This document shows, piece by piece, positions 1-64,000 of a stretch of DNA of 64,000 bases (position 1 is its first letter; the number at the start of each line of letters is the position of its first letter). The stretch is from contig OZ037846.1 of the NCBI GenBank assembly GCA_964035575.1, forward strand, positions 124,001 through 188,000. Direction: 5' to 3'. The notes under the pieces are model-generated. The model saw only the letters and a program-made list of their open reading frames with translations. It did no database searches and was not told the DNA's origin. Made by a program: the position numbers and the translations under genes. Origin of the DNA: Rhynchopus sp. YZ270_cl-10. Its lineage: Eukaryota.

Positions 1-12
1 GGGGGATTGGGA

Positions 13-390
13 GTACAGTACAGTACAGTACAGTACAGTACAGTACAGTACAGTACAGTACAGTACAGTACAGTACAGTACAGTACAGTACAGTACAGTA
101 CAGTACAGTACAGTACAGTACAGTACAGTACAGTACAGTACAGTACAGTACAGTACAGTACAGTACAGTACAGTACAGTACAGTACAGTACAGTACAGTA
201 CAGTACAGTACAGTACAGTACAGTACAGTACAGTACAGTACAGTACAGTACAGTACAGTACAGTACAGTACAGTACAGTACAGTACAGTACAGTACAGTA
301 CAGTACAGTACAGTACAGTACAGTACAGTACAGTACAGTACAGTACAGTACAGTACAGTACAGTACAGTACAGTACAGTACAGTACAGTA
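13..390. repeat. (GTACA)n pentanucleotide tandem array, ~75 copies
   Basis: Perfect repeat read directly; the ORF at 7..477 is only its translation. Confidence 0.98.
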
Positions 391-978
391 CTGCAAACCC
401 AAAAAAATCACAAAACCTGCACTAGCGATTCACATAAATTCACAAAAGTTCACAAAAATTCACAAAAATTCACATAAATTCACAACACCTGCACAAAACC
501 TTCACATAAATTCACAAAAATTCACAAAACCTGCACTAGCGATTCACAAAAATTCACAAAAATTCACATTCATTCACAAAAGATCCCACACATGGTGTAT
601 CACGTGTGTTTTCGCCTCGTTGTGAATTTTTGTGAATGGCTGGTGAATAATCTGGAAAAAAAAGTCCCCAGATCACCCCAAAACGGAACAGAATTGTTTT
701 CTCGACTTTTTTTGAGACTTTTTTCTTTTCTTTTTTTGAATAATTGATAACCACGGTTCGGAAAAGTACTTTTTTAAAAAGTGATATTTTTTGGTCAAAA
801 AAAGTACTTTTTCACTTTTCGAAAAAAAAAGTACTTTTTTTTTTTCCATCAAAATTGTACAGGAAAAAAAAAAGTACTTGAAAAAATAAAAAGTACTTTT
901 TATTTTTCCATCAAAAATTGTACGGAGAGAAAAAATAAAAAGCACTTTTTTTTTTCTGTACAAAAAATTTAGAACACT

Positions 979-1507
979 TGGAGCGTTTTAGAGTCTGTAG
1001 GATGACGCCCGATGACGGCTGATGACGCCCGATGACGCACGATGACGGCCGATGACAGCACGATTACGTTTTTTCTTTTTTTGGGTACTGTGTATACTGT
1101 GTATACTGTGTATACTGTGTATACTGTGTATACTGTGTATACTGTGTATACTGTGTATACTGTGTATACTGTGTATACTGTGTATACTGTGTATACTGTG
1201 TATACTGTGTATACTGTGTATACTGTGTATACTGTGTATACTGTGTATACTGTGTATACTGTGATTTCTGTGGATGCTGTGTGTACTGTGTACTTGTCCA
1301 TTTCGGCAAATTGACCCCACCACTGGCCGGACGGATTCCGAAAATGCAAATGCCGGTGTTTAAAAGCGTCACCAACGAGGAAAAAAAAATTTCCCTAGCA
1401 CGATGATTCCCGATTATGCACGATTACTCAGGATTACGCACGATGACGCCCGATGACGGCCGATGACACCCGATTTAGCGCGATTCACCCCCCCGGAAAA
1501 CGCTCCA
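979..1507. mobile_element. Nested TIR element (TGGAGCGTTTT...AAAACGCTCCA) containing a (TACTGTGTA)n array
   Basis: 11-12 bp TIR. TSD is ACACT (or CAC if the TIR is one base longer). The uninterrupted host motif AGAACACTGG is on the minus strand near 35180. Confidence 0.75.
1086..1263. repeat. (TACTGTGTA)n 9-mer tandem array, ~20 copies
   Basis: Read directly. Confidence 0.97.
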
Positions 1508-1554
1508 ACACTGGAAAAAAAAAAGTACTTTTTATTTTTTTTCTCCGTACAATT

Positions 1555-2093
1555 CAGGGAAATAGCTTGGTTTTCCTCCAAAATCAGGAATTATGCGAAA
1601 ACGAAATTTTTTTTCCGCCCGGTCGAAAGCGGTCGTTGCGCTTCGCGCAAGCCTCCCTGAGTGGAGAGGCGAAAGGTCAATTTGCGATAACCAAAAACGG
1701 AATGTAGTCCCTTATTACGGAGCTTGGTCTTGCACCTTACGTTCCACTAACCGTATGGAAAAAAATAAATGGCGCCGCAGGCGAAAAACAAATAGGGTAC
1801 GGTGTAAAAATGCTGGTTTACAACCACAGTCACTCAACAAACCCTTTTTTGCAGAGCAAAAAAGGAAAATGGCGCCGCAGGCAAAAAAAAATTAAGGGGT
1901 ACGGCACATCTGCAAGCGCAGCGAGCGAAAATTTTAAGGTTCCATCATTCCAGTCATCTGGGAGATCTGGGGGTCCGCGGGCGAGGGGCCCCCAAAAGTG
2001 CCCAAAAATCCCCTCTTTTTTTTTTTTTTTTTCCCCCCAAAAATCCAGAATTATGCGATGTCGCATAATTCGGTATATGGAGCTATTTCCCTG
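1555..2093. mobile_element. hAT-like MITE, TIR CAGGGAAATAGC, 8-bp TSD GTACAATT
   Basis: TSD at 1547-1554 and 2094-2101. CAGGG termini with an 8-bp TSD are typical of hAT. Confidence 0.82.
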
Positions 2094-3099
2094 GTACAAT
2101 TTTTTGACGGGAAAAAAAAAAGTACTTTTTTTTTTTCAAGTACTTTTTTTTTTTGGAAAGTACTTTACTTTTGGGCAAAGTACTTTTCCGATCCGTGGAT
2201 AACGGTGTAGACACCTCGCATTTTTTTTTTCTCTTCGTGCGAGCTTCCACGCAGCCGTTCCTTGCCAATATCTCATTTCATGGATACCGTTACTACGTCC
2301 ACTACTTCCGCCTTAACTCCTCAAGGTAACAAACGGGGATCATTGGATGCCCAGGGGGTAAGGCCCCGAGATAGATTTGGGTCACATTTTATTTTTATCG
2401 ACAATCAATTTTTTTTTACACCAAGCCATAAGAGCTCTGGGGTATTCAAAGTTGTTTTATTTTATGTTGTGGGTTTCTGTAAAGACTGGTAAAAGAGATT
2501 GGAATAAATCGAGCGCTCCAACCAGTGGGTTTACCCCTTGACCTAAAAATCTAGAGTTTGTTTTTTTTTGTGGGGGGGGAAGAAGAAAAACGATATCAAA
2601 ATAACAGGCCTTTTGCTAACTTTGGGATTTTCCCCCTGAATGGCATGATGGTCAAAAAAAAAATAATTTCCTGGAAAAAAAGTACATTCCGAGCTTTCCC
2701 ACCTGGTAAAAGCGGTCGTCGCGCGCTTCGCGCGCGCCTCCCTGCCAGCCACAGGGCGGAGAGGCGAAGGGTCAGCTTTGCAAGCTAACAAAAACGGAAT
2801 CTAATCTTTTATTAACGGTGCTTGGTCTTGCGCCTTACGTACACTAACCGTACAAAATCAATACGTCTTCCAGAAGCAGGGGCTGTTGCAACGGTTGGGT
2901 CACTTTGAAATAACAATGGTCAAATTTTTGCAGCTTGGGTCAAGTTTCATTTCTGGCTGCAAAATGCAAGGGAATCCCCTTAGACATTGTAAAATGGCAC
3001 CGTAGGCAGGAAGAAAATAGCGCACAGCGCGAGCGAAGCGAGCGGGAATTTTTTTTGAGGTATACCTCCGCGAGCGCAGCGAGCAGAAAAATTTTAAGG

Positions 3100-3474
3100 T
3101 GCCATCATGCCATCACGCCATCATGCCATCATGCCATCATGCCATCATGCCATCATGCCATCATGCCATCATGCCATCATGCCATCATGCCATCATGCCA
3201 TCATGCCATCATGCCATCATGCCATCATGCCATCATGCCATCATGCCATCATGCCATCATGCCATCATGCCATCATGCCATCATGCCATCATGCCATCAT
3301 GCCATCATGCCATCATGCCATCATGCCATCATGCCATCATGCCATCATGCCATCATGCCATCATGCCATCATGCCATCATGCCATCATGCCATCATGCCA
3401 TCATGCCATCATGCCATCATGCCATCATGCCATCATGCCATCATGCCATCATGCCATCATGCCATCATGCCATC
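3100..3474. repeat. (GCCATCAT)n 8-mer tandem array, ~46 copies, within MITE-related sequence
   Basis: Read directly; flanks are homologous to 10585-10640 and 1915-1962. Confidence 0.97.
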
Positions 3475-5820
3475 TGGGGGGGAAATCCCCAGGTGATGGA
3501 TAGCGAAAGCCCTGCCCCACCACCCCCCGTGGCATGATGGTGGCATGATGGAAAAAAAAATAAAAAACGCCCAAAAACGTGGCACGATGGCATGATGGTT
3601 AGCAAAAGGCCTGTCAAAATAATCAAAAAAAAAAAAAAAAAAACACAAAAAAAGAAAAATATTATGGCCCAACAGCTATGTTCACCCACACGCGAAAAAC
3701 GGGAAACTGAAAAAAACGGGAAAGAGTTTGTTAGGTGTACTCTTCCACTTGTTGTTTCCACACACCTTCCTTCAACCCCTGCAGGATCAGTTGTTTTTCT
3801 TCTTCTCACAACCTGCAATAACACATTTCAAGAGAACAAATTAAAGTAGAGTTGAAATACAAAGCCCTCTCGTGAACAGTGTACCGGGGGGGTGGACACC
3901 CCCAACCATGCAGTCCTACAATCCATTTCGTGGTTTACATCTGAATTAAAAAGGGTCCTTATTTGCATTTTTTTTGACCACCCTGGGTGACCCTGCAAGG
4001 GGGTGAAGGAAGGGTTGTGGGAAAAAGTAAAAATCACTCTGAAGAAGTACCTCTCTGGCGGGTCAAGAGGTCGCAAAGAAGTTTGGAGGGACGAGAGAAG
4101 CAGTAAAAATACCTTCCAAGACTGTCCTTTGGTGAGTGATTTGTAAGAAAAGTCAAAAAAAAGAGGACAAAAAGTAAAAAAAAGGTTCTGTTTTTGTCTT
4201 GTACTTTGTCACTCCAAGACTGTCCTTTGGTGGGTGAGAGGGGATATTAATGGGGGGTGTTTCTCGACGCAGCAGAAGCTGACACACACAAAAAAAATAA
4301 AAAGAAGAAAAAAACTACCTCTCAACCCTCTCAAAATAACCAAAAAAAACGCATTTTCCCCCCCAGCAGCCATTTCCCATTGTTGTTGTTGTGTACAAGA
4401 GAGAGAAAAAAATGAAAAAGTTGAAATACAAAGCCCTCTCGCGGCAGTGTATCCGGCTGTACCGGAAAAGTTTTGAAAGTGCAAACGCCTCACCGTTTTC
4501 ATCGGCGGGCGCAGGGACACTGGGGAAAAAAAATAATATCATCACCCGTCAGTGTATTTGCCAGATGCTTTTCACAAAAAAGAAAATAAAATAAAAAATG
4601 CCACACTGCAACAGAAGAGAGAGAGAAAATCATTATACCCATCAGCCTCAGGCTGGTGTATATTCAGGGGGTACGGACAACCCACGGGGGAACCACGGAG
4701 AATCCGTTTGGGTGATCACACCACAAGCGTCTCTGTTGCTTCGTCACCTTCTACGTTTTTCTCAGGTGGAACGCTAGCTTCTCAGCCTCGTCGTGCTTTG
4801 AAAACTTAAGACGGTTGTACGTACACCCAACCTCTTTATTGAAAGACCTTGGTGGGTAAGCAGTCGACCGCCACGCCTCACCCCAATATCGCAAAGAACG
4901 AGGGGGGAACCAGAACAAGAGGAAGGTGGAGGAGCGTAATAGTAACAAAAAATGGAGGGGGGGAAAAAAAAAAGTTTATAAGATGACCCTAAGCCTCTCT
5001 GTGCTCAGTCAGTTTTAAAAATAATTGTGGAGTTGAAACACAAAAGACCTCTCGTGGAAAAACGTACCTGACCGGTAAACCGCCTTCGAGGTTTACCTTT
5101 GCATGTCGCCACACACACGTTTTACTCATCTCTGATGAACATCGTAGGGTATCGACGTTGAAATGTGCAAAACGCCTTATTGCCTTGTGACACTCACCGT
5201 ACATCAGACGCAGGGACACCGAAAGAACGTCCCGTTTATACAAAACAAAACATCGCCCTCGCGGAGGGGGGGGCGAGAGCCACGAAAAACCTACTAAAAA
5301 AAGGGAAAGGTTTCTTTTAAGATGACCCTAAGCCTCTCGTGTCTTAGTCCCCTTGAAAGAACGAACGCCATTTCATCGGCGGATGTAGGGGGGGGTACTG
5401 GTTCTCCGCGGGGTAATCGAGTCTCTCCGACTGAATAACAACAAACAACGCAAAAAAAAAAAAGCTGTTTTGTAGGTGGCAAGAAAATAGAAAAGAGAAA
5501 AAAAATACCACATCCCCCCCCAGGCCCCGTACCCGTGTTCCCTAATAACATTTTGTTAAAAAATCTATTTAAAAGCTTTTGTAGCTATTACACAAAAACT
5601 GTTGAAAGAAAAAAGGGAGGAAAAAAAAAAGGTTTTGTAAGATGATCCTAAGCCTCTCTTTTGAGCTTTTGTGTCACCTTGTTTCACAAATAAAATTTTG
5701 AAAAGATGGAGTTTTTTTTTTTTTTTGTTGTCTCGTAAAAATACCGAGACGAGCGTTTCTCACATCATCTAAAATCACCCTAAAGAACTACTACTTCACT
5801 CTCAAAACACGAAATAATTA

Positions 5821-6149
5821 CCGTAAAAATATTTATTCTGGGCCGGAACAAAACTGGAACACCCCAAAAAATCGTCGATTGTTCCAGTTTTGTTCCGTAC
5901 CAGCATTGTTTTGGGGGGTATCCGTGCCTTGTCAAAAAAAACGAGGAGTGCGACGAATTTTTTTTGCCCAAAGATGCACTATGCACCTGGGTGGGGTGGG
6001 AATGGGGATAAAAATTCTACCCCAACAGAACTGTTCTGGGCCGGAACAAAACTGGGACACCCCCAAAAACCCCAAGTGTTCCAGTTTTGTTCCGGTCCAG
6101 TATACTTCTGTCTCAGAATAGTTACAGCCCAGAATAAATATTTTTACGG
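5821..6149. mobile_element. MITE with TIR CCGTAAAAATATTTATTCTGGGC, TA-flanked (Tc1/mariner/pogo-like)
   Basis: 23-bp perfect TIR, TA on both sides, and an internal direct repeat (~5836-5900 vs ~6034-6095). Confidence 0.78.
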
Positions 6150-6245
6150 TAGATTCATTCAAAATATGAAGTATTTGTTACATGAACCTGAAACCCTCGT
6201 GTGTGTGTGTTTTTTTTTCCTTCTTTTTTTGGAAACTTTTAGAAA

Positions 6246-7705
6246 TCAACAGTCACTAAAGTTTGGTTTGCAAATGATCAAGACGATGATGAGGATCACG
6301 AACTGTGTGAGAGTTGTGGTGTTTGTTTTGTTATCATTATGCATTGTTCCATCCACCGCATACCAAGACCACGGCTACGATCATCGCAGTCATTTTCGCC
6401 TCTTGGCAGCACATGCGGCGTTTGAGGTCGCGTCCACGCTTCTTGAACTGCGAGCCTTCGTGCGCAAGCGTTTCGCTCTTTTGCACCATGCCCTCGAGCT
6501 TGTCCTGCCTGTCCAGCATCTTGTCCATGTTTTCCATCATGATGTCTTGGATCTCAGAGATTTGCCCCTGCACTGCCTTCGCCGCATCGTTGCGCGGGTC
6601 ATTTGCATACTCCATGTCCTTCTTGAGCGTCTCTTTGGCGTTGGGCCAGTCCTGGCTGGCGCCACGGAACTTCTGCTCGACTCTAGTCAACATATCGAAA
6701 GACTGGCGCACAGCAACGTCCTGGGTGCCTAGTAGTGTTGGAAAGGTGTGGTTTTGGGATGCTTGTGTGTTGAAGGGGGGCTTTTCCAGTGCTCAGGAGT
6801 TCCGGAGAAACGACAGTGTGGAATGTGTGGGAAGAGGAGGAGGAGGAGGAGGAGGGATCTGGCATACTCACACAGATGACGATAACATTTCTGCCGGTGG
6901 CAATGTAGTTTACATCCACACCCTGGGAGTCGTCGGTCAGCTTGGCGCGGTTGTACTGTAAGAGTGAGGGGGTGTGGGGTGGTGCGATGCCTAGTGAAGG
7001 CAATGCTTGCGCAGAAATGGCCAATAATAAGCAGACGTCGTCGTAGGGGTGCTCTGGTGGGAGCGTCCCCGGATGACTCTCACCAGCATCCCCTCCTGAG
7101 GTTCGTCATTTGTACTCGCTCAGTGTCACTCATATTTCGCTCATATCTACCGAATCAGGTAGGGGAGGTCGACTCGGGTAGGTGCTTGGCACAGGGATCG
7201 CAGCACACAACGCAACAGCCAAACACCACAGAAATGGTGACGTTGGGTTCCCCCCGGATGAAAGCAAGTACCCTGCGGCCAACAGATAAATAAAAGTGTA
7301 CTGCAGTGAGTGTGTGGGTACCTTGTTAAGACGTGCCTCCTTCTGTGCAAGACGTTGGCATATGTCGCTCAGCTGTGGATAGGCCTGAAGAAAGTGGTGG
7401 ATAAAGGTTTGGTTTTTTTTGTTTTGAAAATTTTGAAAACTGAGGAAAAGTTTATAAGATTTAGGCCCCTCAGCCTCTCGTGCTTTGTCACCTTGATCAC
7501 ATTCGTTATTGAGCATAAAAAAAGGTTAAACAGGTCTGTGTGAAAAAGGTTGCTGGGAAAGTCAAAAAAGTTGAGACCAGCCACCTCTCGCTATTTTTTT
7601 CTTCTCGCCCCGAAATATTTTTTGTTCATCTGATTGACATACTCCGACTGGGTACTCCCCTGCCTTCCTATCACCCTCGAAGATAGTCGCATAACGGATG
7701 GGCAT
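6246..7705 (-). CDS. Longin-domain R-SNARE (VAMP7/synaptobrevin-like), ~211 aa; exons 7705-7643, 7384-7322, 6955-6868, 6728-6364, 6302-6246
   Basis: R-SNARE coil VQGQISEIQDIMMENMDKMLDRQDKLEGMVQKSETL with zero-layer R and a C-terminal TM. Four GT..AG introns join the exons in frame (636 nt), from MPIRYATIF to CKPNFSDC-stop. Confidence 0.88.
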
Positions 7706-9150
7706 GTGTTGTGTTGTGTTGTGTGTGTTGTGTAAGTTCTAGAGTTCTATGTGCTGTATGGGTGACGTAGGTAGGTGACATAAGTAGCGTACCAACTAAA
7801 CAAAAGATGAAAATGTTTTTAGTCTATTATCGTACGGAGTTGCGAGTAGAATGTACAGCACGGCAGGAAGTAACGCTGAGGGGGTGAAAGGGGGAGGGGG
7901 AGGAGGGAATGACTAAAATGGGGTCACAACGTAGTTATGTCACCTTTTTTTTTTGGAACGTTTTGGTTTTCCCACAAAATTATCGAAGAAACAAAAAAAA
8001 AAAAATCCACACAAAAGAAACGCGAGTTTTAATAAGTGATTTTTTGTGAATAGTGTTGTTGGGGGCACCCGGATCTCCCCAGTTTATTGTTTTATCTTGT
8101 TCACAAACGGTGTGTGGTTTTGCCTGAAGTACAGAAAGTTCTCCAGCACAAAAAGAGAGGAAAAAGAAGCAGGGGTGCACAGACGGGCAACGTTTTCACG
8201 AGGGTCTCGAGCATTTTGCCAAACGACCTGTTAACTAAATAAAGGCGCTTGTTTTTTCCCATTACAAGAGCCGAAACAGAAAAGGTAAGAAAAGGGAAAG
8301 TCCTGAAGTGCAGATGAAGATGCGAGAGAAGCGAGAAGCACAAAAATGAGGGTGAAAACAGGGAATTTTGTAAGGGACTAGATATTTTTTTGCCAAACTG
8401 GTCCCCCCCCCTGGTATAATGAGAGAAGTGGGTACTGGCCGGGTTTGGCCAAGTCAGTTAAAGGTCGCTATGTCAGGTGCCCACCCTACGTAAACTAATC
8501 TGAGATACACACGCCTCACAAAGACCGCAACCCGAAGGAGTGATACTTAATGAGGACATGAGCACAACAGACTTCGCGCCTCGAGCGGATACGTATCCTC
8601 AGCAGTCTGAACCTGGCCAAACTAGTGTAAAACTGATTTGTGTGTGTTAGTCAGGCGATGCCGTTGCACATGGAACAGCCTTTGTGCCGCTTTATTTACG
8701 GAGGGGAACTGGGTACCGTGTGTGGGTTTGATTTGTCCTCAAAAGGTAAAAGGTAGTCAATAGCAACGACTGCACTGTTGAGTCTACAAAAGGGGAAAGG
8801 GAGGAAGTCGCAGGGAAAATGGGGGAGATATTACATGGTGGTGTGAGGCACGTCGTCAAAAAATATATTTTGCATTTCTTCGTTTCATCCAAAGTACCAC
8901 ATAGGGACACATGAAACTACAAATAGCACACACACAATGATTAATTACTTTTATGATTAAGAATCATGTCTTTTTTGAATGAAAAGCGTTGCCCATCTGT
9001 TTTGAAAAAAAAAATATCATCTACCTTACCTACCTTGACCCTACAGGGGGTTGCAGGAAGGGTGTATGTGGAAAACTCTTGAATTAAAAAGTGAAGTGGG
9101 CGCTGACACTCCGCGGTAGAAAAGAATTGAGAAAATCATGAATTTTTAAT

Positions 9151-9766
9151 CATGGGTAGTATCTGGATCCAGATTCCAGGTAATTCCAGAAAAATTCCAG
9201 GTATTCCAGATCTGGATTTTTTCTGGAATTAGGCTTTTTGCACTGTTGGTGACTGTGTGTATTTACGTATGTACCACGAATTTGTCCATTTTGGCAAAGT
9301 GACCCCACTACTGGACGGACGGATTCCAAAAAATGCAAATGCTGGTGTTTTTGGACGATGTATAATAGTATTTCCCGGCCAAAAAACCCACACAAATTAT
9401 AAAGTGGGACCCCCCACTGTCAAGGACATGTCGATCTTGGCCCCCTCCGGAACACCATGTGATGGAAATTCTAAGAAACCTTTCGTTTATTAGTCTTTGC
9501 CATTGTCGCTGAAGCGCTCACTCCCCTCTATCCCCGAGTTCTCTTCCTATTCACATTTGCACTGTGTAGAGAGAACAACAAAAACCATGGGGAGGAAACC
9601 AAACGCAACGACCACTTCCAGATCGGAATGTGCCTTTGTGTTGCGCGCAGATTTCTGCTTAAACCCACCTGGAATACACCTGGAATTACCTGGAAAAAAC
9701 CTGGAATTTCACGAAAAATCTGAGAAACCTGTAATCACCTGGAACTGGATCCAGATACTACCCATG
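9151..9766. mobile_element. MITE, TIR CATGGGTAGTATCTGGATCCAG, apparent 6-bp TSD TTTAAT
   Basis: 22-bp perfect TIR and subterminal CCTGGAA/TTCCAGG repeats; also present in the duplicated unit. Confidence 0.82.
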
Positions 9767-9935
9767 TTTAATTAAAAAAAAAAGGACTCGATAAGTTGTG
9801 GAGATTCGATACTGATGCAAAAACGAAACAAAACTTGGAACACGGATACTCAGATCTGCCAGATTTAGGAGTATTCGTGTTCCAACGTGTTGTAAAATAA
9901 CCCCCCTTTTTTTTTTTTGTTGCCTTCAATACAAC

Positions 9936-10759
9936 CAGGGCACTAGCTAGACTTTTTTTTTTCCGTTTTTTTGCGGTTTTGCGGTTTCAAAAAAAAAATT
10001 TCGCGCGGCGACAAACTAGAAGGGAAAACACACGAATGAGGGACGGGGAGATTTTGGGAAGGGGTTATTTACAGGGCATTTTTTACGGGGCTAAACCCGA
10101 CTGACCCCTGGTGTAATCTCCTGCCAACTTCATTGCATGTATCAGAATGCTTCTGTGCGTGAGCATGAGTTGCCGCATGGTCTGCACAGCTTCCGACGTT
10201 CGCACATACTCCCCCCAGTTTCCTGTTTGCTGTCAACCATTCTATCACATACTCCTCCATGTTCGCGGTGGCACGCCGGCTCACTAAGCTCTGACTTAAT
10301 CTCTCTGATCGTGGACCACCCCTCTACCTGAATCGATTGCATTTTCGGTTGCAAAATGCAACTGTCCAAATTGCAAGGGGATTCCCGAAGACATTGTAAA
10401 ATAATAAATGGCGCCGCAGGCAAAAAAAATTAGGGTACGGTGTAAAAATGCCGGTTTTACACCAGAGTCACTCAATAAACCCTTTTTTTGCGAAGCAAAA
10501 AAGGAAAATGGCGCCGCAGGCAAAAAAAATATGGGTTAACTCCGCGAGCGAAGCGAGCGGAAATTTTTTTGGGGTGTACTTCCGTGAGCGCAGCGAGCAG
10601 AAATAAATTAAGGTGCTATCATGCCAGTCATCTGGGGGTCGGGCGAGGGGGTCCGACAGTGCACAAAACCCCCCACATTTTTTTTTTCTTCTGCCCCGAG
10701 ATTTTCCGTTTTTTTTTTTTTTCCGCCAAACCGCAAAAAAGCACCTAGCTAGTGCCCTG
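9936..10759. mobile_element. hAT-like MITE, TIR CAGGGCACTAGCTAG, 8-bp TSD AATACAAC
   Basis: TSD at 9928-9935 and 10760-10767. The paralogous site at ~19347 is empty, with a single AATACAAC. Confidence 0.95.
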
Positions 10760-11076
10760 AATACAACCTCTGCCTTTTGGTTTCATGAAGGATTGTCAAC
10801 AATCAAAAACGAGTCACAATTCTGCTGGGTTCCACTGGTCGCCGTTTTACCTGGCAGAGTGGAAGCGGGGGATGTGTAACAGTGTACACACGGAAGGGGT
10901 GATGTGCGAGGTGGCTGTGCGCTGCACCATCTTTTAATGAACGATAAACTTAATACGAACGTTTATCGTTCATTAGTTTTCTCGGTTGCGGTGTATCGCT
11001 GTGCACACACACACACATGGGGCCATATTCTGAGCAAGAATTACCCCTACTAGTTATCAAACACACACACACACAC

Positions 11077-14000
11077 CAATGGTATCATGCAGGGGTGCCC
11101 ATTGAGTGTGATCCTAATAAACATTGTTATCAGCGTATGGATGCGTGAGGTCGACAGCAAGGGGGCTGAGACCACATCATTCGTTGACGACATCTACGCC
11201 ACTGCCCCATCTCACCAGCTCCAGCAGATGGCCGTTGACCGAACAGTGATCTTCTCTCACCACACCCAGATGGACATCAGCGTCTCAAAGTCGCTCACCT
11301 TCTCACCTTCTCCACGTGCCGCACGCGCCCATGTGAAATCAAGGTGATCAACGTGCAAACCGGAGAGCTAATGTGCCACAACCCTCCGACGTTCCTCCCT
11401 GTCAAGAACAGCTTCAACAGCTTCGACAGCACAGGGGTCATGCAGCACGCACAACCAGGCACCAACCTTAGCTCCTTGCCCGTCTCCAATCGCATCTCCA
11501 ACAGGTCCTCAAACGCGGTGAAGAACCTGGGAAGGGTGCGGTCCCTCCCAACACCAGTAAACCACCGAGACCACATAGCGGCAATGACTGCGGGGTCAAA
11601 GTGCTATTATGGCGCGTCCGTGACTTACCTGTCCCCGGAGAAACGGGCAAAACTTCAGAAAAACTTCACAGCAGCTGTCTGGACCGGGCCTTCGCGACGT
11701 GCTGTGGTGGCGGTCATGCACATCCTACAGCACGGCCACCGACTAGACCCGGAGATGGTCTTCCACATTCGCAGGCTACGTGCGTGGATCAAACAGATGA
11801 GAAGAGAAAACTGCAGACATCTATGTGCGGTGGCGTGGCAGCACAGAGATTCCCTGTCCTACGGACCGTTCTTCCTCCTCAATGAATCACTGAACGCCTT
11901 GGGGTGGGACTGGGTTGCCCCCAACCAAGTCAGATTCACCAACGAATCAGGAGACCAAACCCTGCTGGACGTTGACACCCTCACCGAAAAGCAAGCCACG
12001 TCAGTCGAGGCCGAGGCACGTCACAAACTGCGGAATGCCCTAATGAGGTCCCTTGCGAACAAGCGATCGAGCGACTACGACGGACTCCAACATGGTGTTG
12101 ACGGCAGAGTGACCAGGCACCTGCTGGAAGACCCCGAGAGCAACTTAACCGGGTACCAGAAAGGCATCCTTCGCTCCATCATCGCAGGGGCAATGACAAC
12201 AACGGGTAGATCCGGCCTCATCACCGACGGATGCCCTTACTGTGAGACCGAAGCCCGCGAAACAGTTCGCCATATGTGGTGGGAATGCAGTGCGTGGGAG
12301 GAGGTACGCAGCCGTCACCCTGTCGCAGCCGCGGACAGGACGGACTGGCCGAACTGTCTGGTCATTTGCGGGGTGGCACCACGGTACCGTCACGACTGCC
12401 ACGACAACGTTCTCCCGCGAGACGACCACGAGAGGATCGCACTAGTGAGAAATCTGCAAAGGCTATTCATAGAGATAGTCAGGCAAAGACAGATTCGAGA
12501 TGACCGCCCAGCAGAGTCGGCCCGCCACCACCGCCTGGTTGACTACCCATGGGGATGGTCTTCTCCCCAACCCATGCGAGTGCAACTCCCTTCACTGCGT
12601 TACCAAGACGTGGGGGCCATATGGAAACACAGTGAAGACCTATGGTACGCAACCAACCACTGGGTAAACAGTCTGCAATGGGCGCATAACGGATCGGAGC
12701 ACTCCGTTAGCTACATTGAGCTCGCAATAGACTTCGAGCTGACCACGGGACTTTCCTTGCCGGGTATCAAGAACCGTAGATACCAGCCATACTGTGCGTC
12801 TCAAACCGTGTGCACTGTGCGCAACACCCTAGAAGGCCGCCAGGGCACAGAGGTGTTCTTTGATGGTGGTGCTAGACAGAACGGTACGGTATTTGCGAGG
12901 GCAGGGGCAGGAGCAGTTGTCTACATCGACGGGGTGAAGGCAGCATCCGTAGCTACGCCCCTGCCATTTGCAAGAAGCAACAACGTTGCCGAGTACGAAG
13001 GGGCTAGCAGTGGCCTTTGCCTTCTTCGCGACCTACCCCCAGAAGTGTGTGGCCAGGCGACCATATACGGTGACTCTAAACTGATCATCGAGCACATCAA
13101 GGGGAACACAACATGCAAAGAGAACCTCCAGCCATTCCTCCACCGCATCAGGGCCCAAATCCGAGACCTGCAACCCCGCTACGTCATCGAATGGCGCCAC
13201 GTCAAGCGGAACCTCAACACTGACGCTGACGCTCTCAGCAATGAAGCGATGGATGCGGTCGAAGTTGCGAGGGCGGAGCAGCTAAGCCAGGCAGCTGCAG
13301 AATACCCTCTCTTCCAAAAGAGCGTATGGGCCAAAGCACTGTCACTGCAGAGCCTCACCCGTGACCTACGCAGTGTGGTCCAAGTCGACAGTTGGACCAG
13401 AGGCAAAGAGGGAGGTGTCACCAGTCTGACAGCGCTCGGAGGGACAGTGGTGCAAGGGGTAAACCGACGGGCTGTGCTTTCCGCCAAGACAGAGGCCGTC
13501 CTCCGCCACCTCAACGCCCACAACATCCGCAGCGAACAGCCGCATGGCCCTAGCTCCATCCTGTATGAGGAGAGCCAAGCATGGGCAGCACGGTTCTACC
13601 CCCAGGACCACTACGCCGCGAACTGGACGGAGGCATCCAGCCAGGCACGGGGCAGAGCGGCGGTGGACACTGCAGCCTTCAGGTCCAGACCCCCGCGACC
13701 AGCCCCCGCGGGGGCCCGCAAGAACGCCAAAATCATCTCATGTGAGAGCCACGGAAAAGTCAGATGTGTGTCCTGTGTGAAAGTGCGAGCCGTAGTGGAA
13801 ACCTGCTGCAACCTGCACCACAGAGAGGATGATGGCCTTGAGCTTGTGATGGACTTCTGCCTGAGCCACAGATTGACGCGCTGTGGGGCCTGCCACTTGG
13901 ACAGAAAAAGCCTAAACGAATGCTGCCACTCCTGCCACCCGCAATTCAAGCACGCGGCCCAGGAAGGCATTCAACCACTGCATCACCGTCACGACCCTTC

Positions 14001-14082
14001 GGGGGCGTCTGCCGTGACGTGAGCACCCCCCCCCCCTTTTTGGGGCCATATTCTGAGCAAGAATTACCCCTACTAGTTATCA
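11077..14082 (+). mobile_element. 5'-truncated non-LTR retrotransposon inserted in a (CA)n tract
   Basis: Starts mid-RT (NGIMQGCPLS...SFVDD) directly after (AC)n and ends ...CTAGTTATCAA before (AC)n. Absent from the paralogous site at 19590-19670. Confidence 0.93.
11078..14022 (+). pseudogene. Retroelement polyprotein remnant: RT C-terminal half (frameshift ~11340), zf-RVT-like CCHC finger, RNase H, C-terminal twin Cys/His repeat
   Basis: Motifs QGCPLS/FVDD; CPYC..ETVRHMWWEC; FDGGAR..NNVAEYEG..GDSKLI..HVKRNLNTDADALSN. ORFs 11087-11347 and 11344-14022 are in different frames. Confidence 0.9.
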
Positions 14083-14560
14083 AACACACACACACACAGC
14101 TAGAACACATTAGATTGAAAACTAATATAAGCGGGGAGGGGAAAATGCTGGAGGGGTTTTTTTTTTGCTGAAACTGAAACTGAAACCCAGCACAATACGC
14201 TATTTATATGCACCCATCCACAGAAGTCTTCCAACAAAAGAAACAAACGTCTGTGAGGATTTATAGCAGTGCTGAGGTTTTCTTCTTTCTTTTGAATAAC
14301 TTGAATAATTGATAGACACCTCGCTTTTTTTTCTCGTGTGAGCTCCACGCAGCCGTTCCTCGCCTATCTCTCGTTTCGTGGATTACCGTTACCTTTTCTT
14401 TTGAAGCTTCAAAAACGACCCACCTGATTCCCCAGATGTGTTTCTAAGCCAAGTCAGCCGTGTTGCACGTCCACAACGTACTGTCATAGGTCAAGGCAGT
14501 TCTGAACGTTGATGAGTAAACTTCACGTACTGCATGCCTAACACGCCTCAGCCCAATTGA

Positions 14561-17258
14561 CTACACGATCACAACTGACGTCACCTCCTCCATCCTCTCC
14601 TTGCTGCGTGGGTACCTGCGTCCAGTTGGGAACATAGCTGGCATGGGGGCCATCCCACCTGTCTCCAGGGACGTTGTCAACCTGCCCATTCTGCCCTCCG
14701 GTGGCGTGTGGCGTGCTGAGTCGGCGCTCATCAAGGAATGTGAGGGCCGCTTCTGGCTTGCAAGGAGCAGGTCCTGCAGGGGGCTGGCCTCGTACATCGG
14801 GATCACGTCTGCGGGATGCGGTGACATGGGGTTGTGCACGACAGAGTGTTCTGCAAGGAGCATTTCCTGTTGTTGTTGTTGTTGTTGTTGTTGCTGCTGT
14901 TGCTGTGGTGGAGGCAGCTGCTGGTGGTGCTGCTGTGGGGGATAGCTGTGCACTGTCTTCGCAGCAGGCTGGTTCTTTCTGCGCATCAGACAAAACCCTG
15001 CCAAGGCACAGAGGCACAGAACCAGCACCGCAGCCGCAATGATGATGATCAGCAAAACAGTGCCGCCGTTGTCGTCGTCTGTGCCGTTGGGTGAGGAGTT
15101 CGTGGGTGAGTAGCAGATGTAGTCGTTTGCTTTGGTGCTCGGGTCTGCACAATACTTCCCGTCGGGGCACGGCTTGGCGAGGCATTCGTCACTTGCGGTG
15201 TTGCCGGTGCTGCTGTCGATGGGCGCCTCAGGTGATGGGGGGCAGACGGCCTGCTTTGCGACAGCCTTCGCGGCACGGTCGGGACACGTGCACACAAAGT
15301 CGCCCGTCTTCGCTGTGTTCGGGTCGGCGCAGTCTTGAACTGTGCCGCACGGACGCGACGTGCATTCGTCTCTTGCGGAAGACAGGGAAGACGGGTCGCA
15401 GTTCGCTGGCGATGCGACAGCCGTGAGGGATGTGTCTGAGGTGCAGGTGCAGACGTAGTTGTGGGTGTCAGTCAAGTCCGGGTCGGTGCAGGTCTGCCCT
15501 TCTCCACAGAGGTCGGCAGGAAGGCATTCGTCTTCCGGGCAGGAGTCCACCTGCCCTCCTACCTTTGACAGCTTCCCGTCTTCGTCGCAGGAGCAGATGA
15601 AGTCGCCTTTCTCTGTCAGGGACGGGTCCGAGCAGTACTGATCCCACCCGCAGGAAAACAAAAAGCATTCGTCTTCCGAAATGTCGCACGACTCCACCGG
15701 CCCACCAACCTGTGCTCGCGTCACGTCCGCCAGACAATAGCACTCAAAGTCGCCAGTCACAAACTCATCGTCATCCCTGCACATCTGTCCAGAGGGGCAT
15801 GGCCAGCTGCTCGCTAGACACTCACTCACACCACACACCGCACGTTCACCGACCGCGCTTCTGTCCTTGTCCGAGTCGCATGTGCACACAAAGTCTCCGT
15901 CCTTCGAAGTGTCCGGGTCGGTGCAGGTCTGCCCTTCTCCACAGAGGTCGGCAAGAAGGCATTCGTCTTCCGGGCAGGAGTCCACCTGCCCCCCTACCTT
16001 TGACAGCTTCCCGTCTTCGTCGCAGGAGCAGATGAAGTCGCCTTTCTCTGTCAGGGACGGGTCCGAGCAGTACTGATCCCACCCGCAGGAAAACAAAAGA
16101 CATTCGTCTTCCGAAATGTCGCACGACTCCACCGGCCCACCAACCTGTGCTCGCGTCACGTCCACCAGACAATAGCACTCAAAGTCGCCAGTCACAAACT
16201 CATCGTCATCCCTGCACATCTGTCCAGAGGAACATGGCCAGCTGCTCGCTAGACACTCACTCACACCACACACCGCACGTTCACCGACCGCGCTTCTGTC
16301 CTTGTCCGAGTCGCATGTGCACACAAAGTCTCCGTCCTTCGAAGTGTCCGGGTCGGTGCAGGTCTGAGCGAGACCACACGGGTCCGTAGCACATTCGTCT
16401 GTGCTCAGCGGCTTTTCTGTCACAGGATTTTCGCACACATCACAGGACCAATGCACTTCTGCCATCGGCTCATAGGTGTCGTCATTATAGACACCATGAT
16501 AGGCCCACAGCGACACAGCACTGCCCGCATGGCAGGGAACGGAGAAGGTTGCGGGCACTATCTTGTGGGACTTATACATGGATCCGTCTGATCCCACCAC
16601 ATTGGCGTACTGCGAATGTACGGTCACCTCCAGCGTCAACGCCCAGTCGCAACGCACAACAAAGAACGCATGTTTCGCTCTAAACGAATGGGTGAGTGGC
16701 GCATCTACGTCACATTCGTAGTCAGCGTCGCTGCAGTTTGTCTACGCTGTCTACGCTGTCTTTGTCTACCTTCGCCATGGGGGCGGAAGGTGGCTTGGGG
16801 GGCGGGTCCGAAGTGCTTGTGATGTCCAGGTACACTTTGCAATCGAAGAAGGGGCTCGATGAGCTGCAACTGGAAACGGTTTCGTATGTAAGCTCGAGTT
16901 TGTCGGCAGCGAGGTCGACGTTGACAGCAAGGTTCCAGATTCGTTCGTCTGTGACGTATGCCAGGTCTGACATGTCTGTCGTCTCGCCACCGACATTCAA
17001 ACGCAACGTAACAGGATCAGTGCACGCACTCGGCACACGACGCGAGATCACAACACGCGAGAGAACGACCTTGTTCAAATCGGACAACGTTGGCGTGAAA
17101 AACGATAGTGCTTCCGTGGACCAAATAACGCCCTTGTGATTACTGTCCCAAGGAGCCGCCGTCGCTCTGATAACGCTGTGCCCCGCAAGCATCTCGTAAG
17201 CACCCACACTGCAGGAGGCCAGCAGACACGCAGCAATGGACAGTTTCATATTATGCAT
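14561..17258 (-). pseudogene. Cys-rich EGF-like-repeat type I membrane protein, copy 1; frameshifted at ~16742-16764
   Basis: Signal peptide MKLSIAACLLASC, repeated DEC..C...C.DP....DFVCTC units, TM segment VLLIIIIAAAVLVLCLCALAGFCL and a polyQ tail. The two ORFs are 1 nt out of frame relative to copy 2. Confidence 0.85.
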
Positions 17259-18545
17259 TTTGTGTGCCTGCTGGTGATAGGTGGTAAAGGACGTGTTGTG
17301 AATCTTGTCTAACGTTGTCCCTCGTCTTTTTTAAAATATACAGTCGGACAAGTAATATTTGCAACCAAAAAAAGGAGCCAATACTTACAATTACAAGAAA
17401 ACCCCTAAAATCCGCCAATATTAGTTGGTCGCCCAGTTTCTTGTCCTACGGTATATCGAGACCGTCTAGGATTCGATAGAAGGAAAAATCCGACTTCTAC
17501 GTGTCAATGCGTGCAGCTTTTGAATAACTGCGATTGCAAAAGGAATGACTAACACTTTTTAATTTATTTTAAAGGGTGCGGAGGGTGGGAAATATTTTGA
17601 AAAAAAGGTGTCGTTTGAGAAAAACAAACAAACGGACGCGCTGTGTGCAAAACGAGTGTTTCTCTGCGCGTGATATTTTGTGGGAAAGAATAAAACATTA
17701 TGAAAAAAGCTCGTTGCGTTCCCACTATCGTTTCCGCTGCGCTCTCACTAGCTTTCCCACTCCATTCGGTTTTCTCTTACGTATTGGTTTTCCCACAAAT
17801 TATCGAAGAAATAAAAAAAAACCATACAAAAGAAACGCAAGTTTATTGTTTTATCGTATTCACAAACGATGTGTGTTTTGCCTGAAGTACAGAAAGTTCT
17901 CCAGCACAAAAAAAGAGAGGAAAAAGAAGCAGGGGTGCACAGACGGGCAACGTTTTCACGAGGGTCTCGAGCATTTTGCCAAACGACCTGTTAACTAAAT
18001 AAAGGCGCTTGTTTTTTCCCATTACAAGAGCCGAAACAGAAAAGGTAAGAAAAGGGAAAGTCCTGAAGTGCAGATGGTGATGCGAGAGAAGCGAGAAGCA
18101 CAAAAATGAGGGTGAAAACAGGGAATTTTGTAAGGGACTAGATATTTTTTTGCCAAACTGGTCCCCCCCCCTGGTATAATGAGAGAAGTGGGTACTGGCC
18201 GGGTTTGGCCAAGTCAGTTAAAGGTCGCTATGTCAGGTGCCCACCCTACGTAAACTAATCTGAGATACACACGCCTCACAAAGACCGCAACCCGAAGGAG
18301 TGATACTTAATGAGGACATGAGCACAACAGACTTCGCGCCTCGAGCGGATACGTATCCTCAGCAGTCTGACCTGGCCAAACTAGTGTAAAACTGATTTGT
18401 GTGTGTTAGTCAGGCGATGCCGTTGCACATGGAACAGCTTTGTGGTTGCAGGAAGGGTGTATGTGGAAAACTCTTGAATTAAAAAGTGAAGTGGGCGCTG
18501 ACACTCCGCGGTAGAAAAGAATTGAGAAAATCATGAATTTTTAAT

Positions 18546-19191
18546 CATGGGTAGTATCTGGATCCAGATTCCAGGTAATTCCAGAAAAATTCCAGGTATT
18601 CCAGATCTGGATTTTTTCTGGAATTAGGCTTTTTGCACTGTTGGTGACTGTGTGTATTTACGTATGTACCACGAATTTGTCCATTTTGGCAAAGTGACCC
18701 CACTACTGGACGGACGGATTCCAAAAAATGCAAATGCTGGTGTTTTTGGACGATGTATAATAGTATTTCCCGGCCAAAAAACCCACACAAATTATAAAGT
18801 GGGACCCCCCACTGTCAAGGACATGTCGATCTTGGCCCCCTCCGGAACACCATGTGATGGAAATTCTAAGAAACCTTTCGTTTATTAGTCTTTGCCATTG
18901 TCGCTGAAGCGCTCACTCCCCTCTATCCCCGAGTTCTCTTCCTATTCACATTTGCACTGTGTAGAGAGAACAACAAAAACCATGGGGAGGAAACCAAACG
19001 CAACGACCACTTCCAGATCGGAATGTGCCTTTGTGTTGCGCGCAGATTTCTGCTTAAACCCACCTGGAATACACCTGGAATTACCTGGAATTTACCTGGA
19101 ATCACCTGGAACACCTGGAAAAAACCTGGAATTTCACGAAAAATCTGAGAAACCTGTAATCACCTGGAACTGGATCCAGATACTACCCATG
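18546..19191. mobile_element. Second copy of the CATGGGTAG-TIR MITE, with extra subterminal ACCTGGAA units
   Basis: Near-identical to 9151..9766 in the same flanking context. Confidence 0.85.
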
Positions 19192-20126
19192 TTTAATTTA
19201 AAAAAAAAGGACTCGATAAGTTGTGGAGATTCGATACTGTTGCAAAAACGAAACAAAACTTGGAACACGGATACTCAGATCTGCCAGATTTAGGAGTATT
19301 CGTGTTCCAACGTGTTGTAAAATAACCCCCTTTTTTTGTTGCCTTCAATACAACCTCTGCCTTTTGGTTTCATGAAGGATTGTCAACAATCAAAAACGAG
19401 TCACAATTCTGCTGGGTTCCACTGGTCGCCGTTTTACCTGGCAGAGTGGAAGCGGGGGATGTGTACCAGTGTACACACGGAAGGGGTGATGTGCGAGGTG
19501 GCTGTGCGCTGCACCATCTTTTAATGAACGATAAACTTAATACGAACGTTTATCGTTCATTAGTTTTCTCGGTTGCGGTGTATCGCTGTGCACACACACA
19601 CACATGGGGCCATATTCTGAGCAAGAATTACCCCTACTAGTTATCAAACACACACACACACACAGCTAGAACACATTAGATTGAAAACTAATATAAGCGG
19701 GGAGGGGAAAATGCTGGAGGGGTTTTTTTTTGGCTGAAACTGAAACTGAAACCCAGCACAATACGCTATTTATATGCACCCATCCACAGAAGTCTTCCAA
19801 CAAAAGAAACAAACGTCTGTGAGGATTTATAGCAGTGCTGAGGTTTTCTTCTTTCTTTTGAATAACTTGAATAATTGATAGACACCTCGCTTCTTTTTCT
19901 CGTGTGAGCTCCACGCAGCCGTTCCTCGCCTATCTCTCGTTTCGTGGATTACCGTTACCTTTTCTTTTGAAGCTTCAAAAACGACCCACCTGATTCCCCA
20001 GATGTGTTTCTAAGCCAAGTCAGCCGTGTTGCACGTCCACAACGTACTGTCATAGGTCAAGGCAGTTCTGAACGTTGATGAGTAAACTTCACGTACTGCA
20101 TGCCTAACACGCCTCAGCCCAATTGA

Positions 20127-22399
20127 CTACACGATCACAACTGACGTCACCTCCTCCATCCTCTCCTTGCTGCGTGGGTACCTGCGTCCAGTTGTGTACA
20201 TGGCCGGCATGGGGGCCATCCCACCTGTCTCCAGGGACGTTGTCGACCTGCCCATTCTGCCCTCGGGTGGCGTGTGGCGTGCTGAGTCGGCGCTCATCAA
20301 GGAATGTGAGGGCCGCTTCTGGCTTGCAAGGAGCAGGTCTTGCAGGGGGCTGGCCTCGTACATCGGCATCACGTCTGCGGGATGCGGTGACATGGGGTTG
20401 TGCACGACAGAGTGTTCTGCAAGGAGCATTTCCTGTTGTTGTTGTTGTTGTTGTTGTTGCTGCTGTTGCTGTGGTGGAGGCAGCTGCTGGTGGTGCTGCT
20501 GTGGGGGATAGCTGTGCACTGTCTTCGCAGCAGGCTGGTTCTTTCTGCGCATCAGACAAAACCCTGCCAAGGCACAGAGGCACAGAACCAGCACCGCAGC
20601 CGCAATGATGATGATCAGCAAAACAGTGCCGCCGTTGTCGTCGTCTGTGCCGTTGGGTGAGGAGTTCGTGGGTGAGTAGCAGATGTAGTCGTTTGCTTTG
20701 GTGCTCGGGTCTGCACAATACTTCCCGTCGGGGCACGGCTTGGCGAGGCATTCGTCACTTGCGGTGTTGCCGGTGCTGCTGTCGATGGGCGCCTCAGGTG
20801 ATGGGGGGCAGACGGCCTGCTTTGCGACAGCCTTCGCGGCACGGTCGGGACACGTGCACACAAAGTCGCCCGTCTTCGCTGTGTTCGGGTCGGCGCAGTC
20901 TTGAACTGTGCCGCACGGACGCGACGTGCATTCGTCTCTTGCGGAAGACAGGGAAGACGGGTCGCAGTTCGCTGGCGATGCGACAGCCGTGAGGGATGTG
21001 TCTGAGGTGCAGGTGCAGACGTAGTTGTGGGTGTCAGTCAAGTCCGGGTCGGTGCAGGTCTGCCCTTCTCCACAGAGGTCGGCAAGAAGGCATTCGTCTT
21101 CCGGGCAGGAGTCCACCTGCCCCCCTACCTTTGACAGCTTCCCGTCTTCGTCGCAGGAGCAGATGAAGTCGCCTTTCTCTGTCAGGGACGGGTCCGAGCA
21201 GTACTGATCCCACCCGCAGGAAAACAAAATGCATTCGTCTTCCGAAATGTCGCACGACTCCACCGGCCCACCAACCTGTGCTCACGTCACGTCCGCCAGA
21301 CAATAGCACTCAAAGTCGCCAGTCACAAACTCATCGTCATCCCTGCACATCTGTCCAGAGGAACATGGCCAGCTGCTCGCTAGACACTCACTCACACCAC
21401 ACACCGCACGTTCACCGACCGCGCTTCTGTCCTTGTCCGAGTCGCATGTGCACACAAAGTCTCCGTCCTTCGAAGTGTCCGGGTCGGTGCAGGTCTGAGC
21501 GAGACCACACGGGTCCGTAGCACATTCGTCTGTGTTCAGCGGCTTTTCTGTCACAGGATCTGTCCCAGGATTTTCGCACACATCACAGGACCAATGCACT
21601 TCTGCCATCGGCTCATAGCTGTCGTCATTATAGACACCATGATAGGCCCACAGCGACACAGCACTGCCCGCATGGCAGGGGACGGAGAAGGTTGCGGGCA
21701 CTATCTTGTGGGACTTATACATGGATCCGTCTGATCCCACCACATTGGCGTACTCCCCATGTACGGTCACCTCCAGCGTCAACGCCCAGTCGCAACGCAC
21801 AACAAAGAACGCATGTTTCGCTCTAAACGAATGGGTGAGTGGCGCATCTACGTCACATTCGTGGTCAGCGTCGCTGCAGTTTGTATTTCTCATTGTAATA
21901 AACTCCTCTACCTTCGCCATGGGGGCGGAAGGTGGCTTGGGGGGCGGGTCCGAAGTGCTTGTGATGTCCAGGTACACTTTGCAATCGAAGAAGGGGCTCG
22001 ATGAGCTGCAACTGGAAACGGTTTCGTATGTAAGCTCGAGTTTGTCGGCAGCGAGGTCGACGTTGACAGCAAGGTTCCAGATTCGTTCGTCTGTGACGTA
22101 TGCCAGGTCTGACATGTCTGTCGTCTCGCCACCGACATTCAAACGCAACGTAACAGGATCAGTGCACGCACTCGGCACACGACGCGAGATCACAACACGC
22201 GAGAGAACGACTTGTTCAAATCGGACAACGTTGGCGTGAAAAACGATAGTGCTTCCGTGGACCAAATAACGCCCTTGTGATTACTGTCCCAAGGAGCCGC
22301 CGTCGCTCTGATAACGCTGTGCCCCGCAAGCATCTCGTAAGCACCCACACTGCAGGAGGCCAGCAGACACGCAGCAATGGACAGTTTCATATTATGCAT
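20127..22399 (-). pseudogene. EGF-like membrane protein, copy 2; 1-nt deletion at ~22210, CGA>TGA stop at 21282-21284, one 378-nt internal repeat fewer
   Basis: Direct comparison with copy 1 (GAACGACCTTG vs GAACGACTTG; GCTCGCGTC vs GCTCACGTC). Confidence 0.85.
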
Positions 22400-22899
22400 T
22401 TTGTGTGCCTGCTGGTGATAAGGTGGTAAAGGACGTGTTGTGAATCTTGTCTAACGTTGTCCCTCGTCTTTTTTAAAATATACAGTCGTACAAGTAATAT
22501 TCACGGTTCGGAAAAGTACTTTGTCCAAAAGTAAAGTACTTTTCCAAAAAAAAAAGTACTTGAAGAAAAAAAAGTACTTTTTGTTTTCGTAACGCCAAAC
22601 TCTTTAACCTTTTGTTTGTTTGCTTGAGCTTACCGAATCGCTCAACTGCGATGGGAAGAATCGTGCGTGTTTTGATCTCGTCACTGGAATTCTTTCAGAT
22701 GGAATTCGAGATCTGAACCGCTACGATAATTTGAGAAATCCAGAAAGCTTCAGAGATAATGAAATCCCCAGGGTGGGCGCGAAAAACGGAATTCAAATAA
22801 GACTTGACTTGAAATACAACAGACCACTCGTGAACAGTGAACCATGGTATGTGACCGGCTGTACCGGGGGGTGGACTCCAACCATGCAATCCTACAATC

Positions 22900-25090
22900 C
22901 ATTTCGTGGTTTACATCTGATATGTACTACATCGGCTTCCACTCATCAGCCAGATGAACGTATAAAATGACGAAGCCGGTAAGCCACGAAACGAGGCATC
23001 TAGCATCCTGACATATTGAATGCCTCGACGGCCCTAATCCGTTTGAGCGCAGTCGGGGGGGGGGCATCCGTGGGAATGTCTTGCAGAGGTCACTTCACTG
23101 CTCCGGAGCAGGAAGACGTCTGCCAGTGCATAGCGGAACACGGAGTCGTGAAGAGATGGATTTCGATCTCTCCGTAAAGAAAAATCTTGTGTCACGCACA
23201 GCAGAAAAGAAACGGAGCCCGACGAAGTTCTAGCAGCGAACGCAGCTCTCATTTAAGCGACCACGCGACCGAGGGGAATGCTGAAGAGCGGGGCCTTCTA
23301 CCCAGAGAAAGCACTCTACAGCTAGCCTCTGGCCGGCCTGCATTAGGACACTCTTACCTTTCCGGTTGATCTTAACCGCAGGGATTATGATGACAACCTC
23401 TTAGAAGAAGCCTCATCACTCCCTCTTGTCCGTGCAGACTGGATTCGCTCACACCCCATAGCTTCGGGTCTGCGGGTCCTTCTAAACAACTCAGTATTCC
23501 TCCTTTGGGTCTTTCTCGCAAAGCATTGGAATGAGCCACAATGGAATGCACCGTATGGGTTACTACCGGTTGGAGTGTTTTAGCGAAGGCCACTGAACTC
23601 TGGAGTATAAAGGAGCTATGAAGAACTGCGGTCATGGCAAACTTAGTCAGGGTCGCGGTCCTGTATAAAGGGGTTCTTGCCTGCCGGCATCAGCGGAACC
23701 ACAAGCACAGTAGGAATGACGTGCCTCTCAAGACGTGATGTAGAAAGAAAGTGGTTCGTTTTCTTAGAGACCTTACCAAAGGCAAGTAAACACGACGCAT
23801 GCGACAGCAACATAGACCTTTGCCCATCTGCGCCTTCTTTTCAACTAAGCCGCCATCACCTAGCGCCTTCGCCATACTGCTAAGCTACTCAAGAACAAGA
23901 ACGCAGTGCTCAGACGATACCTATCCAAACCCTCTGGCGATACCTTGCCTCTGCACTTCGTAGGTGTGGTCGGTCAGCAACTAGCAGTCACGCATCTCGG
24001 GGAGGAGTGCAAGCCGACCATCAGTGATCAGCCAGTGCACATAGCCTCGAAGTAGCGCATCACCTCCAGGTAGATCGTGGTAAGGACCGCCTGCTCCTGT
24101 GGCGGCAGTGATGTGGACTGCGCAAAACCCGACTGCCACACATTCACGAGCTGTGGAAGAAGAGGTGTCGGCATCTTATCCGTGCACCCTAGATGAACGC
24201 GCCACCCTACAGTAGGGACGAATGTGAAGTGAAGCTGTGGCCAGAAAGTTGTGTGACGTTGACAGAGAAGACGTGGAGAAGCGCTGCAACAGGGCACAGG
24301 CGGCGTGCATGACTGAGGCGTCCTGAGAGAAGGATTGATATTGCAAGCCTTTGATCGGATGGCAAACGTTCTCTTCTTACACACACAGTACGAAAAACAC
24401 CGCAGCAGCAGCAGCAGCAGCAGCAGCAATCCTACAGCGACGGGTAGAATCTTGCACCCAGGGATCAGCCTCACCACGAGACGTCCATTGCTAGGCTGTG
24501 TCGTTTGGGTAGGCACATGGAGAAGGAGGGCTTACGCAGGTTGGTACATGGTCCAGCTAAACACCCGCACAGCGTCCAAACTCAGCGAAGACTGCGGAGT
24601 ATACCGTCAGCACCTGCGCTGACGACCAGCCGTACACGAGGATGGACAGCGTGGTGTTCATCATCACTATGAATACGCCCAGTGCAAACGACCTCTACGG
24701 CGCCGAGCGGGGGTCTCCGTCCCGACTGTCTGGCACCCGTCCCGCAGGTCATCTTAAGCAGTGTAGGCCAGGTGCGAGGATGGAAGCCAGCGTTGCCGTC
24801 AAGGTATATAACGAGCGTTGACCACCCACAAGATCACTATGAAGTGCAGGAGGAAGCGGTGAGGTGCATGGAGGGCAGATGAAGAGAGGGCAGACATAAC
24901 GACCTAGTCAGGGAGGGTGTGCCCAGCAACTAAGGGAATAACGACGGTGTCCGTCATTCCCAAGACAGTGTCGCAGGCCGAAGCTACAAGGCCTTGGTGT
25001 CATTGCGTGACTGCCCCACGAGGGCTGCAAGGATAAACGTGAACCACGATACCGTAGAGAGTTACTCAGGAGCGGGTGGGTGGGAGAAAA
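22900..25090 (-). pseudogene. Highly degraded GC-balanced coding-like segment, possibly a tyrosine-recombinase retroelement (DIRS/TATE/VIPER-like) relic
   Basis: Only weak motif traces on the minus strand: LVIYLDG (~24800, YLDD-like) and SARHSHG (~23070, HSxRxG-like). No long ORF. Confidence 0.3.
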
Positions 25091-25959
25091 TTTTAATGTC
25101 ATGGTCACGTTTGCATAACATCAGAAATCATATCGCATGATTTTGGAATCGGTTGCAGAAATCATCTCTCATGATTTCTGAATCGGTTGCAGAGTTGGCT
25201 AGCCGAAAACAAAAAGGCTGATATTTGGTTGCACAAAATATAATCCTTCTTTTTTTTTCTGTGCAAAAATTGTACGGAGCAAGCATGTTCCCAGATCACG
25301 TGATTTTGACCAAAATTTTGGGGTCCAGATCACGAAAAAGAAAAGGGGTATGGGGTGCGTTTTTAGGCGTTTTTGTCGATCGCATCGTCCGATTCGGTGC
25401 GATTGCAGAAAGTGATGGGGTCATTTTGGAAAAATGGACAAAATTTTATTGACTTAAATTTTTGCAAAATATGAACCCATACTCGTAAACAAGGGTCATT
25501 TTCAGGTTTGAAAACCCAACTTCAGATGAAATTGTGGTGTTTTGAGTGGGAACACAGTAGCGCCGCAGGCGCACGGTACCCAACTTTTGTCTTTTTTCTT
25601 TTTCCCTTTTCTCTACTTTCTTTTGATTGTGCGAGCCGATTACTCTCCACGGTGGGGTCACATGTGTGTGCAAAAACACTCTGAAGTACCCTTACTATGA
25701 AATATGAGATTCTCTGGTTTTAGTAAGGAAAAACGTACCGAGCAAAATCGTTAAAAATCTACGGTAGTCGGTAGGCGCGTAGCGCGACCCCCGTGCGCAC
25801 CCAACTTTTTTTTTTTTTGTTTTTCCCGGAAAAGTACCGCAATTGACGGATCGCGATCCGTGCGAACCGTGGTGGTGACTCATCTGAAAAAATATTGAGT
25901 AGAACATCTGCAGATCGTGTGCGAGCACTTTTTTTTTTTTTTTTTTTTTTTTTCCAAAA

Positions 25960-27138
25960 GGGTAAATTGCGATAACACGTATACTTTTTTTTTCGATTTG
26001 CGATAAAACGTACACAAAAAGTATACGTGTTATCGCGAAAAAGTGTACGTGTTTTCGCGAACAAAAACGTACGTGTTTTCCCAGGTGCCCAGGTACCCAG
26101 GTACCCAGGTACCCAGGTACCCAGGTACCCAGGTACCCAGGTACCCAGGTACCCAGGTACCCAGGTACCCAGGTACCCAGGTACCCAGGTACCCAGGTAC
26201 CCAGGTACACGGTACACTGTGTACAAGGAAAAAAGTCGTGAAAGAGCAACCACAGCTCCACATGACAAACACAAAAGTGTCCAGTCACGTGGGGCATTCA
26301 TACACTGAGGAGATAATGATCCAACAATTTACAAGAAAGATTACTTAACCTACTGCTGGAAGTTGCCAGGTCGTAGTAACACACAAAGTGTGCCTCCGTT
26401 CGGGAATACCGGATATTCTAGAGACCAAAAAGGCCTCTTCCGCTAGTCAAGGTATAACCGAATGAACGGCCCAAGACCCCCGTGGAGAAGTTAAATGTTG
26501 TAATGCTATCAAGTAGAAACTGCGACCACTGTCTTACCCTCCTCAATGCATGGTGGAAGATGTCTTTGACAACAAATATCCTGTACCCAGGTACCCATAT
26601 TCCCAGACCCACGCAGTACCACGTCGCAGTACTACGCAAAATTTACCACCAGACCCTGTGTTCGTGCACCTTAAGTACGTAAGTCTGGTTCCCAGACCCA
26701 CGCAGTGGCACATGACCGCAAGTGTGAGTGACCCACACAGAGGGATACGCAAAATTTACCACCAGACCCTGTCTTCTGAATGTCACACGTACATTTTTTT
26801 GAACACTTTTCGCGATAACACGTACATATTTCGCTAAAAAACGGGGTGCTCGCAACCGCGTTCTAGACCCCCACAGATGCTCAAAAGTGCCAAATTTTGC
26901 TTTGAATGGCCTCAAATCGTCGAAATTAGCCCTTTATGGGGGTCCCAAAAAAAAAAATTCGAGGGTCTAGGTATGGAGAGCGAGCACCTTAGAAGGAGAA
27001 AACACGTACATTTTTTTGACCACTTTTCGCGATAACACGTACACTTTTTTGACCACTTTTCGCGATAACACGTATACTTTTTGTGTACGTGTTATCGCAA
27101 ATCGAAACAAAAAGTATACGTGTTATCGCAATTTACCC
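25960..27138. mobile_element. MULE-like MITE, long TIR GGGTAAATTGCGATAACACGTATAC..., 9-bp TSD TTTCCAAAA; contains (CCAGGTAC)n
   Basis: TSD at 25951-25959 and 27139-27147; TIRs match over ~80 bp. Confidence 0.87.
26080..26208. repeat. (CCAGGTAC)n 8-mer tandem array, ~16 copies
   Basis: Read directly. Confidence 0.96.
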
Positions 27139-28335
27139 TTTCCAAAATTCCTGAAAACCAGATCATGATCACGATCTGGGAAAAAGCTTGGTACGGAGGA
27201 AAAAAAAAAAAAGTAGGGAAATAGTCAGATTTACCCTACCCTATTTTGAAAAAGTTCAGACTTGCCCGAAATAAGTTCAGACTTGCCCTAAAAGTGTTTT
27301 TAGGGCAAGTCTGAACTTATTTCGGGCAAGTCTGAACTTATTTCGGGCAAGTCTGAACTTATTTTTAGGGCAAACACTTTTTTTAGGGCAAGTCTGAACT
27401 TTTTTAGGGCAACCCTGCACTTATTTATTGGGCAAGCTGGGGGCTCTTGGGTCACAGAGCCCGGCGGTCGTCGTTTTTGCGTTTCTGTTTAGGGCACGTA
27501 TGGGCTATTCGCGACGACGAGTCCTGGTAGTGAAATGAGCAACCTATGGTATGCAACTTTTCCTCCTCACTCCTCCTCCTCACCCTCCGCACGTTAACTT
27601 TAAATAGTGTTTTGCCAACAGTCCACCTTGTCACATAATCCGGATTATTGTCGGTAATCAGGATTATTGACTATTTTCTAAGGTGAGCCTCTGTAATAAC
27701 TAGACTCTCAAATTTTTTTTTGGTCACACCCCAAAAGTGTCCAATTTTGCAATTCCAGCTAGAATTGGGCAGTTTTGAGAATTTCTGGGCGTCTAAGATG
27801 CGTTTTTGCGGTTTTTTCCCACCAAAACACAAGTAATCCACCTTGTCACATAATCCGGATTATTGTCGGTAATCAGGATTATTGACTAATTTTGCCTTCT
27901 AAGGAGAGCCTCTGTACTAACTCGACTTCTATTCAAAAAAGCGAAACGAAAACGAAAACAAAAACAAAAACGAAAACAAAAACAAAAACAAAAATAGCGA
28001 CCTTGTACGACAACTTTTTCTTCACCTCATGATCTCCTTCTGCGGGACGATTCGACGCCTTCAGGTGGTTCGGGTCCAGAAGTCTTGCGTCCCAGTAGAA
28101 CGCGATGCCAGATTCTAAAAATACAACGATCATAACACAACCAAACCATCTCTTCGTATGTTGACATACATGACCGCCTAGAGCGAGACTTGATACAACG
28201 ATCATAACACAACCAAACCAACGAGAGCGAGACTCAACGTTACCCATGAAGTGTGCAGACAGAAGCTTACGATTAATCCTCTACTCACCCTCCTTACCCT
28301 CCCCATCTCCAGCATTCATTAAAAACAACACAATA

Positions 28336-31194
28336 ATGCCCGCGTCTTTGTCAGACTTGGTGCAACTCAAGGAGCTATTTGATGCTGGAATACTCTCTGC
28401 TCCTGAGTATGACTCGATGAAGAGCGAGTGTCTGGAGGGGCTGAGGCAGTCATACAGACACGGATTCATGCATGCGCCCGTACCGTCTTATCCTCCCTCT
28501 CAGGCCTCCTTCTACAGTCCCAACGTCCCATCATCGACAATACCACATACGGCAGCACCTACAGCATCATCAACAGCAGCACCTACAGTAGCACGTACAG
28601 CAGCACGTACAGCAGGACGTACAGCAGCACGTACATCATCATCAACAGCAGCACCTACAGCAGCACCTACAGCAGCACCTACAGCATCACCAACATCATC
28701 ACCAACAGCAGCACCTACTCCAACAGCTCCAACAGCACCTGCAGACACCACGTGCCCCCTATTAAGGGCATACCTCCCGGGAACGGAGCACCGCGACCTC
28801 ACTGAGGTTAAAGACCTCCTCACGAAGCATGGATTGGCGAGAGGGTGGGGTGTAAAAACCTCGAGGCGTGAGGGGGGGTACGGCACGTGGGTCTGCACTG
28901 ACCCGGCGTGCAACTGGAAAGCCACCGCAGGTCCCTCAAAGACCGGCGGGGTTAAGGTGAACAAGGTGGGAGTACACACCTGCACCTCCAGTGCCGCCGG
29001 AGCCACCTCCTACGGGACAAGCAAGGTGCTCGCCCAGGAGAACGTCGGCATGTTGTCTGCCATGTCTGCGAACGATGCAAAGATGTCACTGAAGTCGGAC
29101 CTGGGGGTGTCTGTGAGCCGCAGCACCGTCCAGCGCGCGAGGTGTGGCGCCGTGGAGGTCGCGAACGGCTGCATGGACGAGGAGTTCAGCAAATTCGCAG
29201 ATTACCTGAAGCGCCTGAGCGATGCAAACCCCGGCACCTACAGCAGCTACGAGAAGGAGAACAGGGCACCTGAAGGGAGCCCCCCAGTGGAGCACTTCCG
29301 CCGCTCCTTTGTCGCTCTCCCCGAGGCTATCCGGGCGTTCCGCCTCTGCCTCCCCATCGTGTTCCTAGATGGGTGTCATTTGACGGGGCACTATGTGGGC
29401 ATGCTGCTCATTGCTGTGGCGAAAGACGCCAACAGCAACATCGTCCCCTTGGCGGTGACGATGTGCCCGATGGAGGACACCGCCAACTGGGGGTACTTCG
29501 CCACGCACTTCAACCGTGCGTTTGGCCAGCTGCGGGGGGAGACGATCCTGTCCGACAGGCTGAAGGGCTTAGGAACGGAGCTGGATGCTGCGTTTCCGGA
29601 CTGTTGCTGTGTGGCGTGCGTGAAGCACCTGGCGGGGAACATGTCCGGGGGAGCGTCGTCTGTCGGGAAGAGAGATGTGGTGCTGAACGCCACGTTCAGA
29701 TTGGCGAAGGAGAAGACGGTGCAGGGGCTCGCAAGTGCGATTCGTGAGGAGAGCAGTGCGCATTCGCGGCTGAGCACAGCGTTGACAGCTGTGAAGGATA
29801 AGTGGGCTGACTGCCACTTGTCGGGGTACCGTTGCGACGAATACACCCAGAACGCAAGCGAGAGTGTGAACGCTGCGTTGCTGGACGCAAGGGGTAAGGG
29901 CATCATCACCCTGCACGTCACCTGGAGGAGGCTGACGATGACGTGGTTCGCCGAGAGGTCCGCGAAGCTGGCCTCCCTCCCCATTCCCAACGGCCTGTTC
30001 AAAATTGTGAACACCGTGTTCAGGGGACGTGTGCAGGACTCTGTGGAGAAAGCTCGTACGCTGGTGCGCACACCGACGCAAGACGATAACGTTGTTGAGG
30101 TCCTTGCAAACGGAGATCACTTTACTGTCAACACCGTCGAACTCACGTGCACGTGCCGTCGCCCCTCCTTGGAAGGCATCCCCTGCTCCCACCTCATTTG
30201 TGCCTCGGACGATTCCGTCCTCGATTGTGTCGCGCCGTTCCTGAAGGATGAAGCATTGAGGGGCATCTACATCGCAGTGCCCGAAGCGACGACCATGCCG
30301 GAGGACCTCACTGACCTCCACGCTTCCGGCTTGCTTCCGATGATGTGCGACACCAACCCCCGCGGTAGACCGGCACGCATACAATGCAACGGGGATAAGA
30401 AGAAGCAGTGTTCGCGCTGCGGTGGGGTGGGTCACGCTGCGACGTACCGGGGGCAGGTGAGGTGCAAGCGTCCAATACCCGACGAATGGGTGCAGGAGTG
30501 CAGTAGGCGCAAGAGGATGAAGGGGGGCTCAGGGAAACGTGTGCAGGAGGTTTCGAGCGGTGCGCCAGTCGAGGTTTTGGCACATGATGTGCGAGTTCCC
30601 ATCTCGCTTCACGTGGCTTCTGGAGAAGGCAGGGTGGAAGGGGAGTGCGGATGGGCTGCGACGAACTGGATCTTGGACTTCCACAAAGAAGCCAGGGTGC
30701 CATATTCTGTTGCAATGCATGCACAGTCTATGCTACAAACTGTGATGAGTAGTTTTGATGCCGCCGAAACCTGCGAGAACCAGCAGGGGGGGGGTTACTT
30801 CACCTACAATACTGTGAGTAACCTCTGCTTGAGTCGCGGAATTCTCCTGAGGCACTGGGGCAAGGAGAGCTTCGAGGATGGTGAGGGGAAGGATATTGTC
30901 CTGCTCGGCCCCCCACTGGACCTCAGCGACACCCACTGGGTTGTTGCGAAGAAGGTGGACGGGGTGCGTGGATACGTCGTCTGGGACACAGACGCAAAAG
31001 AGCGTCCATTTGCCACTCTTAAGGACGTCAATGCTGAGTACACCCCGCAGTACCAGCCGTTTAGGGTGAATACGCTTCTCTCCCTGAGTGCTGCACTTCT
31101 CCGGCAAGAAGCAAAGCAAAGAAAGGTGTCGCCAAACGGCAAGATGGCGGTAATTGCTAGGCGAATCCGCGCAAAAGCAAATACTCAAATCTGA
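28336..31194 (+). CDS. MULE/MuDR transposase with N-terminal SHOCT-like helix, DDE core, SWIM finger, CCHC knuckle and a C-terminal Cys-protease-like domain (ORF open from 28246)
   Basis: Motifs FLDGCHL, ILSDRLKG, CVKHL, TQNASESVN, CTCRRPSLEGIPCSHL and CSRCGGVGH; uninterrupted ORF. Confidence 0.93.
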   Translation: MPASLSDLVQLKELFDAGILSAPEYDSMKSECLEGLRQSYRHGFMHAPVPSYPPSQASFYSPNVPSSTIPHTAAPTASSTAAPTVARTAARTAGRTAARTSSSTAAPTAAPTAAPTASPTSSPTAAPTPTAPTAPADTTCPLLRAYLPGTEHRDLTEVKDLLTKHGLARGWGVKTSRREGGYGTWVCTDPACNWKATAGPSKTGGVKVNKVGVHTCTSSAAGATSYGTSKVLAQENVGMLSAMSANDAKMSLKSDLGVSVSRSTVQRARCGAVEVANGCMDEEFSKFADYLKRLSDANPGTYSSYEKENRAPEGSPPVEHFRRSFVALPEAIRAFRLCLPIVFLDGCHLTGHYVGMLLIAVAKDANSNIVPLAVTMCPMEDTANWGYFATHFNRAFGQLRGETILSDRLKGLGTELDAAFPDCCCVACVKHLAGNMSGGASSVGKRDVVLNATFRLAKEKTVQGLASAIREESSAHSRLSTALTAVKDKWADCHLSGYRCDEYTQNASESVNAALLDARGKGIITLHVTWRRLTMTWFAERSAKLASLPIPNGLFKIVNTVFRGRVQDSVEKARTLVRTPTQDDNVVEVLANGDHFTVNTVELTCTCRRPSLEGIPCSHLICASDDSVLDCVAPFLKDEALRGIYIAVPEATTMPEDLTDLHASGLLPMMCDTNPRGRPARIQCNGDKKKQCSRCGGVGHAATYRGQVRCKRPIPDEWVQECSRRKRMKGGSGKRVQEVSSGAPVEVLAHDVRVPISLHVASGEGRVEGECGWAATNWILDFHKEARVPYSVAMHAQSMLQTVMSSFDAAETCENQQGGGYFTYNTVSNLCLSRGILLRHWGKESFEDGEGKDIVLLGPPLDLSDTHWVVAKKVDGVRGYVVWDTDAKERPFATLKDVNAEYTPQYQPFRVNTLLSLSAALLRQEAKQRKVSPNGKMAVIARRIRAKANTQI

Positions 31195-31984
31195 TTTGAT
31201 TTTTTAGACGTTTTAACACTTGTTTTTTTCCCCCTTCTTCCCTTTTCTTTTCCCCCACCCCTTTTCTTTAGATACCTGTTTTGTTTAGCTATTCGCTGAA
31301 CTGCATCAAGCCCACACACAGAATTGCTGTGAGTGACGCAAGGACCCGTGAGTAAGATGATGCGTTTGGGAATTTCTGAATTTCATTCCCTTCCCAGCCC
31401 CTCCCCTACGAGTTCCTATGAGTGACCGCTACTGGCGTTAATTCCCTTTCAAAAAAGAACTAAAAAGACGCTTGTTATGAGTAACTGGAACACTAAGTAA
31501 CACCACACTGACTGGACAGTCTGTTTTCTCCCCTGCCTCTCCCGTGTTTATACTCATTTCCCCCCAATTGTCACTGCACCTAATACCTGTATGACAACAA
31601 TCCATCTCTAGTTTTGTTCACTTTTGTGCCTCGTTAGAACTAACGGCACTGTACAGATTGTAAGACGTCTGGCCCTCGCTTCGCTCGGACCAAGCGCTTT
31701 TCATGTGCATAGTAAATATACCCCCCTCATCTTGTCCAGTTTGATGTGGAAAACAAAAAAGGCGTGTCATGGGCAAAGTTCATACATCATTACAAAAGTG
31801 ACCCCACTCCCCCTTGTTTTTCACCCACCATGATCCCGCGACCTGCGCACCCCCCCCTACCAGCCCCTCAGACCCCCTGTTTTTAATTAACCCGCATTCC
31901 GTTTTTCAACACTCTCAACTCTCAGGTATCGCGAACCGAAACATGTACGAAAAGGAAACCGGAAACAGACGTCGCAGAAAAATC

Positions 31985-34861
31985 AGCAACCTACGGTATG
32001 GAGCTTTTTTTCCATGCAACTGAATTTCCTCGTGTCCAGGACACCCCACTTTCCGAGCAAAATTAAATAATGACACAAATGGGAGGGGAAAACCCTCTGA
32101 CCTTTATCATCACTCTAAAAAACTCTCAGGTACCGCACCGCAGTACCGCACCACGATCCGAGACCCGTACAGAACAGAGACCAGAAAAAAGACGTCCGCA
32201 CCCAAACGCGACTCCTCATAGAACACGACGTAGTAGTAACAAAAAAAAAAAATACCGATTACTGCAAAGCCTTTGGGCGACATTGTACAGGTCCTACATC
32301 ATGTACGTAAAATTGTCGATACAACCAAAGAAAAGCATAGTGGTGCACCCTCGGGTGTCTGCACTACTGCAACAACTATTTCTATAGCTACAGTTTCCCC
32401 ACCTCTACCTTTAACTTTTTATACGAGGATGTAATTCTCCGGGATTACTCCGCGATTGTCGTCACAACAAAAAAGTCCAGAGGACTTGTTGGTCGCCTTA
32501 CTCATTTGGATCAACGGTATGTATATGCTACTCATTACAATGTTAGCCACTTCTATTGCCAGACACCGGGGCAAATAGTAAGTGCAAGAAAACTGCTTTT
32601 TGGAACCAGGAAAACATGATGGACACTCCACTCCACGTGCGGACATGTTTGGCACTTCTGCATGCGTGCAGTATCCAAATGTGTCCCCGTGGGAACAAAG
32701 TGATAAAGATGTGTCCACTGTGTACAGGGAAAAAACTTTGCGCTCCCCCGGACAGTGCACAATTCAACCCCTTGTGGGTGGTCTTGTTGCCTTTTGGAAC
32801 AACAACAATTTTTCCACGTTGTTGCATTTTGGCCAGGCATGCTCTTGAAAGCATGACAATTTGATTGCGTATGGACAAAGCAAATAACCAAGTATGAATT
32901 CTGAGTTGAAATGTGAGAGATGTTGTGGGAAGGGGAGTTCGCTCCTTTCAACGATGACCTCGTTGTTCTTCAATAGGCATGTCTTAACCGACCACATAAA
33001 TAAAATTGTGCCGGCCTCGAAGGATTCTAAGCAAACCCGCGTGGTAGCTAAACACTGACTCTCTCTCAATTCAACAAAGAAGGAATACTTGGTAATTTGT
33101 GGAGCACCCGTGCATGAAAATTGTAAAACTTTGCGCCCCACGTTGCCCCAGAACACGGCTTCCTTTGTAACCGGTTCTGGCCCAACGTGGACTGCCTGTT
33201 CACCCTTTCCGGGTGGCTGGTGGTTTCTGGCATCAATTTTTGGGCTCCGGCTCGGTTAGGCATTTTAGGGCAATAAAACAAGTCATACCACATGGGGCCC
33301 CAAGAGTGCCCCAGCCAAAGTGGCCTGACTTGTTGCCCTAAAATAAGTTCAGACTTGCCCAAAAAAAGTTCAGACTTGCCCTAAAAAAAGTGTTTGCCCT
33401 AAAAATAAGTTCAGACTTGCCCTAAAAACACTTTTAGGGCAAGTCTGAACTTATTTCGGGCAAGTCTGAACTTATTTCGGGCAAGTCTGAACTTATTTTA
33501 GGGCAACAAGTCAGGCCACTTTGGCTGGGGCACTCTTGGGGCCCCATGTGGTATGACTTGTTTTATTGCCCTAAAATGCCTAACCGAGCCGGAGCCCAAA
33601 AATTGATGCCAGAAACCACCAGCCACCCGGAAAGGGTGAACAGGCAGTCCACGTTGGGCCAGAACCGGTTACAAAGGAAGCCGTGTTCTGGGGCAACGTG
33701 GGGCGCAAAGTTTTACAATTTTCATGCACGGGTGCTCCACAAATTACCAAGTATTCCTTCTTTGTTGAATTGAGAGAGAGTCAGTGTTTAGCTACCACGC
33801 GGGTTTGCTTAGAATCCTTCGAGGCCGGCACAATTTTATTTATGTGGTCGGTTAAGACATGCCTATTGAAGAACAACGAGGTCATCGTTGAAAGGAGCGA
33901 ACTCCCCTTCCCACAACATCTCTCACATTTCAACTCAGAATTCATACTTGGTTATTTGCTTTGTCCATACGCAATCAAATTGTCATGCTTTCAAGAGCAT
34001 GCCTGGCCAAAATGCAACAACGTGGAAAAATTGTTGTTGTTCCAAAAGGCAACAAGACCACCCACAAGGGGTTGAATTGTGCACTGTCCGGGGGAGCGCA
34101 AAGTTTTTTCCCTGTACACAGTGGACACATCTTTATCACTTTGTTCCCACGGGGACACATTTGGATACTGCACGCATGCAGAAGTGCCAAACATGTCCGC
34201 ACGTGGAGTGGAGTGTCCATCATGTTTTCCTGGTTCCAAAAAGCAGTTTTCTTGCACTTACTATTTGCCCCGGTGTCTGGCAATAGAAGTGGCTAACATT
34301 GTAATGAGTAGCATATACATACCGTTGATCCAAATGAGTAAGGCGACCAACAAGTCCTCTGGACTTTTTTGTTGTGACGACAATCGCGGAGTAATCCCGG
34401 AGAATTACATCCTCGTATAAAAAGTTAAAGGTAGAGGTGGGGAAACTGTAGCTATAGAAATAGTTGTTGCAGTAGTGCAGACACCCGAGGGTGCACCACT
34501 ATGCTTTTCTTTGGTTGTATCGACAATTTTACGTACATGATGTAGGACCTGTACAATGTCGCCCAAAGGCTTTGTACTTACTGCAGTAATCGGTATTTTT
34601 TTTTTGTTACTACTACGTCGTGTTCTATGAGGAGTCGCGTTTGGGTGCGGAAGTCTTTTTTCTGGTCTCTGTTCTGTACGGGTCTCGGATCGTGGTGCGG
34701 TACTGCGGTGCGGTACCTGAGAGTTTTTTAGAGTGATGATAAAGGTCAGAGGGTTTTCCCCTCCCATTTGTGTCATTATTTAATTTTGCTCGGAAAGTGG
34801 GGTGTCCTGGACACGAGGAAATTCAGTTGCATGGAAAAAAAGCTCCATACCATAGGTTGCT
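31985..34861. repeat. ~2.9-kb near-perfect inverted duplication inside the MULE, centred on TIR-type subrepeats (~33337-33505)
   Basis: Mirror-image ORFs on both strands (32419-32760(-) = 34079-34420(+); 32764-33156(-) = 33683-34075(+)). Confidence 0.95.
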
Positions 34862-35384
34862 CATTTCACTACCAGGACTCGTCGCGAATAGCCCATACGT
34901 GCCCTAAACAGAAACGCAAAAACGACGACCGCCGGGCTCTGTAACCCAAGAGCCCCCAGCTTGCCCAATAAATAAGTGCAGGGTTGCCCTAAAAAAGTTC
35001 AGACTTGCCCTAAAAAAAGTGTTTGCCCTAAAAATAAGTTCAGACTTGCCCGAAATAAGTTCAGACTTGCCCTAAAAACACTTTTAGGGCAAGTCTGAAC
35101 TTATTTCGGGCAAGTCTGAACTTTTTCAAAATAGGGTAGGGTAAATCTGACTATTTCCCTAAAAAGTACTTTTTTTTTTTCCAGTGTTCTAAATTTTTTG
35201 TACAGAAAAAAAAAAAGTACTTTTTATTTTTTCTCTCCGTACAATTTTTGATGGAAAAATAAAAAGTACTTTTTTTTTTTTCAAGTACTTTTTTTTTTCC
35301 TGTACAATTTTGATGAAAAAAAAAAAAGTACTTTTTTTTTCGAAAAGTGAAAAAGTACTTTTTTTGACCAAAAAATATCACTTT

Positions 35385-36248
35385 TTTTATTTTCGGAAAT
35401 ATTGTCCCTCTGCACAAATCCTACAGCGACGTTGGAAATATGGGTTCTATATTTTCGGCTACTTTACAGCCAATTTTACATGTACCGGGTAATATTATAG
35501 TATTTGGCACAGAAATATTAGAATGTACACAAATCGTGGGTAAAATCCGAAATAGAAATATTATAATTTTTTCGGCCAAAAAAAAATTTTTTTTGACCGT
35601 GTCGCAGAGTGAAAAATCGACCGAAATTTTCGATTTTGGTGTTGCAAAATTTTTCGAAAATCCTGAAAAGTGCTCAAAAACACGTGAAAACACATGTATA
35701 GGAACCCCATATGGGCCCAGCATTGCCCAGGCTTGGTGAAAATTTTTCCTGCATGGGGGCCCTCCGGGCCCCCAGGAACCATTGCGACCCGATTGGTTCA
35801 CGTTACTGAAAAATTTGGTCCCTAAGACACACACGTGGTTAACATACCCCTGAAAAACACCCTACATCCACATAACGATCAACGTCCCAAAGTGACAAAG
35901 TGTTCCAGCTACCCCCATCCCCCACGTCGGTAAATATCATCATATAAATGAATTTGAACCCCTCTCCTTCCAGCACACCAACATACACATTTTGACACAC
36001 AAGATACAACTGAACCATAACAGGGGTTTTTTGACACACAGAATACGAGCGGATTTGTGCGTCGGGACAATATTACCGAAAATGAAAATATGAATTTTCT
36101 GGAAATATAGCACCATATTTCCTTCGGTACCCCCAATGCTGCTTCGGTCGACGATTTCCCTCGCCTTCGGCTCGGGAAATCGTATCCCTCAGCAGCATTG
36201 GGGGTACCTCAGGAAATATGAGTACTATATTTCCAGAAAAAATATACT
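35385..36248 (-). mobile_element. Insertion with a terminal long hairpin (36094-36240) and an asymmetric inverted repeat (35385-35420 / 36050-36088)
   Basis: Interrupts the host element's subterminal sequence (compare 752-800). Hairpin apex is CTCGCCTTCGGCTCG. Confidence 0.7.
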
Positions 36249-37266
36249 AAAAAAAGTACTTTTCCGAACCGTGAATATTGGCAACCAAAAAAAAGAGCCA
36301 ATACTTACAATTACAAGAAAACCCCTAAAATCCGCCAATATTAGTTGGTCGCCCAGTTTCTTGTCCTACGGTATATCGAGACCGTCTAGGATTCGATAGA
36401 AGGAAAAATCCGACTTCGACGGTCGCCAACTGCTCTTAGGAGAAGATTATTTTCGTTGAACGCAGCCAAAAAAAATATAAAAAAAAACATGTGTGAGATC
36501 TGAATTCCTCTTGCACACATCTGAAGGGGATAAGGGGAAAATGTTGTTGAAGGTGCAAAAATGCGTCCACGGACGAAAGGCACCATAGAAGAGAAGAGGT
36601 CAGGAGACAGAGTATAAAATGCATTTTGCATTTTTTGTTTTTTTTTTGAAAACTTGGTTGTATTCGTGTAGCCACCCTAGAGTGTGCTCCACTATTTTTT
36701 TTTTTTTGGTTTTCTTTGCAAAGAAAAGAGCTATGACACCCCTCACCTCCACCTGCACACGTTCGGGTGGGGAGTGAGGGACTTGGGGAGGGGGGATTCT
36801 TGGGGGAGGGAACACGACGACACTTGTCATACCAACACATGTTACAAAGCACAATAACAAGCACAAAAGAGTTAACGATAAATACTGCTTGTTATGTCAT
36901 TCGTTGAAGGACAAATGTCGTCGTGGATGAATGTCGCATCTTTCAGTCAAATAGCGAACACCCTTTTTTGGTGTAAAAACAAACCATTGAAACAAAACGA
37001 CGCGAAGCGCACAACACACAACACAACAGACAGCGCGCAGAAATACAATGAAAAGGGAAAAAACCCCCTCCATTTCTGCACACTGCACAACGGACGCAGT
37101 ACACAAAACAAAAAGCTTTGAAGGATGAATCCACGCATACATCACATCCATTTTTTTTCTTCTTTTTCTTCAAAAAAGTAAAAACGTTAATAAGATCTAA
37201 CCAAAAAGATAGGCGGTGGTTTTGGGGTAATGATTGTACCCACTTTCAATTCTTTGCCCACTCTGT

Positions 37267-38556
37267 TCACACGGTGCTGTTGCGCTTCATGGATTTGTAC
37301 AAAATGTCCTCGAGGCCACTGGGCGAGACAGCCCCCTCCACTTTGTAGGTCTCTACATTCGCCGCCACCCAAGCGGGCGAATTGTAGTCCTGCACGGAAA
37401 TGCCGCCGGTGAAGGTGATATCCGTACACGGGCGGTCAGCGAAGCATATCAGGGACCCAGCCTGGTCGACGTAGTCCGCTGTGACGTGCTCGTACGTGAT
37501 ATTTGTGATATCCGTCAGCGGCGTGCCCGCAACGAGGGTCCCTTCGTAAGGGTATGTCGTGTCAATCCCGATGATGACCTTAGCGTGAAGCAAGGTGTTG
37601 TCCTTGAAATGCACGTTTTTCACGTATGCGCCACGTGTCGCAGCGGTTTTGATGTGCAGGCCATGAGACAACGTGCCTTCCTTCTTGTCAATACTGTTGT
37701 TGTACACGAAGATGTCCGAAATGCCCCCAGACACCTCCGACCCAAGAGAGATGCCGTGTCCGTGGATGAAGGTGTTGTGCTGGACGGTGATGTTCTGTGA
37801 GGGCATGCCATACGCGAGACCAGCCTCGTTGATGCCAGACTTGATTGCGATGAAGTCGTCTCCACAGTCGATGGTGCAGTGCTCAATAAGCACATTCTGT
37901 GCAGAGTCGGGGTCAATACCGTCAGTGTTTGGACTATCCGCAGGCGCATAGATGTTAACGTCATGCACCCAGATGTTCTTACTGTACACAAAATGAAGGG
38001 TCCAGAAGGGTGAGTTCTCAATCGACACCTCCCGCACCTCGATTCCTTCGCTCCATTGAAATTCAACAAGGTGAGGCCGTCCTGCAGCAAGCGTGCCCGC
38101 ATGACCACGTGTCCACCAGTATGAGCCACTTCCATCGATTGTTCCCCCTCCAGAGATGGTGATGTTTGTCTGGTTGAGCCCCCAGAGGATGGGTTGGTGG
38201 CGTGCGTAGACGGGGGCTAGTGTGTCGCGTGAGGTGCCGTAGGAAGGGAGTGGCGCGACGATAGGGAAGAGGGAGGTGTCGGCAGCTCCGCGCAGTGTTG
38301 CGCCGTGCTCCACTACAAGGTTGATGTTGCTCGTGAGGTTGACTGCCCCGATGACGTATGTGTCCGGTTTTTGGTTCAGGTAAGGTACAATGACATTGCC
38401 GCCGCCTGCAGAAGAGACCGTGTGCAGGGCCTGCAGCAGTGCTGCGGTGCAGAGTGTCGCGTTGTCTCCTACAGCACCTAGGTCTGTGATGCGTACATCG
38501 AGTGCGCCCACGTAGGCGCAGAGCGTAGCGAGCGTGAACAGACGCATGGTTGGCAT
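37267..38556 (-). CDS. Secreted glycoside hydrolase family 28 (polygalacturonase-like), intronless, ~429 aa
   Basis: Signal peptide MRLFTLATLCAYVGA; GH28 motifs SPNTDG, GDD, GHG and HIK (at the RIK position); also GAVGD and GGGTIDGSG. Confidence 0.93.
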   Translation of the reverse strand: MPTMRLFTLATLCAYVGALDVRITDLGAVGDNATLCTAALLQALHTVSSAGGGNVIVPYLNQKPDTYVIGAVNLTSNINLVVEHGATLRGAADTSLFPIVAPLPSYGTSRDTLAPVYARHQPILWGLNQTNITISGGGTIDGSGSYWWTRGHAGTLAAGRPHLVEFQWSEGIEVREVSIENSPFWTLHFVYSKNIWVHDVNIYAPADSPNTDGIDPDSAQNVLIEHCTIDCGDDFIAIKSGINEAGLAYGMPSQNITVQHNTFIHGHGISLGSEVSGGISDIFVYNNSIDKKEGTLSHGLHIKTAATRGAYVKNVHFKDNTLLHAKVIIGIDTTYPYEGTLVAGTPLTDITNITYEHVTADYVDQAGSLICFADRPCTDITFTGGISVQDYNSPAWVAANVETYKVEGAVSPSGLEDILYKSMKRNSTV

Positions 38557-39356
38557 ATTTATACAAAACCACAAAAGAATAACCCCTGTATTGTTTGAGG
38601 GGGAAAATGATGTGGTGTGGATGTGAACGGAAGATGGCAACGTATTTAGACATTTTATATGACATAATATACCAAAGTATGACAATGTACCTTGGTGTAT
38701 GTCCGGTGCACGGTGGGGGGGTGGAGGGAGTGATTAATCTCTGAGTGGCGTAATCAAAAGAAGGGAGGGGAGTTTTTTCCTGTATTTTGTTATTCACATT
38801 CTGCCCATTTTTTTTGCTTTTTTTGGGCACCCCATTTTTGGAAATTATTAAAAGAAACGCTAGTGAGAACACAAAGGGTGCAAAAAAAAAAAAGTTGTAG
38901 TGATTGATGGAGGTACAGGTACACACTTCCAACTGAACCGCGTTGTGATGCCCCGCCCTTTTCATTCTCTTGTTTGATGAAGTCGAAGAAAAGATCAAAG
39001 ATGAATGATATACTGCGTTTTGAAAAAATATGGACCAGAAAAATCCATAAAAAAAATCCCAAAAGGTCCATGATTGTTCTGGTTCATAGTTTTTCAAAAC
39101 TCGGTATTACGCCCCTAAGATCAAAGAAAACTTTATAAGATGATCCTAAGCCTCTCGTGCTTAGTCACCTCGATCAAAGATGAATGATAGATTGTACACT
39201 TTCTACGTGTGCACACACATTCTCTCACCAAACTGTACTACAAGCACCTTTTTGTTCAAACAAACGTCCTTTCAAATAACACAAAGATTCACACATTCAA
39301 GCTAAGAGAAGAGAAAAAAAAACTGAGAGGAAGCCAAAACCTAAACTGAAAAATTT

Positions 39357-39395
<39 letters not shown>

Positions 39396-40491
39396 AAAGA
39401 GAATGTTTGTAAGATGATCCTAAGCCTCTTAAGTCACCGGAAAAAGGGAAAAAATTCAAACAAAAGAGAAAAAAGAGGAAAAAGAGCTCACACAGAACAC
39501 ATGAGAGGTGTTGTATTTGTTACCCTCCTCTTTGTTCCCCCTTTTTGGGGGGAGGGGGAAGAGAAGAAGGAGGGGGGGAGAAACAAGAGTGGCATCGATA
39601 TCTATAAATCGCTATATTTTTTTTTTCTTCTTTGAAAACTTGGTTGTATTAGTGTAGCCACCCGAGAGTGTGCTCCACTATAACTTCTTTTTTTTAAAAA
39701 ATCCACCTGATTTTTACCCCGCGTGCAGGTCCTAAACGCGCCTATACGCAGGGTAAAAAAAAAATCAGATGGTAAAATATAGTGTGTCAACAACATTACC
39801 CTGTCTGAAGACAGGGTTCTGTTGCAAACACGTAAATGATTCCCAGAGGGCTATTGAATAGTATTCCTTTTGAAAAAAAAAATTTTTTTTTTGTCAACAA
39901 AGCTCTGTGCGAATGCACTATGGCAACACAGGAAGATAACTACAAAAAAAAAAGTAAAAATTGAGGCAAATTGAATAAAAAAAAATGGGTAATGGGGGGG
40001 AGAAAAAAATGAAGTCTAATTGATAAATGAACGCATGGACGTTACGAAGAGAAAAAACATGAAGATGAGTATGCCTCAGGTGCATACACATCATGAAACT
40101 AAAAAAAAATGGCACAAAAGCGTGAAAAAAAAACGGCTTTGTGAAAAGAGCGAACAAATTTGGCACCAAAAAAAAAAAAAAAAAAAAGCTAACTCTCGGA
40201 CGGGTGTCGTTTTCAAAATAGGTGAAGGAGGTGCAACTATGAAGTGAATTTCAGATACTTTCCAAAGAACAGAAAGAACACAAGGACGTTCTAATACAAA
40301 TGCATCCAAAAAGGAAGCTAAAAAGCTGAACATGCCTCTCGTGCACGTACATCTCAAAAGCGTGGAAAAAAAAAACACCCCCATTTTATATCCCATGCTA
40401 ACAAAAGCATTACGGGGAGTTCGTTAATCGAAAAAAACATAAAGAAAAGTTTATAAGATGACCCTAAAAAGCCTCTCGTGCTTAGTCACAT

Positions 40492-40632
40492 TTGGGGTGT
40501 TCCGGGGTAAGGAATTAGGGCAATTTTCATTTCAAATTCACAACTCTTCACAAAAAAGTGTGTGTGAAGAGTTGTGAAAAGTTGTGAAAACTTGTGAAGA
40601 TTGCCAAAATTCCATACCCCGGAACACCCCAA
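40492..40632. mobile_element. Small MITE-like element, TIR TTGGGGTGTTCCGGGGTA
   Basis: ~25-bp inverted termini; TSD unclear. Confidence 0.6.
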
Positions 40633-42202
40633 CCTTACATAAAAGAGAAGGGTACCTTGGGAGAAGAGAAAAAAAAAATGAAGGAAACATACACATGCAC
40701 TTTGTCAACGCACTAAGAACGGCCTTCTCCCTTTTTGAAAACATTCGAGCAGAGTCCCCACCATTTTGAAAAAAAAAATATTCTGTTTTTTTTCACTCCA
40801 GCCGCATCTAAGCGACGAGGGTAACGTTCAGAAAGGGCTCACTAGCTAAATGCTAGTTTGTCGCTGGAAAATCGGAAAACCTAAAGACCCACAGAGGGCC
40901 AGACCAATAAATTGCGATACAGATCATCCCAAGAGTTGTGGCCGTATTGTGATAATTGCACCCCATCACTATACATAATGCACAGCATAACACAGCCATT
41001 AACCTAGAGGGGATGATCGACACTTTAAAACGTTTTGAAAAATAGGTGATGGAGCACGCTACGTCCAGAGTCGAAAAAAAAAAAAAAAAGAAAAAAAAAA
41101 AAGATGAAAAGTGCAAACGCCCCACCACAGTCTCGTTTAGTGCACACCCCACCAGAGGAGCCTCCCTCTCGTTATTCTTCTACATCCCACACCACACCCA
41201 ACAAGGACGCATTTAACTGTATCTTTCAGGTCGAAGGAAAGCAATATCAGAAAATGGACAAATCACAAAAAAAATGCGCTTTCTTGGATTTTTGTTTTTG
41301 TCCTTTTTTTTTTTCTCTAAAATCAAGATTTTTTTCTCTCGAAAAAATACCCCTCGCTTCACACCATCCTTTTCAGTGTGAGACACACATTGAGGAAATC
41401 TGGTGTGCAACCCACAAAAGGGTGTTTTCTCCAAAAAAAAAAAAAATCAAAATACTGAAAGATTACTTGAAGGGTCCGCTGAGGAAGGAGAGAGAGAGAG
41501 GAGGGATTTTTTTGTACTGAGACAGCCACAATGCGTTTTTGAAGGCGATGGTGCAAAAAATGATTAATATTTTCAGTCGAAAGATGTATTTTTTTTGTTT
41601 TGCTTTTTTGCGACGAGAAGAATATCGGATCAGCGAAGCTACTCACGTCCTTATTCAAAAAAAAAAGAAAAAGAGTTTCGTATTCGTAGAAATGTTCGAC
41701 CGTAAAAAAGGTCGAACTTTTAGAAAAATCCTGAAAATGTCGAACATTTTTACGGTCGAACATTACTGTACTAATATTCTACTGTAAAAAAAGGTCGAAC
41801 TTCCTGAAAAAAATCTTGAAAAGGTAGAACAGTATTACGTTACGGTCAAACATATTTACGAACACTAGTACGGTCGATAATTTTTTTACGAATACGGTAG
41901 TTGAAACGTGCTAAAAGGCACTCTGAGATGCTCAGTCGAAAAAAAAATATCAAATCATAAAAAGCCTCTCCAACCATAAGGTCTTTACATGCTCACTACA
42001 CCGTACGGCTGAATTGATTTCAAAGAGAGAGGGAAGAAAAGAAGAGATGCCAAAAATATGCCCCAAACAGGCAATACACTCAGTCATAGTTCATCACGAA
42101 AAAATTAAAAAAAAAATTCCTTCAAAAAAAATGTGTGAAAAGGAAGGGGTGAGAATAGCTAGACTGGGCAAAATGGGAAAAGAAACAAAAAAGGAAAAAT
42201 AA

Positions 42203-43487
42203 CTATTTATTCAACGCCTTTTAGCGTGGTTTTTTTTTTTTTGCGATAACTTCACGCATTTTTTTCCCAGGCGAGTGGTAGTTAATTTGCCGAGCGAAGC
42301 GAGGCAAATTGAATCCACGAGCCTGGGAAAAAAATAAGTGAAGTATCGCAAAAAAATTCGCTAAAAGGCGTTGAATACGTAATTTTATTTCACGTTAAAT
42401 AAAGTATACGAAAGGATTTGGCACTTTTAGCGTGACTCATTTATTGTGCAATAACTAACGAGTATGTGTCCCTCCGGGCAGCCCTCATTACCCTCCCGCC
42501 AGCGCTACCGGGAATCCCACGGGACCCCTAGCTAGGCTAGCGGGACTCCCGCTGGGGGGGCTGGCGTACCTGAGGGGCTGGAGGGAGGCTAAAAAAGGCT
42601 GGAGGGTCCCTCCAGCCCCGTTACCCTCCCGCGGGGGAACCTGCAAAAACCCGGTAAACTGGGCCCGGGTGCTAGCGGGAGGTCGGGAAATGGCTGTCGT
42701 GCAAGAGCGAGAGACATTCAGAAGATCCCCGCCCATCGCAGAATATCATGTCAGCACCGCCTTCCTCACAATGAAGTAAGGGGGTGGTGTGTCCTTCGTC
42801 TTGATAGGTAATGAAGGAGTCGATTTCTTGTTTCGTAAGTGAGGAGTGTCTTGGACTGTCGTGTCGGTAGCCGGTCTCGTGTTGCTTCAAGAGACACACG
42901 AGCCTGCGGAAACTGGTATTGCAGTTGCACCCATACTTCCTCACCAATATGCTGCTCAGCTTACTGAACGCTGTCCATTACGACGACAATTTGATGCACT
43001 ATGCACAAAACAAAGTCGGCTTCCGTGGGCTGACCGTTGGGCTTCCCTTAAAAAGCGGTCCCATTCACGGATGTACGGTGTCGACGATGCTAGTCGTTCA
43101 ACAAAACCACTGTAGTGCTCGTCCATCTCTTGTCGGAGGACCGTTTGCGTCTTAGATCCTTCGGCATGTTGCGTGTGTCAAAAAAAAAAATGGGAAAAGT
43201 GCAAAAAAAAATCGCAATTTTCAATTTTTAGGCGGGTGGTGGTGCAGGATGTACCAAAAATTAGCGTGAAGTTATCGCCAAAAAAAACCCCTGTTTTAGC
43301 GTGAAAAAAACAAAAATAAAATCACGCTCCTAAGGAATTGCAGTGAAAAAAAGTGAAAATGCGTGAAATAAAGTTCAATTAGCGTGGTTTTTATTTGCGA
43401 AAAAAACACGGCGTGAAATTATCATTAAAAAGAATCACGCTAAAAGTGCCAAATCCTTCGTATACTTTATTTAACTGTGGAATAAAA
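42203..43487 (+). mobile_element. Element with a terminal long hairpin (~42208-42377, apex CGAGCGAAGCGAG) and an asymmetric inverted repeat (42384-42437 / 43433-43487)
   Basis: Base-pairing read directly; same layout as 35385-36248 and 57463-58178. Confidence 0.7.
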
Positions 43488-44337
43488 GGAAAATTTGAAA
43501 GATAAAAAATGCCACCTGATACAATTGAAGAAACCACAAAGGTGGAAATACAATGTAAGGTGGCAGTGTGAGTTCTAGATTAGGGGATTTTCATTGTGTT
43601 TGCAAAAAAAAAGAGGCTACCAATTGACACGCAATCAATCACTCAACTAACTATCCTCGTTTTTCGGTGGATAATAGCCTATAGTACTTTGTGGAAAATC
43701 CGGAGGGGAAGAAAGGGGGAAAAAAAGCTATTTTTTTCTTGAAAATAAGGAAAAGAAAAGTTCTTTTTATTGTTATTTGCCTTCTTGGAAGAAAAAAAGG
43801 GAAGGAAAGTGTTTTTTTTTTTTTTTTGAAAACTTCGTTGTATTGGTGTAGCCACCCTAGAGTGTGCTCCGCTATACTAAACACGTTTTTTTTTTACCTC
43901 CCCAACCTCTGGCCTTGGGGGAAGGGGGGGTTTTTTTTGACAACAATAACAACACACAAAAAAAAAACAGGTTGTTTTGTGCACACACAACTCTACTATC
44001 ACATTTTTTTTTTTTTTTTTGCGACAACTACGAAAAAAAGAAACTAAAAATAACCAAAATTGACAAATTCACATTTTTTTTTTATACTCTAATCTTTTAG
44101 CAGGAAATATCCCACTATAACAACTACAAAGGGAGGGGTACATTCTTTTTTAATGCAATGATGAATACTTAAGCCCCATCGCTTTTTGGGCACCCCAAAA
44201 AAAGGAAAATAAATTGTTTTCGTAAGATAAAACTTCGCATTAACACCTCTCATCCTCTCTTACGTCACCTAAAGAAACAACTCATTTTTTTTGTTTGAAA
44301 CCCCCAAATAATTCTTCCCAAAAAAAAAAATTACCTT

Positions 44338-47300
44338 TTATTTCTGGTCGAAATTCATACTATCAATGGGGTTTCCTACTGGACGGATCAGGGTCGGGTC
44401 AACCCCATCTGTGTACGTTCCATCCACCCATTGGATTAAAACCGAACCATCTGTGTTTGCATTCCGCACGGTCCCCATACTCCAGGCTCCGTTCCAAAAG
44501 ACGTCTACGGTTTGCCCAACGAGGTGGTGGTTTGGGCTGGCCACATCCTCATCAATGACCGGGACTACCCCATGACGTTTGTGGTCCAATCTGAGCTCTG
44601 GAGATGTCAGCCCTTTTGTGGCGGACCCATCCTCCCACCGCACGTCGTAGGTCCCATTCGCTGCGTTGCGCTCTGTGATCACTGCTGGGTAGAAATCGCT
44701 GTTGTGCCACGCAAGAACGTTGTCGCCAATACAGAATAGGCCTTCAGAGCGTTCGCGGACGTCCGCAGGGTGGACTCCGCGTGTTACCATGCCCTCCTCG
44801 CCCCAGTCTACAGTGTAGGATCCGTCGTCTTCTTGGGAAACAATGCGGGCAGCTGCCCATTCGCCGTTGTAGTTAACGTCTACAGGACAGCCTGGTGGGA
44901 AGCCTGTTGTGGGTGACATATCCATCGGTTGGAGCTCGTCAGAGTCGTGTTTGCTGAAGGCAAACACATCTGGGTCGCTTTTGTTGTTATTGACGTCGTC
45001 CCAGGTTCCGTGAGGAGATGCTGGCTCTTCTTTGTAGCGTGTTTCCTCGTCCTTCTTCCCGCAGCAGCAGCACAGTATAATAATGCAAATGAGGCACAAA
45101 AGGACTGCCCCTGCAATGATAAGCCAGAACCACCATTCATCTGTGATGTTGCTGTTCGAAGAGCCGACTGGGGTTACGGTAGGTGTGGGTGTGGCCTGTG
45201 TGATTTTTGAGGAATTTTTCAAAGATGGGTTGTTTTTTACAAAACGATGAAGAATGAATATGTCTCGGATGCATACGCATCTGACAAAGAAACAAATTTT
45301 GTTATTTGAAACGAAAGAAAACAATCATACCGCAGCCCCAACGAGGGCTTCGTACTTCGACGCGCCAAGCGGCTGCAGCGTGCCGTTGGGTTTGAGCATG
45401 TCTGCCGTGATGAGCCCACTCGCGAGGTTCTTCTTGTTGTTGTCGATGCTCGGTGTGGTGGTATCAATAGGGATGAGGTCGTACTCGATGTACGTCTTCG
45501 AGGAGTTGTCCTGCAGGGCGGCGGCAAAGCGGCCCGCCGTGGTGCTGCGCTTGCAGCCGCCGTTAAGGAAGCGCTGCTCGGTACGTGTGCACACCATCTC
45601 GGGGCACACTGAGTCGGGACACGACCAGAGAAGAGAGGGCACCACAGCGGAGTCCTGTGGTGTTGCGGTGTGTGTACAATTTGTGATTATTATTTTTCCA
45701 GCAAAAACTGAACAACTTATGTTAATGTGATGACTCCAAAGAACAAAAAGGACAGAACAACAGTGTGTATTATTGAAAAATCCCTCTCGTACAGAATACC
45801 TTAGTACGTGGCAGGTCCACCGGGGTGGACCCAACCAGACCCTACTCATCGGTCAGAAAAGACAGTGGAGCTTGCACAGGTGGCAACTCCAATATTCCTA
45901 CAATTTTTCAAAAAAAGTTGGTGAGGTGAACCCAAGCCTTGTGTGTAGTCAAGAGAGACGGGAGAGATGGCATGCATACCTGAATGACCTGCTTCACGCC
46001 TTCCAGGAAGCGGTTTGCGTCGAAGCTCGCGAAAGGTGTGTCGACAATCATTCTGAAGACAGCGTCAATGAGGTTTGTCTCTGCAGGGGCAACAGTTCTG
46101 ATGTTCGACACGATTTCTGAGGTGTGTGTGGGTTGTGGTGTAGCTAAGACAAAAGGGTTGTCAGGCCGCAATGTTGAAGCAACTGTGGGTAATTCCTAAG
46201 GGCAAACCATTGTCCATTGCCCATTGTGTGTGTAGGGGTTGAATGACATACCTGACTTGCCCGAGCCGTAGTCGATCTTGGGGTCGATAGTTGTGCCCGT
46301 GGCCACCTGGTAGGCCTCAGCCAGCTTCGGGAAGGTGTGCTTCTTGCTGGTAAAGGCGCTGTTCATTGCTTGCAGCACAGCGCTTTCATTGGACAGACCC
46401 AACACGTTCAGGGTGTGCTGCACTAAGGCTCCCTCCGCCTGTTGTGGTGTTTTTGAATTTTAATTATCTACACAAACATCTCATAGCTGACACACTGCAT
46501 CACGGAGTCTGTTGCAGAACTCAACGAACACAAGCAGACCTCACGCTTCTTATCAGAATAAGGAGGAAGGCTCAATGAGTCTAATATGCAGCAGAACAAC
46601 CACCATTGGGGCAACATTATAAAACAAAAACAAAGACACCATACCGGCGCGACAGCGTCCACCATACGTGCAGTCACCCTCGACGGATGCACCTCGTACT
46701 GCGCAGCGAGGTCGTACCTTGCCGCCTCTGCCAACACCGTCTTCTGTGTGTCGGTCACCTTCGAGAGGTCCACGTTGGTCACGGCAGCCACCATCGAGGA
46801 CACGAAGGGGCGCAGGTTCGTCACCACTGCGGACTTTTCGACGTCGACGTTGGCGTCTACGTTCTCTCCTGTCAGCGATGCGTAGGCCGCCTCGGTCCTG
46901 GGGAGTGTGATGGTGCGCTCTAGATAGGCCTTTTGGATGTTGGCGAGGAGGAGCTCGGGTTGGACGAGGTTCTCGGTGTTGACGCTGTAGAAGAAGACGC
47001 TGCCGTTGGAGCTAGCGTGGTCCATGATCTGCAGCGAGATGCGCGAGGTCGAGGTGCCAAAGGCCCCTGCCAGGTCTTGCGTCGCAGCCACCGTGAGTGC
47101 ATTGATGTTTGCCTGCGTCATGCCCACAATCGAGATGTTCTGCACCACCAGATACGCCACCTCCGGCACCACGACTGGAGGTGCCGGACCGGTTGGCGTA
47201 GGTGTGGTCCCAGGTGGAGACCGTGTCAACGGAGGCTGCACAATCGTGCTCCCGGAGGTGTACCGCACAACACGAGAGTTCTTCGCTTGGACAGGACGTG

Positions 47301-50300
47301 AGTTTCCAAACAGAGGTTTGTCCAGAACCTGGACACCACGCGCCTCAGCGGCTTTGATCATGTCGTCAGCGCCGATTGCGGTGCGCAGCTGGTCGTACTG
47401 CGTGGTGCTCATGACCTGCGGGGTGGAGTAAATGTAGCGCTTCACGCCTTCCTCGCATGGTGGTGCCGAGTGCGATCCGTCATATGCGAAGAGTGCACGG
47501 TCAGTGGGAAGTACCTGAGACAAATCCAACACAGTGAGGAACGACGCAGAGGCTCTCGCTGTGATTGGTTCAAACGGGTTTTCAAAATGCTTTTCCGGAG
47601 AAATCGGGGGCAGCGGAAGCTTGTCAAAGAAAGCCTTCAGCCACGAACTTTCACTTTGCGTGCGCACCTGGAAGAAGACGCTCACCACAACGTACTTCGT
47701 ACCAGACAGCGCTGTGGTTCCCTGCGAGACCGCAACCTGGTGGTACAACATCACTTCCATGCTGTACTTTCCTCCCTCGATTGTGTGCTCGCTTGGTGTG
47801 TGGAACTCAATGTGGGACAAAACGTACTTCCGGTTCGATTGGTTGGGGTCTTCGATCCATCCGGGGCTCTGCATGAAGGTCATTTTAAGCTTCGCCATGT
47901 CGTTCTCGATTCTGTAAGTGTTCTCCGTCCCGGTAGCGGAGTAGGTGTACGAAAGGTCCTGGAGGGTGCTGTCGATGAAGGGGACGTCCAAGGCAATGGG
48001 CGACTGCTCCTGCCCAGCGCAGGTCGGGTACATTTGTGTTGTGCTCTTCGAATCCTGCAGGCTTGCCCACAGGGTTGGTCCACGGTTGTTGACTTCAGCA
48101 TAGTGCCATGGATGCACCGCACCCACACCGCACGTTGCCGAGGCCGTTTGGATCGGTGAATCTGTTGCTCCCGTTATCTTTCCCATCGGAGGGACACCTC
48201 CGGTACTCTTCATTCGTACCTGACGCGCTTTGAGGGGTTGTGCAGGACGGACGTTGCCGACCTGCGTGCAGGGGAGAATGTTGACACCAGCCTTGGCAGC
48301 TTCGCTCGCTTCTTGGCCGAGACCCAGCGCATTGCGCAACTCAGATACCTGCGACTCGGAGATACGCTGCGGGTTGGAGTACACGTACCACCTCTTCCCT
48401 TCTGTGCACGGTGGAGCCGTCTCTGACCCTTCGTAGGTGAAGTACTCTTTGCTAGCGGGAAGTGCGTTGGCGATGTCCAAGGTGCGTTCGAGAACCTGCT
48501 TGTTGTTTTGGAAGAGCTGGTAAGGGTTACCATAGAGAGATTCCTGCGAGACAGGGTCGCTCGGCATGCTCCCCCAGAAGGCGTCGATCCATTCGTTCTT
48601 GGTGTCCCCCTGGGATTCGAAGAAAACAGAAATCCCAACAAATTCAGGTCCCACAGCAGACCCCGGCTGTCCGGTCGCCTTTTTATGAGAAATCTGCATT
48701 TCCGCATCAAAATGCCTCCCCCCTACAGTATGCTCGCTTGGCGCTTTGAAAGTAATACCGGTTACCTCATACCGGGTGTCGCCATTGTTAGGGTCTTGCA
48801 TAGCTCCCATGGAGCCTGCTTTGAACTCAAGATGAACAGAAGCCTGGTTGTTTACTACAGTGTACGTCGCGCCTTGGCTGTATTTATAGACTAAAGCCTT
48901 GAGTGCGTTGTCCACAACCGCCTCTTCCATGTTGGCAGGGCTTTGTTGAGTTCCGGTGTTGCAGGTAGGGTAGAGGGGTGCGCCTGCAGGGGCGGTGACG
49001 GTACTCCATTGGGAAGGCCCTCTGCTGTTTGCTTCCGTGTAGAGCCAGGGCTGTTGGGTGGCAGGTTCCTCGCAGGTTCCTGAGGTGGAGATGGCAGACC
49101 ATCCACCGGTTTTGGTTGCGCCAGACACAATGCCAGTGGGGGCGACACCTGCGTCGCTGCTCATCTTGATTGTTCTGGTGTTCAAAGGTTGGGTCGGGCG
49201 GTTGTTGCCAAAGGTTGTGCAGGGTTTCGGGTGGTACCCCTTCTTCGCAGCCTCCGTCAATTCTCCAGTCAAATTGAGGGATTGGCGATAATTATTCAGT
49301 TGTGTTTGACTAATTCCGACCGGAGTGGTGTAGACGTACCACTTCACACCTTCTGTGCATGGAGGCTCTGTGAAGGAGCCGTCATAAGTGAAATACTCTC
49401 TCGATGAAGGAAGTGAGGCATGCACATTGAGCGGTACTTCGATGACAGTTGAGGAGCGTTTGTGGAACCCTGCGTAAGGGGTTTGGTGCGCGAACTCTGC
49501 CGTCAGAGGGGTGGTCTGGAGGAAGGCCCAGAAGGATTCCAGCCATGGGTTGTCCAGCGCCGTCACTTCAAACAGAACTGTTACCACCAAATCACGGTAC
49601 TTCGAAAACCCCTCGACCCCTTGCGGCTGCACAGCGGGGCCAGACTCTCTGTGCACAATGTGCATCTCCATGTCATAGAGACCGCCGTTCACAGAGTGTT
49701 CACTGGGGCTGTGGAAGTGGAGGTTGTGCAGATCGTAGCGCTTCATGCCTAGGTTAGGATCGGTGATGTGCCCGTTGGTTCCGTCTGTGTTTTCGAAGGA
49801 AACTCTGCCGTTCTTTTGGTTGTTTTCGACGACGTAACCGACCTGCTGGGGGTATGTGTATTCCAACGCCTTTAACGTTTCGTCGAGCTGTGCAGCCGAG
49901 ATGTCAACAGGGGATTGCTCCTTCGAGTTGCCTGCAGCGCAGTCAGGGTAGAGGGGTGCCGCTCCTACGGTCTCGGTCATGGCACCCCAGCTGGTTGGTC
50001 CGCGGTTGTCACCTTCGGTGTACAGCCACGGCAGTACTGAGCACCGTTCGTCGTCAAAATGCACGGAGGTGACCGGACCGCTTGCTTCCTTCGCGACGGT
50101 GCCGCTCTTCTTCAAGACTCTGGTGTTGACCGGCTGCACCGGACGGTTGTTGCCAAAGGTGGAGCATTTGCTAGGGGAGAACCCCATGCCCTTCGCGGTG
50201 GTCAGCTCCTCTTCGAAGCCCATGAGTTCCCTGAAGAGTGCCAGCTGCTTGCGGCCGACCTCGAGAGGCGTGGTGTAGACGTACCACTGCACACCTTCCG

Positions 50301-53300
50301 TGCAGGGTGGTACCGTGATGCTGCCGGCGTAGGTGATGAACTCCGATGCGGGTGGGATCAGTTCTTGTGCGGAGAAGGTGGTCTGCACTTCGGCAGTCTG
50401 GCTCGTGAAGGATTGCCATGCGGAGGTGTACAGCGTGCTTGGCTGCAGCGGGGTGGGTCGCATGTGCTGAAAGAACTTCTCAAGAACCGGGTTGTCCGCC
50501 TCGCGAACCTGAAACAGCACCGCAACGGAGACCCGCTTCACTTCGTCGTGAATGTTCGCGTTTGCTGGCTGGCCGATTGCCTCGCGGTGATGGAATTGGA
50601 CCTCCATATCGTACAGACCCCCTTCAATCGCATGCTCCGAAGGTGCGTGGAACTCTATGTGGTTCAACTCAAACCTCTTCGACCCGAGGTTCGGATCCTG
50701 TACGTATCCTAACGACCTCGCGTCGGTGCAGGCAATGGGGGAGGGTGTCCTGTCTGGCGGTTCTGCCTGCGCATTGGCAGACCGCTTGGTGGTGGTTCCA
50801 GTGTGCCAAGGGGCGGCCCGCACGGTGATGACCTGAGACCGCTGGTTGTTCTCGACGTTCATCTCGCAGATGGTGTTGTAGCTGAAGACGAGGGGTTGGA
50901 GGTTGAGGTCCGTCACCATGTGTGTAGCGTTCATATTCAGCGGCGACTGCTGCTCCCCTGCCGTGCAGGTAGGGAACAGCGCCGCACCACCCCCTTGCGA
51001 GGTCAGCGTCCCCCAGTTCTCCGGGCCCCTCTGGGCGACGTCGGCGTACCCCCAGGGCTGGTAGCCGGTGCCTCCTGCACCACAGTCTCCTTGCCCACCA
51101 CCTTGGCTGACGTCAACCAGCTGGACCACATCCGAGGTGCTAGTTGTGATGGTCGTCCCAGCAGGAATGTTCGCCGGAGGGGGCTCTGTGGCGCCCTGCA
51201 CTGCTCCTTCATGCGCAACACCGGATTTGCTGTACATACTCACAGTTCTCCCATTCGCAACCTGCACAGGACGGTTGTTCCCATAGGTCTCGCAGGTGGC
51301 TGCGGTGAATTGGTTTTTCTTGGCCTCGGAAAGCTCGTCGTTGAACCCCATTTTGCTTTTAAACTGCGCTAGCTGCCCTGCACTGATCCCTGACGGCGTC
51401 GTGTACACATACCACTGTACCCCCTCTGTACACGGCGGGGCAGTCTTCGACCCCGTGTAAGAAAAGAAGTCCTGCACCTTGGGGAGGCCTCCGGTAAGGT
51501 CTACGGCTGGGCTAATAGGGCCGCTGATGCGTGGTTCGATACTGTCCTGTGGGTTTGCGAAGAGCGTGGAGGGGGTGACGGGGAGGTTCTGAAGGGAGCC
51601 CCAGAAGGCAGAGAGGAAGATGTTGTCGGTAGCCTCGGTCTCGAAGAGAACCGACACATGAAGCCATTTTGTGGAGGCAAACGACTGAGCCGAGGTCGGC
51701 TGCGAGCCATCCGCTTCGTGAACCATGATCAACTCCAGCTGCCTCAACCCTGTCCCCACCGCATGCTGCGACGGTGCGTGCAACTGAAACTCCACCAAAT
51801 TGAACTTCATATTCCCCATATTCGGATTCGTGATATACCCTGGGGACGTCGTGAATACCACCTTCATCATGTTTTGCCAATTCTGCACAGTGAACTCTCT
51901 TCCCTGCACGTAGGAGTACACCAACGGCACTAGCGTCTCATCAATTCGCGCCTTATCAATGCGAACAGGAGACTGAGAGACACCCGAGCCGCAGGTAGGG
52001 AACAAAAGCGTGTTGGTGGTAGGGCTTTTGATGGCGCCCCATGAGGTAGGTCCGCGGTTGAGGACGTCCGCGTACAGCCAGGTCTGGTCTTTGCAGTCGA
52101 CATCCGTCTGATGCGCGGAAAACACCTTTCCAGGAGTGTTCGCTGCCGCCTCCGTTCTCTTCACAACACGCGTCCCCAGGGGTTGGATCGGACGGTTGTT
52201 CCCAAACGTCGCGCACCTCTGAGGGATGAACCCCTTCTCCTGCGCCACCTTCAACTCCCCGGTGTAATTCATTGCCCCTGATATCGCCGCAATCTGTGTC
52301 AAGGACATCGTATTGGCGGTGGTGAAGACGTACCACCTCGCCTTCTCCGTGCACGGCGGCTGTGTCAACGAGCCATCATACGTATAGTACCCTCTGTCTG
52401 CCGGCAGCCCTTTCGCAAGACTGAGAGGTTCCGAAAGACCGGTCCGTTTTGTCGCCTGAAACTCACCATACGGGGAGGTGTACTGTTCGTCGAGGCTTCT
52501 TGGGCGTTGTTGGAGTTGTCCCCAAAGATCTTTGAGGAATTCATGATCAGGTCCATCAGCCTTGAACAACACCGCAACACCAAGGTATTTTGAGTCCGCA
52601 GAAACACCACTAACCTGCCCTGTGGAGTCGCGGTGCATCAGCTGCATTTCCATTTCGTAGTGGCCTCCTTCGATGGAATGTTCGGACGGCGTTCTGAAGA
52701 CGACGTGCGTTAATTCATAACGTTTTTGGGTGTTTGTATCAACGACGTACCCAGCAGGGGTGGCGAAGGTTACGAAAATGGCGGCGCCGTCGTTTTGAAT
52801 GGTGTAGCCCGTTGCAGTGCCATATTGGAAGTCGAGCGGGGCGAGGGTTTTGTCGACGACAGACGCGCCGGTGGAGAGGCTGATGGGGCTTTGTTCTGCG
52901 CCTCCACAGGAAGGGTAGAGGGGGATGCCAGAGTTCTGTGCTGCGACGGTGGACCAGCGGGCAGGGCCACGCTCGCTCACCTCAGCGTAGAGCCATGGCT
53001 GTTGGAGGATGTCGTCGCAGGTTTGTTTGGTTGCAACAATCGAGGTGTCCGTCGCTCCTACTACCGACCCCACCTCGGCAATGCCCGACACAGAGTACAT
53101 GCGCACAACACGGCCGTTGAGGGCTTGAACCGGACGGTTGTTCCCAAACACCTCGCAGTTGTCAATCGGAAACCCAAAAGAGGCTGCCACTGCTGCTTCC
53201 TCGACGAGCCCCAGCTTCTCCCTCAACAACGCAACCTGCGCCGCCGTGGTCGATATTGTGTGCGCGTAGACGTACCACTTCACGCTCTGCGCGCACCCAT

Positions 53301-54027
53301 CAATAGGAGACGTGAACGATCCGTCATACGTAAAATACTCTCTTTCCTTCGACGACTGCCTAATAGTACTCCAAGGAACCGGCAGGATCGAGGTCATATC
53401 GAGAGGGGTCACTCCGGTGTTCGAGGTTTCCGTAAATTCGCTGAAGTCCGTTGAATAGAGGTTCGCGGCAGAGATCGGCACCGACGGAATCTTATCAAGA
53501 AACGACGTGAAGAAGGTATGCTCCACAGAGGACTTTGTGTTCACAAGAATCGCGGTGATGAGCGTCACAAACTGAGGATACGCAGACGCAGCATCGGGTT
53601 GCCCTGTTGCCGACGCTGTATGGACAAGCTGCAATTCTACGTCAGAAAGACCTTCTTCGACCGAATGCTCGGCAGGTGCATGGATGTCGATATATTTCAA
53701 ATCGAATTTCTTCCCTCCCAGGTTGAAGTCACTAAGCGAGCCAGCATCAGAAGTAAACTCAATGCGTACGAACGCACGCAAATGCCTTACGGTGTAGTCC
53801 GAGGTCGTCACATAGGCGTACAGCAACGGCAGCAGGGTGTCGTCAATCACAGCCTCCTCAATCTGAATCGGCGACTGCTGGTTCCCCGCGCAGTCGCCGT
53901 ACAGGACGTCCCCAGTGTTCGTGTGGCGCATGGTCCCCCACTGTGCAGGGCCACGGTTCGAGACGGTACTATACAACCACGGCTGTGTAATGCCCATAGC
54001 GGCCGCAGCAAGCAGATGAAGAAGCAT
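44338..54027 (-). CDS. Giant type I membrane protein, ~2,984 aa: signal peptide, 7 alpha-carbonic anhydrase domains, stalk, TM, 3 Tudor/agenet-like repeats; exons 54027-46645, 46438-46252, 46182-45980, 45654-45331, 45195-44338
   Basis: Seven copies of W.Y...RGP..W / QSP / SEH / Y.GS.T.PPC.E.V.W / N.RP.Q. Four GTATG..CAG introns join the exons in frame (8955 nt). TM WWFWLIIAGAVLLCLICIIIL is followed by CCCC. Confidence 0.9.
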
Positions 54028-54415
54028 TTTATACAATAAATAAAACTTTGAAGAAAGGTGTGTGTGGAGGAGGAGGGGGGGGGAAAGCAGTGCTGCCCCT
54101 CCTGTCTGTGTGGGGGGAAATTGGATGATGGGGGTGTTTTTGCGTATCGACGAACTGTAGCACGACAACGAAAACTGGGAATACGAACAGCAAAAAAAAG
54201 TGAAAATAGAACTTTTTTTTCTTCATGGGTTGGGAACGCGCATGACATGTTTTGAAGTGGCTGTCCGCTAAAGGGAGCAGAGAGCAAGATAGAGAGGGGG
54301 TCAACCAGATAAAAGATAAAACAAAAAAAAGTTTTGCGTTCCTCGTGTTCTTGTCGTTGTCCCTTTCCAGGTTGTGAGGTGAGTGGTGGGTGCGATAGCG
54401 GACAGGCGCAATACC

Positions 54416-56668
54416 TTATTGCGCAAAGACTCCCCTACGGTGCTCGAGGAGAACCTGCACCACACCTGCATGTCCTTTCACCCTCGCATAATCCCTTGCA
54501 GTGTGGCCCAACAAATTTCTGTGGTTCACATCCACCTCTGGCAAGCCCACAAGATAGCGCACAGTCTCGGTGTGTCCATGACAAGCCGCAACGCTGAGGC
54601 ATCTGTCACTCTTGCCATCCACCGCACACACGTCCGCACCTGCTTCGACCAACATCTGCACAATTTCAGGATTTCCCACCATACAAGCACGGTGAAGAGG
54701 CGAACGTCCATTGTCGTTCTTTGCTTCGACGTCTGCCCCCGCATCAATGAGCACCTTCACCACATCTGAGTGGTTCTCAAACACTGCGCGGTGCAGTGAA
54801 GTGTAGCCCCTGTTATTTAAGTGATTCATGTCCACTTCTGGCAAGCCCACAAGATAGCGCACAGTCTCGGTGTGTCCCTCATATGATGCACACATAAGAC
54901 ACGTATATCCCTTGTTGTCTGTGGCACGCACTTCTGCACCTGCTTTCACCAACAGCTTCACAACGTCGAGTCCTCTCGAAAGGTGCAGAGGCGAACTTCC
55001 CGTGTCATCATCCTTTGCCTCGATGTCTGCCCCTGCATCAATGAGCACCTCCATCACATCTGCATGATTGTGATTAGCTGCGCAGTGCAACGCAGTGAGG
55101 CCTTTGTTATTCTTGCGATTCACGTCCACCTGTGGCAAACCCACAAGATAGCGCACAGTCTCGGTGTGTCCACGATAGGTCGCAAAGATAAGACATGTGG
55201 TTCCTTCGTTGCTTGTGGCACGTACTCCTGCACCTGCTTTCACCAACATCTTCACAATCTGGAGATTCGCACTGCTTGCCACGAGGAGTGGCGAACGTCC
55301 ATCGTTGCCCTTTCGCTCAATATCTGCCCCCGCATCAATGAGCACCTCCACCACATCTGCATGCTTTTTACGTACTGCAGAGAACAACGCAGAGCGGCCG
55401 TCGTCAGATATGTGATTCACGTCCACATCCTTCAAGCCCACAAGATAGCGCACAGTCTCGGTGTGTCCCTCATATGATGCACACATAAGACACGTATATC
55501 CCTTGTTGTCTGTGGCACGCACTTCTGCACCTGCTTTCACCAACAGCTTCGCAACGTCGAGTCCTCTCGAAAGGTGCAGAGGCGAACTTCCCGTGTCATC
55601 ATCCTTTGCCTCGATGTCTGCCCCTGCATCAATGAGCACCTCCATCGCATCTGCCTGGTTGTGATTAGCTGCGCAGTGCAACGCAGTGAGGCCTTTGTTA
55701 TTCTTGTGATTCACGTCCACCTGTGGCAAGCCCACAAGATAGCGCACAGTCTCGGTGTGTCCACGATAGGTCGCAAAGATAAGACATGTGTTTCCTTCGT
55801 TGCTTGTGGCACGTACTCCTGCACCTGCTTTCACCAACATTTTCACAATCTGGAGATTCGCACTGCTTGCCACGAGGAGCGAACGTCCATCGTCGCCCTT
55901 TCGCTCAATATCTGCCCCTGCATCAATGAGCACCTTCACCACATCTGCATGCTCTTGACGTACTGCAGAGACCAACGCAGAGCGGCCGTCGTCAGATATG
56001 TGATTCACGTCCACATCCTTCAAGCCCACAAGATAGCGCACAGTCTCGGTGTGTCCATGGTGTGACGCACACATAAGACACGTATATCCCTCGTTGTCTG
56101 TGGCACGCACTTCTGCACTTGCTTTCACCAACAGCTTCACAACGTCGAGTGCTCCTGAACGGCAAGCCCAGTGCAGAGGCGAACGTCCCATATCATCCTT
56201 TGTTTCGATGTCTGCCCCTACATCACTGAGCACCTGACACACTGCAGGGTCCGCCCACATGGCTGGACAGGCACGCCCTTCTAAATCCTCCTGCCCGTGT
56301 GGGACCATCGCCACGTTGCTGCAGACTGACTTCCAATACTGCAAGAGGACCTCCGTGCACATCCACGCAGTGTGGTCTGCGTGGACGCACTCACTCAGCA
56401 AGATCCCGAAGGCCATCTGCGTTGTCTCAACATACGGAAGAAGCAGTGCGAGGCATTCATCGTGGTTCCCTCTGCATGCCTCGTGCACAGCATCGAATGA
56501 CACTGTTTTGCTGTCTGTGTCTGGGCTGAGCTTCTCAAGTCCCGCCCGCACAGCAGTCATGTCCCCCTTCTTGGAAGCCTCCACCAAGACCTCGTCTGCA
56601 GAAATCTTTGTACTCTTTGGTGGGTTCTCGTCCAATGCAGTGTCCACAGCCACGTGTCGCTTCGACAT
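54416..56668 (-). CDS. Ankyrin-repeat protein, 750 aa, with a near-identical internal ~591-nt block duplication
   Basis: Many GRSPLH.A / GHTETVRYLV / LIDAGAD repeats; intact ORF. Confidence 0.95.
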   Translation of the reverse strand: MSKRHVAVDTALDENPPKSTKISADEVLVEASKKGDMTAVRAGLEKLSPDTDSKTVSFDAVHEACRGNHDECLALLLPYVETTQMAFGILLSECVHADHTAWMCTEVLLQYWKSVCSNVAMVPHGQEDLEGRACPAMWADPAVCQVLSDVGADIETKDDMGRSPLHWACRSGALDVVKLLVKASAEVRATDNEGYTCLMCASHHGHTETVRYLVGLKDVDVNHISDDGRSALVSAVRQEHADVVKVLIDAGADIERKGDDGRSLLVASSANLQIVKMLVKAGAGVRATSNEGNTCLIFATYRGHTETVRYLVGLPQVDVNHKNNKGLTALHCAANHNQADAMEVLIDAGADIEAKDDDTGSSPLHLSRGLDVAKLLVKAGAEVRATDNKGYTCLMCASYEGHTETVRYLVGLKDVDVNHISDDGRSALFSAVRKKHADVVEVLIDAGADIERKGNDGRSPLLVASSANLQIVKMLVKAGAGVRATSNEGTTCLIFATYRGHTETVRYLVGLPQVDVNRKNNKGLTALHCAANHNHADVMEVLIDAGADIEAKDDDTGSSPLHLSRGLDVVKLLVKAGAEVRATDNKGYTCLMCASYEGHTETVRYLVGLPEVDMNHLNNRGYTSLHRAVFENHSDVVKVLIDAGADVEAKNDNGRSPLHRACMVGNPEIVQMLVEAGADVCAVDGKSDRCLSVAACHGHTETVRYLVGLPEVDVNHRNLLGHTARDYARVKGHAGVVQVLLEHRRGVFAQ

Positions 56669-57462
56669 GGTTTTTATTTAGTATGCTGGCGGGCGGTGTG
56701 TTTTTCTCTCCACATTGAGGGCTAACAAACGACCCTTTAACAAAACTGAGTTCTGACAGTTCGTTTGAGCACCTGGTGCGCTGTGTGCATGCAGATACCT
56801 GCTGTGACACTTAGACAAACTCAATTTGCAGGTCCTAACAGGGCCTATAAGTTAAGAAGCAGTCATTCCACTTCGAGCACTCGTTCCTTTGCCATCACTT
56901 CCAAGGTCCATTGGGCCCCGTCGTGGGTCCAAGTATGTCAAGGGGTTCCGACCTAGGGGCTATCAAATGGGGTAACATTAGGATTTTTTTCAAATAAAAA
57001 ACGTGTTTCTGTGTTCTGATGAAATCAACCCCACAGCCCCATAAAAATGAGCCCAAAAACCCCGATTTTGGGGTGATACTCCTGGGGGGTGGGGTGGAAA
57101 TCAGAAGTGCCTCGTGCCTGGGTCGGAAGACCTTTGGCAAAACGTGACAGTGTGTACCTTTGGTACATCTGCACCGGGTGGAAACAAGATTTTGATCCTA
57201 AACCTCTCTGTGCTTAGAACCGTTGGGAAGCGGGGGGCGCAGTGTTCGCTCTGCAACGCCACTAAAAGGTTAACATTGAAAGCAGAAGATGAACGGCGAA
57301 CCAAATACTCGCCGTGTTCCAGCTACATACCACCTTGAAGCAAGCTGTCCTCTTACCCCATCCCGTCAGTTGGCACAACAGAAGCACTTCAAAAGACAGC
57401 CACGCCCGGAAGAGGTGGGTTTATTTTGTGCTGTTCTGGAAAAAGTAAGTGTAAAAAAATAG

Positions 57463-58178
57463 CTATTTATTCGTCTGAGGAAATATTCACTTTTCCTCAC
57501 ACGAGTGTACCTTTCAGAAACGAGTGGCATTTTACCCCACGAGCGAAGCGAGTGGGATAAAGTCAGCCACGAGTTTCTGAAAGGGCACGAGTGGAGGGAA
57601 AGTGAATATTTCACCAGAATATAATAGTTTTCTCAACTGAAGGAAAAGTAGCTCTAAGCAAACCCCGTGGAAGAAGTGTGGGGTGAATATGCAGAAAAAA
57701 ATGACGATTTTTTGGTGGGAATGTTTTTCACAGAAAATCGAATTTCACTATTAAGATTGGCTCTGCTCGACACCCAGTAAGGCTACTATGGGACATTTTG
57801 GCCCGAATACCAGGCCGTATTTTCAAAAGATTGATAATCCCAGTATATGGTATAGCCCTGTGGTACCAAATTTTTGGCCGAAAAAATGGACCAAAAAATG
57901 GTCATGTTGGTCACGGTGACAAAATGTGAAGCAGAGATATCATAATGACCCACTCTCCCACCCAATTTTTTTTTTTTCGACCCCCCCTCTACTTTTCCTC
58001 ACCAAAAAAAGCCTCACACATAGGCTTTTTTCTACACAAACCCCAGCCAAAAATTATTGCTACTTTTCCAAATTGCGTGAGGAAAAGTGGCTATGTGTGA
58101 GGAAAAGTGAATTTATCCTCACACTTCTTCCACGGGGTTTGCTCAGAGCTACTTTTCCTCAGTTGAGAAAAAAAATAG
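57463..58178 (+). mobile_element. Insertion with a terminal long hairpin (apex CGAGCGAAGCGAG ~57540) and an asymmetric inverted repeat (57627-57685 / 58115-58170), flanked by direct AAAAAATAG
   Basis: Absent from the paralogous site at ~62735-62755 (GTGTAAAAAAAAAAATAGTGTAC). Confidence 0.85.
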
Positions 58179-58481
58179 TGTACTTTGTGTCCACTTCTTT
58201 CTGAGCGACCCTTCCCTCCCTCCCCCTTTTTTTGTGACAAAAAAAGGGCATTTGAAAAGAGTGTAACGGTATCCACAAAACGAGAGATAGGCGAGGAACG
58301 GCTGCGTCGCGGGGGGGAAAAAAGCGAGGTGTCTACACGTCATCAAATAATCAAAAGAAGAAACCACCCGTACCAAGAACACCTATAGGGTTGAGACGAA
58401 CCTTGCAATGACCGCACCTTTTTTTTGAAAACTTGGTTGTATTAATGTAGCCACCCTAGAGTGTGCTCCAGTATTTTCATC

Positions 58482-58588
58482 CACTCAACACACAAGCCGA
58501 TAGACGTCGTGGCTCCCTTTGTGCGGGACCAGCACATCCCCGAGGGAGGTGGTGACGTGCCCCTCTGGTGGTGCGAAGAGACACACAT
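58482..58588 (-). pseudogene. Orphan copy of the last ~35 codons of the cyclase gene (duplication breakpoint)
   Basis: Matches 63020-63124. Confidence 0.8.
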
Positions 58589-59632
58589 TGTCCAGTCACA
58601 GGTACACAGGTACACAGGTACACCACATCACGTTTTATCTCGTGCATCCCACGCTTCACAGCTGGTCTGTGAATGTGCGCTTTGTGTGGTTTTGTGTATC
58701 CCAAAGGAAGTCGTCGCCCAAAGCATTTTGACTAAACGTGTGAACGTTGTGAACCTGGAATCGATAGCAGACAGGAAAAGAGGATGGGCAGGCAGCGCCT
58801 GCCCGACCTGTGTGAAGTGAATCAGTGATTGCCTGACAGATGTCTGGGGAACCGTGTGTTCTGTGTGTATCCATGTACGGAGTATATCCCATTCCCCCCA
58901 GCAATTACCAAAAGTGCACGGTGGCCCATGGACCACCGCGACCTAGTTACCACCTATGACTAGTCATATGACAAGGTGCATGTAATGAGTGGCGTTTGGC
59001 CTTAGCCCTGGTTGTTTTTCTTGAGATTATGTGTTGTACCAACGTTACATGTGTGTAACCTTACAACGTCACCTCCCATCCCTGTATGTTTTTGCCTGTA
59101 TAAATGGGCGAGTTGTGGCCGAGTTGTGGCCGAGTTGTGCCGAGTATAGGGCGAGTTGTGCCGAGTATAGGGCGAGTTGTGGCCGAGTTGTGCGAGTTTT
59201 GGGCGAGTTGTTAGGTGAAATCGTAAAGTTCCGACAACTCGCCCAAAAACGACTCGGCGGGCACCTATGCCTAGGGGGGGGGGGGGGGGGGTTTTCGGGG
59301 TCGGGAAGAATAATAATAAATAAAAATTAATCCAAAACAAAAACTTCTCCAAAAAGGCAAGCTATTTATTCTGCCCATTTTTTTCTTTTTCTTTTTTTTT
59401 TTTTTGCTATTTTTTTCAGGCTCTCCGCTAGGATTTCCGATTTTGAAAATATTCTGTTGATGGTCCACGTTGGCTTTGCGTAAAAAGTTGGCAAATACGA
59501 ACAGCAAAAAAGTGAAAATAGAACTTTTTTTTCTTCATGGGTTGGGAACACGCATAACATTTTTTGAAGTGACTCTCCGCTAAAGGGTAACACAGAGCAA
59601 GATAGAGAGGGGGTCACCCAGATAAAAGATAA

Positions 59633-60489
59633 GGGCAGAACAACTTTATATTTTGGTTCTCGTTTGCGCGCGCACCTTTTTTTGAGATTTGGGGAAAAAA
59701 TAAGTTTTTGGAGAATAAGTTTTGACCAGTACAAGGGGGACGGGGTGCTGTAGAGTACAAGGGGATGACGACCGTAAGACAGGTAAGCTCAAGAAGTTTG
59801 GCTGCCTTTACCCATTTGGGTATGGGTTCATATTTTGTGAAAATTTTAGTCACTGAAATTGTGTCCATTTTTCTGTATATCCCCCACCACAGAACGGGCG
59901 GATTCCGGAAATGCAAATGCCGGTGTTTTCGGGCATTTTCATGTTTTCAGCATCAGGGTGAGAAAATCTGGGTTGTGGTATTTACTTGGCCCTCTTTACA
60001 TGGATTTTGACCAAAACCAAGAACTTGTCCATTTCGGCAAATTGACCCCATCACACAACGGACGGATTCCGAAAATGCAAATGCCGGTGTTTTCGAGCAC
60101 TTTCATGTTTTCAGCATCCGGACGGGGCCGGGGCCAGGGGACTACTGAGTTAGGTATACCCTGTGTGACCCTTTTAGAGATGGGCCCCGAAAAAGCATGT
60201 GCAAAACTGTACCGAAGAAAAGTCGTGAAAATTTAATCCCTGTAACCAACCCAACCCCTCAGGCCTGCCAACCCCTCATTGTTCCTGAAACTACTTCGTC
60301 AAAAAAAACTTTAGCGAAACTTTAGCGTGTAGCCACCCCATAGTGGAGCACACTCTAGGGTGGCTACACACCAATACAACCAAGTTTTCAAAAAACTTAT
60401 TTTCAGTGAAAGAACTTATTATTTGCGCACGCGCGCACGATTTTGGGATCCCCAAATAACGAGAACCAAAATAAAAAGTTGTTCTGCCC
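59633..60489. mobile_element. PIF/Harbinger (Tourist-like) MITE, TIR GGGCAGAACAACTTT, TSD TAA
   Basis: TAA on both sides; empty paralogous site AAAAGATAAAACAAA at ~54311-54325. Confidence 0.88.
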
Positions 60490-60593
60490 TAAAACAAACA
60501 AAAGTTTTTGCGTTCCTCGTGCTCTCGTCGTTGTCCCTTTCCAGGTTGTGACGTGGTGGGTGCCAGAGCAGACAGGCGCAATATACCTCATTG

Positions 60594-62045
60594 CTAAAAG
60601 ACTTCCCTACGGTGCTCGAGGAGAACCTGCACCACATCTGCATGTTGTTCCACCCTCGCACGGTCCAATGCAGTGTGGCCCAACAAATTTCTGTGGTTCA
60701 CGTCCACCTCTGGCAAGCCCACAAGATAGCGCACAGTCTCGGTGTGTCCATAACGAGCCGCAACGCTGAGGCATCTGTCACTCTTGTCATCCATCTCACA
60801 TACGTCCGCACCTGCTTCGACCAACATCTGCACAATTTCAGGATTTCCCACCATACAAGCACGGTGAAGAGGCGCACATCCATTGTCGGTCTTTGCTTCG
60901 ACGTCTGCCCCCGCATCAATGAGCACCTTCACCACATCTGAGTGCTTCCGTAACACTGCGCGGTGCAATGAAGTGTATCCCTTGTTACTTGAGTGATTCA
61001 TGTCCACTTCTGGCAAGCCCACAAGATAGCGCACAGTTTCGGCTTCTCCACGAGCTGATGCACCCGCAAGACACGTGCTTCCATTGTCGTCTGTGACACG
61101 CACTTCTGCACCTGCTTTCACCAACAGCTTCACAACGTCGAGTCCTCTTGAAAGGTGCAGAACTGAACTTCCCGTGGCATCATCCTTTGCCTCGATGTCT
61201 GCCCCTGCATCAATGAGCACCTCCACCACAGCTGCATGGTTGTTATTAGCTGCGCAGTGCAACGCAGTGAGGCTTTTGTTATTCTTGTGATTCACGTCCA
61301 CCTGTGGCAAGCCCACAAGATAGCGCATCGTCTCGGTGTGTCCACGATAGGTCGCAAAGAAAAGACATGTGTTTCCTTCGTTGCTTGTGGCACGTACTCC
61401 TGCACCTGCTTTCACCAGCATCTTCACAATCTGGAGATTCGCACTGCTTGCCACGAGGAGTGGCGAACGTCCATCGTTGCCCTTTCGCTCAATATCTGCC
61501 CCTGCATCAATGAGCACCTCCACCACATCTGCATGCTTGTTACGTACTGCAGAGAACAACGCAGAGCGGCCGTCGTCAGATATGTGATTCACGTCCACAT
61601 CCTTCAAGCCCACAAGATAGCGCACAGTCTCGGCTTCTCCACGAGATGATGCACACATAAGACACGTGCGTCCATTGTTGTCTGTGACACGCACCCCTGC
61701 ACCTGCTTTCACCAACAGCTTCACAACGTCAAGTGCTCCTGAACGGCAAGCCCAGTGCAGAGGCGAACGTCCCATGCTGTCCTTTGCTTCGATGTCTGCC
61801 CCTGCATCAATGAGCACCTGACACACTGCAGGGTCTGCCCACATGGCTGGACAGGCACGCCCTTCTGTATCCTCCTGCCCGTGTGGGACCATCGCCACGT
61901 TGCTGCAGACTGACTTCCAATGCTGCAAGAGAGTCATGTCCCTCTTCTTGGAAGCCTCCACCAAGACCTCGTCTGCAGAAATCTTTGTACTCTTTGGTGG
62001 GTTCTCGTCCAATGTAGTGTCCACATCCACGTGTCGCTTCGACAT
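60594..62045 (-). CDS. Ankyrin-repeat protein paralogue, 483 aa (in-frame N-terminal deletion, fewer repeats)
   Basis: Shares its N- and C-termini with 54416..56668; ORF intact. Confidence 0.92.
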   Translation of the reverse strand: MSKRHVDVDTTLDENPPKSTKISADEVLVEASKKRDMTLLQHWKSVCSNVAMVPHGQEDTEGRACPAMWADPAVCQVLIDAGADIEAKDSMGRSPLHWACRSGALDVVKLLVKAGAGVRVTDNNGRTCLMCASSRGEAETVRYLVGLKDVDVNHISDDGRSALFSAVRNKHADVVEVLIDAGADIERKGNDGRSPLLVASSANLQIVKMLVKAGAGVRATSNEGNTCLFFATYRGHTETMRYLVGLPQVDVNHKNNKSLTALHCAANNNHAAVVEVLIDAGADIEAKDDATGSSVLHLSRGLDVVKLLVKAGAEVRVTDDNGSTCLAGASARGEAETVRYLVGLPEVDMNHSSNKGYTSLHRAVLRKHSDVVKVLIDAGADVEAKTDNGCAPLHRACMVGNPEIVQMLVEAGADVCEMDDKSDRCLSVAARYGHTETVRYLVGLPEVDVNHRNLLGHTALDRARVEQHADVVQVLLEHRREVF

Positions 62046-63019
62046 GGTTTTTATTTAGTATGCTGGTGGGTGGTGTGTTCTTCTCTCCTAATTGAGGGCT
62101 AACACACGACGACCCTTCTGAGTTCTGACAGTTCGTTTGAGCACCTGGTGTCTGAATATGCCTAGGGGGGTTCCGACCTAGGGGCTATCAAATGGGGTAA
62201 CATTGGGATTTTTTTCAAATAAAAAACGTGTTTCTGTGTTCTGATGATGAAATCCACCCCACAGCCCCATAAAAATGACACATGAGCCCAAAAACCCCGG
62301 TTTTGGGGTGATACTCCTGGGGGGGTGGGGTGGAAATCAGAAGTGCCTCGTGCCTGGGTCGGAAGACGTTTGGCAAAAAGGCTCTTCAGAAACAAAAGTT
62401 GACTTGAACTACAACAGCCCTCTCGTGACAGTGTGTACCTTTGGTACATCTGCACCGGGTGGAAACAAGATTTTGATCCTAAACCTCTCTGTGCTTAGAA
62501 CCGTTGGGAACCGTCGGGGGGGCGCAGTGTTCGCTCTGCAACGCCACTAAAAGGTTAACATTGAAAGCAGAAGATGAACGAGGAACCAAATACTCACAGT
62601 GTTCCAGCTACATACTACCTTCAAGCAAGCTGCCCCCTTACCCCATCCCGTCAGTTGGCACAACGGAAGCACTTCAAAAGACAGCCACGCCCGGAAGAGG
62701 TGGGTTTATTTTGTGCTGTTCTGGAAAAAGTAAGTGTAAAAAAAAAAAATAGTGTACTTTGTGTCCACTTCTTTCTGAGCGACCCTTCCCTCCCTCCCCC
62801 TTTTTTTGCGACAAAAAAAAAGGCATTTGAAAAGAGTGTAACGGTACCCACAAAACAAATAGGCGAGGAACCGGGGGGGGGAAAGAGAGAGGTGTCTACA
62901 CGTCATCAATTAATCAAACGTACCAAAAAATACCGTGAGGTTTGAGACGAACCTCACGAAATGACCGCATTTTTGTATTAATGTAGCCACCCTAAGTGTG
63001 CTCCAGTATTTTCATCCAC

Positions 63020-64000
63020 TCAACACACAAGCCGATAGACGTCGTGGCTCCCTTTGTGCGGGACCAGCACATCCCCGAGGGAGGTGGTGACGTGCCCCTC
63101 TGGTGGTGCGAAGAGACACACATTGCCACAGCGCACAGCCTCCTCGCAGAGCGTCCAGGAGCGGCGCACGCAGCGGCCGACGACGGTCACGAAGCGTTGG
63201 CTGCGTGCTCCGACGTCGCCGTGCTGCACGACCCCGCTGACGAGACCTGCGCCGTTGACAACGCAGGAGGCGTTCATGAGACGCGAGACAAAGCGCACCG
63301 CCGCTTCTGTGTGCGCTGGCGCAGAGCGTGTCACGTTCCACCCAACGCAGACGTAGCTGCCCAGGAGCGTGACCACCACACCACCGCTCTGATCCAAGGC
63401 TACTGTCAGTGTGGTCAGCGCAACGCTCATGTTGTGCAGCGCAACGGGGCTCTGCTCGTCGCCAACAGACAGCTCTGTGACACCAACCGTGGCGGAGACC
63501 AGGCGTGCCGACCCAGCGATGATCCTGCTTGCCTCGCCAGCCAGATCGCTGCGCTCTGTGGCGCGGGAACGGAGTGAGCTCGCAAGAGAGTCGCAGCATG
63601 TGTCGTCTGGGGCAGCGCGTCCTGTGGTTGGGTCGCGGAGGAAGACGTGCTTGCGTCCTGCAAGTGACTTAGCCCATATGTTCGAGACAAACGTGTTTCC
63701 AGACACACCCTTCAAATCAAGAGCCGCAGTATCACCAACTATGCCGTTGCAACCATTGCATTCAGAAGACCACAATGCAGAGCAAATCGCCACAGCGCCA
63801 GGTGAGCAAATGGTTTCAAGGCGTGATGCGACGTTGACAGTGTGTCCGAAGTAGTCCATGCGTCCAGTGAGTGTGTTCAGCTCCGCAGTGACAGGCCCTG
63901 TGTTGATCCCAATGCGGACAGTGAGGCCACACCACAGCAAGCCCTGCTTAGCGCAGATCGGTGCGTCCTCCATAAGAGACGGCGGCCACTCCGCCTCGCG
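63020..64000 (-). CDS. Class III adenylate/guanylate cyclase, C-terminal part; a degenerate cyclase-like domain follows; 5' part lies outside the window
   Basis: GLTVRIGINTGP...GRMDYFGHTVNVASRLE...LKGV resembles euglenozoan receptor-type cyclases. Confidence 0.88.
   Translation of the reverse strand, partial: REAEWPPSLMEDAPICAKQGLLWCGLTVRIGINTGPVTAELNTLTGRMDYFGHTVNVASRLETICSPGAVAICSALWSSECNGCNGIVGDTAALDLKGVSGNTFVSNIWAKSLAGRKHVFLRDPTTGRAAPDDTCCDSLASSLRSRATERSDLAGEASRIIAGSARLVSATVGVTELSVGDEQSPVALHNMSVALTTLTVALDQSGGVVVTLLGSYVCVGWNVTRSAPAHTEAAVRFVSRLMNASCVVNGAGLVSGVVQHGDVGARSQRFVTVVGRCVRRSWTLCEEAVRCGNVCLFAPPEGHVTTSLGDVLVPHKGSHDVYRLVC

Follow-up and report, generated by a model that had tools for sequence, protein, structure and literature searches.

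A predicted diplonemid membrane protein with seven alpha-carbonic anhydrase domains, one of them apparently active, and a Tudor-fold tail

A gene of Rhynchopus sp. YZ270_cl-10, found in the 64,000-nucleotide stretch of contig OZ037846.1 that we analysed as a whole (the window), encodes a predicted membrane protein that combines, in a single chain, one apparently active and six altered alpha-carbonic anhydrase (alpha-CA) domains, in a pattern that is fixed across species. Judged from sequence, what is new is the single domain with a His/His/His zinc site (domain 5) together with two altered pockets that do not vary, those of domains 1 and 4, each specific to its position across species; alpha-CA arrays were known already, and a four-domain one has been published (PMC7423979). 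The original prediction made from this DNA overlooked this main feature, namely that six of the seven CA domains lack the zinc His triad, position by position, in every species compared. We favor a reading, to which we give a probability of about 0.4, in which the protein is a surface receptor responsive to CO2, bicarbonate or ions, with one enzyme and two ligand pockets linked to a partner inside the cell.

The protein begins with a predicted signal peptide, followed by the seven alpha-CA domains, a Pro/Thr linker, a stalk, one transmembrane (TM) helix, a Cys cluster and three Tudor-fold repeats (Table 1). This domain order and the receptor-like topology agree with what had been predicted; a spliced contig supports them, as do two full-length orthologues with the same architecture, P0003 (a Flectonema neradi transcript labelled as a complete ORF) and P0004.

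Table 1. Features of the gene and of its predicted product, in window coordinates
Feature	Residues	Position	Strand	Basis or remark
Gene, ATG to stop		54027 (ATG) to 44338 (stop end)	minus	spliced model
Likely trans-splice acceptor, C-rich tract ending CACAG		54106..54130	minus	contig end and sequence context
Exon 1		54027-46645	minus	X4 contig
Intron 1, 206 nt		46439..46644	minus	joint in X4 contig
Exon 2		46438-46252	minus	X4 contig
Intron 2, 135 nt		46117..46251	minus	joint in X4 contig
Exon 3		46116-45980	minus	X4 contig
Intron 3, 325 nt		45655..45979	minus	joint in X4 contig
Exon 4		45654-45331	minus	X4 contig
Intron 4, 135 nt		45196..45330	minus	joint in X4 contig
Exon 5		45195-44338	minus	X4 contig
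Predicted signal peptide	1-14	53986..54027	minus	short hydrophobic N-terminus, by eye
CA domain 1, Asp/His/Gln	16-311	53095..53982	minus	10/16 pocket positions invariant, Fisher p=0.022 uncorrected
CA domain 2, Val/Arg/Gln, predicted metal-free	344-625	52153..52998	minus	9/16 invariant, p=0.16
CA domain 3, Gln/His/Ile, eroded pocket	649-932	51232..52083	minus	3/16 invariant
CA domain 4, Glu/His/Gln	991-1308	50104..51057	minus	12/16 invariant, p=0.024 uncorrected
CA domain 5, His1437/His1439/His1456	1333-1623	49159..50031	minus	14/16 invariant, p=0.0005
CA domain 6, Thr/Lys/Gln, eroded pocket	1660-1940	48208..49050	minus	3/16 invariant
CA domain 7, Glu/His/Met, eroded pocket	1973-2257	47257..48111	minus	4/16 invariant
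Pro/Thr-rich linker	2258-2288	47164..47256	minus	sequence
Stalk repeats A and B	2289-2392 (A), 2405-2512 (B)	46286..47163	minus	A and B mutually related
Stalk unit C, four conserved Cys	2530-2672	45346..46099	minus	unrelated to A/B
Predicted TM helix and cytoplasmic-face Cys cluster, then basic residues	2698-2724	45064..45135	minus	KD
Tudor-fold repeat 1	2776-2826	44749..44901	minus	Agenet stretch; 78-80% identity
Tudor-fold repeat 2	2829-2882	44581..44742	minus	Tudor_3 stretch; 50% identity
Tudor-fold repeat 3	2892-2950	44377..44553	minus	62-63% identity; pLDDT 71-84

As 16 donor/acceptor combinations keep the reading frame open, the gene model cannot be fixed from sequence alone. A 6,783-nt contig from run X4 (record 26), which runs from 51431 to 43847 and spans CA domain 4 to the 3' UTR, skips all four introns, each of which starts with GTATG and finishes with CAG (4/4, GT-AG type); the proposed joining of the small downstream ORFs through four such introns is thereby confirmed, by one contig from one run whose library type is unrecorded, no run being recorded as RNA. 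This contig selects the acceptor at 46117 and gives a protein of 2,962 aa. The ~2,984 aa proposed earlier matches other acceptors, and the long ORF, put at 2566 aa, in fact measures 2,519 aa from its ATG or 2,584 aa from stop to stop, its first 2,461 codons being exonic. The acceptors at 46183, 46144, 46081, 46418, 45609 and 45281 also leave frames open, but the X4 contig uses others. Runs X1-X3 contain no intron joints, and their contigs continue through the introns, as expected of DNA. A short high-copy repeat lies inside intron 3 (~45857-45917), where summed depth is very high and loose ends occur. Upstream, a second X4 contig (28) spans 51451-54106 and is parted from contig 26 by a 19-nt gap within exon 1, so that the mRNA model is pieced from two contigs, neither of which covers the full length. 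The alignment of contig 28 ends at 54106 with 22 letters unaligned, placing the mRNA 5' end ~79 nt upstream of the ATG; these letters may be a spliced leader, and the context of 54106..54130 resembles the acceptors of the four introns. A search of the neighboring genes for a functional link to the CA-array gene found none.

The hydrophobic N-terminus (KD 1.21) has a similarly short counterpart, judged by eye, in 3/3 orthologues, and aa 2702-2720 form the sole strongly hydrophobic helix (KD 3.34; runner-up 1.65). The TM/Cys segment is 52-59% identical in 2/2 full-length orthologues and helical in the model, and its Cys cluster may be palmitoylated. Beyond it lies a cytoplasmic tail of 241 aa, occupied by the three Tudor repeats. 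These features suggest a type I membrane protein with its CA array outside the cell or in a lumen. The stalk consists of two related repeats (A and B) and one Cys unit (C). Stalk A and B match each other with an hhalign probability of 95.6 (E 1e-8), and an HMM of A gives B units 17.5-36.7 bits, the maximum in 900 shuffles being 12.1. The two are possibly ferredoxin-like or SEA-like: stalk B aligns with SorCS2 957-1058 (Z 6.7, rmsd 3.9 over 93 residues, at a model pLDDT of ~50-60), and comparison with the Atlas places an SEA cluster at rank 10 with a score of 0.76, a lead only. The stalk/tail model has a mean pLDDT of 48.8, was built from an input alignment with misplaced exon fragments, and is of low confidence outside the TM helix and the Tudor repeats. 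Of the Pfam families named for checking, Carb_anhydrase and Tudor_3/Agenet were found, while SEA had no match in the window exons or in full-length P0003 and P0004.

Pfam recognizes seven Carb_anhydrase stretches in the window exons (759 bits), in line with the predicted number of domains, and the ten-stranded alpha-CA fold is modelled for domain 5. Folded alone, domain 5 has a pLDDT of 94.9 and superposes on 6im0 with Z 29.8 and an rmsd of 1.5 over 222 residues; its closest solved relatives are bacterial alpha-CAs. An intact His/His/His (HHH) zinc site is present in domain 5 only, in 4/4 proteins (the window protein and its orthologues, compared in a whole-protein alignment). The other six triads of the window protein are DHQ, VRQ, QHI, EHQ, TKQ and EHM; no orthologue has HHH in these domains either, and domains 1 and 4 keep D/H/Q and E/H/Q, respectively, in 4/4. 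In what we take to be human CA II numbering, His94, His96, His119, Glu106, Glu117, Thr199 and Asn244 of domain 5, aligned to bacterial CA motifs, are invariant in 4/4. Domain 4 also has an invariant His at 92 and 121, an Arg at 64 and a two-Cys insert. With 14, 12 and 10 of 16 positions invariant, the pockets of domains 5, 4 and 1 appear to be under selection, unlike those of domains 3, 6 and 7 (3, 3 and 4 of 16). The p-values of domains 1 and 4, however, fail once corrected for the seven tests, part of the 16 positions have a structural role, and the four proteins fall into related pairs (P0003 and P0004 being 78% identical). Identity to the orthologues is 58-64% for domain 4 and lowest, at 41-48%, for domain 7. 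The proton-shuttle His64 of domain 5 is replaced by Lys/Arg/Arg/Arg across the four proteins, with Glu at 200 and, presumably like CA III, Phe at 198. His64 is dispensable for CA activity: the slow CA III has a Lys at 64 (PMC9961601), comparable to the Lys/Arg of domain 5, and Dunaliella dCAII is another CA without His64 (PMC9570166). Domain 5 is thus apparently an active alpha-CA, as far as its residues tell.

The suggestion that the cytoplasmic repeats are Tudor-like also held: the last exon scores above the Pfam cutoffs for Tudor_3 (31.5 bits against a cutoff of 25.8) and Agenet (27.9 against 27), and the modelled tail has the five-stranded SH3-like barrel of the Royal family. Repeat 1 gives a VIA Z of ~8 to several Tudor/PWWP domains, and repeat 2 matches PHF20 Tudor2 by phmmer (E 0.008). 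The best Foldseek matches of the P0004 tail model are tandem Agenet domains, with PHF20 Tudor2 at an rmsd of 1.1-1.2 over 50 residues; the best Atlas matches, at 0.91-0.92, are Tudor_3/Agenet, a comparison of low recognition value. Conservation along the protein peaks in Tudor 1: in the two comparisons that give 41-60% identity for the CA domains, this repeat reaches 78-80%, suggesting a fixed partner in the cytoplasm. By alignment alone, none of the repeats shows an aromatic cage that is complete in all three orthologues. At what we take to be the cage positions, the cage of repeat 2 is near-complete in the window protein, unlike in P0003 and P0004, while repeats 1 and 3 keep two Trp/Tyr and an acidic residue and lack the second cage Tyr.

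In the tree, the domains of the four proteins group by position, one clade for each (support 0.987-1.0), so the division of labor among the domains is older than the split of these proteins. Single-domain diplonemid CAs with a TM anchor gave rise to the array. Long alpha-CA arrays have arisen at least six times among the sampled proteins, and their third zinc position is often Gln; arrays of 4-15 domains exist elsewhere, and 20 others with at least four were among the best 150 matches. Many are anchored at the C-terminus, and one with four domains is published (PMC7423979), so the implication that a many-domain membrane form was without parallel lacks support. In the architecture search the Tudor tail was found in this family only (3/166 proteins), and this tail and the pattern of one active and six altered domains are the unusual part that remains. 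Word-based searches, which miss distant relatives, found the tail in none of 1,446 other candidates of 500-2,000 aa and, among 1,623 of 1,659-5,280 aa, in P0003 and P0004 only, proteins below 500 aa lying outside these ranges; a metagenome scan gave one relative in 289 pattern matches, a fragment (L001) that is 27% identical. In the literature searched, mostly open papers without supplements, neither this protein nor any Tudor-tailed CA array is described, though a genome-paper table may list the protein; PMC5177918, which deals with numbers of beta-CAs, has no bearing on it. Nor did the searches made find a membrane protein of the secretory pathway that ends in a Tudor module on its cytoplasmic side.

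If the protein is a surface receptor, as we favor, it would be secreted and anchored in type I orientation with the CA array facing the outside or a lumen. Domain 5 would bind zinc and, as a slow hydratase (Lys/Arg for His64, Phe198), equilibrate CO2, bicarbonate and H+ locally, and domains 1 and 4 would hold an anion, bicarbonate or another, or a metal ion while turning over little or nothing, as has been proposed for the RPTP-gamma CA-like domain; domains 2, 3, 6 and 7 and the stalk would be mainly spacers or contact surfaces. Clustering or a change of shape driven by ligand could then be relayed by the TM helix and the Cys cluster to the Tudor repeats, which are acidic and would bind a conserved basic cytoplasmic partner. 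There is no catalytic signalling domain in the protein, and the output would therefore hinge on this partner. The spliced contig that links CA domains 4-7, stalk, TM helix and tail supports the receptor reading. Against it, the conserved tail would suit a plain anchor equally well, Gln at 119 recurs in arrays whose tails are too short for signalling, none of the three Tudor repeats appears to have an aromatic cage that is both complete and conserved, and domain 5 probably interconverts CO2 and HCO3-, which a sensor of the two should not do, as PMC9961601 argues. Gln at 119 is found in unrelated short-tailed arrays (P0005, P0029 and P0050) and in single-domain diplonemid CAs, and may be a common route of decay. 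We consider it unlikely that the protein is an inorganic-carbon sensor in which domain 5 equilibrates, domains 1 and 4 read the products and the triple Tudor signals inward, possibly being cleaved to bind methylated or basic targets.

Ranked close behind the receptor reading, though somewhat unlikely in itself, is an anchored ecto-enzyme for pH buffering or feeding transporters, in which only domain 5 works, the six dead domains and the stalk provide spacing, and the Tudor tail only tethers the protein to a structure of the cortex or the flagellar pocket. Of all the pockets that of domain 5 is best kept, the array descends from single-domain anchored CAs, the tail carries no signalling enzyme, and the other arrays with a TM segment after the last core (tails of at most 84 aa in 19/19) are presumably plain ecto-enzymes or coat proteins; such an enzyme would leave unexplained why domains 1 and 4 have invariant, non-canonical pockets and why position identities were kept across species, and diplonemids already have single-domain HHH membrane CAs (P0033, P0034 and P0036). 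We find it harder still to credit an adhesion or recognition receptor whose CA surface loops would recognize a glycan or protein carried by prey, by a substrate or by another cell, with the tail leading to the cytoskeleton and the activity of domain 5 secondary. Many prey-recognition arrays have a hypervariable N-terminal domain and a varying copy number, unlike this family, which has seven copies in 4/4 proteins and no hypervariability in its N-terminal domain, and in which conservation is concentrated in the pockets and Tudor 1. The ectodomain, large, multi-repeat, stalked and bearing 12 N-glycosylation sequons, nevertheless has the usual build of adhesion proteins, and the CA-like domains of RPTP-gamma and RPTP-zeta bind contactins with a beta-hairpin that is not part of the pocket (PMC11215419). 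Highly improbable, finally, is a lumenal protein of an acidic or mineral-forming vesicle, with divalent cations bound in the carboxylate pockets of domains 1 and 4 and trafficking directed by the tail. The topology fits a lumen as well as the cell surface, His is replaced by Asp/Glu in both domains, and one diplonemid is reported to have membrane-bound Sr/Ba crystals (review PMC12746419, in the text available); these minerals are sulfates, not carbonates, however, nothing links the gene to them, and the homologue searches gave no orthologue from that diplonemid.

Diplonemids are abundant, little-studied marine protists, according to the part of PMC12699882 available. The domains of the array share a scaffold and are separately expressible, and would permit a direct, internally controlled test of a question posed by RPTP-gamma and the CA-related proteins, namely whether CO2, bicarbonate or metal can bind in a dead CA pocket.

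Among known systems, the tail repeats share their fold with the methyl-lysine readers of the Tudor/Agenet type (PHF20 Tudor2, 53BP1 and plant AGDP/ADCP1), but here they follow the TM helix of a secretory-pathway protein and have no fully conserved aromatic cage. The other six CA domains lack zinc His as do the CA-related proteins CA VIII, X and XI, which, like CA III, are single-domain. Undescribed database arrays include P0005 (15 cores, none HHH), P0013 (8, all HHH), P0017 and P0164 (6 cores; Pseudoscourfieldia marina and Pycnococcus provasolii), P0014 (6) and P0166 (5; source label Hpha, which we take to be Hemistasia phaeocysticola). Like the window protein, database arrays have a C-terminal hydrophobic anchor, and several combine HHH with xHQ or xRQ domains; unlike it, they have tails of at most 84 aa without a Tudor profile match, each in its own clade as an independent expansion. 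The host lineage of the window gene is heterotrophic. Dunaliella dCAI (PMC9570166) and giant clam DDCA (PMC5879104), with two tandem alpha-CA domains each, extracellular or membrane-associated, and Pyropia alphaCA15 (PMC7423979), with four in one chain, are described as carbon-uptake enzymes of phototrophs or hosts, whereas here six of seven domains are without the His triad and a 241-aa cytoplasmic tail follows. The protein shares with RPTP-gamma and RPTP-zeta (PTPRG/PTPRZ1) a type I membrane build, predicted here, and a CA-like ectodomain missing zinc His, with six such domains here. In the available text of PMC11215419, the RPTP-gamma CA-like ectodomain is inactive, with two of three zinc His missing and Gln175 (mouse) at one, and Gln stands at one zinc position in five of the seven domains here; RPTP-gamma has itself been proposed as a CO2/HCO3- sensor (PMC11215419, PMC9961601 and PMC7541084, as far as available). 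RPTP-gamma was absent among the PDB matches listed, and its residues are compared by description only. RPTP-gamma and RPTP-zeta contain one CA-like domain, FNIII and two phosphatase domains, in place of the seven CA domains and Tudor tail seen here; neither FNIII nor phosphatase has a Pfam match in the window exons or in full-length P0003 and P0004. The likeness is probably convergent, the CA domains falling in the diplonemid CA clade in a tree built without RPTP sequences. If the inorganic-carbon sensor reading is true, the protein would be a convergent counterpart of animal RPTP-gamma in which a cell-surface receptor uses Tudor domains for its output.

The minus-strand gene has four GTATG donors, and 16 acceptor combinations leave the frame open. 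Five public runs from two studies cover the region, none of them on record as RNA, and four (X1 to X4) were compared with the window. In a single contig from a single run, X4, exactly four GT-AG introns (206, 135, 325 and 135 nt) are absent, giving a spliced ORF of 2,962 aa; no such joints occur in X1 to X3 contigs over the same region. This contig carries the joints of all four predicted introns, and it contradicts both a transcript ending before 46400 and a separate transcript for the last exon, the two transcript outcomes that the original prediction had named as speaking against it. A second X4 contig ends in 22 letters without a match in the window, and its alignment stops at a CACAG similar to the four intron acceptors. 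We infer that a leader is trans-spliced onto the mRNA at this CACAG, near 54106; leader trans-splicing is the rule in euglenozoans. The gene is real and transcribed, and its architecture is conserved in diplonemids.

Features of the gene and its surroundings in the window
Feature	Position	Strand	Remarks
ATG of long ORF	54027	minus	
GTATG donors	46644, 46251, 45979, 45330	minus	
Spliced X4 contig	51431 to 43847	minus	6,783 nt
Second X4 contig	51451-54106		
Repeat in intron 3	45857-45917		short, high-copy, dispersed; summed depth very high and loose ends numerous in 4/4 runs; no second copy within the window
Repeat just beyond 3' end of transcript contig	43791-43890		short, high-copy; copies at about 36632, 39618, 58419, 60340, 62973
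Ankyrin-repeat ORF	54416-56668	minus	750 aa; ends ~390 nt upstream of the ATG, same strand
Ankyrin-repeat ORF	60594-62045	minus	483 aa
Partial adenylate/guanylate cyclase domain ORF	63020-63973	minus	E 2e-11; probably a single exon within a longer gene
Glycoside hydrolase family 28 (pectinase-like) gene	37267-38556	minus	E 3e-47
Mobile-element ORF, RNase H/RVT_3-like	11371-14022	plus	883 aa
Mobile-element ORF, MULE transposase	28246-31194	plus	982 aa

Pfam bore out the predicted carbonic anhydrase (CA) domains and Tudor-like repeats, with seven Carb_anhydrase stretches and, in the last exon, Tudor_3 and Agenet. The single strong hydrophobic helix (aa 2702-2720) is followed by Cys and basic residues. 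The stalk, which has no Pfam match, comprises two repeats of ~105 aa each, related to each other by hhalign (95.6%, with shuffled controls), and a third, Cys-containing unit unrelated to them; Atlas gave a weak SEA lead, and a low-confidence model resembled the SorCS2 membrane-proximal domain (Z 6.7). In the orthologue P0004, the modeled tail forms three barrels resembling Tudor/Agenet domains, with an rmsd from PHF20 Tudor2 of 1.1-1.2 over 50 residues; Atlas makes the same assignment. Conservation peaks in Tudor 1, at 78-80% as against 41-60% for the CA domains when the same proteins are compared. Together with the acidic character of the repeats, this suggests a basic partner that is itself conserved. 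In none of the repeats is the aromatic cage complete across all three proteins compared, so this evidence is neutral on the reading of methyl marks.

Among 6,174 candidates, six proteins were of similar length: the gene's own exon-1 ORF, P0002 (55%), P0003 (46%), P0004 (45%) and two unrelated arrays. The entire architecture is present in P0003, a Flectonema neradi transcript labelled complete, and in P0004; the P0002 alignment ends about where intron 1 falls, and P0002 is probably an unspliced first exon. The best single-domain relatives (345-441 aa) have a signal, a CA domain, a TM segment and a short tail, and 6 of the 10 looked up come from named diplonemids (Flectonema, Rhynchopus, Lacrimia, Diplonema), which by homology makes the window itself diplonemid. 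This TM-anchored diplonemid family comprises P0022, P0028, P0031-P0034, P0036, P0041, P0043, P0048 and P0055, several lacking zinc His (EHQ, IRQ, VHQ or VHH at the three zinc positions). In a midpoint-rooted FastTree of 103 domains (28 from the four-member family, the rest from 30 proteins hand-picked from 166), each of the seven positions formed its own clade across the four proteins (support 0.987-1.0), and family domains grouped with single-domain diplonemid CAs (0.971); a single clade of all 28 had support of just 0.187. Six other arrays formed separate clades, with P0016 and P0029 as sisters.

The original prediction had also treated a seven-domain membrane CA as without known precedent. 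TM-bearing arrays do exist in databases, and the part that stands is that a CA array with a Tudor tail was found only in this family. When domain 5 was searched against 1.84 billion representatives, 22 of the best 150 matches, a ranking that favors multi-domain proteins, had at least four CA cores by our own profile, two of them from the gene's own family. At least three cores occurred in 51 of 166 proteins (named species include Pycnococcus provasolii and Pseudoscourfieldia marina), and in 22 of them the last core is followed by a TM segment. Tails were at most 84 aa in 19 of these 22, several being near-identical pairs, and 227-241 aa in three, all family members and the only ones of the 166 to match the Tudor profile. 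Homology search found this tail on no other ectodomain (1,446 candidates of 500-2,000 aa; 1,623 of 1,659-5,280 aa).

Among the very long arrays, for which the literature searched held no description, are P0005 (15 cores, 0/15 with three His, signal and C-terminal TM), P0013 (8 cores, 8/8 HHH), P0009 (~10 cores plus PAN domains) and P0020. P0166/P0038 (5,981 aa; five cores, VRQ, HHH, RHQ, HHH and AHQ; hydrophobic C-terminus) is labelled Hpha, which we take to be the diplonemid Hemistasia phaeocysticola; its domains form a clade separate from the gene's family, a second CA array among diplonemids.

In human CA II numbering, with motif positions checked on bacterial CA structures, only domain 5 has His94/96/119, together with Glu106, Glu117, Thr199, Trp209 and Asn244, in all four proteins. 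Its model (pLDDT 94.9) matches bacterial alpha-CAs at Z 29.8. Of 16 pocket positions, scored against each domain's background, 14 are invariant in domain 5 (p=0.0005), 12 in domain 4 and 10 in domain 1 (p=0.024 and 0.022, uncorrected for seven tests and from non-independent sequences), 9 in domain 2 (p=0.16), and 3, 3 and 4 in domains 3, 6 and 7. The invariant zinc positions read Asp/His/Gln in domain 1 and Glu/His/Gln in domain 4. Gln119 variants of CA II retain some activity and the Plasmodium eta-CA zinc site is His/His/Gln, so by analogy domains 1 and 4 may have weak activity or bind metal. The affinity of the CA II variants for zinc is lowered (PMC10175565). Domain 5 carries Lys/Arg at 64, Phe198 and Glu200 and is predicted to be a slow enzyme, since low-activity CA III carries Lys64 (PMC9961601) and His64 is dispensable for activity in Dunaliella dCAII (PMC9570166).

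We favor, at a probability of roughly 0.4, a receptor responsive to CO2, bicarbonate or ions, a reading by analogy. Against it, Gln119 also recurs in arrays without a signaling tail, and a sensor that converts its own ligand would be awkward. An ecto-enzyme anchored on a spacer is an only slightly less likely alternative, a role as an adhesion receptor is less likely still, and ion handling in a vesicle lumen seems improbable.

Literature searches, limited to the papers themselves, turned up no description of this protein; a single diplonemid paper contained the search term, and it concerns mitochondrial gamma-CAs (PMC12699882). Each part (CA array, dead-CA receptor, Tudor) has precedent, and no other instance of the combination was met. 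Published multi-domain alpha-CAs have two domains in Dunaliella dCAI (PMC9570166), two in a giant clam alpha-CA (PMC5879104) and four in Pyropia (PMC7423979). Unlike RPTP-gamma, the diplonemid protein has neither FNIII nor a phosphatase domain and so lies outside that family. RPTP-gamma is nevertheless the closest working analogy: its CA-like domain is inactive, lacks two zinc His and has Gln175 at a zinc position, and is proposed to bind CO2/HCO3- as well as binding contactins (PMC11215419, PMC7541084, PMC9961601).
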